Program-made: the position numbers and the translations under genes
The notes under the pieces: generated by a model
The model's database searches: none
What the model was told of the DNA's origin: nothing
What the model saw: only the letters and a program-made list of their open reading frames with translations
DNA from: an uncultured Bacilli bacterium
Lineage (GTDB): Bacteria > Bacillota_I > Bacilli_A > RF39 > UBA660
Assembly: GCA_944350495.1 (NCBI GenBank)
Contig: CALVOZ010000004.1
Span: 77,564-141,563 of the forward strand
DNA length: 64,000 nt
Direction of reading: 5' to 3'
Shown: piece by piece, positions 1-64,000 of the stretch
Position numbering within the stretch: the first letter of the stretch is position 1
How the letters are laid out: every line of letters begins with the position of its first letter

Positions 1-2029
1 TACGTTTATCAGAAATAATGCCACTCTTACCTTCTAAGGGTCTAATAATAACTGTATAGTTATTTGGTAAGTAATTATAATCAATCAAGGTTAATAAATA
101 ATATCCTTTTAAGTATAGGTCACTAACGCCATCGTCCTCATATAATTTATAACTATTACTTTGACCTGGGAAAACATGAATTTCCATATTTCTTGGTGGT
201 GTTGTATCATTTAAATTAGAATTATTGGACATTGGAATAATTGCTCCAGCTTTAGCAAATACCGGATAATCTTCGTCCTTAAAGAATGATACATATTTAT
301 GTCCACCTGGAAATTTTTTACCAGTTACAAAGTCATACCAAGTTCCTTCTGGTAAATAAAATTTTTGAATAACACGATTCATAATTAATTCTTTTTTAGT
401 TGTTATTGGACATATAAATAATTGACTACCAAAATAATATTCATTACGATATAAATCATCATCATATATTTCAGGGTAACGATAATAAATTGGTTGAATT
501 AGTGGTATACCATACTTATAATACTTATATGCTTCTGAATATAAATATGGAATTAGACGATGTCTTAATTGTAGATAATCTTGAGCAATTGCATAAGTTT
601 TCTTATCCCAACGCCATGGCTCACGTTTATAAAATCTACCGGCATCAGCACTTAACTTTAAGATTGGGGAGAAAGTACCTAATTGAATATATCTTTCATA
701 TAATTCATTATCTTCAGTACCATAAAAATATCCACCAATATCATGACTCCACCAAGACACACCAATATTTGTTGCCTTACCGTTAAAAAATGGCAAAGCT
801 TTTAAAGTTTTCCAGCTTACAGTTGCTTTCCCAGCATATAAAACTGGATAACGATGAGCGGCAACTGCAGCATTATAACCATATACCATTGGCCTTCTCT
901 TATAATCGCGCATCATATCATAAAAATGATAATGTTTTAAAAAGAATAATTCATTAACACGATCAGTATTGTACCAATCAATCCAAAAGAAATCGATTCC
1001 AAAATTATCAAGTGGATGAATAAATACTTTCAAATAAACATCAATAGTTTTAGAATCATAAACATTAAATGGAATAACACCACGTTCATCAGCTTGTAAA
1101 TATTTTAGGGCCTCATCATAGTAAGCATCCATTGGATAAAAACCTTCTATCGGATTAACATTTAAACCAATACGAATACCCTTAGTATGTAATAAATTCA
1201 CCAGACTAGAAGGGTCATGAAATAATTCACCATTAAAAGTAAAACCCGTCTTTAAATGCTTATCTCCTTCTTGAACACGAATATGCCAATCTTTATCTAG
1301 CATAATAACTGACATTGGAATTTTATGTAATTCAAAATTATTTACTAAATCAATTAGTTTTTCTTCATTATAAGTATCATTACGACTCCACCAATTACCT
1401 AAAGCAAATCTAGGAATTAAAGCTGGATACCCAGTTAATAAATAATAATCTTTTAAACATAGAGTAAAATCTCTAAAATACATGAATAAATATATATCTA
1501 TTTCTGGATTAGCCCTTGTAAAGCAATTACCACGTGCATTAAATATTTTAGAATTTGAATCATCAATAGAAGCAAATCCATCAATTGAATATAATCCCTT
1601 CATATTAAAACGTAAATCATCTTCAGCGCTATCAGTTGATTGTAATACAGGCGCTAAATAATTACGAACTTCAGGATGTCCATAATACCACACTTTATCA
1701 GTATTTAATAATTCAACTTTTAAATGAGCACTTTTATTAATATTAGTCCCTTTAAATGGAGCATTTTTGGTGTATGTTAATACAAAATATTTAGTTTCAA
1801 TAATTAATTGTGTTTTCTTATCAGTTACTTTAAATTCTGGTTTAGGAAAATTTCTACACATTACTAATTCAGTAGGGCTATCCTCAAAAACACCAGTTTC
1901 ACTGTACTCTAAACGAACTAAGCGTTCAGTTAAAACTGTTATACGATATTTTTCGCCTGTAAACACACAGGATGGCTCAGCTTTTGCTTTTGATAAATCA
2001 AGAGCAAATTGGTCACCTAAATCATACAT
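1..2029 (-). CDS. Glycoside hydrolase family 31 (alpha-glucosidase/alpha-xylosidase-like), partial. The 3' end runs off the left edge of the window.
   Basis: The minus frame is open from ATG at 2027-2029 to position 1, with RBS GGAGGG upstream (rc of 2037-2042). The translation MYDLGDQFALDLSKAK...GIDFFWIDWYN...SWWSHDIGGYF... carries the GH31 catalytic-nucleophile region (WIDW) and the typical GH31 fold. It is absent from the ORF track only because it is edge-truncated. Confidence 0.8.
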   Translation of the reverse strand, partial: MYDLGDQFALDLSKAKAEPSCVFTGEKYRITVLTERLVRLEYSETGVFEDSPTELVMCRNFPKPEFKVTDKKTQLIIETKYFVLTYTKNAPFKGTNINKSAHLKVELLNTDKVWYYGHPEVRNYLAPVLQSTDSAEDDLRFNMKGLYSIDGFASIDDSNSKIFNARGNCFTRANPEIDIYLFMYFRDFTLCLKDYYLLTGYPALIPRFALGNWWSRNDTYNEEKLIDLVNNFELHKIPMSVIMLDKDWHIRVQEGDKHLKTGFTFNGELFHDPSSLVNLLHTKGIRIGLNVNPIEGFYPMDAYYDEALKYLQADERGVIPFNVYDSKTIDVYLKVFIHPLDNFGIDFFWIDWYNTDRVNELFFLKHYHFYDMMRDYKRRPMVYGYNAAVAAHRYPVLYAGKATVSWKTLKALPFFNGKATNIGVSWWSHDIGGYFYGTEDNELYERYIQLGTFSPILKLSADAGRFYKREPWRWDKKTYAIAQDYLQLRHRLIPYLYSEAYKYYKYGIPLIQPIYYRYPEIYDDDLYRNEYYFGSQLFICPITTKKELIMNRVIQKFYLPEGTWYDFVTGKKFPGGHKYVSFFKDEDYPVFAKAGAIIPMSNNSNLNDTTPPRNMEIHVFPGQSNSYKLYEDDGVSDLYLKGYYLLTLIDYNYLPNNYTVIIRPLEGKSGIISDKR

Positions 2030-2040
2030 GTTATTCCCTC

Positions 2041-3465
2041 CTATAATTCTTCTATTTTCATAAAATTTGTACTCTTAACATCTGAAAATGGATATCCACC
2101 AGTAATAATAATTTTATCACCAGGATTAATAGATATTAATTTAAAAACTATTTTCTTAGACTCAACTATTATTTTATCTAATGATGACAATTCATCAATT
2201 AAAACTGGATTGACTCCAAAATGTAATTGCAACGATTTAACTGTATCAACATTAGGGCTTACAGCAATGATTGGACAAGGAGGTCTAAATCTGCTCATCT
2301 TTCGTGCTGTATAGCCACTCATTGTCGGTGCAATAATACAACTACATTTTAATTTATTAGCGCTTAAACAAACATTTTGTGATATTACACTTGTAATATC
2401 ATTGTGTTTATCAACAAATCTATTGGCCATATCTAAATAATCAATATCTTTTTCAGCTGTATTAATTATTTTCTCCATCATATTTAAAGTTTCAATAGGA
2501 AACTTACCAATAGTTGTTTCTCCACTTAACATAACAGCATCTGCGCCATCTAAAACAGCATTAGCTACATCGCTTACTTCAGCTCTAGTTGGGCTAGCCG
2601 CTCTTTCCATTGAAGATAATAATTCAGTCGCCACAATACTAACGATTCCAGCCTCATGACATTTATTAATAATTTTCTTTTGAACGCCAGGAATTCTTTC
2701 AAACGGAATGGATGCACCTAATTCACCGCGAGAAATCATAATACCATCACTAACTCGAATAATTTCATCAAGGTGGTCTAATGCATCTTCAGTTTCTATT
2801 TTAGAAATAATTCCTATATGATCATTTTTTAATCCAATTAAAATATCATTTACTGCTAAAACTTCTTCTTGACTTGCAACATATGATAGTGCGACAAAGT
2901 CAGCATTTACCTTGTGAGCAAAATAAATATCATCTTCATCTTTTCTTGTCAAGGATGGTAAGCTTAACTTAATACCATCAAGAACTACAGTTTGACAATC
3001 ATTTAATATACCATCAGTTAATACTTCACATATGAGACAGTCAATCTTAATATCAATTACTTCAAATTGCATTGTACCATCTTGTACTTTTAATATACTG
3101 TTGAAATCGACATATTTAATTAAATTACTATAGTCAACAGAAAATTTAGTTGAGTCACCAATAACCTCATCCATATAAATTCTTATTTTATCGCCTCTTC
3201 TAAAATAAGCATGTCCGTTTAAAAATTTACCGGTTCTAATTTTAGGTCCAACTAAATCAATCATTACAGCAACGCTAAGTTGTAATTCTTTATTTAATTC
3301 ATTGATTTTATTAATTACATCATTACAAAAATTGTAACTAGCATAACTCATATTTATTCTAAATACATCAACGCCATTTTCCATCAATCTTCGAATTTGT
3401 TCTTTATCCATTGTTGAGGGTCCAAGAGTGGCAATTACCTTTGTCTTATTCAACATACTATTCAC
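2041..3465 (-). CDS. pyk: Pyruvate kinase
   Basis: 474 aa. KVIATLGPST at the N-terminus and the canonical PK core MISRGELGASIPFERIPGVQKKII...MLSGETTIGKFPIETL. Confidence 0.95.
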   Translation of the reverse strand: MNSMLNKTKVIATLGPSTMDKEQIRRLMENGVDVFRINMSYASYNFCNDVINKINELNKELQLSVAVMIDLVGPKIRTGKFLNGHAYFRRGDKIRIYMDEVIGDSTKFSVDYSNLIKYVDFNSILKVQDGTMQFEVIDIKIDCLICEVLTDGILNDCQTVVLDGIKLSLPSLTRKDEDDIYFAHKVNADFVALSYVASQEEVLAVNDILIGLKNDHIGIISKIETEDALDHLDEIIRVSDGIMISRGELGASIPFERIPGVQKKIINKCHEAGIVSIVATELLSSMERAASPTRAEVSDVANAVLDGADAVMLSGETTIGKFPIETLNMMEKIINTAEKDIDYLDMANRFVDKHNDITSVISQNVCLSANKLKCSCIIAPTMSGYTARKMSRFRPPCPIIAVSPNVDTVKSLQLHFGVNPVLIDELSSLDKIIVESKKIVFKLISINPGDKIIITGGYPFSDVKSTNFMKIEEL

Positions 3466-3532
3466 CTATTATTCATTATACTACTTTTTTTCTTAAAAAA
3501 AAAGAATGAAAAGAGTTATTTAATAATTCAAA

Positions 3533-3563
3533 TCAAAAAAAAAGAAAGAATAAATCTTTCTTT
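3533..3563 (-). terminator. Rho-independent terminator downstream of mraY (bidirectional shape)
   Basis: Inverted repeat aaagaaag/ctttcttt (3541-3563) with loop aataaat. It has an A-run on the plus side (a T-run on the mraY transcript) and starts immediately after the mraY stop at 3565. Confidence 0.6.
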
Positions 3564-3564
3564 T

Positions 3565-4554
3565 TTATATCCATACACCAAATAAAATTCCTGACATACT
3601 TAGGATTAAACCAATTACCCAAAAGAATTTTACAATGTCACGTTCATCCCAACCTTTTTTCTCTAAATGGTGATGATATGGTGTCATTAAAAATACTTTC
3701 TTATGTAGATATATCATACTAAATATTTGAATTAAACAAACTAATGTTTCAAAAACAAAAACACCAGCTACCACAATCATAGTTATTTCATGTTGAGTAA
3801 TAATAGCAACACTAGCTAACGCAGCCCCTAAAGCAAGAGAACCAGTATCACCCATAAACACTTTAGCAGGATGAGTATTATAAACTAAAAATCCTAAAAG
3901 GGAACCAACTAAAATGAAACAGAATATTGCAATATCTTCATGTCCAGCAATACCAATACTTCCCCAACTTATTAAACCAAATGCTAAGAAAGCCATTACC
4001 GATAAACCACCAGCTAAACCATCCAATCCATCAGTGATATTAACAGCATTACTACTAGCAACTAAAACAAATAATAGGAAGATTCCATATAACCACCCCA
4101 TATCAATTTTAATACCTAGAGTATGAATATCTAATACTGGGTCTGCTCCACCTTTCATAAATATATAAAAGAAAATAAGAGCAATTGCTATTTGACCGAC
4201 CAATTTTTGAAATTCTGTTAAGCCGATATTATTATTACGTTTTATAATTAAGAAATCATCAATAAATCCTAATAAAGCGTAAGCTATAAAGACAAATATA
4301 ACAATTAATAAATTCTCAGAAAATTCAATTTTACCCATTATTAATAGAATAAAAATAGTTATTAAAGTAGGTAGAATAAAGATAATTCCTCCCATTGTTG
4401 GTGTTCCATCTTTATCTTTATGTTTTTTTTCTAAATAAGTACTAACTCTTTGTTGAGCTATTTTTTTTAATAAAGGAATTGCTACAAGTCCAAATACAAC
4501 AGCAATAATAAATCCTATCATCATTGCTAAAACTGCTTTTGCAAGTATAAGCAT
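3565..4554 (-). CDS. mraY: Phospho-N-acetylmuramoyl-pentapeptide transferase
   Basis: 329 aa polytopic membrane protein. N-terminal MLILAKAVLAMMIGFIIA..., with the DDFLIIKRNNNIGL and MGDTGSLALG motifs typical of MraY. Confidence 0.93.
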   Translation of the reverse strand: MLILAKAVLAMMIGFIIAVVFGLVAIPLLKKIAQQRVSTYLEKKHKDKDGTPTMGGIIFILPTLITIFILLIMGKIEFSENLLIVIFVFIAYALLGFIDDFLIIKRNNNIGLTEFQKLVGQIAIALIFFYIFMKGGADPVLDIHTLGIKIDMGWLYGIFLLFVLVASSNAVNITDGLDGLAGGLSVMAFLAFGLISWGSIGIAGHEDIAIFCFILVGSLLGFLVYNTHPAKVFMGDTGSLALGAALASVAIITQHEITMIVVAGVFVFETLVCLIQIFSMIYLHKKVFLMTPYHHHLEKKGWDERDIVKFFWVIGLILSMSGILFGVWI

Positions 4555-4565
4555 TTTATCATCTC

Positions 4566-5900
4566 CTAAATATTGTCTAATACAATTTGTTTATCATCAA
4601 AAAATATTTTCATATCTTTAATAATTTGATATTTTTCATGTCCCTTTCCAAGCAATATAAGTATATCATTTTTTCCCAGTAATTGTATACCTTTTTTAAT
4701 AGCATTCTCCCTATTTGACTCAATTTCATAATTATTTTTGTCAAGATTACAAACAATATCATTAATTATTTTATCAGGGTCTTCGCTTCGGGGATTATCA
4801 CTAGTAAAAATTACATAATCAGAATTATTAACGGCAATTTTACCCATTAGTGGTCTTTTAGTTTTATCTCTATCGCCACCACAACCAATTACGGTAATCA
4901 TTTTATTAAAATTTAATTCTTTAAGACAATTTAAAATATTAAAAACAGCATCAGGAGTATGTGCATAATCTACTACTGCATATTTATTATTCTTAGTTAT
5001 AATATCCATTCTACCCTCAGGCGATTTACACTTTTTTATTATCTTATATAATTCCTGATAATTATAACCTAGTTGATAAAAAAGGCAAATTGCAGCCGTC
5101 ATATTATAAATATTATATTTTCCCTTTAATTGCATCTCATAAACTTCATCATTAACTTTAAAGTCTTTATCATCACTAATTTGATAATCGCTATTGCTAT
5201 AACCATATGTTAAATAATTTTTAATTTCAAAATATTTAACGTATAAGTCATCATTGTTAATTAAACTTACTCCACTACTTTTAAGTAGATGAAAAAGTCT
5301 CTGTTTTGCTATGATATAGTTTTCCATACTCTTATGATAATCTAAATGATCTTGGGTTAAATTAGTAAATATTGCATAATCATAACTAATAAAATCAACC
5401 CTATTTTGTGCTAAAGCCTGACTGCTTACTTCCATAACAACATATTCATATTTTTGATTATATGCTTCGTTAATTAAATTAAATAATTCGATTGAGCCAG
5501 GTGTTGTATTATTTAAATCTTTTATCTTTTTATCTAAGTAAAATCCTAACGTTCCAATATAAGCACACTTTACCCCTAATTTATTAAATATTTGCCAAAT
5601 TAAATAACAAGTCGTAGTTTTTCCATTGGTTCCAGTTACACCTATAATTTTTATATTAGGCATATTTTCTTTTAAATATTTTATTAAATATTCTTTAGTT
5701 GATGCAACTCTTATAGTCTCTACTTCATAGTTACCATATTCACAAATTATTCTTTTAGCGCCTTTTGCGATAGCATCTTCAATATATTGATGGCCATCAT
5801 TTAACTCCCCTTTAATTGCAATAAACGTATCACCTTCAGCAATTAATCGTGAATCACATTTAAGCACATTAAACACCTCAATATATTTTATGTTTAACAT
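4566..5900 (-). CDS. murE: UDP-MurNAc-L-Ala-D-Glu:diamino-acid ligase, MurE type with DNPR motif
   Basis: 444 aa. Mur-ligase P-loop GVTGTNGKTTT, MurE-type DYAHTPDA motif, and FTSDNPRSEDP (DNPR motif). It is immediately upstream of mraY, as in dcw (division/cell-wall) clusters. Confidence 0.85.
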   Translation of the reverse strand: MLNIKYIEVFNVLKCDSRLIAEGDTFIAIKGELNDGHQYIEDAIAKGAKRIICEYGNYEVETIRVASTKEYLIKYLKENMPNIKIIGVTGTNGKTTTCYLIWQIFNKLGVKCAYIGTLGFYLDKKIKDLNNTTPGSIELFNLINEAYNQKYEYVVMEVSSQALAQNRVDFISYDYAIFTNLTQDHLDYHKSMENYIIAKQRLFHLLKSSGVSLINNDDLYVKYFEIKNYLTYGYSNSDYQISDDKDFKVNDEVYEMQLKGKYNIYNMTAAICLFYQLGYNYQELYKIIKKCKSPEGRMDIITKNNKYAVVDYAHTPDAVFNILNCLKELNFNKMITVIGCGGDRDKTKRPLMGKIAVNNSDYVIFTSDNPRSEDPDKIINDIVCNLDKNNYEIESNRENAIKKGIQLLGKNDILILLGKGHEKYQIIKDMKIFFDDKQIVLDNI

Positions 5901-5961
5901 TTATTATTGACTATCATGAATTTATTATTTATAATAACAAATCAATTAGGGGGCATATATT

Positions 5962-7017
5962 ATGAGCAAATGGCATTTTAATAAATCATTAATAGAAGAA
6001 GCAATCAATACAGGGCAAAGTTTTTTATTATCTCCTAACCTTTCTAAACAAGATAGACTTGAAATCACCAGTGATATAAAAAGATTTAAATTATTTTTAG
6101 ATGGAAATTTTGATAACTATATTCGAAGAAGAAGGCAAAATATGCCTTACCTAAAAAATAATATTATAAGCGGAATGAAAAACTTAGAAAAAATATTGAG
6201 CCCTAGATTAAGAAGATGGCTAATTGATTTGGCGCAAGATCAAATCTTTACCATTGACTCAGAAACACCAATATTTACAATGTCTTTAGACGAGGCTGCT
6301 AAAACTACTTTAAAAAACTATAAAATGAATGCCCCAGCTATGTATAACTTTGCTAAAACAATACTAGAACCAAAACAAGGAATTATTCAAGAAGCGGTTC
6401 TAAATACATCGTCATATTGCTTTTATAGCGATATCTTACAATTACCATTTATTGTCGTTGATCCTTTAGATGATGCTGGTTGTCTAAATCATGAATTAGA
6501 ACACGGTATTGAATATTTAATGGGAACTAGACCACATTTTTTTTATAGTGAATTTGGACCAATTTTTTTTGAATTATTATTTTGTGATGAATCATATAAA
6601 AAATATGGTAAATCATCTTTGGCTATGCATATTACCCGTATAAAGGAAACTGAGGATTATTTAAATGTCCTTGCAGTATATTTTTGTGCGATGAAAATTT
6701 TTTCTCTTCGCAATTATGATGTGTCAGAGCAATTCTTTTTAGAAACTTTCGAATATTTCTCTAATGTAGAAAATGATAATTTAATAGATTTTCTAAATGA
6801 TGAATTTGTTAATTCACAAATAATAGAAAGTATAACTTATGTATTATCATTCTTAAAGGCTATTCAAGTTAGAGAGCTAGCTAATAATGGTGGTAATCAA
6901 TCTGGCGCATCCTTCAACGATATTGTATTTTCAAAAAAATTTAAATTTAAAATTCCTGATTCTAATTATCAATTATATGAAAAATATATAGAAGAAATCA
7001 AACAAAAAATGAGATAA
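5962..7017 (+). CDS. Hypothetical HExxH zinc-metallopeptidase-like protein
   Basis: 351 aa. Single HExxH motif in LNHELEHGIEYLMG; no signal peptide or TM evident. Plus-strand gene wedged between the two murE paralogs, with terminator 7006-7032. Confidence 0.5.
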   Translation: MSKWHFNKSLIEEAINTGQSFLLSPNLSKQDRLEITSDIKRFKLFLDGNFDNYIRRRRQNMPYLKNNIISGMKNLEKILSPRLRRWLIDLAQDQIFTIDSETPIFTMSLDEAAKTTLKNYKMNAPAMYNFAKTILEPKQGIIQEAVLNTSSYCFYSDILQLPFIVVDPLDDAGCLNHELEHGIEYLMGTRPHFFYSEFGPIFFELLFCDESYKKYGKSSLAMHITRIKETEDYLNVLAVYFCAMKIFSLRNYDVSEQFFLETFEYFSNVENDNLIDFLNDEFVNSQIIESITYVLSFLKAIQVRELANNGGNQSGASFNDIVFSKKFKFKIPDSNYQLYEKYIEEIKQKMR

Positions 7018-7032
7018 AAATCTCATTTTTTA
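7006..7032. terminator. Bidirectional hairpin terminator between the HExxH gene and the murE paralog
   Basis: aaaatgagat-aaaaa-tctcatttt followed by a T-run. It overlaps the plus-gene stop (7015-7017) and abuts the minus-gene stop at 7030. Confidence 0.55.
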
Positions 7033-8397
7033 ATTACTTACTTTGACTTGATTATTAATTATTTTTAGTACTTCTTCTCGGTCATTAAAAGCTATTCTAT
7101 TTTGACCAACTATAATCGCATTTTCATGTCCTTTTCCTAATATTAATAATATATCATTACGTTCTAGTTTAGAAATAGCTGCTGCAATAGCTTTACCTCG
7201 ATCTTTTTCAACTAAGTAATGGTCTTGGGTATTTCCCTCTAACATATCAGTAACAATATCTTCAAATTCTTCTTCATGTAAATCATCACTAGTTACAAAA
7301 ACATAATTTGAATTATCTAAAGCCATTTGCATCATTATCGGTCTCTTTACTCGATCTCTACTTCCAGTGCAACCAAACACGGTATAAATGTTATGATGTT
7401 TTATTTCCTTAACAGTATTAATAATATTCATCATCGCATCAGGAGTATGTGCATAATCAATTACAATCATATTACTATTATAATTTATGATATCCATTCT
7501 TCCCGGTGGTGGTAATATCCTTGAAATGACATACTCAATATCTTCCTTATTATATTTAAGCAAATCTAAAGTAATAACAGCACAAGCCATATTATATATA
7601 TTATACTTACCAATTAACCTTGATGATATTTTATAATCATTTAAAGTAAAATAACTGCCATTTGAAGTCAACTTTAAATCTTTAATTTGATAGTCACTAT
7701 TTTGAAAGCCATATGTTAAATAATTATCTATTTTATAATAATTGCAATAGTCATCATCAATATTAATAACACGGTGTCCACCTGTCTTTAATTGTTTAAA
7801 TAATTGAACTTTCGCCATTGCATATTTTTCCATTGTCTTATGATAATCTAAATGATCTTGAGTTAAATTAGTAAAAATAGCAATATCAAACGGAATTTTA
7901 TTTAATCTTCCATATGATAAGCCTTGACTACTAGCTTCCATGACAATATTTTTACAACCATTATAATATGCTTCAACAATCATATCATAAATATCACAAA
8001 TATCAGGACTAGTATTAGGCAAATCGCATACCTTTTTATCCATATAAAAACCAATTGTTCCAATATACGCGCATTTAGAACCAATTAAATTTAAAGCCTC
8101 ATAAATAAGATAGCAACTAGTTGTCTTACCATTAGTTCCCGTAATACCTATAATATTCATTTCATTTAAGATATCTTTATATGTATCATATAACAAATTT
8201 TCTAAATAAACTCTAGTATCATCAACAATAACAGTCTCAACACTATAGTTACCTTCCTCTGCCACAATCTTAACTGCTCCTGCCGCAATAGCTGATTCTA
8301 TATATGAATGTCCATCACTATTAATCCCTCTTAGAGCAACAAAAGTGTCACCTGGTTTTACTTTTCTAGAATTTGTTTTAATTTTAATCATATTCAC
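7030..8397 (-). CDS. MurE-like Mur ligase paralog lacking the DNPR motif
   Basis: 455 aa. GITGTNGKTTS P-loop and DYAHTPDA (MurE-type, not the MurF DDSYNANP motif). The position of DNPR reads VTSDDLHEEEF. The N-terminal DSR-like substrate region NSRKVKPGDTFVALRG...DGH is conserved. Confidence 0.75.
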   Translation of the reverse strand: MNMIKIKTNSRKVKPGDTFVALRGINSDGHSYIESAIAAGAVKIVAEEGNYSVETVIVDDTRVYLENLLYDTYKDILNEMNIIGITGTNGKTTSCYLIYEALNLIGSKCAYIGTIGFYMDKKVCDLPNTSPDICDIYDMIVEAYYNGCKNIVMEASSQGLSYGRLNKIPFDIAIFTNLTQDHLDYHKTMEKYAMAKVQLFKQLKTGGHRVINIDDDYCNYYKIDNYLTYGFQNSDYQIKDLKLTSNGSYFTLNDYKISSRLIGKYNIYNMACAVITLDLLKYNKEDIEYVISRILPPPGRMDIINYNSNMIVIDYAHTPDAMMNIINTVKEIKHHNIYTVFGCTGSRDRVKRPIMMQMALDNSNYVFVTSDDLHEEEFEDIVTDMLEGNTQDHYLVEKDRGKAIAAAISKLERNDILLILGKGHENAIIVGQNRIAFNDREEVLKIINNQVKVSN

Positions 8398-8406
8398 ACG
8401 TCCTTC

Positions 8407-9183
8407 TTATTGTTGAGTTGCTTGTATAGTTTCATCTATAATAGGATCTTCTAATTCCTCATTTTGTGCCACATTTATTAATTCATAATCATTGTAATTC
8501 TTATCATAAGAAGATATATTATTAATATTTGTATAGTTAATGTTAATTTTAAACTGACTAATTTGTATATTTTTTGTCAATAAGAATTCAGTTAAATCAA
8601 CTTCTATATTATAAATTAAATAATCTTTTTCTTTAGCAATCAATTTTATAGCATACTCTTCAGTTGGTTCATATATATAAGTAACCGTTTTATTACCATC
8701 GTTATATTCAATAGATTCATCAACGACCGCTTCTTTTAGCCAATTATAAATAGCTTCACTTTCTATTTCAGTAATTGTTATTGGTAAATTTATAACTGGA
8801 TCGGCAATTAATTGTTTATTTTCATCATCAACCATATAAATAGTGCCATCATCATAATAAGTATTGTTATCAATTGTGTAATATTTATTATCTTCAAATG
8901 CTAAACCTTTCATTACTATATTTTCATTATTATAGATAATATTATATTCATATTCGTAACTTTGCATATTTCCATAATTATCTATTGAATTAGAAGTTAC
9001 CTTCACCTTATCGCTATCACTACTATAGTTTGGTGTATAGCTAGGACTAAATATCCCTGAAATTGCCACTATATATAGTATGAAGAAAAACAAAAACCAG
9101 CAAAGCAATTGGTATAAAGCCTTATTTCGTGGATTTTTTTTCCATTTTTTAAAAGCTTGATATTTCTCTTTCATTTTAATCAC
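8407..9183 (-). CDS. Membrane-anchored hypothetical protein (N-terminal TM, Asn/Tyr-rich extracytoplasmic domain)
   Basis: 258 aa. LLCWFLFFFILYIVAISGIF TM after a basic N-terminus. Its start overlaps the end of fmt by 8 nt and its stop is 10 nt from the murE2 start, so it is in an operon with fmt and murE2. Confidence 0.5.
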   Translation of the reverse strand: MIKMKEKYQAFKKWKKNPRNKALYQLLCWFLFFFILYIVAISGIFSPSYTPNYSSDSDKVKVTSNSIDNYGNMQSYEYEYNIIYNNENIVMKGLAFEDNKYYTIDNNTYYDDGTIYMVDDENKQLIADPVINLPITITEIESEAIYNWLKEAVVDESIEYNDGNKTVTYIYEPTEEYAIKLIAKEKDYLIYNIEVDLTEFLLTKNIQISQFKININYTNINNISSYDKNYNDYELINVAQNEELEDPIIDETIQATQQ

Positions 9184-10132
9184 CTAACTTTTTCCCAATT
9201 AATTCTTCTTTTTTTACCCCGTTTAAATAATCTTTTGCATTCATTCTCTTTTTACCTTCAGGTTGAATTACCGTTAAGATTATCTCTAAATCTTTAGTTT
9301 GAATATGAATACCTAAGTTAGAAGTATTTGTAATAGTTCCTGGTTCTTTATTAGTACTTTTATCACCAATAATAGATTCCCATACTTTTAATCTTTTACC
9401 ATTTAACATTGTATAAGCTACTGGCCAACTATTTAATCCCCTAATTTGATTATACACGGATTTTGCATCTTTATTAAAATCGACAAGTTCATCTTCTGGT
9501 TTTATGTTGTATGAATAAGTTGCTTCATTTTCATTTTGTTTAACAGGATTAATGTTATTAGATAAAATATCTGGTAAAGTTTTCACTAAAAGTTCAGCGC
9601 CTAAATTAGATAGTTTATTGAATAAACTTTCAGCTGTATCTACATCTAAAATTGGAATACTTTCTTGCGTAATTATATCACCATTATCCATTCCATAATC
9701 CATATGCATAATCGTAACTCCCGATTCAGTATCGCCTTCAATGATTGCTCGATGTATTGGTGCACCACCACGATGTTTAGGTAACAATGAAGCATGAACA
9801 TTTATACACTTATATTTTGGATAGTCAATTATTTCTTTTGGAATAATTTGACCATAGGCACAAGTAATAATAATATCTGGCTCATAAGCTAAAATACTCT
9901 GGTAATCTGCACGTATTTTTACTGGTTGCAATACAGGAATATTATGAGCAAGTGCTAAATCCTTAACTGGTGTCGTTTTAATTTTACCTTCTCTACCAAC
10001 TTGTTTATCTGGTTGAGTTACAACTGCTACAACATTATAATTTTTTATTAATGCTTCTAGAACAGGAACACTAAAATCAGGAGTTCCCATAAATACTATT
10101 TTAATATTATTCATTAAATCACCTATTAACAT
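9176..10132 (-). CDS. fmt: Methionyl-tRNA formyltransferase
   Basis: 318 aa. KIVFMGTPDFSVPVLEAL...VVTQPDK, with the HASLLP and formyltransferase C-terminal domain. Confidence 0.92.
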   Translation of the reverse strand: MLIGDLMNNIKIVFMGTPDFSVPVLEALIKNYNVVAVVTQPDKQVGREGKIKTTPVKDLALAHNIPVLQPVKIRADYQSILAYEPDIIITCAYGQIIPKEIIDYPKYKCINVHASLLPKHRGGAPIHRAIIEGDTESGVTIMHMDYGMDNGDIITQESIPILDVDTAESLFNKLSNLGAELLVKTLPDILSNNINPVKQNENEATYSYNIKPEDELVDFNKDAKSVYNQIRGLNSWPVAYTMLNGKRLKVWESIIGDKSTNKEPGTITNTSNLGIHIQTKDLEIILTVIQPEGKKRMNAKDYLNGVKKEELIGKKLGD

Positions 10133-10180
10133 TATAATATATTTTATTTACAAAAAAAAGAATATTAATTTCTTTTTTCT

Positions 10181-10210
10181 TATAAAGAAAAAAAGTGAGG
10201 CATTCTCACT
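10181..10210 (-). terminator. Terminator after nrdG
   Basis: agtgag-gcatt-ctcact hairpin directly after the nrdG stop (10211-10213), with a T-run on the minus transcript. Confidence 0.6.
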
Positions 10211-10771
10211 TTAAATATACACTTTTTTACTATATCTTCCAAAATTCGATTCTTGTTCTTCCTCATCTAATTGAGCTAAAACAACGCTACCATCTTCAAG
10301 ACTTCTTTTTACATCAATAATTCTTTGATTAGTTGAGCCTCTAAATCTAGCACTATAACTTTTTTTAGCAATTATAAATGGTCCATCTACTAAAATATCA
10401 ATTTCTTTTAGAAAATCCATAATTTCCTTTTTTTTAGTTGATGCTTTAAGTAAATCTTCATATAAAAATCCTGTATAACACCATACATTCATTCCCAACT
10501 TATGCACATATTTAGCTAATTCTGCGCATGATGCAGGTTGAAAAAATGGGTCACCCCCACTAAATGTAACACCATCTTGAAATTCTAGTTCTGATAAAGC
10601 CGTTTTAACATCTTCTAATTCGACCTCATCACCACCATTAAAATCGTGGGTCCCAGGATTATGACAACCTGGACAGTTGTGTGAACAACCTTGTGTCCAC
10701 ACAACAGCCCTAATGCCTAATCCATCTACAATGCTATCAGTTTGAATCCCGCTAGCTAATCTAATTTTCAT
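10211..10771 (-). CDS. nrdG: Anaerobic ribonucleotide reductase activating protein (radical SAM)
   Basis: 186 aa. CSHNCPGC (CxxxCxxC) near the N-terminus. Its ATG overlaps the stop of the upstream 58-aa ORF by 1 nt. Confidence 0.9.
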   Translation of the reverse strand: MKIRLASGIQTDSIVDGLGIRAVVWTQGCSHNCPGCHNPGTHDFNGGDEVELEDVKTALSELEFQDGVTFSGGDPFFQPASCAELAKYVHKLGMNVWCYTGFLYEDLLKASTKKKEIMDFLKEIDILVDGPFIIAKKSYSARFRGSTNQRIIDVKRSLEDGSVVLAQLDEEEQESNFGRYSKKVYI

Positions 10772-10947
10772 TATGCTTTTTGTTGTGCTTTAGAACAAGC
10801 CATTACTTCTTTAATACCAGTATGCTTAACCCTGTCTTTTTCTTCAGCTCTCTTACCGTTATTAAATCTTTTAACGTCTCCTGAAAGATATCCTGTAACT
10901 CTTCTAATTCTTTCGAATCCTACACCTTCACCAACAGTTTTTTCCAT
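10771..10947 (-). CDS. Stand-alone NrdD glycyl-radical domain (58 aa)
   Basis: ATG at 10945-10947, preceded by AGGAGGAA (10954-10961) that overlaps the nrdD TAG stop. Translation is MEKTVGEGVGFERIRRVTGYLSGDVKRFNNGKRAEEKDRVKHTG... The RRVTGYL motif is the class III RNR glycyl-radical signature (cf. RVCGY). It is in the same frame as nrdD but separated by two stops (TAG, TAA). Confidence 0.6.
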   Translation of the reverse strand: MEKTVGEGVGFERIRRVTGYLSGDVKRFNNGKRAEEKDRVKHTGIKEVMACSKAQQKA

Positions 10948-10959
10948 ATTTTATTCCTC

Positions 10960-13266
10960 CTAATTACAATTAAAATTTTTTATTTCTTCTAGTGGTACTG
11001 CATCAAATTCTTTACGACCACATCCTGGACATACATCCTCAATTACTCCAACATATCCACAAACTGGATCTCTATCAACTGGGTGGTTAATAGCACCATA
11101 ACCAATACCAGATTCTTTCATAAGTCTAATAATGCTTTCAAAAGCATCAACATTTTGAACTGTATCACCATCTAACTCAATATATGAGATATGGCCACCA
11201 TTTGTTAAATTATGATATGGAGCCTCTTTCTCAATTTTATCTTTAATATTAATTTTATAATATACTGGTATGTGAAATGAGTTAGTATAATAATTTTTAT
11301 CTGTAACACCTTTAATTTTGCCATAAATTGCTTTATCAATATTAACAAACCTACCAGATAATCCTTCAGCTGGAGTAGCAATTAAAGTAAAGTTTAAATT
11401 GTATTCTTTACAGAATTCATTACATTTATTTCTCATAAACTGAATTATTTCTAATCCTAATTTTTGAGCTTTTTCAGATTCACCATGATGTTCACCAATT
11501 AAAGATTTTAAAGTTTCCGCTAAACCGATAAAACCAATTGTTAAAGTACCATGTTTTAATATCTTACGTAATCTATCAGTTGGTTTTAACTTATCACCAT
11601 CTGTCCATACTCCTTGAGCAAGTAAGAATGGAAAATTATAAACTCTTTTATTACATTGAACTTCAAATCTTTCTAGTAATTGATCTCTAACAAGTTCCAT
11701 TCTCTCACCTAATTCAGCGTAGAATCCTTCCATATCTGGTTTTTTTCTAGTATTTTGACAAATACCATGTTTAATACCAATACGAGGTAAATTAATACTT
11801 GTAAACGATAAATTACCACGACCACCTGTTGTTTGATTATTTAAATCAGTAACATCAGCCATAACTCTTGTACGACATCCCATATAACCAACTTCAGTAC
11901 GAACATCGCCTTCTTTATAATACTCTAAATTAAATGGAGCATCCAAGAAAGAGAAATTAGGGAATAATCGTTTAGAAGATACTTTACATGCTAATCTAAA
12001 CAAATCATAGTTCTTATCTTCTTTATTATAGTTAACGCCTTCTTTTACCTTAAAGATTGAAACTGGGAAAATTGGAGTTTCACCTTTTCCTAATCCAGCT
12101 TCAGTAGCTAAAAGATAATTTTTAATAACCATTCTACCTTCTGGCGTAGTATCAGTACCAAAATTAATAGATGAGAATGGTACTTGAGCACCAGCCCTAG
12201 AATGCATTGTATTTAAATTATGAATAAAAGCTTCCATAGCTTGATATGTCTCACGATCAGTTTTCTGAATAGCCTTATCATATGCTTTTTCAAAGTTTCT
12301 TTTCATTAATTCTGAATCTTTATAAATACCTTCAAAAATATTTATATCAAATTCAATACTATCTAACTTATCAATTTCTTTTTCAATACGATCCATATTT
12401 ATAAATGGAAGCATATCTTGGAAATCTAATACATCATAAATTTGTTGTTTAAATTGTTTTTTAAACGTACATAACACACCTGGTGCCATATAGAAATCAA
12501 AAGCTGGTATTGATTGTCCACCATGTTGATCATTTTGATTTGACTGAATTGCAATAGCTGCAAGTGCACTATAAGAAATAATACTCTTTGGAGGTCTTAA
12601 ATGACCATGTCCAGTTGAAAAACCTTTCTTAAATAATCTATCCAATTCAATTTGCATGCAAGTTGTTGTACCCATTGCTAAAAAGTCCATATCATGAATA
12701 TGAATATATCCATCATCATGAGCATCTGCAAATTTTTTCTTCATTAAATATGTTTTAGCAAACTCTTTGGAAATTGTACTTCCGTATTGAAGCATAGTTC
12801 CCATAGCACTATCACCATCAATATTAGCATTTTCACGTTTAGTATCATCTTCGTTAGCGCTCTTAAGTCCTAATCCTTCAATAGTTTTTAAAAACTTATG
12901 TTTTCTTTTATCATCAAAGAATAATTCACGTGATTGTGCTCTTCTTTCACGATAATCAGCAAATGATTTCCTTACATCTTCGTATCCTTGCTTGCTTAAT
13001 TCAAATTCAATTAAATCTTGAATTTCTTCAATTTTAATTTTATCTTTATCAGCGTATTCTTTTTCAATTCTTTTTAAAACACAATTATAAACTTTATTAA
13101 CGTCTTTTTCTGTGTATGTTCTTTTTTCTTCATCAACTTCGTTTAAAACGACGATATTTTCAAATCCTTTTTTAATAGCTACTGCGATCTTTGAACCATC
13201 AAAATCAACTTTTTTGCCATTTCGTTTAACTACTGCAATAGATAGTTTGTTTTTTAAATCTGCCAT
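10960..13266 (-). CDS. nrdD: Anaerobic ribonucleoside-triphosphate reductase (class III) large chain, ending after the Zn-ribbon and lacking its own glycyl-radical domain
   Basis: 768 aa. N-terminal ATP-cone (VVKRNGKKVDFDGSKIAVAIKK), class III core, and C-terminal PVCGYVGVIEDVCPGCG Zn site followed by a stop. RBS AGGAGAT upstream. Confidence 0.92.
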   Translation of the reverse strand: MADLKNKLSIAVVKRNGKKVDFDGSKIAVAIKKGFENIVVLNEVDEEKRTYTEKDVNKVYNCVLKRIEKEYADKDKIKIEEIQDLIEFELSKQGYEDVRKSFADYRERRAQSRELFFDDKRKHKFLKTIEGLGLKSANEDDTKRENANIDGDSAMGTMLQYGSTISKEFAKTYLMKKKFADAHDDGYIHIHDMDFLAMGTTTCMQIELDRLFKKGFSTGHGHLRPPKSIISYSALAAIAIQSNQNDQHGGQSIPAFDFYMAPGVLCTFKKQFKQQIYDVLDFQDMLPFINMDRIEKEIDKLDSIEFDINIFEGIYKDSELMKRNFEKAYDKAIQKTDRETYQAMEAFIHNLNTMHSRAGAQVPFSSINFGTDTTPEGRMVIKNYLLATEAGLGKGETPIFPVSIFKVKEGVNYNKEDKNYDLFRLACKVSSKRLFPNFSFLDAPFNLEYYKEGDVRTEVGYMGCRTRVMADVTDLNNQTTGGRGNLSFTSINLPRIGIKHGICQNTRKKPDMEGFYAELGERMELVRDQLLERFEVQCNKRVYNFPFLLAQGVWTDGDKLKPTDRLRKILKHGTLTIGFIGLAETLKSLIGEHHGESEKAQKLGLEIIQFMRNKCNEFCKEYNLNFTLIATPAEGLSGRFVNIDKAIYGKIKGVTDKNYYTNSFHIPVYYKINIKDKIEKEAPYHNLTNGGHISYIELDGDTVQNVDAFESIIRLMKESGIGYGAINHPVDRDPVCGYVGVIEDVCPGCGRKEFDAVPLEEIKNFNCN

Positions 13267-13388
13267 ATTAAATCTCCTACTCTATGATAGCTTCATCTAC
13301 TACCTTTATCTAGGTTAAGTATAGCACTTTTTTTCGCTAAAAATCAATATTTTTTTGATAAAAAATTTTTTTATTTTTTTATGTTTTA

Positions 13389-13457
13389 GTTTGCCCTTAT
13401 TTTTCACAGTTTTTTGATTTTCTTACTTTACATTTTAGGGTTTGCCCTTATTTTTCA
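13389..13457. promoter_or_regulatory. Two direct 18-bp repeats (sense strand TGAAAAATAAGGGCAAAC) in the nrdD 5' region
   Basis: Copies at about 13389-13406 and 13438-13457, 49 bp apart. GC-rich cores sit in an AT-only intergenic region of 315 bp upstream of nrdD. Confidence 0.35.
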
Positions 13458-13581
13458 AGGATTTTAATTTTTATTTTTTTAAAAAAATTAAAAAAATCAA
13501 AAATTCATTTTTTTGATTTTTCATTTTTTTCACTTTTTTGTATAAAAAATATTGAGCATTTTCGATACTATATAAGATTGT

Positions 13582-14403
13582 TTATTTTTGGCATACTTTA
13601 CAGTAGTAAGTGCCTCTTCCACCCACAACAATTTTAGTAATTGGATATCCACAATTAGGACACATTTCACCATTTTTATTGTGCACTAATAAGTTATTTT
13701 GAAATCTGCCGTGAACTCCTTCACTAGATTCATAGGATTTAATAGTTGTTCCCCCTAATTCAATAGCTTTCTCTAAAATAGATCTCGTATTTGCAATAAT
13801 ACTTTTGCATTCCTTATTAGTTAAAGTAGATGCTACCTTTAAAGGGTTTATCTTAGACAAGAATAAGATTTCATCGGCATAAATATTACCAATTCCTGTA
13901 ATAATTGATTGATCTAATAATAAAGTTTTAATCGGTAATCGCTTACTCTTATATTTTTCTAACAAATAATTACTAGTTAAATTATCATCCCATGGCTCTA
14001 AACCCAATTCTTTTATTTGTTTACACTCATTAATATTATCCTTTTCAATCAATAGCATTCGGCCAAATTTACGAGTATCACGATAACGTAATTCTTCACC
14101 ACTATCTAATTTAAAGATAATATGTTCATGCTTATTAATCTCATCAACATCCTTTTTAATGAAATACTTACCTTCCATTCGAAGATGGCTAAGTAAATAG
14201 TAATTATCTAATTCAAACATTAACCATTTACCTTTCCGTTTTATATCATTAATTTTCTGATTTTTAATTTTTTTCTTAAATTCATTTGATGTTGGATATT
14301 CAATAATATTTTCATATCTTATATCAACATCTATAATTTTTTTATTCAAAATTAATCTTTTTAAAGTATTTCTTACAGTTTCTACTTCTGGTAATTCCGG
14401 CAT
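13582..14403 (-). CDS. mutM: Formamidopyrimidine-DNA glycosylase
   Basis: 273 aa. N-terminal MPELPEVETVR (catalytic Pro2/Glu3), with a C-terminal zinc finger CPNCG...YYCKVCQK. Confidence 0.9.
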   Translation of the reverse strand: MPELPEVETVRNTLKRLILNKKIIDVDIRYENIIEYPTSNEFKKKIKNQKINDIKRKGKWLMFELDNYYLLSHLRMEGKYFIKKDVDEINKHEHIIFKLDSGEELRYRDTRKFGRMLLIEKDNINECKQIKELGLEPWDDNLTSNYLLEKYKSKRLPIKTLLLDQSIITGIGNIYADEILFLSKINPLKVASTLTNKECKSIIANTRSILEKAIELGGTTIKSYESSEGVHGRFQNNLLVHNKNGEMCPNCGYPITKIVVGGRGTYYCKVCQK

Positions 14404-14415
14404 ACTACACCTCTA

Positions 14416-15129
14416 CTATCTTACTTTTCGCTTAATGTCTTCCCTAATTAAATTTCCTGCGCTGCCATCTCCATTTAATGCTTCATCTAGTGTTTGGGTA
14501 ATAGGTTGTTGCATATATATGTATCTTAAGACGTCATCAGCTTCAACATCAAACTCACTCATTCCATTATACACTAAATTGCGTAAATATTCATGAAAAA
14601 GCGCTAAATTCTTTTGAATTAATCTTTGTAGTGGTAAATCTGATTCTTGAATAGTATCAGTCCCATAAAATTTTAATGCTTTTAAAGTACCACTACTTCG
14701 ATGTGATAACATTTGATTAAAGTCATAACCCATATTAGACAGTAACATAATTTCATCACGCATAATTTTTAAGCTTTCTTTTAAGTCTATTCCTTTACCA
14801 TAAAAACTATCAATCCAATCATTTTCTAGATTTTCATAAGCGCATCCACAATACTTACCATCATTATAAATTGGATAACTTGGTAGAATAATTCTCTTAG
14901 TTTTCAATTTTGATAATTTCAAACATGAATCATGTGAAATAGATGTAGTTAATGATGCAAAAAGTTTAATTCGATATTTACCTATGCTGTAAATAGTATT
15001 ACCGTATCCGTCACTCATCATTGTATCATCATCTAATACTATTTCTTTTTTTCCCATTTTGTACATAAAAACACCTCCACATTGCCACAAAATTATTACA
15101 TTATATGATATTTTTATATACGAAGTCAA
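14416..15129 (-). CDS. Hypothetical protein
   Basis: 237 aa ORF. The probable start is the internal Met (MYKMGKKEIVL). No recognisable motif. Confidence 0.45.
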   Translation of the reverse strand: MTSYIKISYNVIILWQCGGVFMYKMGKKEIVLDDDTMMSDGYGNTIYSIGKYRIKLFASLTTSISHDSCLKLSKLKTKRIILPSYPIYNDGKYCGCAYENLENDWIDSFYGKGIDLKESLKIMRDEIMLLSNMGYDFNQMLSHRSSGTLKALKFYGTDTIQESDLPLQRLIQKNLALFHEYLRNLVYNGMSEFDVEADDVLRYIYMQQPITQTLDEALNGDGSAGNLIREDIKRKVR

Positions 15130-15154
15130 GGAAATTTAATAATTTTTTATAAAT

Positions 15155-15190
15155 ATAAAAAAAATTGCTTATGTATAAAGCAATTTTTCT
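15155..15190 (-). terminator. Terminator after the EF-Tu-fragment operon
   Basis: attgctt-atgtata-aagcaat hairpin, with a T-run on the minus transcript directly after the stop at 15191. Confidence 0.6.
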
Positions 15191-15964
15191 TTAATAAACT
15201 CTAGTTATTTTTCCACTACCGACTGTCTTTCCGCCTTCTCTTATTGAAATTTCCATGCCCTTTTCCATAGCAACTGAAGTTTCTAGATTAATCATAACTT
15301 TAGCAGATTCGCCAGGGTTAACACTATCAACACCATCAAGTAAAGTTGTTTTTCCCTTTATTCCAATAGTTTCAAAATAGAACTCAGGTTGATATTCATT
15401 ATATATTGGAGTTTTTCTCCCTCCAACATCACTCGTGTACAATGTTATTTCTGCTTCAAATTTTTTAGAAGAAATAATTGAATTTGGTTGTGCTAAAACT
15501 TGTCCTCGTTGAACTTGATTTCTTTCTACATCTTTTAAAATCAGTCCAACTTCATCTCCCATTATAGCATAATCATTTTCTGAGCGAAATTTATCAATAC
15601 TTATAACAGTTGTCGTTATTATTTTTTGATCTAAACCAATTATTTGAACTGTATCACCAATATTTATTTTCCCTCTTACAACTGTACCAGTTACAACTGT
15701 ACCACGATCTGTAATTGTAAATACATCTTCAATTGGAAAAAGAAAAGCACCATTTTCATCATATGTTAAATTAACATTTTTATCAAGTTTTCCATTTATA
15801 GTTTCGTCATAAGAATAATTGTCATCAACATTATTATTCTCATTTACTTTCTTACTATCTTCTTTTGTACCACAGCCAATTAAAACAAACACACATAATA
15901 ATGAAACGGTTAACATCAACATTTTGTGTGCAAATACAAATTTCTTTTGATTATAATTTTTCAC
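15191..15964 (-). CDS. Lipoprotein consisting of EF-Tu domain II and domain III
   Basis: 257 aa, GTG start with RBS AAAGGAG overlapping the upstream stop. Signal peptide with lipobox LIGC (MLMLTVSLLCVFVLIGCG). The mature part aligns with EF-Tu domain II (FLFPIEDVFTITDRGTVVTGTVVRGKINIGDTVQIIG...RGQVLAQP) and domain III (KFEAEITLYTSDVGGRKTPIYNEYQPEFYFET...REGGKTVGSGKITRV). Confidence 0.7.
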   Translation of the reverse strand: MKNYNQKKFVFAHKMLMLTVSLLCVFVLIGCGTKEDSKKVNENNNVDDNYSYDETINGKLDKNVNLTYDENGAFLFPIEDVFTITDRGTVVTGTVVRGKINIGDTVQIIGLDQKIITTTVISIDKFRSENDYAIMGDEVGLILKDVERNQVQRGQVLAQPNSIISSKKFEAEITLYTSDVGGRKTPIYNEYQPEFYFETIGIKGKTTLLDGVDSVNPGESAKVMINLETSVAMEKGMEISIREGGKTVGSGKITRVY

Positions 15965-15977
15965 AATAAATACTCCT

Positions 15978-16958
15978 TTAATCTAAAATTTCATCGACAA
16001 ATCCAACAGCTACAATACGTTCTCCCTCGCAAAGTTGAACTTTCATTCCTTTATTTACTTCTACACTGCTATCAAGATGTATATTTATGTCTACATCATT
16101 CCCCGGTGCAACTAATTCAATATTATCTATTAATTCAACTTTACCTTGAACACTATCTTTACCTATTTTTATAGTTGGTTGATAATTATTGAAAAATGGA
16201 GTATGACGCCCTCCTTCATCAGCTGTTAAAGCATAAATATGTGCTTTAAATTTTTTTGTTGGAACTTTTTCTTCATTTTGTGATAATGGTTCTAACCACT
16301 CGTCAGTTTCTTTCATCAACTGTTCAATGCTTTGTTCAGCTTCTTTATCACCTTCAATAGCTTTAAGTGCTGAACCTCTAACTATTGGTGTATTAGAACC
16401 ATCAAAGCCATATTCGTTCAATAAATCACGTATATCATATTCAATTTGATCTAATACTTTATCATCTTTAACTAAATCACATTTGTTGATATAAACTACA
16501 ATTTTGGGAACTCCAATTTGACTTATCAACTTCACTTGTTCATAAGTTTCAGGCATTAATCCTTCTGTAGCAGACACAACCAATATAGCGCCATCTAATT
16601 TAATATCCCCTGAAATAATGCCTTTTATATAATCTTCATTACTAGGCATATCAAAATGAATGTATTTTTTTGATTTTGTCACATATTCTGTTTTGAAATA
16701 ATTATAAACTACACCATCAGCTTCAGTTGATATAACTGAACTATCAATTTCATTGGTACTTACATAATCTCCATACATTTTTGTTATTGCGGATGTCAAA
16801 GTTGTCTTACCATGATCTTCATTTCCAATAACTGCAATGGTTACATTATCGTTATTTTTTTTATTATCCTTATTATTAAATATAACAAATGCTAGTGCTG
16901 ATAAAATCACTGCTAACGATATACCAATTATAATAAATTTATTTTTATTATTATTCAT
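15978..16958 (-). CDS. Signal-anchored degenerate EF-Tu G-domain plus domain III; domain II absent
   Basis: 326 aa. N-terminal MNNNKNKF plus TM (IIIGISLAVILSALAFVIF). G1 GNEDHGKTTL, G4 NKCD and G5 GSAL are conserved. G3 DCPGH is replaced by DMPSN. The protein then runs directly into EF-Tu domain III (KFKAHIYALTADEGGRHTPFFNNYQPTIKIG...). Confidence 0.7.
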   Translation of the reverse strand: MNNNKNKFIIIGISLAVILSALAFVIFNNKDNKKNNDNVTIAVIGNEDHGKTTLTSAITKMYGDYVSTNEIDSSVISTEADGVVYNYFKTEYVTKSKKYIHFDMPSNEDYIKGIISGDIKLDGAILVVSATEGLMPETYEQVKLISQIGVPKIVVYINKCDLVKDDKVLDQIEYDIRDLLNEYGFDGSNTPIVRGSALKAIEGDKEAEQSIEQLMKETDEWLEPLSQNEEKVPTKKFKAHIYALTADEGGRHTPFFNNYQPTIKIGKDSVQGKVELIDNIELVAPGNDVDINIHLDSSVEVNKGMKVQLCEGERIVAVGFVDEILD

Positions 16959-17018
16959 TTCTATTTCCTCCTATTATTATTTTCAGTATTATTATAACAT
17001 ATATTTATAGCAATTCCC

Positions 17019-17050
17019 CCAAAAAAAAACGATTTATAAAATCGTTTTTT
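17019..17050 (-). terminator. Terminator after rpmA
   Basis: aaacgattt-ataaa-atcgttt hairpin flanked by A and T runs, immediately after the rpmA stop (17049-17051). Confidence 0.65.
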
Positions 17051-17345
17051 AAATTTCTGGATAAACACTTACTTGTTTTTTATCTCTTCCAACACGTTCA
17101 AATTTTACATATCCGCTTACTTTAGCGTATACTGTATCATCTGATCCAATTCCAACGTTATGTCCTGGATAAATTTTAGTTCCTCTTTGACGATATAATA
17201 TAGAACCACCAGATACATATTCACCATCGGCAGCTTTAGCTCCTAATCTTTTAGAAATTGAATCACGGCCGTTTTTAGTTGAACCTTGACCTTTTTTATG
17301 AGCGAATAATTGGATATTTAATGTCATCAACTTCATAGATGGCAC
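17049..17345 (-). CDS. rpmA: Ribosomal protein L27 with N-terminal propeptide
   Basis: 98 aa. [23 protein letters not shown]. The Firmicute Prp cleavage motif precedes the conserved AHKKG. Confidence 0.95.
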
Positions 17346-17352
17346 CTCCCTA

Positions 17353-17658
17353 TCATATTTTAATTTTCACATATTCTTTATATTCTTCAGCAAGATTTTG
17401 TAATAAATTAATCATATTATTAATCAACTTATCTATTACTTCACTATGCTTTATAATACCGATTTCTAATAATCCTTCAGCTTCACTATATACTACACAT
17501 TCCTCATCAATACTAATTAAAGCATTTACGGTAGTTATAGTTATGCAAGATACAGATGCACATACAATGTCATACCCTTCTTCCGCGTATTCAGCATGTC
17601 CTGATATCTTGATGTAATTAATACTATCGTTTTTTTCTTTTACTTCAATATTAATCAT
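17353..17658 (-). CDS. prp: Ribosomal-processing cysteine protease Prp
   Basis: 101 aa. GHAEY...DIVCASVS (His/Cys dyad of the DUF464/Prp family), lying between rplU and rpmA. Confidence 0.85.
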
Positions 17659-17662
17659 TTTC

Positions 17663-17965
17663 TTATTTTACTTTTATAGATTTAATTTCAATTTTTGTAT
17701 ATGGTTGACGATGTCCTTGTTTTCTACGGTAATTCTTTTTAGAATTGTATTTATAAACGATAATTTTTTTGTTTTTACCATGCTTAACAATTTCACCTGT
17801 AACAACAGCACCTGCTAAATAAGGATATCCAACTTTGTCATTTACCATTAAAACTTTATCAAATTCAACTGTTTTACCAGCTTCACCTTCTAATTTTTCT
17901 ACATAAATGATTGATCCTTCTTCAACAAAATATTGTTTTCCACCAGTTTCAATAACTGCTTTCAT
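17663..17965 (-). CDS. rplU: Ribosomal protein L21
   Basis: 100 aa. [17 protein letters not shown]..., a typical L21. Confidence 0.95.
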
Positions 17966-17984
17966 TTTATCCTCCTTTTAATCT

Positions 17985-18065
17985 AAGACTCGCCATTTAA
18001 GGTAACTCACGTTTTAAAACCTTCTCAGTGCGGTTGTAGAATGAGGCTCTACACAGTATTAAATT
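17985..18065 (-). promoter_or_regulatory. Putative rplU 5' leader (L21-leader-like structured element)
   Basis: GC-enriched patch (gcggttgtagaatgaggctctacac...) in an otherwise AT-rich intergenic region, just upstream of the rplU RBS AAAGGAGGAT. The position matches the Firmicute L21 leader. Structure not verified. Confidence 0.35.
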
Positions 18066-18119
18066 TTAACACACTTACCTTTTTTTGTCAAACAAAATAA
18101 GTATTTTTAATATCAAAAT

Positions 18120-18158
18120 ATCAAAAAAAGATTCTCTTTTGAAAATCTTTTGATATTT
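18120..18158 (-). terminator. Terminator after the transglutaminase-like gene
   Basis: aaagatt-ctcttttgaa-aatcttt hairpin, with a T-run on the minus transcript. Confidence 0.55.
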
Positions 18159-18159
18159 T

Positions 18160-19251
18160 TTACTTTCTTCTACTAGGAATAAATGGTATTTTTCTTCTAA
18201 TCATACCTGGTACTTTTTCTAATGTAGAAGAAATTTCGTCATATATTTCAGCACTTTCTAAGTAGAACTGTTCTAATAAATCCTCGTTATCACGACACAT
18301 TTTTAACGTTTCTAAATATATTCTTCGATATTCTTGCATATCAATAGTGGGCATTTTTAATGTTTCATTAATTTCTCTCAAACTTGAATTTTTATTAACC
18401 ATCCCCATTGCTCTATTTATTAAAAGAGAAACAGGACTATATATCATATCTGCAGTTGGATTATTTGGAGTAACCAATTTTCTTCCTTGTGGTATTAAAA
18501 TTCCATCATTCATACCATCCAATACATATGATTTACCTTCATATCTAACTAAAGTAATCATGTGATTACTAATTCTAATTTTACCTGTCAAGGTTGATAT
18601 AAATTTAGCAAATCTAGCTCCCGATGGATCTTTCTCAACAATAGTAGGACATAATTTATCTAAACCAGCAATAGATTTTTTAGTAGCATTTACAGTAATA
18701 CTATCACTAGCATAACCCAATTTTTGATAAATATCAGTTAAGTGCTCAGCTACTGAACGACATACTCCATATCCTCCAATTACATCTGCACCATAATTTT
18801 TAGGAATATCTTTTAATTTCATTGAATAAATAAATTTTTGATTGCTTGATAAATATCCATTTCTATATAAATATACATACATAGCAAATACACTAATTGG
18901 TTCATCTAAAGCAAAGTTTTTCATTAATTCTGCTGTATTATCAACAGATTGATGATATAGTGAAGTAATCTTTTTAGCTTCTTCAGTTCTAGAATCTAGA
19001 AAAGCTCCTCCCAAAAATTCAGCATAAAGAGATGCACTAATTAAAGATGAAACAACACCGATATCCTTATTTTGACTTAATGCTTGGGATGCTCGTAACA
19101 TATATTCAGGCATTGCTTCCATATTATTTAATACTTCACTCACTTGTTCAGGCGTAAATCCTGTTGAAAGACTTAGTGATGCAATAGAGGTACAACTTAA
19201 TAACAAAACTAATTCAGTTGCACGTATCACTTGTAAATCTTGTGCTTTCAT
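18160..19251 (-). CDS. Transglutaminase-like (papain-fold) cysteine peptidase family protein
   Basis: 363 aa. GGYGVCRSVAEHLTDIY (GxCxxxA core) followed by a conserved His (NHMITLVRYEG) and Asp (LDGMND). Confidence 0.5.
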   Translation of the reverse strand: MKAQDLQVIRATELVLLLSCTSIASLSLSTGFTPEQVSEVLNNMEAMPEYMLRASQALSQNKDIGVVSSLISASLYAEFLGGAFLDSRTEEAKKITSLYHQSVDNTAELMKNFALDEPISVFAMYVYLYRNGYLSSNQKFIYSMKLKDIPKNYGADVIGGYGVCRSVAEHLTDIYQKLGYASDSITVNATKKSIAGLDKLCPTIVEKDPSGARFAKFISTLTGKIRISNHMITLVRYEGKSYVLDGMNDGILIPQGRKLVTPNNPTADMIYSPVSLLINRAMGMVNKNSSLREINETLKMPTIDMQEYRRIYLETLKMCRDNEDLLEQFYLESAEIYDEISSTLEKVPGMIRRKIPFIPSRRK

Positions 19252-19287
19252 ATAAATCCCCCTTTTTATATTGTTGTATAATATACA

Positions 19288-20037
19288 CTAAATATTTAAT
19301 CTTGTCAAATTTAGCCTTGTTTTTAAAAAGATTCTCTCTGATATTAAGTTATTATTAATAAAAAAATAGTGTTTTACACTACGCTTCATTTTCTTTATTG
19401 ACTGATTATAAATGATAATTGAACAATAATATGGATATTCTTTATTACTTCTCTCATATAAAAATTTATAAAAATAATTGTATCTATCCTTATATATAGT
19501 AATACTTGTAGTGAGTAAATAAATAGAAAATAACAAAATTATTAAATTATGATAATAAATATTAATTATAAATATTGATATATAAGAAATTATAAATGTT
19601 ACGATGTAACTATAATAATAACTGCCTATTATATTCCAAAATAAAAAAATAAATTTAGAACCATCTAGAGGGTAAATCGGTAAAAGGTTAAATATTAATA
19701 AGGGATAATTATAATTAGATTTAAAAAATATATTTAGGATAATTTGAAATAATGGTCCCATTAGCAAAATAATTAATTCTTGATATATCGGCCTATTTAG
19801 TTCCTCCCTAAACTCTGTCATACACCCTAATGGTAATATAATAACTCGGTTTATATTCCACTTAAATATTATAGCGGCTAAAATATGACCTAATTCATGA
19901 AATAAAATAATTATCATAAATTCGGTAAATACTTTCATATTACCAGTCAGTATCATTACCATAGCCACTATATATAATAAAGGATGAAAATATAATTTAT
20001 GGTAAATATTTTTCATACGGAATAACTCCACCATCAT
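19288..20037 (-). CDS. M50 site-2 protease (SpoIVFB-like)
   Basis: 249 aa polytopic. HELGH plus LLPIYPLDGS (LDG motif). It overlaps the upstream degenerate-LytM gene by 41 nt. Confidence 0.65.
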   Translation of the reverse strand: MMVELFRMKNIYHKLYFHPLLYIVAMVMILTGNMKVFTEFMIIILFHELGHILAAIIFKWNINRVIILPLGCMTEFREELNRPIYQELIILLMGPLFQIILNIFFKSNYNYPLLIFNLLPIYPLDGSKFIFLFWNIIGSYYYSYIVTFIISYISIFIINIYYHNLIILLFSIYLLTTSITIYKDRYNYFYKFLYERSNKEYPYYCSIIIYNQSIKKMKRSVKHYFFINNNLISERIFLKTRLNLTRLNI

Positions 20038-20533
20038 CCTTATATACTAAATATAAATTATTAGATGCACTACCAAGTAAACTACCACTTTCAACGTAGT
20101 CATATAATTTAACATTAACTGTATCTAAATTACCATACCAACAATCAACACCATCTTCTTGTTCAATTACAACTACTTTACCATAATTATCTTTATTTCC
20201 AATATATACAACTAAACCACTATTAATAATAGGAACTAAATAATTTTCTTCAATACTTAACTTTGCACCATCATAATATGGTTCTAAGGAATTATAATTT
20301 AGAGTTTCTTTAAACACTGGTTCGGTCATAATTATTTTATCAAAGGGAATAGAACCACCAAAATATTTATTATATAAACTGTTTATATAAGCAAAATCGA
20401 AATTATTTTCATATACTATTTCATAAAACTTATTTTTAAAATTAACATCTTTTTTTATATTTATTAAAATTATCAAACTTATTAAAATTGTCGTTATTAA
20501 TCTAAACAGAAACTTTATAATATCTATCACCAA
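19997..20533 (-). CDS. Membrane-anchored degenerate M23/LytM-domain protein (SpoIVFA-like)
   Basis: 178 aa. N-terminal TM, then C-terminal GLVVYIGNKDNYGKVVVIEQEDGVDCWYGNLDTVNVKLYDYVESGSLLG, which resembles an M23 fold without the HxH zinc ligands. Confidence 0.5.
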   Translation of the reverse strand: MVIDIIKFLFRLITTILISLIILINIKKDVNFKNKFYEIVYENNFDFAYINSLYNKYFGGSIPFDKIIMTEPVFKETLNYNSLEPYYDGAKLSIEENYLVPIINSGLVVYIGNKDNYGKVVVIEQEDGVDCWYGNLDTVNVKLYDYVESGSLLGSASNNLYLVYKDDGGVIPYEKYLP

Positions 20534-20584
20534 TAAATTATTATGTAATTAAATGTTTTTAAGCACAAAAAAAGATTAGTTTTA

Positions 20585-21208
20585 CTAATCTTCAAATATT
20601 AATTCTTTATTCATTTGATAGTATTGGAAACAAGATACCAATGACATTATAGCAGCAATAAACAATAATACTGTGTCAACATGAATATTCCATAATTCAA
20701 ATGGTAAATTATTAAATAAAGTTAAAGAAATACCAGTCATTAAACATGCTGTCTTAATTTTACCTGATTTTATTGCAGCTACGACCTTACCTTTACTTGC
20801 CGCAATCATTTTAATTGAATTTACAACACTATCGCGTAAAACAATAATTACCGGAATAATTGGATGAATAAATCCTTGTGCAGCTAAGATAATTAGTACT
20901 GAATTAACTAGCATCTTATCAGCAATCGCATCCATCATTTTGCCAAAGTCTGTAACTAAGTTACGACTTCTAGCAATATAGCCATCAATCCAGTCTGTAG
21001 TAGATGCAATTACAAATAATACACCTACAACTAAATACTTAACGTCTACTACTAATTTTTCATCAATAAATAATTTTGGAATATCGATTCCAAGCATATT
21101 AAATGGTACTACTAAAATCACTACTATAACTAATGATAAAATAATACGTGTAATTGTAATTTTGTTTGGTAAGTTCATAATACTTTTCTTACTTTTTTTC
21201 TTTGCCAT
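20585..21208 (-). CDS. pgsA: CDP-diacylglycerol--glycerol-3-phosphate 3-phosphatidyltransferase
   Basis: 207 aa. The CDP-alcohol phosphatidyltransferase motif DWIDGYIARSRNLVTDFGKMMDAIADK. Confidence 0.9.
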   Translation of the reverse strand: MAKKKSKKSIMNLPNKITITRIILSLVIVVILVVPFNMLGIDIPKLFIDEKLVVDVKYLVVGVLFVIASTTDWIDGYIARSRNLVTDFGKMMDAIADKMLVNSVLIILAAQGFIHPIIPVIIVLRDSVVNSIKMIAASKGKVVAAIKSGKIKTACLMTGISLTLFNNLPFELWNIHVDTVLLFIAAIMSLVSCFQYYQMNKELIFED

Positions 21209-21237
21209 AATTCACCTATAAAACTTTTTCTACTTTC

Positions 21238-21678
21238 TTAGCGCATATTTTGAAGCACTAAAGAAATAATTATACATAATACGACTACAATTAGTCCAAT
21301 AACTATAAATTTTGATAACCCTTTATTGTCTTCTTTATCTAATGTGTACGGAGACACAATCTTGTTTTTATCTTTTTTTTCATGTTTTTTATTTGCTTTT
21401 TTAATATCTTCTAGTGATATTTTAGATGTATAATCAAATACAAATTCATTAAAGTCTTCAACCATTTGTTCATAATCTAACCCTAGATATTTGGCGTAAT
21501 CTCGAATAAAGTATTTCAAGTAAAAAATATCTTTGAAGGCTTCTCTGTTACCTTCCTCAATATCTTCTAATTGCGAAGGTCTTAGTTTTAAGTCTTCAGC
21601 AGCTTCTTCAATAGAAATACCCATACCCTCACGGGCATCTTTTAATTTCTCTCCTATTTCCTTCATGCGAAACCTCAA
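21238..21678 (-). CDS. rodZ: RodZ-like cytoskeleton protein (HTH-XRE plus TM)
   Basis: 146 aa. N-terminal helix-turn-helix (LKDAREGMGISIEEAAEDLKLRPSQLEDIEEG), C-terminal TM. It lies upstream of pgsA as in B. subtilis ymfM-pgsA. Confidence 0.65.
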   Translation of the reverse strand: MRFRMKEIGEKLKDAREGMGISIEEAAEDLKLRPSQLEDIEEGNREAFKDIFYLKYFIRDYAKYLGLDYEQMVEDFNEFVFDYTSKISLEDIKKANKKHEKKDKNKIVSPYTLDKEDNKGLSKFIVIGLIVVVLCIIISLVLQNMR

Positions 21679-21705
21679 TTCTAAAAAACAAATAACACTT
21701 CATAA

Positions 21706-22036
21706 GCCATGTTCTGTACCTTAAAGGTGGCAAACATTTATCTATCTTTCGATCCCTAACTCAGTTCAATTTCCTTGTTAGAGCTCCCCTACCAAAATTT
21801 GGGTTTCTCGCTCGTGGGGTTTACCGCGTTCCACTTATTTCATTTCTAAAATACATCGTCACTATGGCACTTTTAAACCTAATATAACCATATCCTAAGA
21901 CTTAGGTTACCTCGGAGCCGTTAGTTAAAAACTACTAAAGGTTATTTTTTCCCTTTACACGAACACTACAAACATCGCAGTTTGTGCGAGCATGGACTTT
22001 CCTCTACATAAGTTAATATGCAGCGTTTGCCGAAAT
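21706..22036 (-). ncRNA. rnpB: RNase P RNA, bacterial type B
   Basis: The minus-strand sequence contains GAGGAAAGUCCAUGCUCGCAC (P4), AGUGCCAUAGUGACGAUG, GUGGAACGCGGUAAACCCCACGAGCGAGAAACCCAAAUUUUGGUAGGGGA and ACAGAACAUGGCUUA. These are near-identical to B. subtilis P RNA conserved regions. The ends are approximate. Confidence 0.85.
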
Positions 22037-22037
22037 G

Positions 22038-22421
22038 CTACTCTTTTCCATAAATAACTTTTTCTAAGTTGGACAACCTTCTCAATAAATCTGCATTAGC
22101 GCCACTAACACCAGAATCACTTTCTTCGATAACATCTAATTTAGTACGAAGTTTTCTAACTTCCTTTTTTAGATTCATGTTTTCTTCTAGTAATTCTTTT
22201 TTGTCAGCTTCTAATTCGCGAATGATTGATGTCATTTCTTCGTAATCTTTAATGATAATATCTAAGTATTGATCTACTTCTTGTAAACGATATCCTCTAG
22301 CATCTATTTTAAATTCTTTTTCTAAAATATCTTGACTAGTTAAATTTATACGATCTCTATACATCTTGTCCACCTCATCTTTATTCACTGCTATTATCTC
22401 AAAAAATGTTTTTTTTGTCAA
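22038..22421 (-). CDS. gpsB: Cell-cycle/divisome protein GpsB (DivIVA domain)
   Basis: 127 aa. DILEKEFKIDARGYRLQEVDQYLDIIIKDYEE and C-terminal LLRRLSNLEKVIYG match GpsB. It is adjacent to rnpB as in B. subtilis. Confidence 0.85.
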   Translation of the reverse strand: MTKKTFFEIIAVNKDEVDKMYRDRINLTSQDILEKEFKIDARGYRLQEVDQYLDIIIKDYEEMTSIIRELEADKKELLEENMNLKKEVRKLRTKLDVIEESDSGVSGANADLLRRLSNLEKVIYGKE

Positions 22422-22630
22422 ACATTCTAAGTGTTATTTATTAGGTAATTTATACGTATTTAGTTTAATATAATTAATATCATTTATCATTTCATCAAAC
22501 ATTTTTAAAACATGCATTTTATTTTCCATTTTATCACCAACTATAAAATATCATTAGTTAAGTGTTAAGAATGTCGAATTACAAACCAAATATAGCATTT
22601 AAAAGCAATTTATAGTATAATATTTGATAG

Positions 22631-23212
22631 GTGACCGCTATGAACTATCCAAATGGATTACATAAAAAATCAAATAATGTAGTTAATTACGGGAACAGAG
22701 GAATGGTCTTAGAAGATGATTTAAATGTAACTAATGAATATTATCGTGAGAATGATATTGCAGTTATATATAAAAAGCCAACCCCTATTACCATTCATAA
22801 AGTAAATTACAAATCTAGAGATAATGCTTTTATTGAAAAAGCAAGTTTTAAAATTCCATCTACCACTGATTACAATGGTATCTATAAAGGAAAATATATT
22901 GATTTTGATGCTAAAGAGACAAGAAGTAAAACTAGTTTTCCACTAGCTAATATTCATAAGCATCAATTAAAACACCTAGATTCAATTGTAAGACATGGCG
23001 GAATTGGTTTTTTAATTGTCAGATTTGTAACTTTAAATAAAACATTCTTACTTATGTGGGAAGATATTAAACAATTCATTAAAGATGGGTCTCGTAAATC
23101 TATTCCTTTGTCTTATTTTGAAGAACGTGGTAAAATATTAGAATTGAGTTTACGTCCTAGACTAGATTATTTAAAATATATTGAGGTGATGTATGAAAAA
23201 TGTGAAAAATAG
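22631..23212 (+). CDS. recU: Holliday junction resolvase RecU
   Basis: 193 aa. IYKKPTPITIHKV...DYNGIYKGKYIDFDAKETRSKTSFPL...GGIGFLIVRF. It overlaps the ponA start as in Bacilli. Confidence 0.9.
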   Translation: MTAMNYPNGLHKKSNNVVNYGNRGMVLEDDLNVTNEYYRENDIAVIYKKPTPITIHKVNYKSRDNAFIEKASFKIPSTTDYNGIYKGKYIDFDAKETRSKTSFPLANIHKHQLKHLDSIVRHGGIGFLIVRFVTLNKTFLLMWEDIKQFIKDGSRKSIPLSYFEERGKILELSLRPRLDYLKYIEVMYEKCEK

Positions 23213-26003
23213 GATTTTGGAAAATCCAACTAATTTCGCAATTATTCTAGTTAGCTTATTAGCATTCGTCATAGGAATTTATGCTATAGGTCTTTTATGG
23301 AGTTTATTAATAATTGGAACAATCGATTTTATTTGTTTTTTTAAACCGATAAAAGCTGGAATAATTAAGTTACTAAAGAAAATTAATTCTAAGAAAAAAC
23401 CTAAGAGTAATGTTAAAACTAGAAAAAAAGTCAAAGAGGAAAAAGTTGTTTATGAATATAAGGTTGATAAAAAAATAGTTAATAACAAAGAGGTTAAAGA
23501 TATGAGTAAAAAGAAAAAGAATACTAAAGATAAGAAAAAGAAAAGTCATATATTTTTAAAAATATTTCAAATTTTCTTATTATTTTGTTGTATATGTTTT
23601 ATTATAGGTTGTATTGCATTAGGATTATTTGCTAAATACATCATAGATAATGCTCCAGAATTTAAACCTGAGAACTTATATTCGTCTGAACCTACTACAA
23701 TTTATTTTGCTGATGGTTCTGTTATGGCTACTATTGGTCTTCAAAACCGTTCAATTTTAACTTATGATGAATTACCTGAAGTTCTAATTAATGCTTTAGT
23801 TGCGACAGAAGATGCTAATTTCTTTCAACATCATGGTGTCGATATTAAACGTTTTATGGTAGCAGCTTTTAAACAATTACTTGGCGATAGCAGTGCTGGT
23901 GGAGCATCTACCTTAACAATGCAATTATCTAAGAACTACATTGTTCAAGATAAAACAGCCACTGGTTGGGATGGTATTGTAAGAAAATTTACTGACGTTT
24001 ATATGTCTGTATTTAAAATAGAGACTACATATACTAAAGAAGAAATATTAGAATTTTACATAAATGCTGGACAACTTGGTAGTGCATGGGGAGTTGAATC
24101 TGCTGCTCAAATGTATTTCAATAAAAGTGCTAAAGATATTAATATCTCAGAAGCAGCTATTTTAGTTGGAATGTTCCAAGCACCTTCTGCATTAAATCCA
24201 TTCTATTATCCAGAAGCTGCTGAAGAGCGTAGACAAACCGTATTATATTTAATGCATAGACATGGATATATTACTGAAGAAGAATATGAAATAGCTATGA
24301 AAATGACTGTTGATAAAGTTGTCGTTGGTAGTGATAATAACTCAGCAAGCGCAGATGATATTAAAGATGAATATGTTTCTGCTGTTGATACAGTTGTTGC
24401 CGAAGTTCAAAAGAAAACAGGAGTTAACCCTCGTACAACATCAATGAAAATTTACACTACATTTGATAAAAAAATGCAAACACATGTCGGTAAAATTATT
24501 ACTGGGCAAAGTTCTTCATACAAATGGGAAAATAGTAAAGTTGAAGCCGGTGTTGCCGTAGTTGATGTAAAAACTGGTGCTTTAGTTGCTGTTGGTGGTA
24601 ATAGAGAAACTGAAGGAATTGGTAATATAAATCACGCTACTAATATTAGTTATCAAATAGGTTCAACAGCTAAACCATTGTATGATTATGCTCCAGCTAT
24701 TGAATATTTAAACTGGAGTACTGGTACAGTAATCGCCGATGAACAAGATATAACTTACACCGATGGTACAGAAATAAATAACTGGGATGGAAAACATAAA
24801 GGATTCATGCCTATTAGTGAAGCTTTAAAATTATCAAGAAATATTCCAGCTTTAAAAACATTTAAATTATTAGATAAAAAATTATTAAGAGAATTTGTTG
24901 AAAGTCTAGGATTAAGCCCTGAAGAATATTTACATGAAGCTCACTCTATCGGTGGATATAATGGTGAATCACCTCTATCTATGGCATCTGCTTATGCTGC
25001 ATTTGCTAATGGTGGATATTATACTGAACCATATTCATTTACAAAATTAGTTTATGTCGATTCTGGTGAAACTTATGTTAATACTACTAAAACAAATCAA
25101 GTTATGCATGATTACACAGCATATATGATAACTAAAATGTTACAAAGTGCTGCATCATATGGACTTGATACTGGTAAATATTATAATGTTAATGGTGTTA
25201 AATATGCTGCTAAAACTGGTACTACAAACTTTGATGAGCCAACAAAAGAAGCTCATAAGTTACCAAGTAAGGCAGTTAAAGATTATTGGGTAGTTGGTTA
25301 TAATACTGAATATTCAATTGGTATTTGGTATGGTTATGACAAAATAAGTGATGGTTATAATCGCCTTGGAAGTTTACAACACGCAAGAATATTCCAAGCA
25401 GTTGCTAAAGGAGTATTTACAAATAAAGATGATTTTAAACAACCATCAAGTGTAGTAAAAGTTACAATTGAAGAAGGTAATGCCACTTTAATGTTACCAA
25501 GTAAATATACACCAAGTAGTTATAAAACAACAGAATACTTTATCAAAGGAACTGAACCTAAAGTAACTTCACCAAGATTTGATAAATTAGATGACCCAAC
25601 TAATTTACAAGGTCAAGCTGTATTAGGAACCATTCAATTATCTTGGGATCCAATTGCAACACCAGATGCATTTAATAAAGAATTATTAATTTCACAAAAC
25701 AAATCAGCTTATGAAACTGAAAAGAGATTAAGATACTATGTTAATGGTTTAATTAATACTAATACAAAAATATTAGGAAATGTTGGTTATAATGTCTACG
25801 TTGTCAACCCAGATGGAACTGAAACATTAGTCGGATGGACTGCTGATACAAATTATAATTTAACTGGATATTATGGAGATGTTAACATTGTAGTCCGAAC
25901 TTGCTATTCAGTATTTAAGCAAAACATGTCTGACGGTGTTCGAATTACAGTAAGTAATAATGACACGCCGCCAATCAATCCAGATATCCCAACAGAACAA
26001 TAA
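23193..26003 (+). CDS. ponA: Class A penicillin-binding protein (PBP1A: glycosyltransferase plus transpeptidase)
   Basis: 936 aa. GT51 motifs ATEDANFFQHHGVDIKR and RKF; TP motifs GSTAKP (SxxK), SRN and KTGT. Lys-rich cytoplasmic tail with two hydrophobic segments. Terminator at 26006-26034. Confidence 0.92.
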   Translation: MKNVKNRILENPTNFAIILVSLLAFVIGIYAIGLLWSLLIIGTIDFICFFKPIKAGIIKLLKKINSKKKPKSNVKTRKKVKEEKVVYEYKVDKKIVNNKEVKDMSKKKKNTKDKKKKSHIFLKIFQIFLLFCCICFIIGCIALGLFAKYIIDNAPEFKPENLYSSEPTTIYFADGSVMATIGLQNRSILTYDELPEVLINALVATEDANFFQHHGVDIKRFMVAAFKQLLGDSSAGGASTLTMQLSKNYIVQDKTATGWDGIVRKFTDVYMSVFKIETTYTKEEILEFYINAGQLGSAWGVESAAQMYFNKSAKDINISEAAILVGMFQAPSALNPFYYPEAAEERRQTVLYLMHRHGYITEEEYEIAMKMTVDKVVVGSDNNSASADDIKDEYVSAVDTVVAEVQKKTGVNPRTTSMKIYTTFDKKMQTHVGKIITGQSSSYKWENSKVEAGVAVVDVKTGALVAVGGNRETEGIGNINHATNISYQIGSTAKPLYDYAPAIEYLNWSTGTVIADEQDITYTDGTEINNWDGKHKGFMPISEALKLSRNIPALKTFKLLDKKLLREFVESLGLSPEEYLHEAHSIGGYNGESPLSMASAYAAFANGGYYTEPYSFTKLVYVDSGETYVNTTKTNQVMHDYTAYMITKMLQSAASYGLDTGKYYNVNGVKYAAKTGTTNFDEPTKEAHKLPSKAVKDYWVVGYNTEYSIGIWYGYDKISDGYNRLGSLQHARIFQAVAKGVFTNKDDFKQPSSVVKVTIEEGNATLMLPSKYTPSSYKTTEYFIKGTEPKVTSPRFDKLDDPTNLQGQAVLGTIQLSWDPIATPDAFNKELLISQNKSAYETEKRLRYYVNGLINTNTKILGNVGYNVYVVNPDGTETLVGWTADTNYNLTGYYGDVNIVVRTCYSVFKQNMSDGVRITVSNNDTPPINPDIPTEQ

Positions 26004-26034
26004 AAAAGCTCACATTAAGTGAACTTTTTTTATT

Positions 26035-26229
26035 TTACTCTTGAATACTCTTTTTTGCTTTAAATCCTTTTACTAAAATAAAAGACAAGCTAAATAATAC
26101 TATGATAATTATTTTATCATTAAACGATAATTCTATAAAGGAATTATTTCTTTCTTCAAAAGCAAATACATTATAACAATATAGAATAGCAACACAATAT
26201 AAAGTAAAAAAGATATTTTTTAATTTCAT
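26035..26229 (-). CDS. Small two-TM membrane protein, hypothetical
   Basis: 64 aa hydrophobic ORF with no other support. Confidence 0.2.
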   Translation of the reverse strand: MKLKNIFFTLYCVAILYCYNVFAFEERNNSFIELSFNDKIIIIVLFSLSFILVKGFKAKKSIQE

Positions 26230-26427
26230 AAGTCCTCCAACTCATTTAGCTAAATATAATAATTAACTAAAATAAGCAATTTCATTTAAAAATACTTCGT
26301 ACTGATTTATTTTGCACTAACAATTTAATAATTAATAATAATGTCATAATATCACTTCCAAATCACAACAAACCAATATTATATACTAAAAATATTATTT
26401 GTCAAATTACAAATAATATTTTTTTAT

Positions 26428-27912
26428 TTATAATACTAATGTAAATAATGTACCATTACCTTTATTAACTAATTTACCTAATGTTTGCTGTAATTTAAAT
26501 CTCGCTCCTTCTGGTAAGAGAGCTAATTTAGCTTGAATTCCTTCCTTGACCATTTCATCTAAACCTCGACCAAATATTTCACTTTTCCAAATATTATCTT
26601 TATCTTTCATTAAATAATCAATTAATTCTTTACTTTGAACCTCAGAACCAATTATTGGTTCAAAAGTAGATTCAACATCAACCTTAATCATATGAATAGA
26701 AGGTGCTACAGCTTTTAATCTAATTCCATATCTATTACCTTGTTTTATAACTTCAGGAGTTTCTAATTTCATATCATTAATAGTTGGACTAGCAACACCA
26801 TAACCTGTACTTTTAACCATAGCTAGAGCAGATTTTATTTGATCATATTCTGTTTTTGCTTCTTTATATGACTCAAATAAAGAAATAATATCTGCCCTAC
26901 TATTTACATCAACCCCAACAATCTCTTTTAAAACTTGATTATATAGTTCATCGGGTGCATGTAAATTAATAGTAACAACACCAGTAGAAGTATTGACATT
27001 TGAAATATATGATTTATCAATATATTCACAAGAAGTAAAATGATTAGTAATTGTATCAATATCTCTTAATTTATCAATATCAACAACACTTTCTTTAATT
27101 TTATCAATGTATATTTTCTTTAACCAATTATCAGGTTTTAGAGAAGCAATCCAATCAGGCATATTAACCTCTACTTCTAAGACAGGAAATTCATATAAAG
27201 ATTCTCTTAATATGCTATAAACATCTTTCTCAGTTAAATTCTCAATACTAACAGGAATGACTGGTACATTATAACTCTCACGCATCTTATCAGCTAGATT
27301 AATCGTATCTGGTAACATTGGATGAGCAGAATTTAATAATACTATGAAAGGTTTACCAATGCTTTTTAACTCACTAATAACTCTTTCTTCAGCTTCCATA
27401 TAACTATCTCTCGCAATTTCGCCAAACGAAGCGTCAGTAGTTACAACAATACCAATACTAGAATGATCTTTAATAACTTTTTCGGTTCCTATTTCAGCTG
27501 CCTCAATAAACGGTATTTCTTCATCATACCAAGGAGTTTTAACCATTCTAGGTCCATTCTCATCTTCGTAACCTTTAGACCCTTCAATGACATAACCAAC
27601 ACAATCTACAAGCCTAACATTAGCTGTAAAACCATCTATTTTTATGTTGGCACCATTACTAGGAACAAATTTAGGCTCAGTTGTCATAATTGTTTTACCT
27701 TGAGCTGATTGTGGTATCTCATCTAAACATCTTTTTCTTTCATACTCATCTTCAATATTAGGCACCACTAAATTTTCAATAAACTTTTTAATAAAAGTAC
27801 TCTTACCAGTTCTAACGGCTCCTACTACTCCAAGATATAAATCTCCACCGGTTCTTTCCGTAATACTTTTAATAATATCTACTTTTTCCATATATGACCT
27901 ACTTTCTTTCAT
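26428..27912 (-). CDS. spoIVA: Stage IV sporulation protein A (spore coat basement-layer ATPase)
   Basis: MEKVDIIKSITERTGGDLYLGVVGAVRTGKSTFIKKF... is near-identical to the B. subtilis SpoIVA N-terminus, including Walker A. The true start is probably the internal Met at 27889-27891; the ORF track adds 7 codons. Confidence 0.92.
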   Translation of the reverse strand: MKESRSYMEKVDIIKSITERTGGDLYLGVVGAVRTGKSTFIKKFIENLVVPNIEDEYERKRCLDEIPQSAQGKTIMTTEPKFVPSNGANIKIDGFTANVRLVDCVGYVIEGSKGYEDENGPRMVKTPWYDEEIPFIEAAEIGTEKVIKDHSSIGIVVTTDASFGEIARDSYMEAEERVISELKSIGKPFIVLLNSAHPMLPDTINLADKMRESYNVPVIPVSIENLTEKDVYSILRESLYEFPVLEVEVNMPDWIASLKPDNWLKKIYIDKIKESVVDIDKLRDIDTITNHFTSCEYIDKSYISNVNTSTGVVTINLHAPDELYNQVLKEIVGVDVNSRADIISLFESYKEAKTEYDQIKSALAMVKSTGYGVASPTINDMKLETPEVIKQGNRYGIRLKAVAPSIHMIKVDVESTFEPIIGSEVQSKELIDYLMKDKDNIWKSEIFGRGLDEMVKEGIQAKLALLPEGARFKLQQTLGKLVNKGNGTLFTLVL

Positions 27913-27977
27913 TAAAATATATGTTTACAATAAAAAGATAGAACAAAAAAAGAAGTACAATCATTAAAGATTGCCTT

Positions 27978-28805
27978 CTAAAATTTAATTAATAATCTTT
28001 GTCCTGGTTTAATTAAATTAGGATTATCTCCAATAATATCTTTATTTTCTTCATATAAATCTTTCCAATATACTTTATACTTCATCGCTATATCCCATAA
28101 AGTATCTCCTTTTTGAACTATATAATATTTATTATCATTGTTTAATAGTTCATTAACCAAATCTTGTATCTCATTATAATTATATCCTGCTTCTTCTAAC
28201 CTTTTCTTTCGCATATTTCCATTATCCCATTTTCCTTGAATAACTTCTTTAGCAATTTCATTATTAGACTTTTTTAAATTATTACTTTTCTCTTCATAGA
28301 TTTTCCATTCATATGAATTTTTAGATACTTTCACATCTGGATGCAAAAATAACGCTTTAGTTATATCATATTGATTATTAATAAGCCAAGCATATGCTTT
28401 TACTTTTGGTTGATACTTTCCTTTATACCAACCAGTTCCTTTAAATTTTCCTTTTCCTACTGCAATATGAATATGACTACCAGTAACATTACCTTTTACT
28501 CCAGGTTGATAGTATATTTCATTTCGCTTTATCTTTTTATTAATATATAAATCTGATACATCATTATCATGTAATGTCATAATAGTCATATAGTCAATAG
28601 TCCCGTCAGCGTATTCTACCTTCTTTGAACTCTCTAACCAAATTCCATTACAATTACTATATTTTCTTTTTATTTTACCAGTAAACGGAGCTTTTAAATA
28701 TTTTAGTTTTGATATATCAATAGCTAAATCACCATTATGAGAAAAATTACTATTCATATTTTGACTAATATATAAAACATCTACATTAAGTATAGCTTTC
28801 TCCAT
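27978..28805 (-). CDS. Phage-type endolysin: LAS-family zinc peptidase (M15-like) plus C-terminal LysM
   Basis: 275 aa. HNGDLAID (Hx6D) and GSHIHIAVG (HxH) zinc motifs. C-terminal LysM (YYIVQKGDTLWDIAMKY...KPGQRLLI). Its start overlaps the holin end by 20 nt. Confidence 0.6.
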   Translation of the reverse strand: MEKAILNVDVLYISQNMNSNFSHNGDLAIDISKLKYLKAPFTGKIKRKYSNCNGIWLESSKKVEYADGTIDYMTIMTLHDNDVSDLYINKKIKRNEIYYQPGVKGNVTGSHIHIAVGKGKFKGTGWYKGKYQPKVKAYAWLINNQYDITKALFLHPDVKVSKNSYEWKIYEEKSNNLKKSNNEIAKEVIQGKWDNGNMRKKRLEEAGYNYNEIQDLVNELLNNDNKYYIVQKGDTLWDIAMKYKVYWKDLYEENKDIIGDNPNLIKPGQRLLIKF

Positions 28806-28998
28806 TTAACTTCTCCTGTATTAAATTTAAAACTGCACTTATTCCCATAGCAATCGCACCTATCATCATAGATTTAACTAAATCAAAATTAGATAAATCT
28901 GTAGTTGGTAAAACAACGATGATGCTTGCAATGAAGCCTTCTATAAATGTTTTAAGCACTTTGCCAAGTAACTTGTCGTTCAATATTTTCTTTAACAT
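28786..28998 (-). CDS. Phage holin
   Basis: 70 aa with two TM segments and a charged C-terminus. It immediately precedes and overlaps the endolysin. Confidence 0.55.
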   Translation of the reverse strand: MLKKILNDKLLGKVLKTFIEGFIASIIVVLPTTDLSNFDLVKSMMIGAIAMGISAVLNLIQEKLNGESYT

Positions 28999-29293
28999 CT
29001 TCTACCTCCTTTAACTCACTAGGTAATTTATATAATTCATCAACCATATTTTTAGCAAATATATCACCTTCAAAGTGTTGATAATTCCTATAAATTTCAC
29101 TAATATTATCTTTCATATAATTAGGACAATATCCTAATTCTATATATTTTTCATATATTCTAATGATCTCATTTTTTAGTAATGCTTTTAATCCATTCTT
29201 TAAACTCATATAGCCTTTTAACATATAAGCTACACTAGAACTTATAATTGTAAAAAGAATTTCTAACCAATACTTTAATATAAATTCAATCAT
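28952..29293 (-). CDS. Phage lysis-cassette membrane protein (BhlA/XhlA-like), putative
   Basis: 113 aa. N-terminal TM, then a coiled/charged tail. Its end overlaps the holin start. Confidence 0.35.
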   Translation of the reverse strand: MIEFILKYWLEILFTIISSSVAYMLKGYMSLKNGLKALLKNEIIRIYEKYIELGYCPNYMKDNISEIYRNYQHFEGDIFAKNMVDELYKLPSELKEVEDVKENIERQVTWQSA

Positions 29294-29347
29294 AAATTAT
29301 CACCTCCATTTAGACGAAAAGAAAAAGAGAATAAAACTCTTTTTCTT

Positions 29348-30091
29348 TTACAAATATAAATCTTGTTTTTTTATATAATCTTTCATTATTCTTAACATTT
29401 TGTCATACTGTTTTATTCCAACATAATCACTAGATGATACATACATTTTTTGATTTGAAAGAGAAATTACTATTGGTAATTGATACACGGGTCTATCTTG
29501 AATTGCTACTCTTTCTGTTATTTTTTTTGTAATATCATTTGTCTTATCAACACATAAAATATGCGTTACATATATATCACTACCAGTAAGTGCTGGATAT
29601 TGTTTAGCAAGATATTCTAAGCATACATCAAAATATGCTTTTCGAAATTCTTCAGTTATTTCCTTACCACTTAAATCAATTAATATATATGCCCGACTAG
29701 AAATCCTTCTTTCCTTCAAAAAACAATATATATTACAATTTAAACTATTTTCAATCATAAAAATATCTTTGTATTCTTTTTTAGAAAGAAATTTCGATAA
29801 ACTATTTTTCAAACTATAAAATGATGAACACTTAACATCAAATTTTTTAGATTTAATATTTCGCTCTTCAATTTTTATAATGTCACCAAAATTAATTACT
29901 AGAATAAGCCACCCAATCGTTAATAAGAATATTAAAACGCGCACAAAGTTACCTATTCTCTCTTGATTTGATGGAAAATTCAAACCTAAGCTTATACCAA
30001 ATATAATAATTAAAATTATACCAAAAACTGTAAGCAGTATCTCTAATAATTTTGCTTGCGTTTCAGTCAATTTCAGTAATTTCTTTTTCAT
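29348..30091 (-). CDS. Candidate immunity protein for the upstream RHS C-terminal toxin (2 TM plus cytoplasmic domain)
   Basis: 247 aa. Two N-terminal TM helices. It sits 18 nt downstream of the RHS-CT ORF, the canonical immunity position. Confidence 0.35.
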   Translation of the reverse strand: MKKKLLKLTETQAKLLEILLTVFGIILIIIFGISLGLNFPSNQERIGNFVRVLIFLLTIGWLILVINFGDIIKIEERNIKSKKFDVKCSSFYSLKNSLSKFLSKKEYKDIFMIENSLNCNIYCFLKERRISSRAYILIDLSGKEITEEFRKAYFDVCLEYLAKQYPALTGSDIYVTHILCVDKTNDITKKITERVAIQDRPVYQLPIVISLSNQKMYVSSSDYVGIKQYDKMLRIMKDYIKKQDLYL

Positions 30092-30109
30092 AATCTCTCT
30101 CCTTAATTA

Positions 30110-30820
30110 TTATAACATAAATAAAAGGCCAGCGCCAACGGCAGCACCTATAGCAACATTGCCATTTAATACATTAAATGTATCCCACCAATAACAGCTT
30201 GAACTTACTTTGTTATCTTTATTTCGATCAGGTTGGTCAAGATAATAATTTGTACCGGCATTCAGCACAAAATCAGCCCTTTCATTTCTAATAATTTTTT
30301 TTGTATAATTACTAGTCTTGATAGTTTTCGTTGACTGTGGTTGCCCCCATTGAGGATTTATTTTTGTTTTCCCCGGCATCTCTACTTTATCAATAAGTGA
30401 ATCAGTCGAATAATCAATAACTATATCTTTTGATATATTACCAACAGAATCCAGTAAATCAAATTTATTGAAGCTCTTTTCCCCACTTATATATTGTTCA
30501 ACTTCTTCACTACCAGATTCAGCAATTGATCCAAGAATGCCAGAAAAAATAGCGGTAGAAGGTATTACAGAAAAAGACGTTGTAACAAAGCCACCAATAA
30601 AAGCACTATGAAGTCCTTCATTCCATTTTCTTCCTTGTAACTTATTAGAAACTACTTTAGCTCCTCCACTTGCAATTCCGCCTATAATTCCAACTGCAAG
30701 TACAAATAAAATACCATATCCTTCTGTGTCAACCATAACAATTGGATCGTTATCACAATAAGCATATAAATTGTAAGACATTATATTTCTATTTGCACCC
30801 AATATGCCATCAGCATTCAA
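30110..30820 (-). CDS. Orphan RHS/YD-repeat C-terminal toxin module (TTG start) with glycine-zipper membrane segments
   Basis: The translation begins in the RHS core-end motif, NADGILGANRNIMSYNLYAYCDNDPIVMVDTEGYG (the DPxG...NLYAYxxNNP...DPxG signature). It is followed by a CT domain with ILFVLAVGIIGGIASGGAKVV and AIGAAVGAGLLFML. Confidence 0.6.
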   Translation of the reverse strand: MNADGILGANRNIMSYNLYAYCDNDPIVMVDTEGYGILFVLAVGIIGGIASGGAKVVSNKLQGRKWNEGLHSAFIGGFVTTSFSVIPSTAIFSGILGSIAESGSEEVEQYISGEKSFNKFDLLDSVGNISKDIVIDYSTDSLIDKVEMPGKTKINPQWGQPQSTKTIKTSNYTKKIIRNERADFVLNAGTNYYLDQPDRNKDNKVSSSCYWWDTFNVLNGNVAIGAAVGAGLLFML

Positions 30821-31078
30821 AAATCTCCCTAATATTGGACTATAGTATCTACTATTTAGATAATATAAATTAGTTTCTGTATCATAATAATAACTTCTAT
30901 ACCTAAATGGATTAATTATGCCTATATGATTACTATCAGTTATATCATTTCCGTTACTATCAGTAATAGATAAGATATTACCCCAACTATCATACCTATA
31001 ATTAACTATTAAATTATAATTACTATCTAATATCCCTATAATATCTTTTTGAATATTTTTAACATAATAGTATAATCG
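30821..31078 (-). pseudogene. 5' remnant of the RHS gene: in-frame YD-repeat/core fragment without a start codon
   Basis: The frame is open upstream of the TTG to the stop at 31079-31081 and encodes ...NYRYDSWGNILSITDSNGND...NPFRYRSYYYDTETNLYYLNSRYYSPILGRF. It has no ATG/GTG/TTG and lies right after the htrA terminator, so the RHS body is missing. Confidence 0.55.
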
Positions 31079-31144
31079 TTATTATACTTAAATTTTACTA
31101 GTTACATTACATACATAGTATATCATATTATTAAATTATCTAAA

Positions 31145-31178
31145 AATTAAAAGACTAATTTAAATTAGTCTTTTATAA
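31145..31178 (-). terminator. Terminator after htrA
   Basis: aagactaat-ttaa-attagtctt hairpin followed by a T-rich tract. Confidence 0.5.
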
Positions 31179-31192
31179 ATATGTATACTTTA

Positions 31193-32422
31193 TTAAGATA
31201 AAGTTACATCTACTTCTGTTTCTCGATAATTTCCTAAAACAAAATATTTTATTTTTAAAGTTATTTTATCTCCTTTTTTCTTTTTTGAAATAACATTACT
31301 TAAATCACTAAAAATATTAACTTCTTGACCATTAATTTCAGTTATTATATAACCTGCTTCTAATCCTGCTTTTGAAGCATTGCTTTCAGAAACTACTTTA
31401 GTAATATAAAAGCCATTTTCAATAAAATAACCATTTATATTTTCATTTGTTATAATGTAACCTTCAATACCTAAAGTTACACCTTCTTCAATTTCTTCAC
31501 CATTAATAATATCAGTAATAAGAGCTTCTACATCAGAAATTGGAATAGCAAATCCCATTCCTTCAATACTAGCAGAACTAATAGTTCCATTTGATGAATA
31601 TTTAGCTGAATTAATGCCTATTACTTCACCTTTACTATTAAGTAAAGCACCACCACTATTTCCACCATTAATAGCAGCATCAATTTGAATCATTGAATTA
31701 GTATAATTATCTATAGTAACTTCTCTTTCTAAAGCACTTATAACACCTGTTGTGACTGATTGACCATATCCTAATGCATTACCGATTGCTATAACACCAT
31801 TTCCAACTTTTATCTCATCACTATTTCCAATTGTAGCTATCTTAATTTCTTTAATTGTTTCTTCATCTAGTTCATTCAATTTTACAGATATAACAGCAAT
31901 ATCTTTACTTTTAGATGTTCCCTTAATAGTGGCATCTACGGATTTATTATTTATAAATTGTACTGTTAATTCTGAAGCTCCCTCAACAACATGATTATTC
32001 GTTACTATAAATAATTCTTCGTCAGATTTACTTATAATAATTCCAGAACCAGCGCCTTCCGTATATTGATTTTGACCATAATAATTTGGTCCAAATCTTC
32101 CACTTGAAATTAATGTTTTACTTGTAATAGCAACAATAGAAGGCATAACATTCTCAACTACTTCTGAAACATCTATCATATAAACACCTTCTGTGGTTTC
32201 AACTTCTGTATTAGTATACTGTAAAGTTACCAGTTCTTTATTTTCAGTTAGGGCCTCTTTACTATCAGCAAAATAATTTTCTCCAAGTATAACTAAAATA
32301 GCAATTATTAATAAGAGTAAAATGAAAAGACATAATATTATTTTTTTATTAAAACTTTTTTCTTTTTCTTGAATATTTAAAGTATTATCCATTTTCTTTA
32401 CCTTCCTTTTAATATATAACAA
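31193..32422 (-). CDS. htrA: HtrA/DegP-family serine protease (TM anchor, trypsin domain, PDZ)
   Basis: 409 aa. Catalytic triad context TNNHVV (His), DIAVI (Asp) and GNSGGAL (Ser). C-terminal PDZ. Confidence 0.85.
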   Translation of the reverse strand: MLYIKRKVKKMDNTLNIQEKEKSFNKKIILCLFILLLLIIAILVILGENYFADSKEALTENKELVTLQYTNTEVETTEGVYMIDVSEVVENVMPSIVAITSKTLISSGRFGPNYYGQNQYTEGAGSGIIISKSDEELFIVTNNHVVEGASELTVQFINNKSVDATIKGTSKSKDIAVISVKLNELDEETIKEIKIATIGNSDEIKVGNGVIAIGNALGYGQSVTTGVISALEREVTIDNYTNSMIQIDAAINGGNSGGALLNSKGEVIGINSAKYSSNGTISSASIEGMGFAIPISDVEALITDIINGEEIEEGVTLGIEGYIITNENINGYFIENGFYITKVVSESNASKAGLEAGYIITEINGQEVNIFSDLSNVISKKKKGDKITLKIKYFVLGNYRETEVDVTLS

Positions 32423-32424
32423 AA

Positions 32425-33108
32425 CTATTTTTTTGTCGTTTTTCTACTACTAGTAAGTTCATATATAATATCAGCTTGATTACATACATTCTCTGAATGA
32501 GTTACAATAACAACACATTTATTTTCTTGTTTAGCTAATCCTTTTAAAATTTCTAAAATATCATTCTCTGTTTCTTTATCCAAATTACCTGTTGGCTCGT
32601 CTGCTAAAATTATTTTGGGATTATATGATAAACTTCTTGCAATGGCCACTCTTTGTTGTTCTCCACCAGATAATCGCAATACTCTTCTATCTTTTTGTTT
32701 TTCTGTTAAACCTACACTTTTCATAAGTTCTAAGGCTTTTTCACTTTTTTTATCTATTTTTAATTTACTAACATTCATAGATAAAATAATATTTTCTAGA
32801 GCCGTTAAATGTGGTAATAAATTATAACTTTGAAAAACAATTCCTATATCTCTGCTTCTATAATCATCTAAATCAATTTCTCTTAATTCTTTTCCTTCAA
32901 ACTTAATTGAACCTTCATAATCTTTTTCTAAACCGCTAATTAATGATAATAATGTTGTTTTACCACTACCACTTTTTCCTTTTATAGCATATACTTTTCC
33001 TTTGGCAAAAGTATAATTTAAATTTTTCAACACATAATCATCTTTTTCAGCATCACTATATCGATAAGATACATTTTCTACTTTTAAAATTATGTCTTTT
33101 TCTTTCAT
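32425..33108 (-). CDS. ABC transporter ATP-binding protein (MacB/FtsE-like)
   Basis: GKSGSGKTT Walker [16 protein letters not shown] signature, [11 protein letters not shown]alker B. Confidence 0.9.
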   Translation of the reverse strand: MKEKDIILKVENVSYRYSDAEKDDYVLKNLNYTFAKGKVYAIKGKSGSGKTTLLSLISGLEKDYEGSIKFEGKELREIDLDDYRSRDIGIVFQSYNLLPHLTALENIILSMNVSKLKIDKKSEKALELMKSVGLTEKQKDRRVLRLSGGEQQRVAIARSLSYNPKIILADEPTGNLDKETENDILEILKGLAKQENKCVVIVTHSENVCNQADIIYELTSSRKTTKK

Positions 33109-34577
33109 TATGATCGCTCCTTTAATATAGTTAATGGTGAAAATTTTTGAATACTTACCATAGCACTTACAGAACTAATTAAAGTTATTATTAATCCAAT
33201 TCCTAAAAGTTCTAATAATACTTTTAAATCAACTGCAGCATTTATACTATCAACTGTCTGAATAGATGTTACACCATTAAATTCTTTATTAGCAAAATCT
33301 TGAGTTGGTGGTTGTCCAGTTTCCATTCCTTTACCAAAATTTTGTCTAATACTATTTGTTTGGTTTTGTGAATTTGATATTTCATTTTCAAGTAATTGAT
33401 TAGAGATAGGAACGCTTATAATTGCACCTATACCAGCACCTAAAATCAAAGATATAAAAGCAACAATTAATAATTCACTAATAAATTGTAAACATACTTT
33501 TGATTTTTTCATACCAATAGTTCTTAAAACACCTATTTCATATTTTCTTTCTCTAATATTTATCATATTAATTACTGATAAAACAACTGTCCCAATAATA
33601 AGTGTAATGATTAAGAATGTAATAGCAAAGTTTTTAACATTAGAAATTGTACTCGTAGCATTTTCAACTTGTTCTAAATTAGTTTGAAGAGTTAAATATT
33701 CGCTTAATCCTTTTTCAGTTAATTCAGCATTAAAGGCATCAACTACATTAATATTAGTTAAAATAAATGTAGGTGTAATAGATACATCTAAATCTTCATT
33801 ATTCATTTTCATATTACTGATAAAGTTGGTGTTGGTAATAATAATATTTACAGAATTTGAAAACATACTCATTCCATTATCTTCATTTTCTTTTTCTTCA
33901 TATATTCCACTTACAACTAATTCATAACTATTAGAATCATCTTCACTATCAACAATAGTAATTGTATCTCCTACTTCTATTTCATTTAAAGTAGCAAGTT
34001 CACTATTAATAATACAACTATTATCTTCAAAATCTTCAGAAACTTCACCATCAACAATAGTATAGTTTCCTTCAATAAATTCATTCATTGCCTCAATTGA
34101 TGAATATCCTTTTAATGTAAAATCACCATTTGTTTGATTTTTAAAATCTTGTTTGCCACCTGGTCCTCTATCACCAAAATCATTATTGCTTGATGTCATT
34201 TCAGCTTTTTCTAAATCAGAAGAATTTACGCCTACACTCATAGTATAGTAATAACTATCAACATAAGTACTATCAGCATAATTTTTAATATCATCTTCTG
34301 TCAATTGATTAGCAGCTTCAAATATTTCTTGCATATTTTCTCTAGAATTTTCTCGATCTTCAGGATTAAAATTTTGCATCATATTATCTCTATTCATACT
34401 AATAATTGCTTCTACTTCATATTTTGATTCATAAGATTTAATTAAACTATTAGAAGAATTATTGATAGCTAGTGTTACAGAAACAGCACAAGATATTACA
34501 ATAACAATTAAGCCAATTAATAAATTTCTTCCTTTATTTCTTACAATTGATATAATTGCATTTTTTAAAATATACAT
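33108..34577 (-). CDS. ABC transporter permease, FtsX/MacB-like with large extracytoplasmic domain
   Basis: 489 aa. TM1, a long Asn/Ser-rich ectodomain, then 3 TM (FtsX fold). Start coupled to the ATPase. Confidence 0.85.
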   Translation of the reverse strand: MYILKNAIISIVRNKGRNLLIGLIVIVISCAVSVTLAINNSSNSLIKSYESKYEVEAIISMNRDNMMQNFNPEDRENSRENMQEIFEAANQLTEDDIKNYADSTYVDSYYYTMSVGVNSSDLEKAEMTSSNNDFGDRGPGGKQDFKNQTNGDFTLKGYSSIEAMNEFIEGNYTIVDGEVSEDFEDNSCIINSELATLNEIEVGDTITIVDSEDDSNSYELVVSGIYEEKENEDNGMSMFSNSVNIIITNTNFISNMKMNNEDLDVSITPTFILTNINVVDAFNAELTEKGLSEYLTLQTNLEQVENATSTISNVKNFAITFLIITLIIGTVVLSVINMINIRERKYEIGVLRTIGMKKSKVCLQFISELLIVAFISLILGAGIGAIISVPISNQLLENEISNSQNQTNSIRQNFGKGMETGQPPTQDFANKEFNGVTSIQTVDSINAAVDLKVLLELLGIGLIITLISSVSAMVSIQKFSPLTILKERS

Positions 34578-34627
34578 ATTTTCCTCCTCACACTGAAATT
34601 ATACTTTGTAAACCTTAAATGAAGATT

Positions 34628-34667
34628 AAATAAATTAAAAAAACAGAATTTTTTATTTATTCTGTTT
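34628..34667 (-). terminator. Terminator after the histidine kinase gene
   Basis: aacagaat-tttttatttatt-ctgtt hairpin overlapping the last codons, with a T-run on the transcript. Confidence 0.5.
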
Positions 34668-35849
34668 AAATTGTACCTTAAATACCGTATAGCCATTTTT
34701 ACAATCAACGGAAATATGTCCATTATGATTTATAACAATATTTTTAGCAATCGATAACCCTAAACCAAAACGATTAGCATCACGATTTCTAGATTTATCA
34801 ATTCGATAAAATCTTTCAAATATCTTTTCACGTTCATCTTTAGGAATAGCATCCCCCCTATTCTGAACTTCTAAATAAATAATGTTTTTTTCTTTATATA
34901 ATTTAATATTTATGGTTGATTGTTCATATCCATGTTTTATAGCATTATCTATTAAAATACTAAGTAATTCTTTTATGCGATCTAGATTACAGCAAAACAT
35001 AATAGAATCTTCAATATCTAATTTTAAAGTTAAACTTTGTTCAAACATTAAACTTTCAAAAGATAATGAAGTGCTTTCTACCAACTTTGATAAATTGACT
35101 TCACTAAATGTTTCTTGTTCTTTTATATATTCTGATTTAGATAAATCTAGTAAATTGGTAACTAGCTTACTCATTCTATGCGTTTCACTTTTAATATTAT
35201 CTAGCCATTTTTTTTCATTAGGATTCTCTTCAAATGTCTCAGCACTAGCCATAATAATCGATAATGGTGTCTTTAATTCATGAGAAGCGTCGTATATAAA
35301 TTGTTTTTGTTTATCAAAAGATTCGATAACTGGTTTTACTAACCATTTTGTTAAATGCCAAGACACATAAATAATTGCCATTTCTAGTCCGATAAATAAG
35401 AAGAAAGAAGTAAATAATAAAGATATTAAGTAATCTTTAACGCGACTATTATTGATAATTATTAAATCACCATTATTATTTAATGAAAATATATATTTAT
35501 TAAAATATAAATTTCTTATTTCTCCTATTCTATCTATATTATTATTTACAAGTTCAATTATTTTACTATCACTTAATCCATCATTTGTATAATTTATAAT
35601 TGTTTTTATATTACCTCTAATATCAACAGAAACAACATATACCTCCATATCCATAAACATTGGATTTTGGTTTTTATCAACGATGGGATTAAATCGTTCA
35701 TGAGCATTTTTAATTTTAATAAGTTTTTCTTCTAATTGTTTATATTCTTGATTATAAATACTAATATTTAAAATAATTAATATTGTAAGTAAAAACATTG
35801 TTAAAATAGAGATTAATAAAAAGAAAGTTTTATTCTGAAGTTTCTTCAT
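34653..35849 (-). CDS. Sensor histidine kinase (2 TM, HisKA, HATPase_c)
   Basis: H-box SHELKTPLS; N, G1 and G2 boxes (NAIKHG, GLGLSIAKNIV). Confidence 0.88.
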   Translation of the reverse strand: MKKLQNKTFFLLISILTMFLLTILIILNISIYNQEYKQLEEKLIKIKNAHERFNPIVDKNQNPMFMDMEVYVVSVDIRGNIKTIINYTNDGLSDSKIIELVNNNIDRIGEIRNLYFNKYIFSLNNNGDLIIINNSRVKDYLISLLFTSFFLFIGLEMAIIYVSWHLTKWLVKPVIESFDKQKQFIYDASHELKTPLSIIMASAETFEENPNEKKWLDNIKSETHRMSKLVTNLLDLSKSEYIKEQETFSEVNLSKLVESTSLSFESLMFEQSLTLKLDIEDSIMFCCNLDRIKELLSILIDNAIKHGYEQSTINIKLYKEKNIIYLEVQNRGDAIPKDEREKIFERFYRIDKSRNRDANRFGLGLSIAKNIVINHNGHISVDCKNGYTVFKVQFKQNK

Positions 35850-36528
35850 TATCCACCTCTAACTTATACCCTAATCCTCTAACCGCACGTATATTTACCA
35901 AAGAACCAATAGCTTTTAATTTTTTTCTAATAAAGGAAATATAAGCTTCTAAATTATTAGATAAGGTATCATTATCTATACCCCATACATTATCATATAA
36001 AAATTCTTTGGATACAATTTGATTAGCATTTTTCATCAAACACTCTAAAATTAAAAATTCTTTACAAACAACATCAATAGATTCTCCTGTCTTCGTACAT
36101 GTTAATACAGTTGTTTTTAAATCTAATTTTAAATCTTCAAATTCTATATAGTTAATATTTTTTTTATCATTATTTTTACGCAATCTAATATTTACTCGTG
36201 CTACTAATTCTTCCATATGAAATGGTTTAGTCAAATAATCATCAGCACCGTTTTCAAATCCTTCTAGTTTATCACTGATAGAATCCCTAGCAGTTAGCAT
36301 CAAAATGCTTGATTTTGTATTATTGTCTTTTAGTGTCTTTAGTATTTCAAAACCATCTTTTTTAGGAAGCATAACATCCAATATTATTAAATCATAAATA
36401 TCTGTTAAAGCTTTAAATAATCCCTCTTCCCCGTCTAAAGCAATATCAACAATATAATTTTCTTTTTTTAATCTAGTCTGAATCAAATCAGCTAGCTTAT
36501 ATTCATCTTCAACAACCAATATTCGCAC
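35830..36528 (-). CDS. OmpR-family response regulator
   Basis: MRILVVEDE...D(52)...winged-helix C-terminus (RGLGYKL). Confidence 0.9.
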   Translation of the reverse strand: MRILVVEDEYKLADLIQTRLKKENYIVDIALDGEEGLFKALTDIYDLIILDVMLPKKDGFEILKTLKDNNTKSSILMLTARDSISDKLEGFENGADDYLTKPFHMEELVARVNIRLRKNNDKKNINYIEFEDLKLDLKTTVLTCTKTGESIDVVCKEFLILECLMKNANQIVSKEFLYDNVWGIDNDTLSNNLEAYISFIRKKLKAIGSLVNIRAVRGLGYKLEVDNEETSE

Positions 36529-36629
36529 AAGATATCACCACCTACTAGTATTATAATTCATAAACCTTAAATAAAGATTAATTTTCTTTATTATATCATG
36601 CGCGAAGATAATAAATAAATTTGTGTTAT

Positions 36630-37658
36630 CTACTTTAAGATTTTAATAATTGAGATACGGCCAAGATAAAAAATAACTATAATTGATACAAGCACTGTAC
36701 TTGTAATAAGAAGGCCTAAAACATATAAAATACTTATTAAATTAAATTTCAAAAAAGATATTGGTAATATAAGCAAGATTAAGCTTATAATAAAACTTAT
36801 CACAAAACTAATAGTTAAAATTAATGATAATTCCATTAAAACAATCTTTAAAAGATGTATATTAGAATATCCTAAAGCCCGCATTATTGCATAATCAAAA
36901 ATATTATCATGCAAAACAATCAAGGTAATAGCCACAATAAATAAAGTTTCAAATAAAATTAAAATATTTTTTAATATTTCGGCATTTGTACATAAATTAC
37001 GATAATGATTTAGAATGTTGTTATTTTGATCATAAACACCAATACCATAGTCATCTAACTTGCTAATTAATTCATTAAGGTTATCATAATCATCAGCTAA
37101 AACCATTACTTCTTTAATATTGCTTAAATCAAGATAATTATAATAAACATTATAAGAACATAACATACTAGTTAAAGAACCATCATAAGCATTGGCTATA
37201 TTATATTTAGAGCTTTCATATATTCCTACAATTTTATATTCCTGATTATTAACAATTAATTTATCTCCTATTTGATATTCAGACAATAAATTAGACACTA
37301 ATATTTCATTATCATTTTTAATGTTGTGACCATCTACTAATTCAATAAATGCTTTATCGCGATAACTAAACACAAAGTCATCTATCACAACTTCTTTAAT
37401 GGGATAATAATGTTTAACTTCTTCTATCTTATTTAATTCTTTAATAACATCATTATAATCTTTTTCAAAAATTAAATGAAGATATGAGGCTGCTAAAAAT
37501 TCTTCTTTTTTAGTTTGATATATTTGCTTTGTACCTTTAATAAAATAACCGGTTAAAATTAATAATAAAAAAATAATAGTTGCTACATTTAGCGTGAATT
37601 TAACTAATTTTTTCTTTTTTAAAAAACTTTCTAAAAATAATTTATATTTCACAATCAT
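36630..37658 (-). CDS. ABC transporter permease, FtsX-like (second half)
   Basis: 342 aa. N-terminal TM, extracytoplasmic domain, 3 C-terminal TM. Confidence 0.65.
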   Translation of the reverse strand: MIVKYKLFLESFLKKKKLVKFTLNVATIIFLLLILTGYFIKGTKQIYQTKKEEFLAASYLHLIFEKDYNDVIKELNKIEEVKHYYPIKEVVIDDFVFSYRDKAFIELVDGHNIKNDNEILVSNLLSEYQIGDKLIVNNQEYKIVGIYESSKYNIANAYDGSLTSMLCSYNVYYNYLDLSNIKEVMVLADDYDNLNELISKLDDYGIGVYDQNNNILNHYRNLCTNAEILKNILILFETLFIVAITLIVLHDNIFDYAIMRALGYSNIHLLKIVLMELSLILTISFVISFIISLILLILPISFLKFNLISILYVLGLLITSTVLVSIIVIFYLGRISIIKILK

Positions 37659-38826
37659 CTAATTCCTCTATAATCGATTTTTTTTTATCTTTTAAAGCAA
37701 ATCTAGTAGATAACAAAGAAATCAATAAGCAAGCTGTAAAACTACCAAAAATTGAAAGATAAGATATGTAAATATTAATTCCCGTTTTAATATCGGCATT
37801 ATACTTATTTAATAAAATAAAATAGATAATAATAACTATAATCATAGAAATAATAAAGCTAAATACCACAAGTATTAAATTTTCTAAATAATTAACTCGT
37901 ACTAACACTTTATTGCTATATCCCATTGCTTTATAAATTAAATTACTTTCTTTATTATAAGTCATAAACTTCTTTGTTAAAATAAATAGGATAATAAAGA
38001 CAAAGATTAATATAATCGCAGTTACTGCTAAAAAAGTACTTAAAATAAAAGTAATAGTCGGTGTATTTATTTGTATTATTTCATCAACACTATATTTAGA
38101 ACCTATTTTTTTGGCAATCTCATCTTTATCATTAACATGATCAACAATTACATAAACATTACTATCTTCACTGATATAGCAACCTTCACAGTTTTCTAAC
38201 TCTGTCTCGATTAATTTATGCATATTAGTAATACTCGTAAAACAAGTATTATATTCACCATAAGTATACTTATCGTTATCAAAAATACCAACCACTGTAT
38301 AATCTAATTCATGTTCATTAATAATAAAAGTAAAAATTTCACCTAAATAATTACTACCATCATGTAATTTACTAACAAATTCTTTATTGTAATTCTCTGG
38401 TTCCAAACCTAAATAGAATGTTTCAGGGCAAATAATTACTTCGTCATCTGTCAATAACTCTCCTTTATTAACCTTAATAAAATCATTTGGAACACCATAT
38501 AAATTAATATATTCATCATTATTAGTCTTAACTGTTAATCTATATTCATCTTCACTAATAACATATGAAACACCATCTATCTCTTCTAACCATTTTTTAT
38601 CAATCACGCTATAATCACTTGATACTCTCAAAGTTCGATAACTAAGATTACCAGTAGAAGAATTAGATAAGAAAGTATAAAAAGTCTTAAAGAAGCTACA
38701 AGAAAATATGATTAATAACGTGCAAATAATCAAAAGGAAAGCATTAATAATATTTATCTTTTTATGAAAAAAAGATTTAAAGGCTAAAAATAAATATGAT
38801 TTACCCCTCATAAATGAACCTGCCAC
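37642..38826 (-). CDS. ABC transporter permease, FtsX-like (first half)
   Basis: 394 aa, same topology. It overlaps neighbours on both sides, giving a split BceB-like permease. Confidence 0.65.
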   Translation of the reverse strand: MAGSFMRGKSYLFLAFKSFFHKKINIINAFLLIICTLLIIFSCSFFKTFYTFLSNSSTGNLSYRTLRVSSDYSVIDKKWLEEIDGVSYVISEDEYRLTVKTNNDEYINLYGVPNDFIKVNKGELLTDDEVIICPETFYLGLEPENYNKEFVSKLHDGSNYLGEIFTFIINEHELDYTVVGIFDNDKYTYGEYNTCFTSITNMHKLIETELENCEGCYISEDSNVYVIVDHVNDKDEIAKKIGSKYSVDEIIQINTPTITFILSTFLAVTAIILIFVFIILFILTKKFMTYNKESNLIYKAMGYSNKVLVRVNYLENLILVVFSFIISMIIVIIIYFILLNKYNADIKTGINIYISYLSIFGSFTACLLISLLSTRFALKDKKKSIIEELDDCEI

Positions 38827-39478
38827 TTTTCATTTTTAAAACATAGTCTGCATACTCTACGATAACTGGATTATGACTAACAACAATAACACAGTTTCCT
38901 TCATCAGCTAATTTTCTCAGCTTTTCTAAAACATATTTTTCTGTAAACTCATCTAAATTACCAGTTGGTTCATCGGCCAAAATGATTGAGGGTGAATTAG
39001 CCAAAGCTCTAGCTATGGCTACACGTTGCTGCTCACCGCCTGATAATTCTTTAGGATAATGATTGACTCTATCTTCTAAACCTACTAATTTTAATAATTC
39101 CTTAGCTCTTTTTTTCATATCTGTTTTATTATATTTATCATTAATAAGCATTGGTAACATAACATTTTCATACGCTTTCATCGTATTGTTTAAATAATAA
39201 TCTTGAAAAATGAAGCCTATCTTTTTATTTCTTATTTCATTTTTACTATGTTCTTTTAAAGAACTTACATTTTCGCCGTCTATATATATTTTTCCACTAT
39301 CAACTTTATCTAATAGTCCCATACATTGAATTAAAGTACTCTTTCCACTACCAGAATGCCCCATAATTGCATAAAATTTACCATATTCAAATGTATAAGA
39401 AATATTATTTATAGCATGTATTAATTCATTTTTTAAGTAATAATCCCTACACAATTTATCTACGCTAATAGCCTCCAT
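38801..39478 (-). CDS. ABC transporter ATP-binding protein
   Basis: [36 protein letters not shown]. Confidence 0.9.
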
Positions 39479-39577
39479 ATGCTCCCTCCTAACTATACTT
39501 AATTATATTAACAAATAATTTTATAATTAATTTCTACGCCAATCAATAGAGGAAAAATAAAATTTTTCCTCACTATT

Positions 39578-39910
39578 CTATTCATAACTCCACATTACAA
39601 CATTTCCCTTAATAAGACCATTTCCACCTAAGCCTCCAGCAGTCCAAGAGCTAAAATCGTAATATCTTTTATCTTTTCCACTAGATAGAAAATATATTGT
39701 TACTGTAGAAAAATCTGCGTTCTTCTTAGATTCTTCGCCGTATCTTATCCCTAATCTATATAGCCGATGCATTAATTCAATTTCAACCTTAGTTCTATCA
39801 ATATATACATATCCATATTCTAATTTAGTCGAAATTATTTCGGTTTTATGCTTTGGATATTTATACTCTCTAACTGAACTAGTTAAAGATGAATTATATG
39901 AAATACTAAC
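39578..39910 (-). pseudogene. Decayed ORF fragment. About 110 codons are open, but the only start is the internal Met giving the listed 64-aa ORF 39578..39772.
   Basis: The frame is open from the stop at 39911-39913 down to 39578 (...EYGYVYIDRTKVEIELMHRLYRLGIRYGEE...GGLGGNGLIKGNVVMWSYE), with no start until codon 47. A 34-aa TM peptide ORF with RBS lies just upstream (39906..40010) in another frame. Confidence 0.3.
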
Positions 39911-40269
39911 CTAATTCATAAACTACAATATTTGTAATTACAAATATTATTAGTATTAAATTGATTATTATGATTATTAACGTATTTCTAACCACCTTAT
40001 TTATCTTCATTATGTCACCAATCTATACTAAATTTTATAGTATAAAATCTAATATCATGCACTTTCAGTTAAAATAATATATCTTATTTATCAAATTATT
40101 TTCTTATTGATATTAAACTTTTTATCAGAGTCATAATCGCAATATGAATTTAAATTTTTTATTAAAACACATATAAAATTCATTGTTTAGATGAAATAAT
40201 CAAACAACAGTACATTTTCCATTAATGATATTTATTATTTAATAATTAAGTTTTATTACTTACATATTA

Positions 40270-40298
40270 TCATAGCAAATAAAAAAAAGCAAAATGCT
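40270..40298 (-). terminator. Terminator after the iPGM-like gene
   Basis: aagca-aaa-tgctt hairpin with flanking A and T runs. Confidence 0.5.
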
Positions 40299-40301
40299 TT
40301 T

Positions 40302-41906
40302 TTAAATTACACCTGATGTATATAATAATGCATATACAACAAAAAGAATAAATACAAGTACTACTGCACCAACAACTAGAATTATTTTTTTGTTTTTAGC
40401 GCCTGGGTCTTTATTTACTACTAAAGAAGTATTACTTTTATCATCATCCTTATTTACACCCATATTATTTAATAACAGTTGAGCAACTTGAGTAAAGTTA
40501 CCATCAATAGGTAATGACGTATTTGCTCTAGTTATATCTTTACCTGCAACAATAAATGGTGTCTTCTGTGAAAAGTCGATTTGTTCATTAGTTTTTGTCA
40601 AAAATAATTCTTTTTTCATTCCATATAATGATGTACAATATAATGTATAATCTTTAGCAACTGAATGAGTATAAGCTACGTTCAAACATCTATCTATAGC
40701 TGTCATATTTTGCCTTAATTGATCAATGGTTAATTTATCTACTTTATCGTTAAATAAGTCACAATCAGCTATAATTAAATCAAAAGTTCCTTGATCTATA
40801 TAAGCACCTAAATATTGAGCCATTAAATCAAATCTTTTGGTTTTATCTGCAATTGGCCATACACTTAAATTAGATTTAAATTCTGTTCTAAAACCGTTTA
40901 AACATTTACTTATATATCCTATTCTATCTTGATCAGCTATGATTAAGACTTTTTTATCTTCAGGAATATCTTTAAAGAAATAATTATCTGGTAAACTACT
41001 TTCAAATCCATATGGAATATTTTGATTCCCATCTATTTCAAATAATGAATTAATCATAATTTGTAATGGAAATTTACCTACAGGGAAGTATTGTTCTGGA
41101 TGTTGTATAATGTCTAAATATTCAGCTCCTAGTTCATTATCATAGTTAAACATTAACACCGAATCGTATGATTTAATAATATTTTCGCGAACAGTCAAGA
41201 AAGCCCCCATATTGTCATCATTTTCTTTAGCTTGATACTTCTTATCAATAGTATCTTCATAATTAGACCATACTTCACCAACACCACTTACTATCATACG
41301 ATAATAAGCTATTTTTTCATCTTTACCCGCATCTGTTAAATATTTACGTCCAGCTATTGAAACAATTCTACAATTTGGAATATCTGTCATAACATGGTAT
41401 TTTAAGTTTTTTAAGAACGTAGATGATACTTTCATATCCTTAACACTATTATCGCCTAAAAATACATGGATATTTATTTGTTTTACACCCTTTCTTGAAG
41501 CATATAAACAAAAGTTTTTTAATTGTTTAAATTGGCTATCTTCAGTTCGCTCTCCAATTGAAAACAATACATGTAACCTTGAATCATTTTTTAATGCATA
41601 ATTGATAGTAGCTGAAATAACTGGATTAGTATAAAAGGTTGTATCATCCATTTTTGCTTGAATTACATTAGCTTTTTTATTTGGTTTACCAAATGAACTA
41701 AATACTGAGTATCCGGCTTTAAAACTTGATAACTGTCCTTTATTTAATCCTACTTCTGTTCCACTAGCAAATACACTAGCAAATGGATAATAATTTGATA
41801 TTTTATCCAAAGAAGGCATTAATGCAGCTTTATAAATATTAAAAGAACGTGGTACTTCTAACCCAAATCCATTCATAAGAAATAATACTGATTTTTTTGT
41901 TTCCAT
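40302..41906 (-). CDS. Degenerate 2,3-bisphosphoglycerate-independent phosphoglycerate mutase paralog with C-terminal TM anchor
   Basis: 534 aa. The N-terminus aligns with iPGM (LFLMNGFGL vs LCIMDGVGE; GQLSSFKAGY vs GNSEVGHTNIG), but the metal-binding Asp and catalytic Ser context are lost. The C-terminal KKIILVVGAVVLVFILFVVYALLY is a tail anchor. Confidence 0.55.
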   Translation of the reverse strand: METKKSVLFLMNGFGLEVPRSFNIYKAALMPSLDKISNYYPFASVFASGTEVGLNKGQLSSFKAGYSVFSSFGKPNKKANVIQAKMDDTTFYTNPVISATINYALKNDSRLHVLFSIGERTEDSQFKQLKNFCLYASRKGVKQINIHVFLGDNSVKDMKVSSTFLKNLKYHVMTDIPNCRIVSIAGRKYLTDAGKDEKIAYYRMIVSGVGEVWSNYEDTIDKKYQAKENDDNMGAFLTVRENIIKSYDSVLMFNYDNELGAEYLDIIQHPEQYFPVGKFPLQIMINSLFEIDGNQNIPYGFESSLPDNYFFKDIPEDKKVLIIADQDRIGYISKCLNGFRTEFKSNLSVWPIADKTKRFDLMAQYLGAYIDQGTFDLIIADCDLFNDKVDKLTIDQLRQNMTAIDRCLNVAYTHSVAKDYTLYCTSLYGMKKELFLTKTNEQIDFSQKTPFIVAGKDITRANTSLPIDGNFTQVAQLLLNNMGVNKDDDKSNTSLVVNKDPGAKNKKIILVVGAVVLVFILFVVYALLYTSGVI

Positions 41907-41972
41907 AATCCACCTCGATACTCTCTTATTCTATGAATTATTATATCAAATTTTTATTAAAAAATATAATAT

Positions 41973-42440
41973 TTATTGTAAAATTGTCATTTTATTTCCA
42001 TTTTTAATAATTTTATCTGTATCTTTATATATTAATTTTCCAAATTCATATAGTTCTAATACTTCTTTTTCTTTTCTTTTTGCGTATATTTTATCTAAAT
42101 ATGTATATATATCTAAGCTTTGATAAGGGATTGAAAATATATCTGTAATCTCATATAAAAAGGTTGTTTCTTCTTTTATTATGCGCATTTCTATTTGATG
42201 AAATGCATCGTAATAGTCAATATCTTCTTTTTCTAATTCAATTACTATTCCTTCTTTATAATCTAAATAAATTATTATATTGTAAAACCCCTTTATATCT
42301 ATATTATAAATATCTTTTAGTTTTAATAGTTTTTCTTTAAAATATTTTTCTAATTTAATTGGATTATCAAAATCTATATCTTCTACCTCTTTATTTTTTA
42401 TTATTAAAATTATTTTATTATCAAATTGTTCTATACGCAT
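41973..42440 (-). CDS. MecA-like adaptor protein (compact), putative
   Basis: 155 aa. The N-terminal MRIEQFDNKIILII resembles MecA MEIERINEHTVKF, and the C-terminal LELYEFGKLIY resembles MecA LEEYGKLII. Confidence 0.4.
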   Translation of the reverse strand: MRIEQFDNKIILIIKNKEVEDIDFDNPIKLEKYFKEKLLKLKDIYNIDIKGFYNIIIYLDYKEGIVIELEKEDIDYYDAFHQIEMRIIKEETTFLYEITDIFSIPYQSLDIYTYLDKIYAKRKEKEVLELYEFGKLIYKDTDKIIKNGNKMTILQ

Positions 42441-42482
42441 TATATCACCATTATAGTTTATGAAAAAAAAAATTGAGTGAAA

Positions 42483-43064
42483 CTATTTTGTCCTCTCAAT
42501 TTTTTGATATATATCGCTTTTTCCTAACTTAGTTACATTAGAAAACATTGTAAAATCATCACCTACAACTAATTCAAAGTCAGCTAATATAGCATTTCTT
42601 TGTTTTTGATGTAGAGTAAGTCCTACTTTATCTGTTTTAGTTGCTACAATCGTAACAGGTATTTTATAGTGTTTTAAAAAGTTATACATCATTATATCAT
42701 CATTGGTTGGACGATGTCTAAAGTCTACTAATAAAAATACTTGTTTTAAATTTGGCCTATTTTGTAAATAGTCTTCCATCATAAGTCCGAATTTCTTTTG
42801 TTTCTTTTTACTAAGAGCAGCAAATCCATATCCTGGGGCATCTACTAAATAAAAATCATCGTTGACAAGATAGAAATTTATCGTTTGTGTCTTTCCTGGT
42901 GTTGCAGAAGTTCGAGCATAGTTTTTCCTATTAATAATAGTATTTATAAAACTGCTCTTTCCAACGTTAGATCTTCCGACTAATAAATACTCCGGTTTAT
43001 TATCAGTTGGGTATTGACTTCTTCTTACTGCACTTATAACTAAATTAACACCCGTAATTTTCAA
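42483..43064 (-). CDS. engB: Ribosome biogenesis GTPase EngB/YsxC
   Basis: 193 aa. GRSNVGKSSFIN (G1), DAPGYG (G3), TKTDK (G4). Confidence 0.9.
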   Translation of the reverse strand: MKITGVNLVISAVRRSQYPTDNKPEYLLVGRSNVGKSSFINTIINRKNYARTSATPGKTQTINFYLVNDDFYLVDAPGYGFAALSKKKQKKFGLMMEDYLQNRPNLKQVFLLVDFRHRPTNDDIMMYNFLKHYKIPVTIVATKTDKVGLTLHQKQRNAILADFELVVGDDFTMFSNVTKLGKSDIYQKIERTK

Positions 43065-43113
43065 GATAGTTCACTCCTTTTTAAAGACTAGTAGACATTA
43101 TAGCATTTTACAG

Positions 43114-43689
43114 TTAGTTTGTCAAAAAGTCATTGTTTTTAGTCTTTTTCTTAGAACAAAACTCTACTACTTTTAAAATTATTAAATATAAATATGTAAT
43201 AAATAAAATTATATTTCCAACAATTACTATTGGTGCTATATTGCCTACTACTAAAGTAAAATCATTGTAAACTATATTAGAAATGTAAAATGAGTAAATT
43301 AAGTTACTTAAAGTTAAAACTAATGATATGAGCATTATAAATTTAGTAGCCGTACTAGTTTTAGAACTATTAATAAATATATGCATTATTAATATGCCAA
43401 TAATAACATTCCAATAATAGAAAAAAATATTTTGATAAAAATGAATATTAAATATTGTATCTATATGTTCAATTAAATCTAATCCTCTAAAATAGAATGT
43501 CGCCAATAACGAAAAGACAAATGTAAAAAATGTTATAATAAATGCTTGTTTCGTATTAAGATTGACAAAAATAATTAAACCATAAACTACAGTTGCTGCT
43601 AATATATAATAAATAAAACGATAATCAAACATTAAGGTTTGATATAGGTTAATAGCTTCTTCTAATGTATAATCTAAATAAGTTATCAA
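43114..43689 (-). CDS. Polytopic membrane protein, hypothetical
   Basis: 191 aa, about 5 TM. It overlaps the gpmI end by 4 nt. Confidence 0.45.
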   Translation of the reverse strand: MITYLDYTLEEAINLYQTLMFDYRFIYYILAATVVYGLIIFVNLNTKQAFIITFFTFVFSLLATFYFRGLDLIEHIDTIFNIHFYQNIFFYYWNVIIGILIMHIFINSSKTSTATKFIMLISLVLTLSNLIYSFYISNIVYNDFTLVVGNIAPIVIVGNIILFITYLYLIILKVVEFCSKKKTKNNDFLTN

Positions 43690-45179
43690 TATAATGCTTC
43701 CCCAGTCATTTCTTTTGGTTGTTCTAAGTCAAGTAATTTTAACATAGTTGGTGCTATATCTCCTAATTTACCATTTTTTAGAACTATGCCTTCTTTAGTT
43801 ACAATAAATGGTACTAATGATGTTGAATGACTTGTAATAACATTATTATTATCATCTAACATATAATCACTATTACCATGATCAGCAGTAACTATTAAAG
43901 TCCCACCTAGTTCCATTACTTTTTTATATACTTTACCTATGCATTCATCTACAACTTCAACAGCTTTGACAGTCGCATCAAATACTCCAGTATGGCCAAC
44001 CATATCTCCATTAGCATAATTCATTATTACAACATCATATTTATCAATAATACTTAATAATTTATCAGTTATTAAATAAGCACTCATTTCTGGTTTTAAA
44101 TCGTAAGTGGCAACCTTTGGTGAAGGAATTAAAATCTTTTCACAACCTTTAATTTCCTTTTCAACACCACCATCAAAGAAATAAGTTACATGAGCATATT
44201 TCTCTGTTTCAGATATTCTTAATTGTTTTAAATTATGATCACTTAAATAATCACCAATAATATTATCTAATTTCTGTAATTCAAATGCATTAGTGCATAT
44301 TACTTCCTCGCTAACTGGCATCATTGTTACTAATTTTATATTATTCAATAATTTAGTCTCAAAACCTTTAAAATTAGGATTTGTTAAAGCTGAGAATAAT
44401 TCTCTTAACCGGTCAGGTCGATAATTAAATACAATTATACCATCATTATCATCAACTATTCCTTCTTTATCTAAGATAGCCGGTATAATAAATTCATCAT
44501 AGATATCTTTAGCATAATTACTATCAATTACCTCTTTTGCAGTTTTATATTCTTCGGCTTTGCCATAGACTATAGCATCATAACTTTTCACTAGTCTATC
44601 CCAATTGTTATCTCGGTCCATTGCATAGTATCTTCCACTTATAGTTACTAATTTACCCTTATTTATTTCTTTTATTTTGTTTTCTAATTGTTGTATATAG
44701 TTATAAGCAACATTAGGTAATGTATCACGTCCATCTAAGAAAATATGAAAATATATTTCGTTTACATTATTTTTAATGCACATATCAATAATACCCATTA
44801 AATGATTAATATGAGAGTGTATTCCCCCATCACTTAATAACCCCATTATATGAAGTTTTGAATTATTCTCCTTAGTATGGTTAATAACATTTAAAATATT
44901 TTTATTCTCTAAAATAGAACCATCTTTGATTTTTTCAGTTATTAATTGTAATGGTTGATATACAATTCTCCCTGCCCCAATATTTGTATGGCCCACTTCA
45001 CTATTTCCCATTTGACCATCAGGAAGCCCTACTTTAGAGCCACTCGCTTCAAGTAATGAATAGCCATATTTTTCTTTTAACATATCTAAATTTGGTGTGT
45101 GAGCTGCTTTAACTGCATTTCCGTGTGTCTCTTCTCTTTCTCCTACACCGTCCATTATACATAGTACTAATGGTTTCAT
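43686..45179 (-). CDS. gpmI: 2,3-bisphosphoglycerate-independent phosphoglycerate mutase
   Basis: 497 aa. MDGVGEREETHGNAV...GNSEVGHTNIGAGR...the typical iPGM. Confidence 0.93.
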   Translation of the reverse strand: MKPLVLCIMDGVGEREETHGNAVKAAHTPNLDMLKEKYGYSLLEASGSKVGLPDGQMGNSEVGHTNIGAGRIVYQPLQLITEKIKDGSILENKNILNVINHTKENNSKLHIMGLLSDGGIHSHINHLMGIIDMCIKNNVNEIYFHIFLDGRDTLPNVAYNYIQQLENKIKEINKGKLVTISGRYYAMDRDNNWDRLVKSYDAIVYGKAEEYKTAKEVIDSNYAKDIYDEFIIPAILDKEGIVDDNDGIIVFNYRPDRLRELFSALTNPNFKGFETKLLNNIKLVTMMPVSEEVICTNAFELQKLDNIIGDYLSDHNLKQLRISETEKYAHVTYFFDGGVEKEIKGCEKILIPSPKVATYDLKPEMSAYLITDKLLSIIDKYDVVIMNYANGDMVGHTGVFDATVKAVEVVDECIGKVYKKVMELGGTLIVTADHGNSDYMLDDNNNVITSHSTSLVPFIVTKEGIVLKNGKLGDIAPTMLKLLDLEQPKEMTGEALY

Positions 45180-45202
45180 ATTATCACCCTAATGTAATTA
45201 TA

Positions 45203-46381
45203 TCATAATTCAACATAACTAGGTAAAGTTATTTTTACATTTGTACCTATACCTTTAATAGAACTATACTCAATTGTTCCTTTATGAGCATTTATTATTT
45301 CTTTTGATAACGATACTCCTAAACCTGTTCCACACCTTTTAGTGGTATAAAACGGGTCATATATTCTTCCTAGTGTTTCTTTATCTATTCCACAACCATT
45401 ATCTTTGATATTTATACATAGATTACTATCAATATTATATATATTTACTTCAATATTAGTTGGATTAGCTTCAATACTATTTTTTAAGATATTAATTAAT
45501 ACTTGTGATAAACGATTATAATCACCATTTATGTATAACTCATCATCAATAGTATTTAGATTAAAAGTAATATCATTACTTTTTAATAATCCTGATACAT
45601 TATCTATAACTTGTTCTATAAGTAAATTAACATCCATAATATCTAAGTTTAAATTTTTTTGATTCATTGTTAAAAAATCTTGAAGAAGAACTAATAGTCG
45701 ATTTATTTCGTCTTTCAAAATAGGAATATATTTTTTAGAATGTTCAAGATTATTAACATCAAACATGTCTAAATATGCTTTACATACTGCAACAGGATTT
45801 TTTATTTCATGAGTTATTTTAAATAATGATAATCTAATTTGTTTTTCTTTTTGTAATTCTTTATATTCTAAATGAGTTTCTAAGACCTTTATACCTTTTT
45901 GATAAAATATATAGACAATATAAGTAGTTACTAAAAACATAATAACAAACATAATAGTTTCGAGATTATTTTTATCTAATATTGTTCGATATATATAAAA
46001 CCAAACTAAATATAATGTTAAAAATTGTTTAATAAAGTGTTTCTTAATTGATAACGATATCAATATTAATAAATAAATTACAATAAACCCGGGAGTATTA
46101 TATATTACTATATTTAAAATCATTAATGTAACTGCTAAAAAATACATTTTATTTAATAGTAAGAAAAAAATTATTATTCCAATAAAAAACAACATTACAG
46201 CCTCATCATTAAATAATCCATAATGAGTTATTAAATAATATGAAGACAAAAATGCTAACTGTAAAAATATGTTTTGTTCTTTTTTTTCTTTTGTATGATT
46301 GGTTGTAATATATATCATATATATTAATAATGGTACGGATACTAATACTAAGTTTAATATAAACATATCTATAAAATTCAT
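45203..46381 (-). CDS. Orphan multi-TM sensor histidine kinase (KinB-like architecture)
   Basis: 392 aa. 5-6 N-terminal TM, then HisKA (ITHEIKNPVAV) and HATPase (DNGCGIDKE...GTGLGVSLSK). No adjacent response regulator. Confidence 0.8.
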   Translation of the reverse strand: MNFIDMFILNLVLVSVPLLIYMIYITTNHTKEKKEQNIFLQLAFLSSYYLITHYGLFNDEAVMLFFIGIIIFFLLLNKMYFLAVTLMILNIVIYNTPGFIVIYLLILISLSIKKHFIKQFLTLYLVWFYIYRTILDKNNLETIMFVIMFLVTTYIVYIFYQKGIKVLETHLEYKELQKEKQIRLSLFKITHEIKNPVAVCKAYLDMFDVNNLEHSKKYIPILKDEINRLLVLLQDFLTMNQKNLNLDIMDVNLLIEQVIDNVSGLLKSNDITFNLNTIDDELYINGDYNRLSQVLINILKNSIEANPTNIEVNIYNIDSNLCINIKDNGCGIDKETLGRIYDPFYTTKRCGTGLGVSLSKEIINAHKGTIEYSSIKGIGTNVKITLPSYVEL

Positions 46382-46452
46382 TCTATCACCATTATCATTT
46401 TATTATATTCTTTTGTCAAACTTTGTCGAAAAATAGCAAAAAAAAACGATTA

Positions 46453-46785
46453 TTATCGTTTTAATTCTTTAATATACTTCTTGATCTGTTTAGCATCATC
46501 ACCAAGAATTATTTTTAATTGATTATCAATTTCAACAATTCCTTGTGCCCCAAGCTTTTGGATTCCCTCTTTATTAGCCAAAGTTACATCTTTTAAATCA
46601 ACCACAAATCGCGACTTATTAAATTCATATTTTTCAATATTATCTTTGCCACCTAATAGTTCAACTAACTTATTAGCCTCTAACTTAAAATCACGCCTTT
46701 TAGAGCGTATAACTGCAATTGCTATAACAACCATAATTGCAAATATTAAAACATATTGCCATAGATGTGCACTCATTATAATCAC
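46453..46785 (-). CDS. Membrane-anchored PTS EIIB(Glc)-like domain lacking the phospho-Cys
   Basis: 110 aa. TM, then LGGKDNIEKYEFNKSRFVVDLKD...LGAQGIVEI aligned to EIIB DNIxxxxHCxTRLRxxLKD...GAxGVV, with Cys replaced by Asn. Confidence 0.45.
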   Translation of the reverse strand: MIIMSAHLWQYVLIFAIMVVIAIAVIRSKRRDFKLEANKLVELLGGKDNIEKYEFNKSRFVVDLKDVTLANKEGIQKLGAQGIVEIDNQLKIILGDDAKQIKKYIKELKR

Positions 46786-46832
46786 CTGTTACATATTATA
46801 CTATAATTTTTAAAAAAATTCCAATAAAGATA

Positions 46833-47084
46833 TTATAGGTTACTTTTATTACCAATTTTTTCTTTAAAAGACTCATATAAATGTTGTTTTAATTCAGGAT
46901 CTTCAATTATTTCTAATCTTAATTCATCACCATTTACTATTTGCTTAGCAAATCTTACTTCTAATGGTTTAAAATTACTCATTAAGTATACATAGTCAAT
47001 TCCATTTTCTTCTAATCCAGCAAAGCAAATATATTCTTTACCATCTTCTAATTCAGCTATTTCTCCAAATTCTAATTTTTCCAT
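46833..47084 (-). CDS. DUF1292 (YrzB-like) family small protein, putative
   Basis: 83 aa acidic. YICFAGLEENGIDYVYL pattern. Confidence 0.35.
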   Translation of the reverse strand: MEKLEFGEIAELEDGKEYICFAGLEENGIDYVYLMSNFKPLEVRFAKQIVNGDELRLEIIEDPELKQHLYESFKEKIGNKSNL

Positions 47085-47092
47085 ACTTCCTC

Positions 47093-47374
47093 CTATTGAT
47101 CTTTTACTAAATCAGCAATTAATTCTTTAATTGCATTTGTATATACAAATACTGCTTCAACAAAATCAGCCTCTGTCGCTCCACTTTTCTTTAAATCTAG
47201 TATTTCACGATTAAATAAAGTTTTGACATGTTTTCCTTTTTTTTCATTTAAAGCATTTAAGACTGCTAATAATTCTTCTAGTTCTTTTTCAACTAAATCT
47301 TTTTTTTCTTGTAAAGGTAAATTTTTATATTTTTCAACATAGTCATTAAATAAATTATCTTCTACGAACTCCAT
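47093..47374 (-). CDS. Hypothetical small acidic protein
   Basis: 93 aa. It overlaps the upstream large gene by 20 nt and is 8 nt from the next gene, so it is in an operon. Confidence 0.35.
   Translation of the reverse strand: MEFVEDNLFNDYVEKYKNLPLQEKKDLVEKELEELLAVLNALNEKKGKHVKTLFNREILDLKKSGATEADFVEAVFVYTNAIKELIADLVKDQ

Positions 47375-64000: not shown

What the first reader, a model, noticed from the sequence alone, without database searches (positions are those of the whole stretch)
4566..8397. Two MurE-type ligases, one lacking the DNPR specificity motif, flanking a divergently oriented HExxH metallopeptidase-like gene
Both paralogs carry the MurE-type DYAHTPDA motif (not MurF DDSYNANP, nor MurC/D DDSKxTN).
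- The copy next to mraY has DNPR, the hallmark of diamino-acid recognition.
- The second copy has DDLH at that position. It heads an operon with a membrane-anchored Asn/Tyr-rich protein and fmt.

A plus-strand protein with a lone HELEH motif sits between them. A MurE-like enzyme with an altered specificity pocket suggests addition of a non-canonical residue. One example would be the diamino acid attached to the D-Glu alpha-carboxyl in B-type peptidoglycan, as reported for Erysipelotrichaceae. Another would be an alternative stem-peptide position-3 residue.
Basis: partly seen in the sequence, partly recalled or inferred. Interest (0 to 1): 0.55.

Follow-up and report, generated by a model that had tools for sequence, protein, structure and literature searches.

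The report
Paired MurE ligases in a spore-former
An uncultured spore-forming gut bacterium keeps two copies of the enzyme that adds the third amino acid of the cell-wall peptide; one is standard (diaminopimelate type) and the other has a rebuilt amino-acid pocket, probably so that the growing cell and the spore get chemically different walls.

Summary
Two intact MurE paralogs (49% identical) flank a plus-strand HExxH gene. One has DNPR and sits next to mraY; the other has DDLH.

DDLH is not a one-off. 119 of the 120 closest database homologs carry DDLH or DDPH. In 19 of 23 related loci from uncultured low-GC gut Bacilli, the gene lies directly upstream of a DNPR copy and mraY.

The two copies come out as sister clades inside MurE (moderate support) and are far from MurF and MurD. 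Nearly all systematic differences lie in the amino-acid pocket: N414D, R416H, P415L, P420F, G386T, Q471I. The catalytic residues and the domains that bind the acceptor are kept. The variant therefore most likely adds a non-DAP residue, plausibly Lys or Orn-like, to the same UDP-MurNAc-dipeptide.

The lineage carries sporulation genes: SpoIVA, and a SpoIVFA/FB-like pair in Bacillus-like synteny. The DNPR copy alone is preceded by a conserved sigma-K-type promoter motif.

Best reading: the variant ligase serves the vegetative wall and the DAP ligase serves the spore cortex, as in Bacillus sphaericus.

The HExxH gene is a shortened PepF-like peptidase, a lineage-specific insertion with no evident link to the ligases. 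The B-type (alpha-carboxyl) idea is not supported. The substrate is unknown.

The parts
7030..8397 (-). murE2: a MurE-type ligase with DDLH in place of DNPR. The likely start is the ATG at 8391. It is the last gene of the fmt operon.
   Evidence: Sequence and family assignment. Of the 120 closest homologs, 119 have DDLH or DDPH. Specificity-determining positions. Trees.
4566..5900 (-). murE1: a canonical DNPR (mDAP-type) MurE, immediately upstream of mraY. The likely true start is the GTG at 5867 (433 aa).
   Evidence: Start-site evidence. Orthologs in L001-L022.
5874..5892 (-). Conserved element upstream of murE1. It comprises a sigma-K/sigma-E-type -10 box (CATAAAATA, 5884-5892), 4 nt, and the ribosome-binding site GAGGTG (5874-5879). 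In most relatives a CAC lies 16 nt upstream as the -35 element. In this window the -35 is degenerate.
   Evidence: The strict pattern was found at 14 of 356 ORFs, and all 14 are murE1. The B. subtilis consensus KCACM / GCATANNNTA is tabulated in PMC3416734.
5962..7017 (+). HExxH gene, 351 aa. It is a shortened oligoendopeptidase-F-like (M3B-like) gluzincin with no signal peptide. It is a lineage-specific insertion between the two murE genes.
   Evidence: No Pfam or NCBIfam hit. Only 14 homologs exist. H177, E178, H181, E197 and E204 are invariant. The AF2 model has pLDDT 92.7. The best Foldseek hit is PepF 2h1n, E 1.8e-5. The gene is absent from between the ligases in L001-L020.
3565..4554 (-). 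mraY, downstream of murE1
   Evidence: TIGR00445 scores 286 bits.
8407..9183 (-). Asn/Tyr-rich protein with an N-terminal membrane anchor. It lies between fmt and murE2. Function unknown.
   Evidence: No family hit. Homologs of 27-39% identity occupy the same position in L001, L003-L007 and L020.
9176..10132 (-). fmt (methionyl-tRNA formyltransferase), the first gene of the fmt-X-murE2 unit. A terminator-like hairpin lies upstream at 10192-10212, after nrdG.
   Evidence: TIGR00460 scores 348 bits. Terminator.
26428..27912 (-). spoIVA. Included as context: it marks the organism as an endospore-former.
   Evidence: TIGR02836 scores 686 bits against a cut-off of 460.
19288..20533 (-). An M23-domain gene followed by an M50 protease gene, SpoIVFA/SpoIVFB-like (the pro-sigma-K processing pair). 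They lie upstream of the L21 leader, as in B. subtilis.
   Evidence: Pfam M23 and M50 hits. L21 leader at 17976-18045. The synteny with B. subtilis spoIVFA-spoIVFB-rplU is from my own knowledge.

Best explanation
murE2 encodes an active MurE-type ligase. It arose by duplication of murE in a lineage of uncultured, low-GC, endospore-forming gut Bacilli. [quoted passage not shown] It most likely adds a residue with no distal carboxylate, L-Lys or L-Orn-like; the exact substrate is unknown.

murE2 is transcribed with the housekeeping gene fmt, or from sigma-A-like promoters in relatives, and supplies the vegetative wall. The DNPR paralog murE1, with mraY, carries a conserved sigma-K-type promoter motif and supplies mDAP-containing precursor for the spore cortex. 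This is the division of labour described biochemically for Bacillus (Lysinibacillus) sphaericus.

**Shown:** paralogy, conservation, the location of the changes, the presence of sporulation genes, and the promoter motif.

**Inferred:** the substrate, the timing of expression, and the split between wall and cortex.
For: **A conserved orthologous group**
- 119 of the 120 top homologs (57-79% identity) have DDLH or DDPH.
- 19 of 23 MurE2-type loci have a DNPR copy and mraY directly downstream.
- The two paralogs diverge at equal rates between genomes, for example 67/68%, 61/65% and 56/55%.

**Phylogeny**
- NJ trees place the MurE2 and MurE1 clades as sisters inside MurE, far from MurF and MurD.
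- Bootstrap support is 63% for the wider MurE2 clade and 74% for MurE1.

**Where the changes lie**
- Of 62 columns that are at least 90% conserved in canonical MurE and MurE1, 56 are kept in MurE2.
- The six that are lost are T158S, G386T, N414D, P415L, R416H and P420F. Q471I and D481N also discriminate the two groups. All but T158 lie in domain 3, in or adjacent in sequence to the reported DAP-binding residues.
- N414 and R416 bind the distal carboxylate of mDAP. Lys-adding enzymes lack the Arg and have an acidic pocket (PMC3829189).

**Sporulation context**
- The window encodes SpoIVA at 686 bits and an M23+M50 pair in spoIVFA/FB-like synteny.

**Promoters**
- All 20 murE1 genes matched by the search (window plus 19 of L001-L022) have CATAnnnTA 4-7 nt upstream of the RBS. 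Most also have AC/CAC 15-17 nt further upstream, usually 16.
- The strict pattern hits 14 of 356 ORFs, and every one is murE1. It matches the B. subtilis sigma-K consensus KCACM/GCATANNNTA (PMC3416734).
- Crown-group loci place a terminator hairpin between murE2 and this promoter.
- The same motif precedes the DNPR copy in the more distant L082.
- murE2-type genes that start their own transcription unit have sigma-A-like TTGTAA/TTGCAC ... TATAAT boxes.
- C. difficile murE is experimentally transcribed from sigma-K and sigma-A promoters (PMC3789822).

**Diversity of the pocket motif**
- The wider MurE2-like clade varies at the pocket motif: DDVH, DNYY, DCLN, VHLY, DHTY, NHLY, DDPG. The partner copy stays DNPR wherever it was seen: 21 adjacent copies and L082.
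- This fits a variable vegetative chemotype paired with a conserved cortex.
Against: - No biochemical or muropeptide data exist, and the organism is uncultured.
- The -10 box lies only 4-7 nt from the ribosome-binding site. A normal start site would fall at or inside that site, which is unusual for a promoter. The element could be something else.
- mraY is needed in vegetative cells but lies behind the terminator and the sigma-K-type promoter. Read-through or an unseen promoter has to be assumed.
- In this window the -35 element is degenerate.
- C. difficile shows that a sigma-K promoter on murE does not imply sporulation-only use.
- The new pocket residues (L, F, I, T, H) are partly hydrophobic, not simply more acidic, so Lys/Orn is only a guess.
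- Some MurE2-type genes stand alone (L017, L021) or sit directly upstream of mraY with no DNPR copy on the contig (L024).
- The B. sphaericus precedent is cited from memory. I could not retrieve the papers.
Confidence: 0.45

Rival explanations
1. Substrate flexibility or salvage. Both ligases work in growing cells on the same UDP-MurNAc-dipeptide. A reduced, auxotrophic gut bacterium keeps a DAP enzyme and a non-DAP enzyme so it can build wall from whichever diamino acid it can obtain. There is no vegetative/spore division.
For: The evidence on the pocket and the acceptor is the same as for the best explanation. The two genes are tandem and on the same strand, and in deeper-branching relatives they are separated by only 14-60 bp with no terminator (L011-L016). 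Related gut lineages are described as metabolically reduced (PMC7301438). C. difficile uses one murE from both sigma-A and sigma-K promoters.
Against: This does not explain why only the DNPR copy carries the conserved sigma-K-type motif, nor why crown-group genomes insert a terminator between the two genes. A redundancy of this kind would be expected to be patchy, yet the pair is kept across deep divergence with equal constraint on both copies. No Lys or DAP pathway information could be obtained.
Confidence: 0.2
2. MurE2 ligates an amino acid to a different carboxyl group, either the D-Glu alpha-carboxyl or a carboxyl of the position-3 residue. This would create a branch or bridge rather than position 3.
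For: The two genes always co-occur, as would be expected for sequential steps. The lineage is labelled as near Erysipelotrichaceae/Mollicutes in some records. Mur-type ligases can activate the D-Glu alpha-carboxyl, as MurT does (PMC6085368, listed). Some MurE2-like relatives have even lost the first Asp of the motif (VHLY, NHLY, TQPF), so a non-diamino substrate is possible.
Against: There are no discriminating columns in domain 1, and only two mild ones in domain 2 (V162C, A187G). T158S is conservative. A different acceptor carboxyl should reshape the acceptor site. To my knowledge no B-type chemotype uses mDAP. L024 has a MurE2-type gene directly upstream of mraY with no DNPR copy on that contig.
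Confidence: 0.1
3. MurE2 has left stem-peptide position 3 altogether. For example, it could replace MurF by adding D-Ala-D-Ala to the tripeptide, or serve another polymer.
For: No murF lies in the 64-kb window or in the flanks of the related loci L001-L025. Whether murF exists in these genomes could not be tested.
Against: The MurF model scores only 143 bits against a cut-off of 289, while the MurE models pass. In the tree MurE2 is deep inside MurE. Domains 1 and 2 are unchanged. Firmicutes commonly keep murF away from murE-mraY (own knowledge), as in the Bacillaceae and Clostridia loci here. RF39/RFN20-type genomes were reported to have complete peptidoglycan pathways (PMC7301438). In an unrelated lineage a fused double MurE sits next to a separate MurF (L083).
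Confidence: 0.04

Closest known systems
Canonical mDAP-adding MurE (E. coli 1E8C; NCBIfam NF001126 / TIGR01085)
   Same: It has the three-domain Mur ligase architecture, the P-loop GTNGKTT, DHLDYH...AK (the carbamylated Lys), DYAHTPDA, KRP and GKGHE. It passes both HMM cut-offs. murE1 is an ordinary member.
   Different: murE2 lacks N414 and R416 of DNPR and differs at G386, P415, P420 and Q471. Automatic annotation would nevertheless name it a DAP ligase, because it passes NF001126.
L-Lys-adding MurE (S. aureus 4C12, motif DNPA) and T. maritima L/D-Lys MurE (4BUB, motif DDPR)
   Same: The motif Arg is lost (S. aureus) or the Asn is replaced by Asp (T. maritima). The deep-branching MurE2 motif DDPH resembles DDPR and the Lys-type consensus.
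   Different: It is not a member of the curated Lys-ligase family: NF010628 scores 257 bits against a cut-off of 536. It arose independently from a DNPR-type ancestor. It has His at the Arg position and extra hydrophobic substitutions (L, F, I).
Bacillus (Lysinibacillus) sphaericus: an L-Lys-adding enzyme in vegetative cells and a sporulation-specific mDAP-adding enzyme for the cortex (Tipper, Pratt and Linnett, 1970s; own knowledge)
   Same: An endospore-former with two position-3 ligase activities, one of them DAP-type and linked to sporulation. The Lys-Asp vegetative wall of Lysinibacillus is confirmed in PMC5011910.
   Different: Here the assignment is inferred from sequence and promoter motifs only. 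The lineage, the gene origin (a local duplication) and the pocket motif differ. The substrate of the variant is unknown.
C. difficile murE (CD2664), in the sigma-K regulon with sigma-K and sigma-A promoters (PMC3789822)
   Same: A sigma-K-type promoter precedes a DAP-type murE in a spore-former.
   Different: C. difficile has a single murE that serves both walls. Here the sigma-K-type motif marks only one of two paralogs.
Oligoendopeptidase F, MEROPS M3B (for the HExxH gene)
   Same: HExxH plus downstream Glu residues are invariant. The predicted fold matches PepF structures 2h1n and 3sks, with E 1.8e-5 and probability 1.0.
   Different: It is 351 aa against about 565-600. TM-score is only about 0.5 and identity 12%. 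There is no Pfam hit. Only 14 homologs exist among 5.8 billion proteins.

Membership tests
[quoted passage not shown] | Three Mur-ligase domains, and a MurE subfamily HMM score above the curated cut-off | tested here: met
   PF01225, PF08245 and PF02875 are all present. TIGR01085 scores 434 bits (cut-off 257) and NF001126 scores 455 bits (cut-off 373).
MurE, for murE2 | Catalytic core: P-loop, Mg/carbamyl-Lys motif, DYAHTPDA, KRP, GKGHE | tested here: met
   56 of 62 core columns are retained. The motifs are visible in the alignments.
mDAP-specific MurE, for murE2 | DNPR motif, with Asn and Arg binding the distal carboxylate of mDAP | tested here: not met
   DDLH is present in its place. D is 100% and H is 99% across 142 clade members, against N and R at 100% in 49 DNPR-type sequences.
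L-Lys-adding MurE (NF010628 / PRK14022) | Score above the curated equivalog cut-off | tested here: not met
   257 bits against a cut-off of 536.
MurF | MurF HMM score above cut-off, and placement in the MurF clade | tested here: not met
   TIGR01143 scores 143 bits against a cut-off of 289. In the tree murE2 lies in MurE, far from E. coli MurF.
MurE enzymatic activity and substrate | [quoted passage not shown] | not testable with these tools
   This needs purified enzyme or muropeptide analysis.
Sigma-K-dependent promoter (upstream of murE1) | -35 KCACM, a spacer of about 16-17 nt, and -10 GCATANNNTA | tested here: inconclusive
   The full motif is present in 14 relatives and only at murE1. 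In the window only the -10 box CATAAAATA is kept. The box lies 4 nt from the ribosome-binding site. No transcript data exist.
Endospore-former | Core sporulation genes, such as spoIVA and the sigma-K processing pair | tested here: met
   SpoIVA scores 686 bits. An M23+M50 pair lies upstream of the L21 leader. The rest of the genome was not visible.
M3B oligoendopeptidase F (for the HExxH gene) | A match to the Pfam/MEROPS M3 model, with HExxH and a downstream Glu ligand | tested here: inconclusive
   There is no Pfam hit. The motif residues are invariant. The fold match has E 1.8e-5 and TM 0.51 over a protein 40% shorter.

The most novel reading that the evidence does not exclude
The MurE2-like clade is a diversifying family of position-3 ligases. 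Its specificity loop has been repeatedly rewritten: DDLH, DDPH, DDVH, DNYY, DCLN, VHLY, DHTY, NHLY. Under this reading, uncultured spore-forming gut Bacilli build vegetative walls with non-canonical and lineage-variable residues, possibly non-diamino acids that imply unusual cross-linking. They would keep mDAP only for the cortex. In a gut organism this could also remove the iE-DAP signal sensed by host NOD1 and change sensitivity to phage lysins.
Probability: 0.15. Interest if true: 0.7.

Novelty: new variant of a known kind. Interest (0 to 1): 0.45.

Why it matters
- It defines a conserved, previously undescribed MurE subfamily. Current curated models would mislabel it as a DAP ligase, so peptidoglycan chemotype predictions for a whole group of uncultured gut Bacilli may be wrong.
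- It gives a genomic signature for organisms whose vegetative wall and spore cortex differ. The signature is a variable-motif MurE plus a DNPR MurE behind a sigma-K-type promoter. To my knowledge this phenomenon is known only from classical biochemistry in a few Bacillales.
- If the substrate proves non-canonical, it bears on innate immune sensing (NOD1 versus NOD2), on the specificity of lysins and antibiotics, and on how MurE specificity evolves. Here a handful of pocket substitutions on an otherwise unchanged scaffold appear to do the work.

Tried and rejected
**Explanations tested and set aside**
1. Pseudogene or inactive copy. Rejected: the ORF is intact, 56 of 62 core columns are kept, and it diverges at the same rate as murE1.
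2. MurF replacement. Unlikely on HMM scores, the tree and the unchanged domains 1 and 2. Whether murF exists elsewhere in the genome could not be checked.
3. A functional link between the HExxH gene and the ligases. Rejected: the gene is absent from that position in L001-L020. It is present only in the window, in L022 (there without murE2 nearby), and probably on one 4871-bp contig.
4. A riboswitch or T-box controlling either ligase. Rfam found none; it reported only RNase P and the L21 leader.

**Methods that gave nothing useful**
5. The generic sigma-70 promoter scan is uninformative in 27% GC DNA: 71 hits against 56 expected.
6. The sigma-K pattern is not enriched in the window as a whole, with 3 hits against 4.7 expected. 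Its significance rests on positional conservation.
7. A conserved hairpin as an alternative reading of the murE1 upstream element. It is not conserved across loci (inspection).
8. Literature searches for MurE paralogs, B-type peptidoglycan ligases and the B. sphaericus enzymes found nothing directly usable. A DOI look-up of Linnett and Tipper 1976 failed.
9. The afdb50 fold library was unavailable.
10. An apparent 'split EF-Tu pseudogene' turned out to be two separate genes.

Full report
**1. Observation**

The region holds, on the minus strand, mraY (3565-4554), murE1 (4566-5900) and murE2 (7030-8397). A 351-aa plus-strand ORF lies between the two ligase genes at 5962-7017.
- Both ligases have the three Mur-ligase Pfam domains.
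- Both exceed the curated cut-offs of the MurE models: TIGR01085 at 442 and 434 bits (cut-off 257), and NF001126 at 490 and 455 bits (cut-off 373). Both fall far below the MurF, MurD and MurC cut-offs.
- They are 49% identical over 439 residues.
- murE1 has TSDNPR. murE2 has TSDDLH at the aligned position, confirmed against the E. coli, T. maritima and other solved MurE sequences.
- The middle ORF carries HELEH.

- murE2 is the last gene of fmt - Asn/Tyr-rich membrane protein - murE2, not the first.
- murE1 probably starts at the GTG at 5867.
- murE2 probably starts at the ATG at 8391.

**2. The DDLH copy belongs to a conserved clade**

The 120 best database homologs of murE2 are 57-79% identical to it, closer than its in-genome paralog. 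Of these, 119 carry DDLH or DDPH at the motif.

A scan of one genome per species returned loci from MAGs labelled uncultured Bacilli, Mollicutes, Tenericutes or Erysipelotrichaceae, from mouse, rabbit, rumen and digester samples.
- In 19 of 23 loci with a MurE2-type gene, a DNPR MurE and mraY follow directly on the same strand. Many also have fmt and the Asn/Tyr-rich gene upstream.
- Orthologs of the two paralogs diverge at the same rate between genomes. Both are under similar constraint.
- NJ trees place the MurE2 and MurE1 clades as sister groups nested inside MurE, with single-copy DNPR genes of related Firmicutes just outside. MurF and MurD are far away.
- Bootstrap support is moderate: 63% for the wider MurE2 clade and 74% for MurE1.

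The paralog therefore arose by a lineage-specific duplication of murE.

**3. What changed**

I compared 142 MurE2, 21 MurE1 and 28 other DNPR MurE sequences.
- Of 62 columns that are at least 90% conserved in both DNPR groups, 56 are retained in MurE2.
- The exceptions, in E. coli numbering, are T158S, G386T, N414D, P415L, R416H and P420F. Q471I and D/S481N also discriminate the groups.
- All but T158 lie in the C-terminal domain, in or adjacent in sequence to the reported DAP-binding residues. N414 and R416 bind the distal carboxylate of mDAP. D413 and E468, both kept, bind the distal amino group. Lys-adding S. aureus MurE has DNPA and an acidic pocket (PMC3829189). T. maritima L/D-Lys MurE has DDPR.
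- No discriminating column lies in the UDP-binding domain 1. Only two mild ones lie in domain 2.

The simplest reading is the same acceptor and chemistry with a different amino acid, one lacking a distal carboxylate. Deep branches of the clade have DDPH and the crown group has DDLH...F. MurE2 does not belong to the curated Lys-ligase family, scoring 257 bits against a cut-off of 536.

**4. Context that explains two ligases**

*Sporulation genes.* The window encodes SpoIVA at 686 bits. An M23-domain gene and an M50 protease gene lie immediately upstream of the L21 leader, the spoIVFA-spoIVFB-rplU arrangement of B. subtilis (synteny from own knowledge). A SpoVE/FtsW-family gene is also present. 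The clade is therefore a lineage of endospore-formers, or at least carries sporulation genes.

*A promoter motif specific to murE1.* Upstream of murE1, the window and 19 related loci all have CATAnnnTA 4-7 nt before the GAGGTG ribosome-binding site, and most have AC or CAC 15-17 nt further upstream, usually 16.
- The strict pattern CAC-N16/17-CATAnnnTA occurs near the start of 14 of 356 ORFs in the window plus L001-L022. All 14 are murE1.
- It matches the B. subtilis sigma-K consensus KCACM / GCATANNNTA tabulated in PMC3416734.
- In crown-group loci a terminator hairpin separates murE2 from this element.
- The motif recurs in front of the DNPR copy in a more distant locus, L082, where the MurE2-like gene has DNYY.

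*Promoters of murE2.* MurE2-type genes that start their own transcription unit have sigma-A-like -35 and -10 boxes. In the window murE2 rides on the fmt operon.

*Precedent.* In C. difficile, murE is experimentally a sigma-K/sigma-A-transcribed gene (PMC3789822). In Bacillus (Lysinibacillus) sphaericus, classical work found an L-Lys-adding enzyme in vegetative cells and a sporulation-specific mDAP-adding enzyme for the cortex. I cite this from memory; the Lys-Asp vegetative wall is confirmed in PMC5011910.

**5. Mechanism proposed**

MurE2 makes a non-DAP tripeptide precursor for the vegetative wall. MurE1, boosted in the mother cell together with mraY, makes the mDAP precursor for the cortex.

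Caveats:
- The -10 box is very close to the ribosome-binding site.
- mraY must also be expressed in growing cells.
- The window's own -35 is degenerate.
- A sigma-K promoter does not exclude vegetative use.
- The substrate is not determined. The new pocket residues are partly hydrophobic.

**6. Wider family**

A full HMMER search of 1.84 billion cluster representatives showed that the nearest 50%-identity clusters to MurE2 have a remarkably variable motif: DDVH, DNYY, DCLN, VHLY, DDPG, DHTY, NHLY and DDLY. These group with MurE2 in the tree.

Their contexts vary. L082 keeps the MurE2-like ... DNPR-MurE - mraY arrangement. Others stand alone, and one lies next to capsule genes.

A variable vegetative ligase paired with a conserved DNPR ligase fits the known pattern of diverse vegetative chemotypes and a conserved cortex. 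It also leaves room for truly unusual residues.

**7. The HExxH gene**

- It has no Pfam or NCBIfam hit.
- Only 14 homologs exist among 5.8 billion proteins.
- H177, E178, H181, E197 and E204 are invariant.
- A confident AF2 model (pLDDT 92.7) has solved structures of oligoendopeptidase F as its best matches, at E 1.8e-5 and TM 0.51.

It is a shortened PepF-like gluzincin without a signal peptide. It sits between the ligases only here, and probably on one 4.9-kb contig. In L022 it lies divergently upstream of murE1 with no murE2 nearby. In all other relatives the ligases are adjacent. I see no functional link.

**8. Verdict**

- Favoured: an alternative position-3 residue.
- Not supported: the B-type alpha-carboxyl idea.
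- Unlikely: a MurF-like role.

This is a new variant within a known enzyme family, with a plausible and testable biological rationale. The interest is moderate. It would rise if the substrate proves non-canonical.

Noticed in passing
window 15191-16958 (-): Two adjacent EF-Tu-derived genes. The first has an N-terminal transmembrane helix, an EF-Tu GTPase domain (GNEDHGKTT) and a domain-III-like part. The second has a lipoprotein-type signal (..LIGC) followed by EF-Tu domains II and III. These are membrane-anchored or exported EF-Tu paralogs, not a broken tuf gene.
   Followed up: partly
L083 2369-5308 (protein P0255, 979 aa; 50% GC contig): An independent case of a doubled MurE. A single fused protein has a DNPR MurE half and a DNAE MurE-like half, and the two halves are each other's closest relatives. 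It lies in a classical ftsI-[murE-murE']-murF-mraY-murD-ftsW-murG cluster.
   Followed up: partly
proteins P0256-P0267; loci L082, L084-L087: MurE2-like cluster representatives have a hypervariable specificity motif (DDVH, DNYY, DCLN, VHLY, DDPG, DHTY, NHLY, TQPF). Their contexts vary. One is next to Wzz/CpsD/CpsB capsule genes (L084). One has an Amidoligase_2 gene upstream and two DUF285 genes inserted before the DNPR copy (L082).
   Followed up: partly
window 7030-8397 (-): murE2 passes the curated cut-off of the NCBIfam equivalog for the DAP ligase (NF001126) although it lacks the DAP-binding Asn and Arg. Automatic annotation would probably call both genes DAP ligases.
   Followed up: yes
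window 8407-9183 (-): An Asn/Tyr-rich protein with one N-terminal membrane helix and no family assignment. It is conserved in position between fmt and murE2 in the closest relatives, at only 27-39% identity.
   Followed up: no
window 19288-20533 (-), 17976-18045 (-), 21699-22037 (-): An M23 + M50 gene pair (SpoIVFA/FB-like) lies upstream of an L21 leader, and a class B RNase P RNA is nearby. The window also holds GpsB (22038-22421), RecU and PBP1A (22631-26003), a PASTA kinase with a PP2C phosphatase (55778-58309), and anaerobic ribonucleotide reductase NrdD/NrdG (10211-13266).
   Followed up: partly
window 27978-28805 (-): A CW_7-repeat + LysM protein lies next to spoIVA. The unassigned ORFs at 29348-30820 have upstream sequence that looks phage- or toxin-like.
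   Followed up: no
L049-L078 (Saccharibacteria and other Patescibacteria loci): The MurE homologs of these candidate-phyla genomes also lack DNPR. They carry EESY, EDPY, EEPY, DETY or DDSR at that position.
   Followed up: no

Follow-up and report, generated by a model that had tools for sequence, protein, structure and literature searches.

Two adjacent genes on the minus strand encode true homologues of EF-Tu: gene A combines the G domain with domain III (DIII), and gene B combines domains II (DII) and III. We lean towards the reading that A and B form a co-expressed pair within an exported EF-Tu-derived family, tethered on the outside of the cytoplasmic membrane and likely to function in binding or adhesion. 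The locus is real and no chance feature, as the same genes are present in independent assemblies and homologous pairs in other lineages. The family is sizeable and apparently undescribed.

Gene order and expression signals

The genes lie in an ordinary chromosomal neighbourhood of the window, by which we mean the whole analysed stretch of 64,000 nucleotides. The host has 27.5% GC, and SpoIVA, a class A PBP and Mur ligases indicate a cell wall and spore formation. The presence of rplU, prp and rpmA, together with the L21 leader, upstream of gene A was confirmed. The following elements were found at the locus.

17021..17050, minus strand: terminator-like hairpin and U-run 3' of rpmA, overlapping the rpmA stop codon (folding: dG -8.6 kcal/mol, z -2.4)
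16991..16999, minus strand: extended -10 promoter-like element TGTTATAAT, 5' of gene A (read from sequence)
16967..16972, minus strand: AGGAGG ribosome-binding site, 8 nt 5' of the gene A ATG (read from sequence)
15978..16958, minus strand: gene A, predicted anchored EF-Tu paralog, 326 aa, comprising the G domain and domain III but not domain II (Pfam, NCBIfam, EF-Tu alignment, AF2, Foldseek)
15973..15977, minus strand: AGGAG ribosome-binding site abutting the gene A TAA, 8 nt ahead of the gene B GTG; the coupling junction (read from sequence)
15191..15964, minus strand: gene B, lipoprotein-type EF-Tu paralog, 257 aa, domains II and III (Pfam, NCBIfam, AF2, Foldseek)
15153..15191, minus strand: terminator-like hairpin and U-run immediately 3' of the gene B stop codon (folding: dG -12.3 kcal/mol, z -4.1, none of 200 shuffles as stable)

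Both minus-strand ORFs were confirmed, with an ATG start in gene A and a GTG start in gene B. A preliminary description of this DNA had provided the pair with its own extended -10 element and AGGAGG box and had bracketed it with terminators. The first two were indeed read in the sequence 5' of gene A, the former being promoter-like, and folding produced hairpins with U-runs 3' of rpmA and 3' of gene B. A consensus terminator scan of positions 14300-18200, which needs at least three G-C pairs, flagged nothing; both hairpins were missed because their stems are AT-rich, and they were revealed, with their U-runs, by folding. The hairpin on the rpmA side stands between the ribosomal-protein operon and gene A. 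The pair would thus have a sigma-A-type promoter of its own between two terminator-like hairpins, and its translation would be coupled.

The 13-nt junction between the genes reads TAA, AGGAG, 8 nt, GTG, in line with the ribosome-binding site over the stop codon and the GTG start described earlier. This junction, and the adjacency of the two genes in four further lineages, bear out the description of a coupled pair. It had also been remarked that the pair occupies the obg slot. The known reference for this slot is the gene order of B. subtilis, with which the remark agrees, and no obg was found among the window ORFs scanned; the observation is uninformative on function.

Domain structure of the two proteins

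The elements of the encoded proteins are as follows.

16881..16937, minus strand: gene A hydrophobic segment, aa 8-26, after MNNNKNK; putative signal anchor, possibly a cleavable signal peptide (sequence scan; AF2 helix aa 3-31)
16293..16847, minus strand: gene A EF-Tu G domain, aa 38-222, retaining G1, G4 and G5 (Pfam, motif check, EF-Tu alignment)
16638..16652, minus strand: gene A degenerate G3 / switch II motif DMPSN, aa 103-107, DCPGH in EF-Tu (sequence)
15987..16262, minus strand: gene A EF-Tu domain III, aa 233-324 (Pfam, EF-Tu alignment)
15872..15964, minus strand: gene B putative lipoprotein signal peptide, aa 1-31, with lipobox L28-I29-G30-C31 (motif; AF2 helix aa 7-30)
15749..15871, minus strand: gene B disordered linker, aa 32-72, Asn/Asp/Glu/Lys-rich, ending in the B-type signature TYDENGAF (pLDDT below 50 for aa 33-53; motif)
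15485..15748, minus strand: gene B EF-Tu domain II, aa 73-160 (Pfam, domain HMMs, Foldseek)
15197..15478, minus strand: gene B EF-Tu domain III, aa 163-256 (Pfam, domain HMMs, Foldseek)

The three Pfam domains of EF-Tu, a search for which the preliminary description had proposed, were all recovered, split across A and B and above their gathering thresholds. Gene A matches GTP_EFTU at aa 38-222 (E 1.8e-32, 112.9 bits) and GTP_EFTU_D3 at aa 233-324 (E 4.4e-17, 62.8 bits), with no Pfam match to GTP_EFTU_D2. In the residue-level alignment with solved EF-Tu, aa 35-228 correspond to EF-Tu 9-205 and aa 231-326 to EF-Tu 299-394. The alignment jumps from EF-Tu 205 to 299, and thus domain II is cleanly excised, as had been proposed. 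Gene B matches GTP_EFTU_D2 at aa 88-158 (E 1.8e-13, 51.1 bits) and GTP_EFTU_D3 at aa 163-256 (E 3.1e-21, 76.1 bits). The AF2 models of A (pLDDT 85) and B (pLDDT 88) both have EF-Tu as the top Foldseek match, with a probability of 1.00; the gene B model superposes on EF-Tu at about 0.9-1.0 Å over about 190 residues.

The catalytic motifs of gene A are partly degenerate. The G1 (GNEDHGKTTL), G4 (NKCD) and G5 (GSAL) motifs are present, and DCPGH has become DMPSN, all as originally read; in addition, switch I has GVVY where EF-Tu has GITI, so that the switch-I threonine (Thr61) is gone. By its motifs gene A would be a pseudo-GTPase, and loss of GTPase activity is predicted.

The basic N-terminus and single transmembrane helix attributed to gene A correspond to its sole hydrophobic segment, aa 8-26 after MNNNKNK, which a polar and disordered linker of about 11 aa follows. 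The product would enter the membrane via Sec and stay there as a type II signal anchor; alternatively, it could be cleaved after A21-L22-A23. Gene B, as described, has the lipobox LIGC fused to domains II and III. A basic n-region MKNYNQKKFVFAHK and a hydrophobic h-region MLMLTVSLLCVFV are followed by L-I-G-C31, which fits the pattern [LVI][ASTVI][GAS]C, and then by a linker of about 40 aa. The lipobox is kept in the gene B copies of two independent assemblies (L007 and L008). The sequence has the characters of a lipoprotein, and the protein is predicted to be lipidated at Cys31.

Compared with housekeeping EF-Tu (TIGR00485 / PRK12736), the domains are homologous, at about 50-55% identity for the G domain and about 45-60% for DII-DIII, and have the same folds. 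However, in A and B they are split across two polypeptides, each one domain short, and carry an N-terminal signal anchor or lipobox and a linker, whereas cytoplasmic EF-Tu has no export signal. In gene A, moreover, G3 and switch I are degenerate, neither DxxG-His84 nor Thr61 being intact. Both proteins fall far below the TIGR00485 equivalog cut-off of 522.4 bits (A 271.7 bits in two stretches, B 196.4 bits).

The family and the recurrence of the pair

The family includes about 90 protein clusters of the B type (anchored proteins with D2 and D3 only). Exhaustive profile search and our own domain HMMs yielded 14 cluster representatives of the A type (TM-G-D3) including gene A, and with L027 there are about 15; this count leaves out two truncated TM+G proteins (P0248, P0333). 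Anchored full-length proteins (TM-G-D2-D3) form at least four clusters in the same searches. Two more candidates, P0249 and P0386, were screened as TM plus full-length; they resemble ordinary or organellar EF-Tu to which unrelated N-terminal extensions have been added, and are uncounted.

Of 91 B-type proteins, about 87 have one strong hydrophobic segment ahead of the domains, a feature that none of the true EF-Tu sequences scanned possesses. The anchors are of three interchangeable types: a TM helix, a zinc ribbon with a TM helix, and a lipobox. N-terminal zinc ribbons were observed in 28 of the 108 members, lipoboxes in gene B and P0193. The N-flank carries a net charge of +2.9 and the C-flank one of +0.2; in 95 of 106 members the N-flank is the more positive. 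The linkers are polar and stalk-like (N 26%, T 13%, E 10%, S 9%), with a median length of about 48 aa and a maximum of 93. The three anchors, the charge bias and the Asn/Thr/Ser-rich linkers thus argue that EF-Tu parts are placed outside the cytoplasm. All anchors would imply an N-in/C-out topology, and gene A, like most of the family, has the single N-terminal helix with a positive, presumably cytoplasmic side that is expected of a type II signal anchor. Export is thereby predicted from motif rules and from the consistency of the family as a whole.

In most A-types G3 is not DxxG, and several have lost G1 and G4. The A-type of L027, however, retains DMPGH and the switch-I Thr; thus degenerate G motifs are common but not universal. 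Many tRNA-contact residues are 85-93% conserved in B-types. Conservation of at least 90% is seen in 9 of 19 tRNA-contact residues and in 52 of 123 EF-Tu-invariant columns, with no clear excess of the former over the conserved-column background in B-types, and so this conservation says little for or against any reading.

The family comes from uncultured gut and rumen Bacilli: in a DNA-motif scan, 18 of 18 matches among the GTDB species representatives were gut or rumen MAGs. The gut-only range may reflect sampling bias. The motif was used in a relaxed form, as a stricter one missed the B-type genes of L004 and L009. The same scan found the window's own gene B in none of the GTDB species representatives.

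The genomic surroundings of family members vary. B-type genes adjoin a serine recombinase (L001), Bro-N/RhuM (L002) and transposases (L004), and the A-type in L034 adjoins an M15 peptidase and PBECR4. The full-length P0243 and the B-type P0122 share one slot, closing a row of anchored proteins with the same tail modules. The only neighbour seen that belongs to the secretion or folding machinery is secA, in one case. The locus L009, like that of the window, is an ordinary chromosomal neighbourhood.

The order A-then-B was found in five lineages at differing chromosomal sites. The first consists of the window and two independent assemblies with the same two genes (L007, L008). The others are L005, where the B gene is interrupted by the contig end; L009-L011, where the pair is located 3' of gatCAB; L027 and L029; and L035, with zinc-ribbon anchors on both genes. 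The preliminary description had proposed to look in related genomes for the pair downstream of rpmA; the pair exists in four further lineages, but there it has other locations, such as the one 3' of gatCAB. When the two genes of one genome are compared, the anchors share 80% or 55% identity, and the DIII domains no more than 43% or 38%.

Selection acts on both genes. The window and L007 are 99% identical, with one to three differences per gene, and dN/dS was therefore calculated from more divergent pairs; it ranges from 0.06 to 0.33 in B and from 0.24 to 0.40 in A, which indicates purifying selection. The pair is not constant: gene A is missing in L020 at the site where L009 carries it, most B-type genes occur without an A gene, and the A-types of L006 and L034 have no adjacent B. 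Thus an obligatory heterodimer is unlikely. Joint rebuilding of all three domains by A and B is not obligatory across the family, in which full-length anchored forms also exist.

Possible function and relation to known systems

GTP, tRNA and ribosomes are absent from the cell exterior, and thus the exported modules would act as non-catalytic binding domains. The conserved core of the family would be DII-DIII. In M. pneumoniae EF-Tu, fibronectin is bound through two regions, aa 192-292 and aa 314-394, and mucin is a ligand of the Lactobacillus protein (PMC6822514). The DII-DIII core would correspond to the fibronectin-binding regions, which makes binding of host matrix, mucus or another extracellular ligand the likeliest role, in effect a genetically hard-wired form of EF-Tu surface moonlighting. 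Gene A would then probably be an accessory partner of B, its G domain docking on DII like in intact EF-Tu, although this is a guess. One observation sits oddly with these suggestions: gene A retains G1, G4 and G5, and the L027 A-type has near-intact motifs, in a place where nucleotides would not be accessible. The exact position of the modules is a further point. The host is walled and the linkers of A and B are short, and therefore the modules may sit beneath the wall and not on the true surface.

Surface EF-Tu of M. pneumoniae, M. hyopneumoniae, S. aureus and Lactobacillus is similar in that EF-Tu sequence is found outside the cell, as predicted for A and B. However, it is the product of a single cytoplasmic tuf gene, reaches the surface by an obscure route and is cleaved post-translationally, whereas A and B are ready-made fragments from separate genes with what appear to be classical export and anchor signals. 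The ability of DII-DIII alone to form a stable ligand-binding unit is seen in the CdiA-CT/CdiI/EF-Tu complex (PDB 5i4q), on which the gene B model superposes with a target-normalised TM-score of 0.93 and rmsd of 1.6 Å; that unit, unlike gene B, was made from cytoplasmic EF-Tu in the laboratory, and the binding occurs within the target cell. In Gram-positive lipoproteins such as PsaA-type adhesins and PrsA, a lipobox and a short linker tether a globular domain to the membrane on its outer side, as proposed for gene B. To our knowledge, their folds are unrelated to EF-Tu, and none derives from a translational GTPase.

Several paralogs with signal peptides (P0281, P0283/P0404, P0296, P0321, P0383) likewise consist of G and DIII without DII and are predicted to be exported. 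However, their signals are of cleavable twin-arginine or Sec types, whereas the Bacilli forms have anchors; the sequences resemble proteins from other, apparently more GC-rich organisms, and no B-type gene lies next to them. P0296 stands in tandem with a normal tuf gene. In the G-domain tree this group branches apart from the anchored forms of Bacilli, and thus it is probably of independent origin. A broader reading, which we put forward tentatively and hold to be possible but doubtful, is that EF-Tu has repeatedly become a dedicated extracytoplasmic protein: in Bacilli as a modular, recombining family in which A and B form a nucleotide-independent surface complex for attachment to host or matrix, and elsewhere, independently, as Tat- or Sec-exported G-DIII proteins.

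No description of anchored or exported EF-Tu paralogs was found in NCBIfam, Pfam, PADLOC, PHROGs or source names, and a search of full-text papers returned general EF-Tu moonlighting and nothing on such paralogs; within these sources, the earlier remark that no such family has been described holds. The PADLOC defence models gave no match, and PHROGs only marginal or irrelevant ones.

Adhesin and decoy functions are hypotheses, and other roles have to be weighed against them. One possibility, which we consider unlikely, is that the proteins are nucleotide-independent holdases, foldases or scaffolds at the membrane-wall interface, similar to PrsA, and not adhesins. EF-Tu has reported chaperone-like activity, and such a role would suit modules that may remain under the peptidoglycan of a walled host on the short linkers of A and B; degenerate GTPase motifs fit an NTP-free extracytoplasmic compartment, and both genes are under purifying selection. 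However, most linkers of the family are long and stalk-like, and no link to the secretion or folding machinery is seen except the single secA neighbour. Moreover, close relatives are polymorphic for the presence and domain composition of these genes, which cluster with other large anchored proteins, and this is typical of surface-interaction genes and not of housekeeping folding factors. The same presence/absence polymorphism would also fit a decoy or shield, whose EF-Tu-like surfaces absorb phage proteins, bacteriocins, contact-dependent toxins or host immune factors. Indeed, EF-Tu DII-DIII is a known docking platform of a CdiA-CT toxin (PDB 5i4q and 7vmc are among the Foldseek matches), and some family genes have mobile or phage-like neighbours (L001, L002, L004, L034). 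We nevertheless regard a decoy as improbable, since the EF-Tu-dependent toxins known so far, like the Lit/Gol exclusion system, work in the cytoplasm, where an external decoy is of no help; no defence model and no meaningful phage family was matched, and the loci of the window and L009 are ordinary chromosomal ones.

It is very improbable that the topology is reversed (N-out/C-in), so that the proteins would be membrane-tethered cytoplasmic factors acting on tRNA, ribosomes or MreB. The nucleotide-binding motifs retained in gene A and nearly complete in the L027 A-type, the conserved tRNA-contact residues of B-types and the lysines that are also present C-terminal of the hydrophobic segment could be understood in this way. 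However, a lipobox, as in gene B and P0193, means export, N-terminal zinc ribbons and tails of 50-100 aa would need to cross the membrane, the charge bias is N-in in the great majority of members, and many A-types have lost G1, G3 and G4. Finally, degenerate GTPase motifs and the absence of one domain from each gene might suggest functionless, decaying tuf duplicates, or an artefact of assembly or gene calling. This we can hardly credit: the ORFs are intact in many independent assemblies and more than 100 clusters, dN/dS is well under 1, each gene has its own predicted export signal, a ribosome-binding site and clean domain boundaries, and the AF2 models are confidently folded. Conservation and selection effectively refute it.

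EF-Tu is among the most often reported surface moonlighting proteins, and two questions about it stand: how cytoplasmic EF-Tu reaches the surface, and whether its extracellular binding is selected. Neither could be settled, given that the sole gene is essential and encodes a protein lacking any export signal. Under the favoured reading of an exported, membrane-tethered pair, EF-Tu domains would here be found on separate, non-essential-looking genes, with classical export signals, purifying selection and decaying catalytic motifs. This would provide a clean genetic handle, as one could produce DII-DIII, follow its localisation, delete it and screen it for ligands without disturbing translation. 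It would also be a rare case of a translational GTPase fold recruited beyond the cytoplasm, and one of domain-level fission into G-DIII and DII-DIII, in which the two genes share anchor cassettes that have been homogenised between them. If EF-Tu has indeed become extracytoplasmic repeatedly, its moonlighting would be a selectable function with dedicated genes. The family may bear on host colonisation by little-known uncultured gut Bacilli.

Domain composition and genomic setting of the two genes

Gene A matches the Pfam domains GTP_EFTU (residues 38-222) and GTP_EFTU_D3 (233-324), and gene B matches GTP_EFTU_D2 (88-158) and GTP_EFTU_D3 (163-256), all four scores being above the gathering thresholds. 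The best NCBIfam matches are EF-Tu models, yet their scores, 271.7 bits for gene A and 196.4 bits for gene B, are far below the cut-off of 522.4 bits. Among solved structures, the best match of gene A is M. pneumoniae EF-Tu; residues 35-228 align with EF-Tu residues 9-205 and residues 231-326 with 299-394, so that exactly domain II (DII) is missing. The AlphaFold2 models (pLDDT 85 for A, 88 for B) both begin with an N-terminal helix, which a linker of low confidence connects to the globular domains. Both match EF-Tu structures in Foldseek, where the gene B model fits DII and domain III (DIII) at about 0.9-1.0 A over some 190 residues. Domains, models and anchors support the structural part of the preliminary description, which had interpreted the genes as EF-Tu fragments with export signals.

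Gene A retains the motifs G1 (GNEDHGKTTL), G4 (NKCD) and G5 (GSAL); DCPGH is changed to DMPSN, and switch-I GITI to GVVY. Judging by these motifs, GTP hydrolysis and state switching should not be expected. No family with the architecture of the two genes is present in Pfam, NCBIfam, PADLOC or PHROGs, and the full-text literature search yielded only moonlighting of the ordinary tuf product and no paper on such an anchored pair. EF-Tu paralogs themselves are known, and the novelty would be in the architecture and the predicted location.

The gene order on the minus strand is as follows.

17976-18045, minus: L21 leader
between the L21 leader and gene A, minus: rplU, prp, rpmA
15978-16958, minus: gene A, 326 aa
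15191-15964, minus: gene B, 257 aa, GTG start
14416-15129, minus: unassigned 237-aa ORF directly 3' of gene B
beyond the 237-aa ORF, minus: fpg, nrdD

A spoIVFA/FB-like pair lies 5' of rplU; obg is absent from all scanned window ORFs. The window (GC content 27.5%) carries RNase P class B, the L21 leader, SpoIVA, a class A PBP, Mur ligases, MraY, FtsW, DivIVA, RecU and a PASTA kinase. The host is a walled, endospore-forming member of Bacillota.

Folding yields an AT-rich hairpin with a U-run overlapping the rpmA stop codon (dG -8.6, z -2.4) and a stronger one 3' of gene B (dG -12.3, z -4.1). Neither was flagged by the rule-based terminator scan, as it demands G-C pairs. Gene A and the first hairpin are separated by a stretch that contains TGTTATAAT and AGGAGG. 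At the A-B junction, AGGAG comes right behind the stop codon of gene A, with 8 nt separating it from the GTG of gene B. At the level of sequence the preliminary description is correct throughout; the hairpins are candidate terminators and TGTTATAAT a candidate promoter of the pair.

The 237-aa ORF has a separate promoter-like site close to consensus (TTGACT, 18 nt, TATAAT at 15129-15100), and searches of Pfam, NCBIfam, PADLOC and PHROGs gave no match for it. This ORF is kept in two other loci, L007 and L008, and was not found beside the pair in other lineages. Six sizeable window ORFs have no Pfam match.

47355-49421: 688 aa
52586-54910: 774 aa
59352-61013: 553 aa
61208-62251: 347 aa
5962-7017: 351 aa
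18160-19251: 363 aa

The 774-aa ORF interrupts the otherwise conserved prkC-rsgA-rpe stretch between rpe and rsgA. Two iPGM-like genes (43686-45179 and 40302-41906) are located about 1.8 kb apart and enclose three small ORFs; the first of the two matches strongly, whereas its divergent counterpart matches iPGM_N only (E 2e-16).

A family of anchored EF-Tu-derived proteins

Database search with gene B produced about 90 clusters of proteins of 250-385 aa containing only DII and DIII (B-type). Three A-type sequences served as queries in an exhaustive profile search; sorting of the hits with custom HMMs for the G domain, DII and DIII identified 14 cluster representatives with a transmembrane (TM) helix, G domain and DIII (A-type), gene A included; the truncated TM-G proteins P0248 and P0333 were left out of this count. 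One more example was found in locus L027. Full-length anchored paralogs, TM-G-DII-DIII, form four clusters (P0243, P0257, P0280, P0311). In P0174, P0177 and P0178 (385 aa) a TM helix is followed by DIII, an Asn/Ser-rich linker, DII and DIII. The source names do not go beyond "hypothetical protein [Bacilli bacterium]" or an erroneous "elongation factor Tu". DII-DIII forms the family's conserved core.

Scanning GTDB species representatives with the B-type-specific junction motif YDxxGxFLxx[IV][ED][DE]VF revealed 18 loci, all in gut or rumen MAGs titled mostly Bacilli or Tenericutes. Several MAGs of the B-type carriers L017, L021, L024, L018, L015, L023 and L026 are titled Muribaculaceae, Lachnospiraceae, Agathobacter or Actinomycetes. 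The B-type genes and flanks there resemble the low-GC Bacilli family, and these contigs are probably mis-binned or the MAGs mislabelled.

The G motifs of A-type proteins are decaying: in most of them G3 departs from DxxG, and several have lost G1 and G4, but in the A-type protein of L027 DMPGH and the switch-I Thr persist. Both types are under purifying selection, with dN/dS of 0.06-0.33 (B-type) and 0.24-0.40 (A-type). In the neighbor-joining tree of G domains, which is indicative only, A-type and full-length anchored proteins are intermixed on long branches outside the tight housekeeping clade, gene A grouping with P0243.

The exhaustive search also retrieved five G-DIII proteins lacking DII (P0281, P0283, P0296, P0321, P0383) with twin-arginine-like or Sec-like signal peptides, the patterns being TRRxF[LM], TRRELLKG or Sec-like.

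P0281: signal TRREFL
P0283 (P0404/P0283), L032 5001-6038: signal TRRELLKG
P0296, L033 5001-6014: signal TRRHFM

P0296 is directly 3' of a normal 391-aa tuf in the tuf-secE-nusG-rplK-rplA locus. In the same indicative tree they are placed away from the anchored forms of Bacilli. Proteins derived from EF-Tu may thus have become exported on more than one occasion, the origin here being apparently an independent one.

Anchors and pairing

In nearly all of the approximately 90 B-type clusters DII is preceded by exactly one strongly hydrophobic segment; true EF-Tu sequences lack such a segment. Three independent anchor classes agree on the direction of export. The lipobox of gene B and P0193 implies export, and a cytoplasmic zinc ribbon (two CxxC motifs, 28/108 family members, about a quarter) or a Gln/Asn/Pro-rich tail of 50-100 aa before a single TM helix implies N-in/C-out topology. 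The positive-inside rule agrees with this: the net charge is +2.9 in the N-flank versus +0.2 in the C-flank, with 95 of 106 members having the more positive charge in the N-flank. The segment between anchor and first domain (median 48 aa) is of low complexity (N 26%, T 13%, E 10%, S 9%, D 8.5%) and predicted to be disordered. The hydrophobic segment of gene A could instead be a signal peptide cleaved after A-L-A (residues 21-23).

In L001 (781-6849) and L012 (426-7196) the EF-Tu-like gene, encoding B-type P0122 and full-length P0243 respectively, is the fourth and last of consecutive anchored-protein genes. The four genes of each row draw on one set of cytoplasmic tail modules, in which a TM helix comes after either a zinc ribbon or "MNQNNNY(N/S)FDPMTGQPI...KK"; 33 of 108 family members carry the latter motif.

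An A-type gene directly precedes a B-type gene in five settings.

Window and near-identical relatives
L005: B gene runs off the contig end, its start being a typical B-type tail
L009-L011: after gatCAB, 15-bp gap
L027, L029: 8-bp gap
L035: zinc-ribbon anchors on both, A-type without even G1

Most B-type genes stand alone, and L006 and L034 have an A-type gene with no adjacent B. The idea of the preliminary description that the pair reconstitutes EF-Tu is plausible, although not general. The stand-alone A-type gene P0244 (L034, 1380-3783) has Peptidase_M15 and PBECR4 nuclease-like neighbours, and so this region may be mobile or phage-derived.

Within a genome, the anchor and linker of A and B are far more alike than DIII: 80% versus 43% identity in L027 (4461-6642; also L029) and 55% versus 38% in L009 (6001-8004). 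The anchors are thus shared or homogenised, which suggests gene conversion or recombination. In MAG RGIG1688 the same A-B pair is present on two contigs, either by real duplication or redundant assembly. L020 (5887-7479), a close relative of L009 (5179-8004), has the same neighbourhood (gatCAB, small membrane protein, B-type gene, 500-aa protein) and lacks the A-type gene at this site; the 5' end of its B gene is altered, as expected from deletion between similar anchors.

Possible role

Homology and architecture, anchors, conserved pairing and purifying selection are established here. We suggest that both proteins would be exported and come to lie on the membrane's outer face and, GTPase function presumably being lost, would have a non-catalytic binding role outside the cytoplasm, A being accessory to B.

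Other explanations have to be weighed. Reversed topology would have to be reconciled with the concordant anchors, and the possibility that the genes are relics without function is to be set, beside the decay of G motifs, against the selection on both types. The proteins might also act at the membrane-wall interface as a holdase or scaffold that needs no nucleotide, or be a decoy for EF-Tu-binding proteins of phages or toxins. Surface binding itself is opposed by the retention of some nucleotide motifs and by the short window linkers, only about 11 aa (A) and 40 aa (B) in a walled cell. On the other hand, the family core DII-DIII coincides with the regions for which fibronectin binding has been reported in M. 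pneumoniae EF-Tu, residues 192-292 and 314-394 (PMC6822514), EF-Tu of gut lactobacilli binds mucin and epithelial cells (PMC6822514), and DII-DIII alone is a stable docking unit in PDB 5i4q. Stalk-like linkers, clustering with anchored proteins, polymorphism in presence and domain composition, and the host-associated distribution point the same way. Hence the best reading is that the family may represent a dedicated, gene-encoded version of EF-Tu surface moonlighting, in which A would be accessory to B.

Follow-up and report, generated by a model that had tools for sequence, protein, structure and literature searches.

A probable in-situ 3′ remnant of an RHS polymorphic-toxin gene with its candidate immunity gene, next to holin and endolysin genes in an uncultured Bacilli bacterium

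The minus-strand region 31135-29348 of the window, the 64-kb stretch of uncultured Bacilli DNA analysed here, is very probably the in-situ 3′ remnant of a gene for an RHS polymorphic toxin of ~2050 aa together with its cognate immunity gene, as judged by comparison with related loci. The gene in the window is a remnant and not a functional member of the RHS/YD-repeat polymorphic toxins, and on its own the feature is an ordinary orphan rhs-CT/immunity relic. Its relatives link a clade of signal-less RHS proteins to holin/endolysin cassettes and a Gp10_C partner, giving a genetically testable hypothesis. The features are listed below.

31149..31174, minus strand: htrA terminator, an AT-rich hairpin and T-run after the htrA stop codon, read from the sequence (aaaagactaatttaaattagtctttt followed by aattttt)
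31079..31135, minus strand: decayed RHS coding sequence, from alignment A2 with the full-length RHS of L012 (9935-10000) and a motif search
30719..31078, minus strand: open RHS core-end fragment of 120 codons, start-less, with the Rhs-associated core at 30719-30994, ending ...YAYCDNDPIVMVDTEG
30818..30820, minus strand: TTG, start of the 236-aa ORF call, with GGGAG (30825-30829) 4 nt upstream
30515..30718, minus strand: CT part 1, Gly-rich hydrophobic helical hairpin (YGILFVLAVGIIGGIASGGAKVV ... HSAFIGGFVTTSFSVIPSTAIFSGILGSIAES), from hydropathy
30164..30514, minus strand: CT part 2, polar (S/K/N/D-rich) region of ~117 aa with no detectable family
30110..30163, minus strand: CT part 3, C-terminal Gly/Ala hydrophobic tail (NVAIGAAVGAGLLFML) and stop codon, from the translation and the P0005 alignment
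29348..30091, minus strand: cognate immunity candidate of 247 aa, from hydropathy and a homologue after the CT homologue in L074
29320..29346, minus strand: hairpin and T-run 3′ of the immunity gene, separating the cassette from the lysis genes, read from the sequence
28952..29293, minus strand: p113, a 113-aa protein whose N-terminal helix is hydrophobic; its gene opens the lysis module (phrog_4105, E 2e-10)
28786..28998, minus strand: two-TM holin of 70 aa, from hydropathy (phrog_443 holin, E 0.0019), overlapping p113 and the endolysin gene
27978..28805, minus strand: endolysin with an M23-like N-terminal domain, CW_7 (4.5e-19) and LysM (2.6e-13), matching endolysin PHROGs

Reading of the window ORFs and translation showed a minus-strand frame open from 31078 to the stop codon at 30110-30112, and the remnant is laid out as the Rhs-associated core, a 202-aa CT and the gene of the 247-aa two-TM protein. 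The first ATG, GTG or TTG in this frame is the TTG at 30820, and the stretch above it, put at about 86 open codons in the preliminary description, holds exactly 86 (31078-30821). All the peptides quoted there (NPFRYRSYYYDTETNLYYLNSRYYSPILGRF, DPIVMVDTEGYG, GIIGGIASGGA and AIGAAVGAGLL, the last two as Gly/Ala-zipper stretches) were found in the translation. The RHS identity was shown by the profile search proposed in the same description, in which the NCBIfam model TIGR03696 (Rhs_assc_core) matched amino acids 28-119 of the read-through (30719-30994) with profile positions 1-75 of 76 aligned, at E 1.3e-18 and 67.3 bits against a cut-off of 32.5 bits. The YD-repeat models remained below threshold in the remnant (Pfam RHS_repeat, 15.3 bits against 22; TIGR01643, 13.3 against 15.8). 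On these scores the core end of an RHS protein is beyond doubt, and no more than a single degenerate YD repeat is left.

The truncation was equally clear. When the full-length RHS of a relative was compared with the 64-kb window by tblastn, the sole match was 31075-30692, where amino acids 1757-1884 of the L012 RHS are 78% identical over the core-end fragment and ~9 further codons; the RHS body was not found. With repeat scores sub-threshold and no further RHS sequence in the 64 kb, the YD-repeat shell of more than 1000 aa had no match in the window, in agreement with the body having been described as missing. A putative autoproteolytic cleavage site, a DPxG-like motif with two Asp (GRFLNAD...NDPIVMVDTEG), was read in the translation before the CT, and it lines up with the motif in 60 relatives.

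Above the open frame, RHS homology continued in decayed form for ~57 nt, to ~31135; against the intact L012 gene, this stretch lacks 8 nt in one deletion and has three in-frame stops. The sequence AATAATATGATATACTAT within this segment corresponds to NNVIYY codons of the full-length RHS; as an extended -10 promoter it was rejected, because it is coding sequence in the intact gene. The htrA terminator forms the left boundary of the remnant (the terminator scan missed its hairpin, which has fewer than three G-C pairs). The fragment is start-less, as had been noted, and the homology begins, decayed, ~14-16 nt after the hairpin. Ten independent metagenome contigs of the same species were recovered, and the htrA/remnant junction was identical in all seven that reach it, the remaining three beginning downstream of it. 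An assembly artefact at the junction is ruled out by these independent contigs, and the corrected assembly with an intact upstream rhs, envisaged at the outset, was not borne out. We also looked for a tRNA or Rfam element marking an integration site; none was found, and the idea was dropped.

The synteny of the site was shown by an uncultured Bacilli relative (L012), in which an intact 2050-aa RHS gene lies at the same chromosomal position and is followed by counterparts of the window genes p113 (99% aa identity), holin (98.6%), lysin (96.7%) and spoIVA (91%). The cassette, previously called displaced, is thus not displaced but a remnant of deletion in situ. The ancestral order consists of HTH regulators, a small sigma-70-family factor, a Gp10_C-domain partner, the RHS gene, the immunity gene, optional orphan CT/immunity cassettes, the 113-aa gene, the holin gene and the endolysin gene. 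No full-length rhs lies upstream of the cassette in the 64-kb window, whereas that arrangement, with orphan arrays 3′ of a full RHS and ending in the lysis cassette, is present in L013 and L015/L012. The window lineage would have lost everything 5′ of RHS residue ~1738, with the break falling just after the htrA terminator.

Alleles within the species carried traces of recombination. Four contigs (L001/8/9/10) have a second orphan cassette in tandem, and the window is a chimera of the 5′ part of cassette 1 and the 3′ part of cassette 2 of this tandem allele; an upstream cassette, kept in other strains, was probably removed by recombination between the core-end repeats. In L002/L005, 29 mismatches lie within a mosaic patch of 205 nt whose two flanks are 100% identical, indicating that the core-end arm does recombine. 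The start-less, partly decayed core end would now serve as left homology arm only. The right-hand homology arm of the cassettes is the 5′ part of p113, truncated copies of which follow the orphan cassettes in L001, L015 and L074, and CT/immunity cassettes would be swapped through it.

We then considered the CT and the protein encoded after it. When 1.84 billion representatives were scanned in full with HMMER, a single homologue of the CT emerged, P0005 in L074, with 35% identity (35.8% for the hairpin, 36.2% for the polar part); a second match, P0006, was a repeat artefact. Directly behind P0005, and within the same conserved flanks, lies the gene of a 250-aa protein homologous to the 247-aa one (38% identity, E 3e-56); an equivalent of the hairpin at 29320..29346 is present there too. 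This co-occurrence shows that CT and immunity gene co-vary, and it supports reading the CT and the 247-aa protein as cognate toxin and immunity protein, belonging to a family that is unclassified. The family comprises two clusters among the 1.84 billion representatives, both of the orphan type and neither on a full-length RHS. A word-indexed search of 5.8 billion proteins with the CT and the immunity protein returned only same-species copies, and scans of metagenome and viral contigs with the CT alignment gave no matches. In the searches of Pfam, NCBIfam and PDB profiles, the CT matched no family, nuclease, deaminase, ionophore or pore-former, in line with the earlier statement that it is neither a nuclease nor a deaminase. 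The best PDB-profile and relaxed Pfam matches of CT and immunity protein, to OEP16/Tim17-like proteins (E 0.71) and DUF6773 (E 0.18), were disregarded as non-significant.

In the 247-aa protein, two strongly hydrophobic helices (aa 11-42 and 45-74) precede a C-terminal domain of ~175 aa, and hydropathy predicts an N-in two-TM hairpin with this domain in the cytoplasm. Hydropathy and the L074 pair both bear out the immunity position and the two-TM-plus-cytoplasmic architecture given to it in the preliminary description. Its gene has a strong Shine-Dalgarno sequence (AAGGAGAG) and, in a promoter scan, a promoter-like site that falls within the 3′ end of the CT (30138-30109); such sites were not enriched over shuffles in this AT-rich background (30 found, 27.3 expected). 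Structure prediction was weak for the immunity protein (pLDDT 58.7) and unusable for the CT in a single-sequence AF2 model (38.6), where the polar domain was predicted to be disordered. The immunity gene, 100% conserved in the ten contigs, would be the selected part of the remnant, perhaps protecting against kin that deploy this toxin, while the CT would not be deliverable from the window locus and may persist as a silent reservoir.

The toxin probably acts at the cytoplasmic membrane, where the Gly-rich hairpin would insert and where the TM hairpin and cytoplasmic domain of the immunity protein would neutralise it. How it would kill can be read in two ways. It is possible, and we hold it tentatively, that the CT is pore-forming or ionophoric, its Gly-zipper helices spanning the target membrane and dissipating the potential, with the two-TM protein blocking it within the membrane. 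Helix 1 is strongly hydrophobic with GxxxG-type spacing (KD19 maximum 2.05, against 1.51 for helix 2), no catalytic family is detectable in the CT, and a two-helix hairpin anchors the immunity protein, as it does the immunity proteins of CDI ionophores (PMC11630599). Gram-positive glycine-zipper depolarising toxins exist in TelE (PMC10434224) and EsxX (PMC12744356); together with the CdiA-CT EC93 ionophore family they share with the pair described here Gly-rich hydrophobic toxin helices and an immunity protein with a two-helix element embedded in the membrane. There is, however, no sequence similarity to them, and the hydrophobicity is not kept in P0005, whose helices are weakly hydrophobic (KD19 1.3 and 0.95, with a Lys inside helix 1) and which lacks the Gly/Ala tail. 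Ionophore immunity proteins have 72-100 aa, whereas the one here adds the 175-aa cytoplasmic domain, its best-conserved part (44% against 28% for the TM hairpin between window and L074), and the toxin tip adds a 117-aa polar region as conserved as its hairpin (36%). Moreover, many sister RHS tips have a Gly-rich hydrophobic segment right behind the cleavage motif, and among these tips are some with GIY-YIG- or REase-like domains, as recognised by eye; a Gly-zipper stretch in this position is, alone, not diagnostic of a pore-forming tip. The membrane-depolarising type assigned earlier rested on the two hydrophobic stretches, and with a less hydrophobic homologue and a tail that is not conserved it is not established.

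The second reading, also possible though short of probable, is a bipartite tip in which the hairpin serves membrane insertion or translocation, the polar domain of ~117 aa is toxic at the cytoplasmic face, and the immunity protein neutralises it through its cytoplasmic domain. The conservation of that domain fits, and hydrophobic stretches similar to the hairpin precede nuclease-like domains in L016, L022, L024, L026, L038 and L033. The hairpin also shows a likeness, weak (7.0 bits) but above composition, to a TM1-loop(W)-TM2 module that recurs in other RHS tips; the score of the window hairpin was reached by 15 of 1000 shuffles and that of P0005 by one of 1000. The weakness of this similarity counts against the bipartite tip, as does a polar domain of predicted disorder and without recognisable fold, motif or family. 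Immunity proteins against cytoplasm-acting toxins, moreover, are usually soluble. A precedent is the T6SS DNase Tde1, whose glycine zipper is required for translocation of the nuclease effector and has been proposed to make the target membrane permeable so that the effector can enter (PMC10240207). As in Tde1, the Gly-zipper segment lies N-terminal to the toxin remainder; the two are not homologous, carrier and secretion route differ, and the downstream domain here has no recognised activity.

We think it unlikely that the 236-aa TTG ORF is translated in the producer and that CT and immunity gene act as an addiction or growth-control module, comparable to the Salmonella orphan Rhs. Orphan rhs genes offer a precedent for internal promoters and a non-ATG start (PMC7043789), GGGAG lies 5′ of the TTG, and across the ten contigs the CT and immunity genes keep at least 99.7% identity while the core-end remnant varies. 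Recent common descent explains this conservation equally. The 4-nt spacing is short, no promoter rises above the AT-rich background, and the TTG is not conserved, since the L002/L005-type allele and L012 carry TTA without a Shine-Dalgarno sequence there.

The lysis cassette in the window, encoding a holin and a peptidoglycan hydrolase beside the cargo remnant (27978-28998), is apparently intact. The N-terminal domain of the endolysin is 30% identical to an L029 protein that matches Peptidase_M23, and HxxxD and HxH motifs were read in it by eye; the holin has 36% identity with the gene in the holin position of L029. In the annotated phage BigBern1, the genes around the p113 relative all encode hypothetical proteins. 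Linkage of lysis genes to the RHS clade was shown in the relatives: a small tblastn panel, in which the L083 and L104 positives rest on cell-wall-binding-domain matches alone, placed holin/endolysin genes near the RHS gene in 21 of 26 evaluable loci (20 of 25 after removal of a duplicate), and five evaluable relatives had no lysis cassette within the fetched flanks. The link is frequent, not obligatory. The cassettes come in at least two non-homologous forms (L021 has Phage_holin_4_1 and Amidase_2 at the same position) and in two positions, the lysis genes lying upstream of the RHS gene in L029-type loci. Such recurrence indicates that the cassette belongs to the toxin locus and is not the unrelated phage neighbour it was first taken for. 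That it is the end of a decayed prophage lying by chance beside an unrelated rhs relic is very improbable: p113, holin and endolysin do have phage relatives (PHROG and phage tblastn matches) and RHS genes do occur in phage genomes, but linkage with RHS recurs even for non-homologous pairs, the RHS loci of relatives are bordered directly by chromosomal genes with no capsid, portal, terminase or tail genes seen at them, and orphan cassettes end in p113 fragments, indicating that p113 adjoined the cassettes when they formed.

Intact RHS proteins of this clade consist of a DNRLRE domain, a YD shell, the core and the CT, without a signal peptide. Their N-termini (MKEIEL...) reach a KD15 maximum of at most 0.22, and the RHS frame starts 1-6 codons after the upstream stop in four relatives (37 in L016), leaving no room for an upstream start; this result comes from the relatives, the window retaining no cargo N-terminus. 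A Gp10_C-domain gene lies upstream of the RHS gene in 28 of 28 loci, and some loci encode a small alternative sigma factor. From this genomic arrangement we propose, with confidence evenly divided for and against, that the signal-less RHS clade, with its phage baseplate-like Gp10_C partner and often a small sigma factor, is exported by the phage-derived holin/endolysin cassette, and that p113 doubles as the right-hand arm for CT/immunity swaps. Release from intact loci would then resemble that by a type 10 secretion system (T10SS).

The exit and wall crossing of very large Gram-positive RHS/WapA toxins are unresolved (PMC12704120). T10SS release is described for Yersinia Tc toxins, which are RHS-containing cargo (PMC10847048), and for the C. 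difficile PaLoc TcdR/TcdE/TcdL (PMC12485765), and the loci here are alike in the large signal-less cargo, the adjoining phage-derived holin and endolysin genes and, in some, the small alternative sigma factor. They differ in that the cargo is a predicted interbacterial polymorphic toxin, accompanied by an immunity gene, and the hosts are Gram-positive gut Bacilli; the window keeps the lysis genes and the toxin tip only. If the proposal is true, the T10SS idea would reach beyond toxins directed at hosts and cover warfare between bacteria of the gut microbiota, and what the window preserves would be the far end of a release locus of this kind, along with a toxin and an immunity protein from a family not otherwise known.

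WapA-type RHS proteins (B. subtilis; S. suis WapA and orphan WapA-CT2, PMC12704120) likewise combine DNRLRE, RHS shell, polymorphic CT and immunity gene, and orphan truncated copies of them occur. WapA carries a Sec signal peptide together with LysM repeats that bind the wall, whereas the parent clade here is signal-less and, unlike WapA, is accompanied by the Gp10_C partner gene and holin/endolysin genes. The orphan rhs-CT/rhsI of Enterobacteria (Poole 2011, PMC3150448; Koskiniemi 2014, PMC3967940) share with the window a 5′-truncated, start-less core end, a variable CT with an adjacent immunity gene and evidence of recombination through shared core-end sequence, and with its relatives tandem arrays 3′ of the main rhs. 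The present case differs in its Gram-positive, signal-less RHS lineage without a T6SS, in the loss of the main rhs at the window locus, and in a right homology arm that is the first gene of the lysis cassette.

The 236-aa TTG ORF lies in a frame that stays open upstream to 31078, and no ATG, GTG, or TTG was found over the 86 codons above its start, as the preliminary description had stated; every peptide quoted there was found in the translation. All the genes concerned are encoded on the minus strand. The features of this region, with the C-terminal tip (CT) divided into three parts, are as follows.

31149–31174, htrA terminator hairpin; the RHS remnant starts about 14–16 nt beyond it
30110–30820, minus strand, 236-aa TTG ORF, frame open upstream to 31078
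30515–30718, minus strand, CT part 1, Gly-rich hydrophobic hairpin (19-residue hydropathy maxima, KD19, of 2.05 and 1.51)
30164–30514, minus strand, CT part 2, 117-aa S/K/N/D-rich region
30113–30163, minus strand, CT part 3, short Gly/Ala hydrophobic tail

The RHS identity was borne out by profile search. The 321-aa read-through matched TIGR03696 (NCBIfam RHS repeat-associated core) over the full length of the model with an E value of 1.3e-18, the match covering aa 28–119 (30719–30994) at 67.3 bits against a cut-off of 32.5, and YD-repeat models gave only sub-threshold scores on it. The RHS body is indeed missing, as tblastn with a full-length relative as the query detected no other RHS sequence in the 64-kb window. 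When the region was aligned with the intact RHS of a syntenic relative, L012, and with other alleles (alignment A2), RHS homology reached as far as about 31135, some 57 nt beyond the upstream end of the open frame, and this extension was interrupted by three in-frame stops and an 8-nt deletion. Among ten independent same-species metagenome contigs with the cassette, the seven that reached the htrA/remnant junction all shared an identical one, which excludes an assembly artefact. The orphan RHS tip with its immunity gene is a real finding and its core interpretation is right; the element type is already known and gains new members in the CT and immunity families.

L012, from an uncultured Bacilli MAG, was the best of 62 loci returned by a genome-collection scan for related core ends. 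Although its flanking core genes showed merely 75–78% DNA identity to those of the window, the locus was syntenic. Its RHS was 2050 aa long, with residues 1757–1884 being 78% identical to the window fragment, and was followed by a CT unrelated to that of the window and a 147-aa immunity-position gene. The next genes were the 113-aa gene, holin, endolysin, and spoIVA (99%, 98.6%, 96.7%, and 91% aa identity to the window, respectively), then PBP1A and recU. On the 5ʹ side of the RHS were two HTH regulators, a 241-aa protein, a 152-aa sigma-70 region-4 protein, and a 391-aa Gp10_C baseplate-domain protein. None of these upstream genes is present in the window, about 5.3 kb of rhs is also gone, and an ABC/two-component/htrA block adjoins the remnant instead. 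Given the intact RHS at this syntenic locus, the cassette is not displaced, as had been proposed, but is a remnant in situ.

The adjoining block of about 8 kb (31193–39478; ABC/FtsX, response regulator and histidine kinase, a second FtsX/ABC pair, htrA) occupies the site of the relative's orphan array, regulators, Gp10_C gene, and RHS body, and may have replaced them. At the DNA level, the 113-aa gene, holin, and endolysin were 97–98% identical between the window (27978–29293) and L012 (11409–12724), and spoIVA was 88% identical. The former value, compared with 75–78% in the flanking core genes, suggests from sequence comparison that the distal RHS/lysis module was recently exchanged between species. 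A 69-nt intergenic stretch (40161–40229) was 98.6% identical to 7942–8010 of a related contig (L015), with adjacent genes at about 75%; it is not a tRNA and had no Rfam match, and may be the left edge of the exchanged island or a conserved regulatory element.

Recombination was also visible among strains. L001, L008, L009, and L010 carried two tandem orphan cassettes, the extra upstream one being located at 6777–9271 in L001. Cassette 1 consisted of a decayed core end, a short decayed CT, a 216-aa two-TM membrane protein, and a truncated 113-aa gene, while cassette 2 was the CT and immunity gene of the window. In the alignment, the window allele had its 5ʹ part from cassette 1 and its 3ʹ part from cassette 2, which indicates that recombination between core-end repeats caused a deletion. 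Both the CT and the immunity gene were at least 99.7% identical across all ten same-species contigs. In L002 (9096–9300) and L005 (5252–5456), the core end contained a 205-nt patch equivalent to 30792–30996 of the window, with 85% identity, 29 mismatches, and an in-frame stop between flanks of 100% identity; this mosaic has the look of gene conversion, with an unsampled RHS core end as the donor. In L015/L012 and L013, as many as three or four orphan cassettes formed an array, which lay either upstream of the main RHS or in the interval separating it from the lysis genes, and several of these cassettes ended in truncated copies of the 113-aa gene. By these comparisons, the RHS core end forms the left conserved arm of the cassettes and the first lysis gene the right one.

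The nearest RHS relatives had the N-terminus MKEIEL..REKHFLQEDG without a hydrophobic segment, and their frame opened 1–6 codons after the upstream stop in L012, L014, L021, and L029 and 37 codons after it in L016; Sec signal peptides were present in more distant RHS clades. A second metagenome scan, with the N-terminal 450 aa of RHS as the query, added 48 loci, and tallies were based on 33 complete loci (30 after dereplication). Loci of this signal-less DNRLRE-RHS clade include the following.

L012, 648–12724
L021, 3080–13280
L029, 1297–10900
L076–L117

A Gp10_C (phage baseplate) domain gene lay immediately 5ʹ of the RHS in 28/28 loci, and a small sigma-70 region-4 factor was found in 11/30. 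Lysis genes occurred within the fetched flanks of 21 of the 26 evaluable loci (20/25 without the L021 duplicate). L021 had Phage_holin_4_1 and Amidase_2 where the window has the 70-aa holin and an M23/CW_7/LysM lysin, and in the L029 type the lysis cassette was 5ʹ of the RHS. In five loci no lysis genes were nearby, and the RHS was followed by SMC, ABC, and other chromosomal genes. The flanks were chromosomal (gpsA, polIV, rsmD, ylbD/E, ribosomal protein genes), and no phage structural genes were seen at these RHS loci. The lysis cassette, previously taken for a phage neighbour, thus recurs with the RHS clade, and non-orthologous replacement of holin and lysin at a conserved position argues for functional coupling between cassette and RHS. 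The window element is an in-situ remnant of such a lysis-cassette-linked RHS locus. The N-terminal catalytic domain of the window endolysin (27978–28500) was missed by Pfam Peptidase_M23; it has HxxxD and HxH motifs and is homologous to L029 and L017 proteins that both match M23, so that by sequence it is a divergent M23 lysin.

Known analogues of a lysis-cassette-linked toxin locus are Yersinia Tc toxin release (PMC10847048) and the C. difficile PaLoc with TcdR, TcdE, and TcdL (PMC12485765). WapA, the Gram-positive system nearest to this one, has a Sec signal, whereas the clade here is signal-less; the route by which WapA crosses the wall is described as unknown (PMC12704120). We found no description in the literature of a holin/endolysin-linked arrangement for Rhs polymorphic toxins. 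The signal-less Gram-positive RHS clade with its Gp10_C partners and holin/endolysin cassettes is the more interesting lead, and a testable one.

The CT and the 247-aa product of the immunity gene had no match in Pfam, NCBIfam, PHROGs, or PDB sequences and no relatives outside their own species in a 5.8-billion-protein index. When 1.84 billion representatives were scanned in full by HMMER with the polar CT part, one real relative emerged, P0005 (E 8e-7), an orphan-type protein made up of a core end and a CT, the latter 35% identical over the hairpin and polar region. On its 1961-bp contig, P0005 was preceded by a truncated 113-aa gene and followed in turn by a gene for a 250-aa protein 38% identical to the 247-aa protein (E 3e-56), a hairpin, and the start of an intact 113-aa gene. 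Such an arrangement, in which the flanks are conserved while the CT/immunity pair has diverged, is the hallmark of a cognate polymorphic toxin/immunity cassette. Among the proteins searched, no member of this CT family was on a full-length RHS.

The membrane-depolarising activity proposed for the tip is plausible by analogy, since depolarising glycine-zipper toxins are known (TelE, PMC10434224; EsxX, PMC12744356) and the immunity proteins of CDI ionophores are two-helix hairpins (PMC11630599), but it stays a hypothesis and was weakened as a diagnosis. Gly-rich hydrophobic stretches right after the cleavage motif were common among 60 related RHS tips, including those with domains that by eye are GIY-YIG-like (L016, L022, L024, L026, L038) or REase-like (L033), and a glycine zipper can alternatively serve translocation of a nuclease effector, as in Tde1 (PMC10240207). 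The helices of P0005 were weakly hydrophobic (KD19 1.3 and 0.95) and its Gly/Ala tail was absent, the polar region was conserved equally with the hairpin (36% identity), and in the immunity protein the 175-aa cytoplasmic domain was 44% conserved, compared with 28% for the TM hairpin. On a local profile of the TM1-loop(W)-TM2 module built from seven other tips, the window hairpin scored 7.0 bits (reached by 15 of 1000 shuffles), weakly above composition, and P0005 scored 12.7 bits (1 of 1000). Action at or through the cytoplasmic membrane is probable for this toxin, whether by depolarisation or by a membrane-tethered activity residing in the polar domain, the two being about equally likely. A conserved domain (…GPDGRA.TD.DYSHP..HPDL..PH.HDW.W…) that ends in a hydrophobic C-terminal segment is common to the tips of L013 and L021, which come from different genomes, and by its sequence represents another unclassified tip family.

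There is a precedent for orphan Rhs tips being expressed internally as toxin-antitoxin modules (PMC7043789), but nothing specifically supports this for the window's tip: GGGAG precedes the TTG at 30820 with a spacing of 4 nt, neither element is kept in the L002-type allele or L012, and promoter-like sites were not enriched over shuffles. AATAATATGATATACTAT (31115–31132), considered as an extended −10 promoter, was rejected, as it corresponds to codons NNVIYY of the intact RHS gene. Ahead of the immunity gene are a strong Shine-Dalgarno sequence and, at 30138–30109 within the 3ʹ end of the CT, a promoter-like site that carries a TG extension.

A complete phage genome, that of Anaeroplasmataceae phage NatCom_34063 (PV036447.1), encodes a full 1836-aa RHS (7435–12945) with a core end 42% identical to that of the window, and several "Bacteriophage sp." human-faecal contigs have core ends 45–48% identical, some with two or three copies. 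RHS toxins are thus phage cargo too in this ecosystem.
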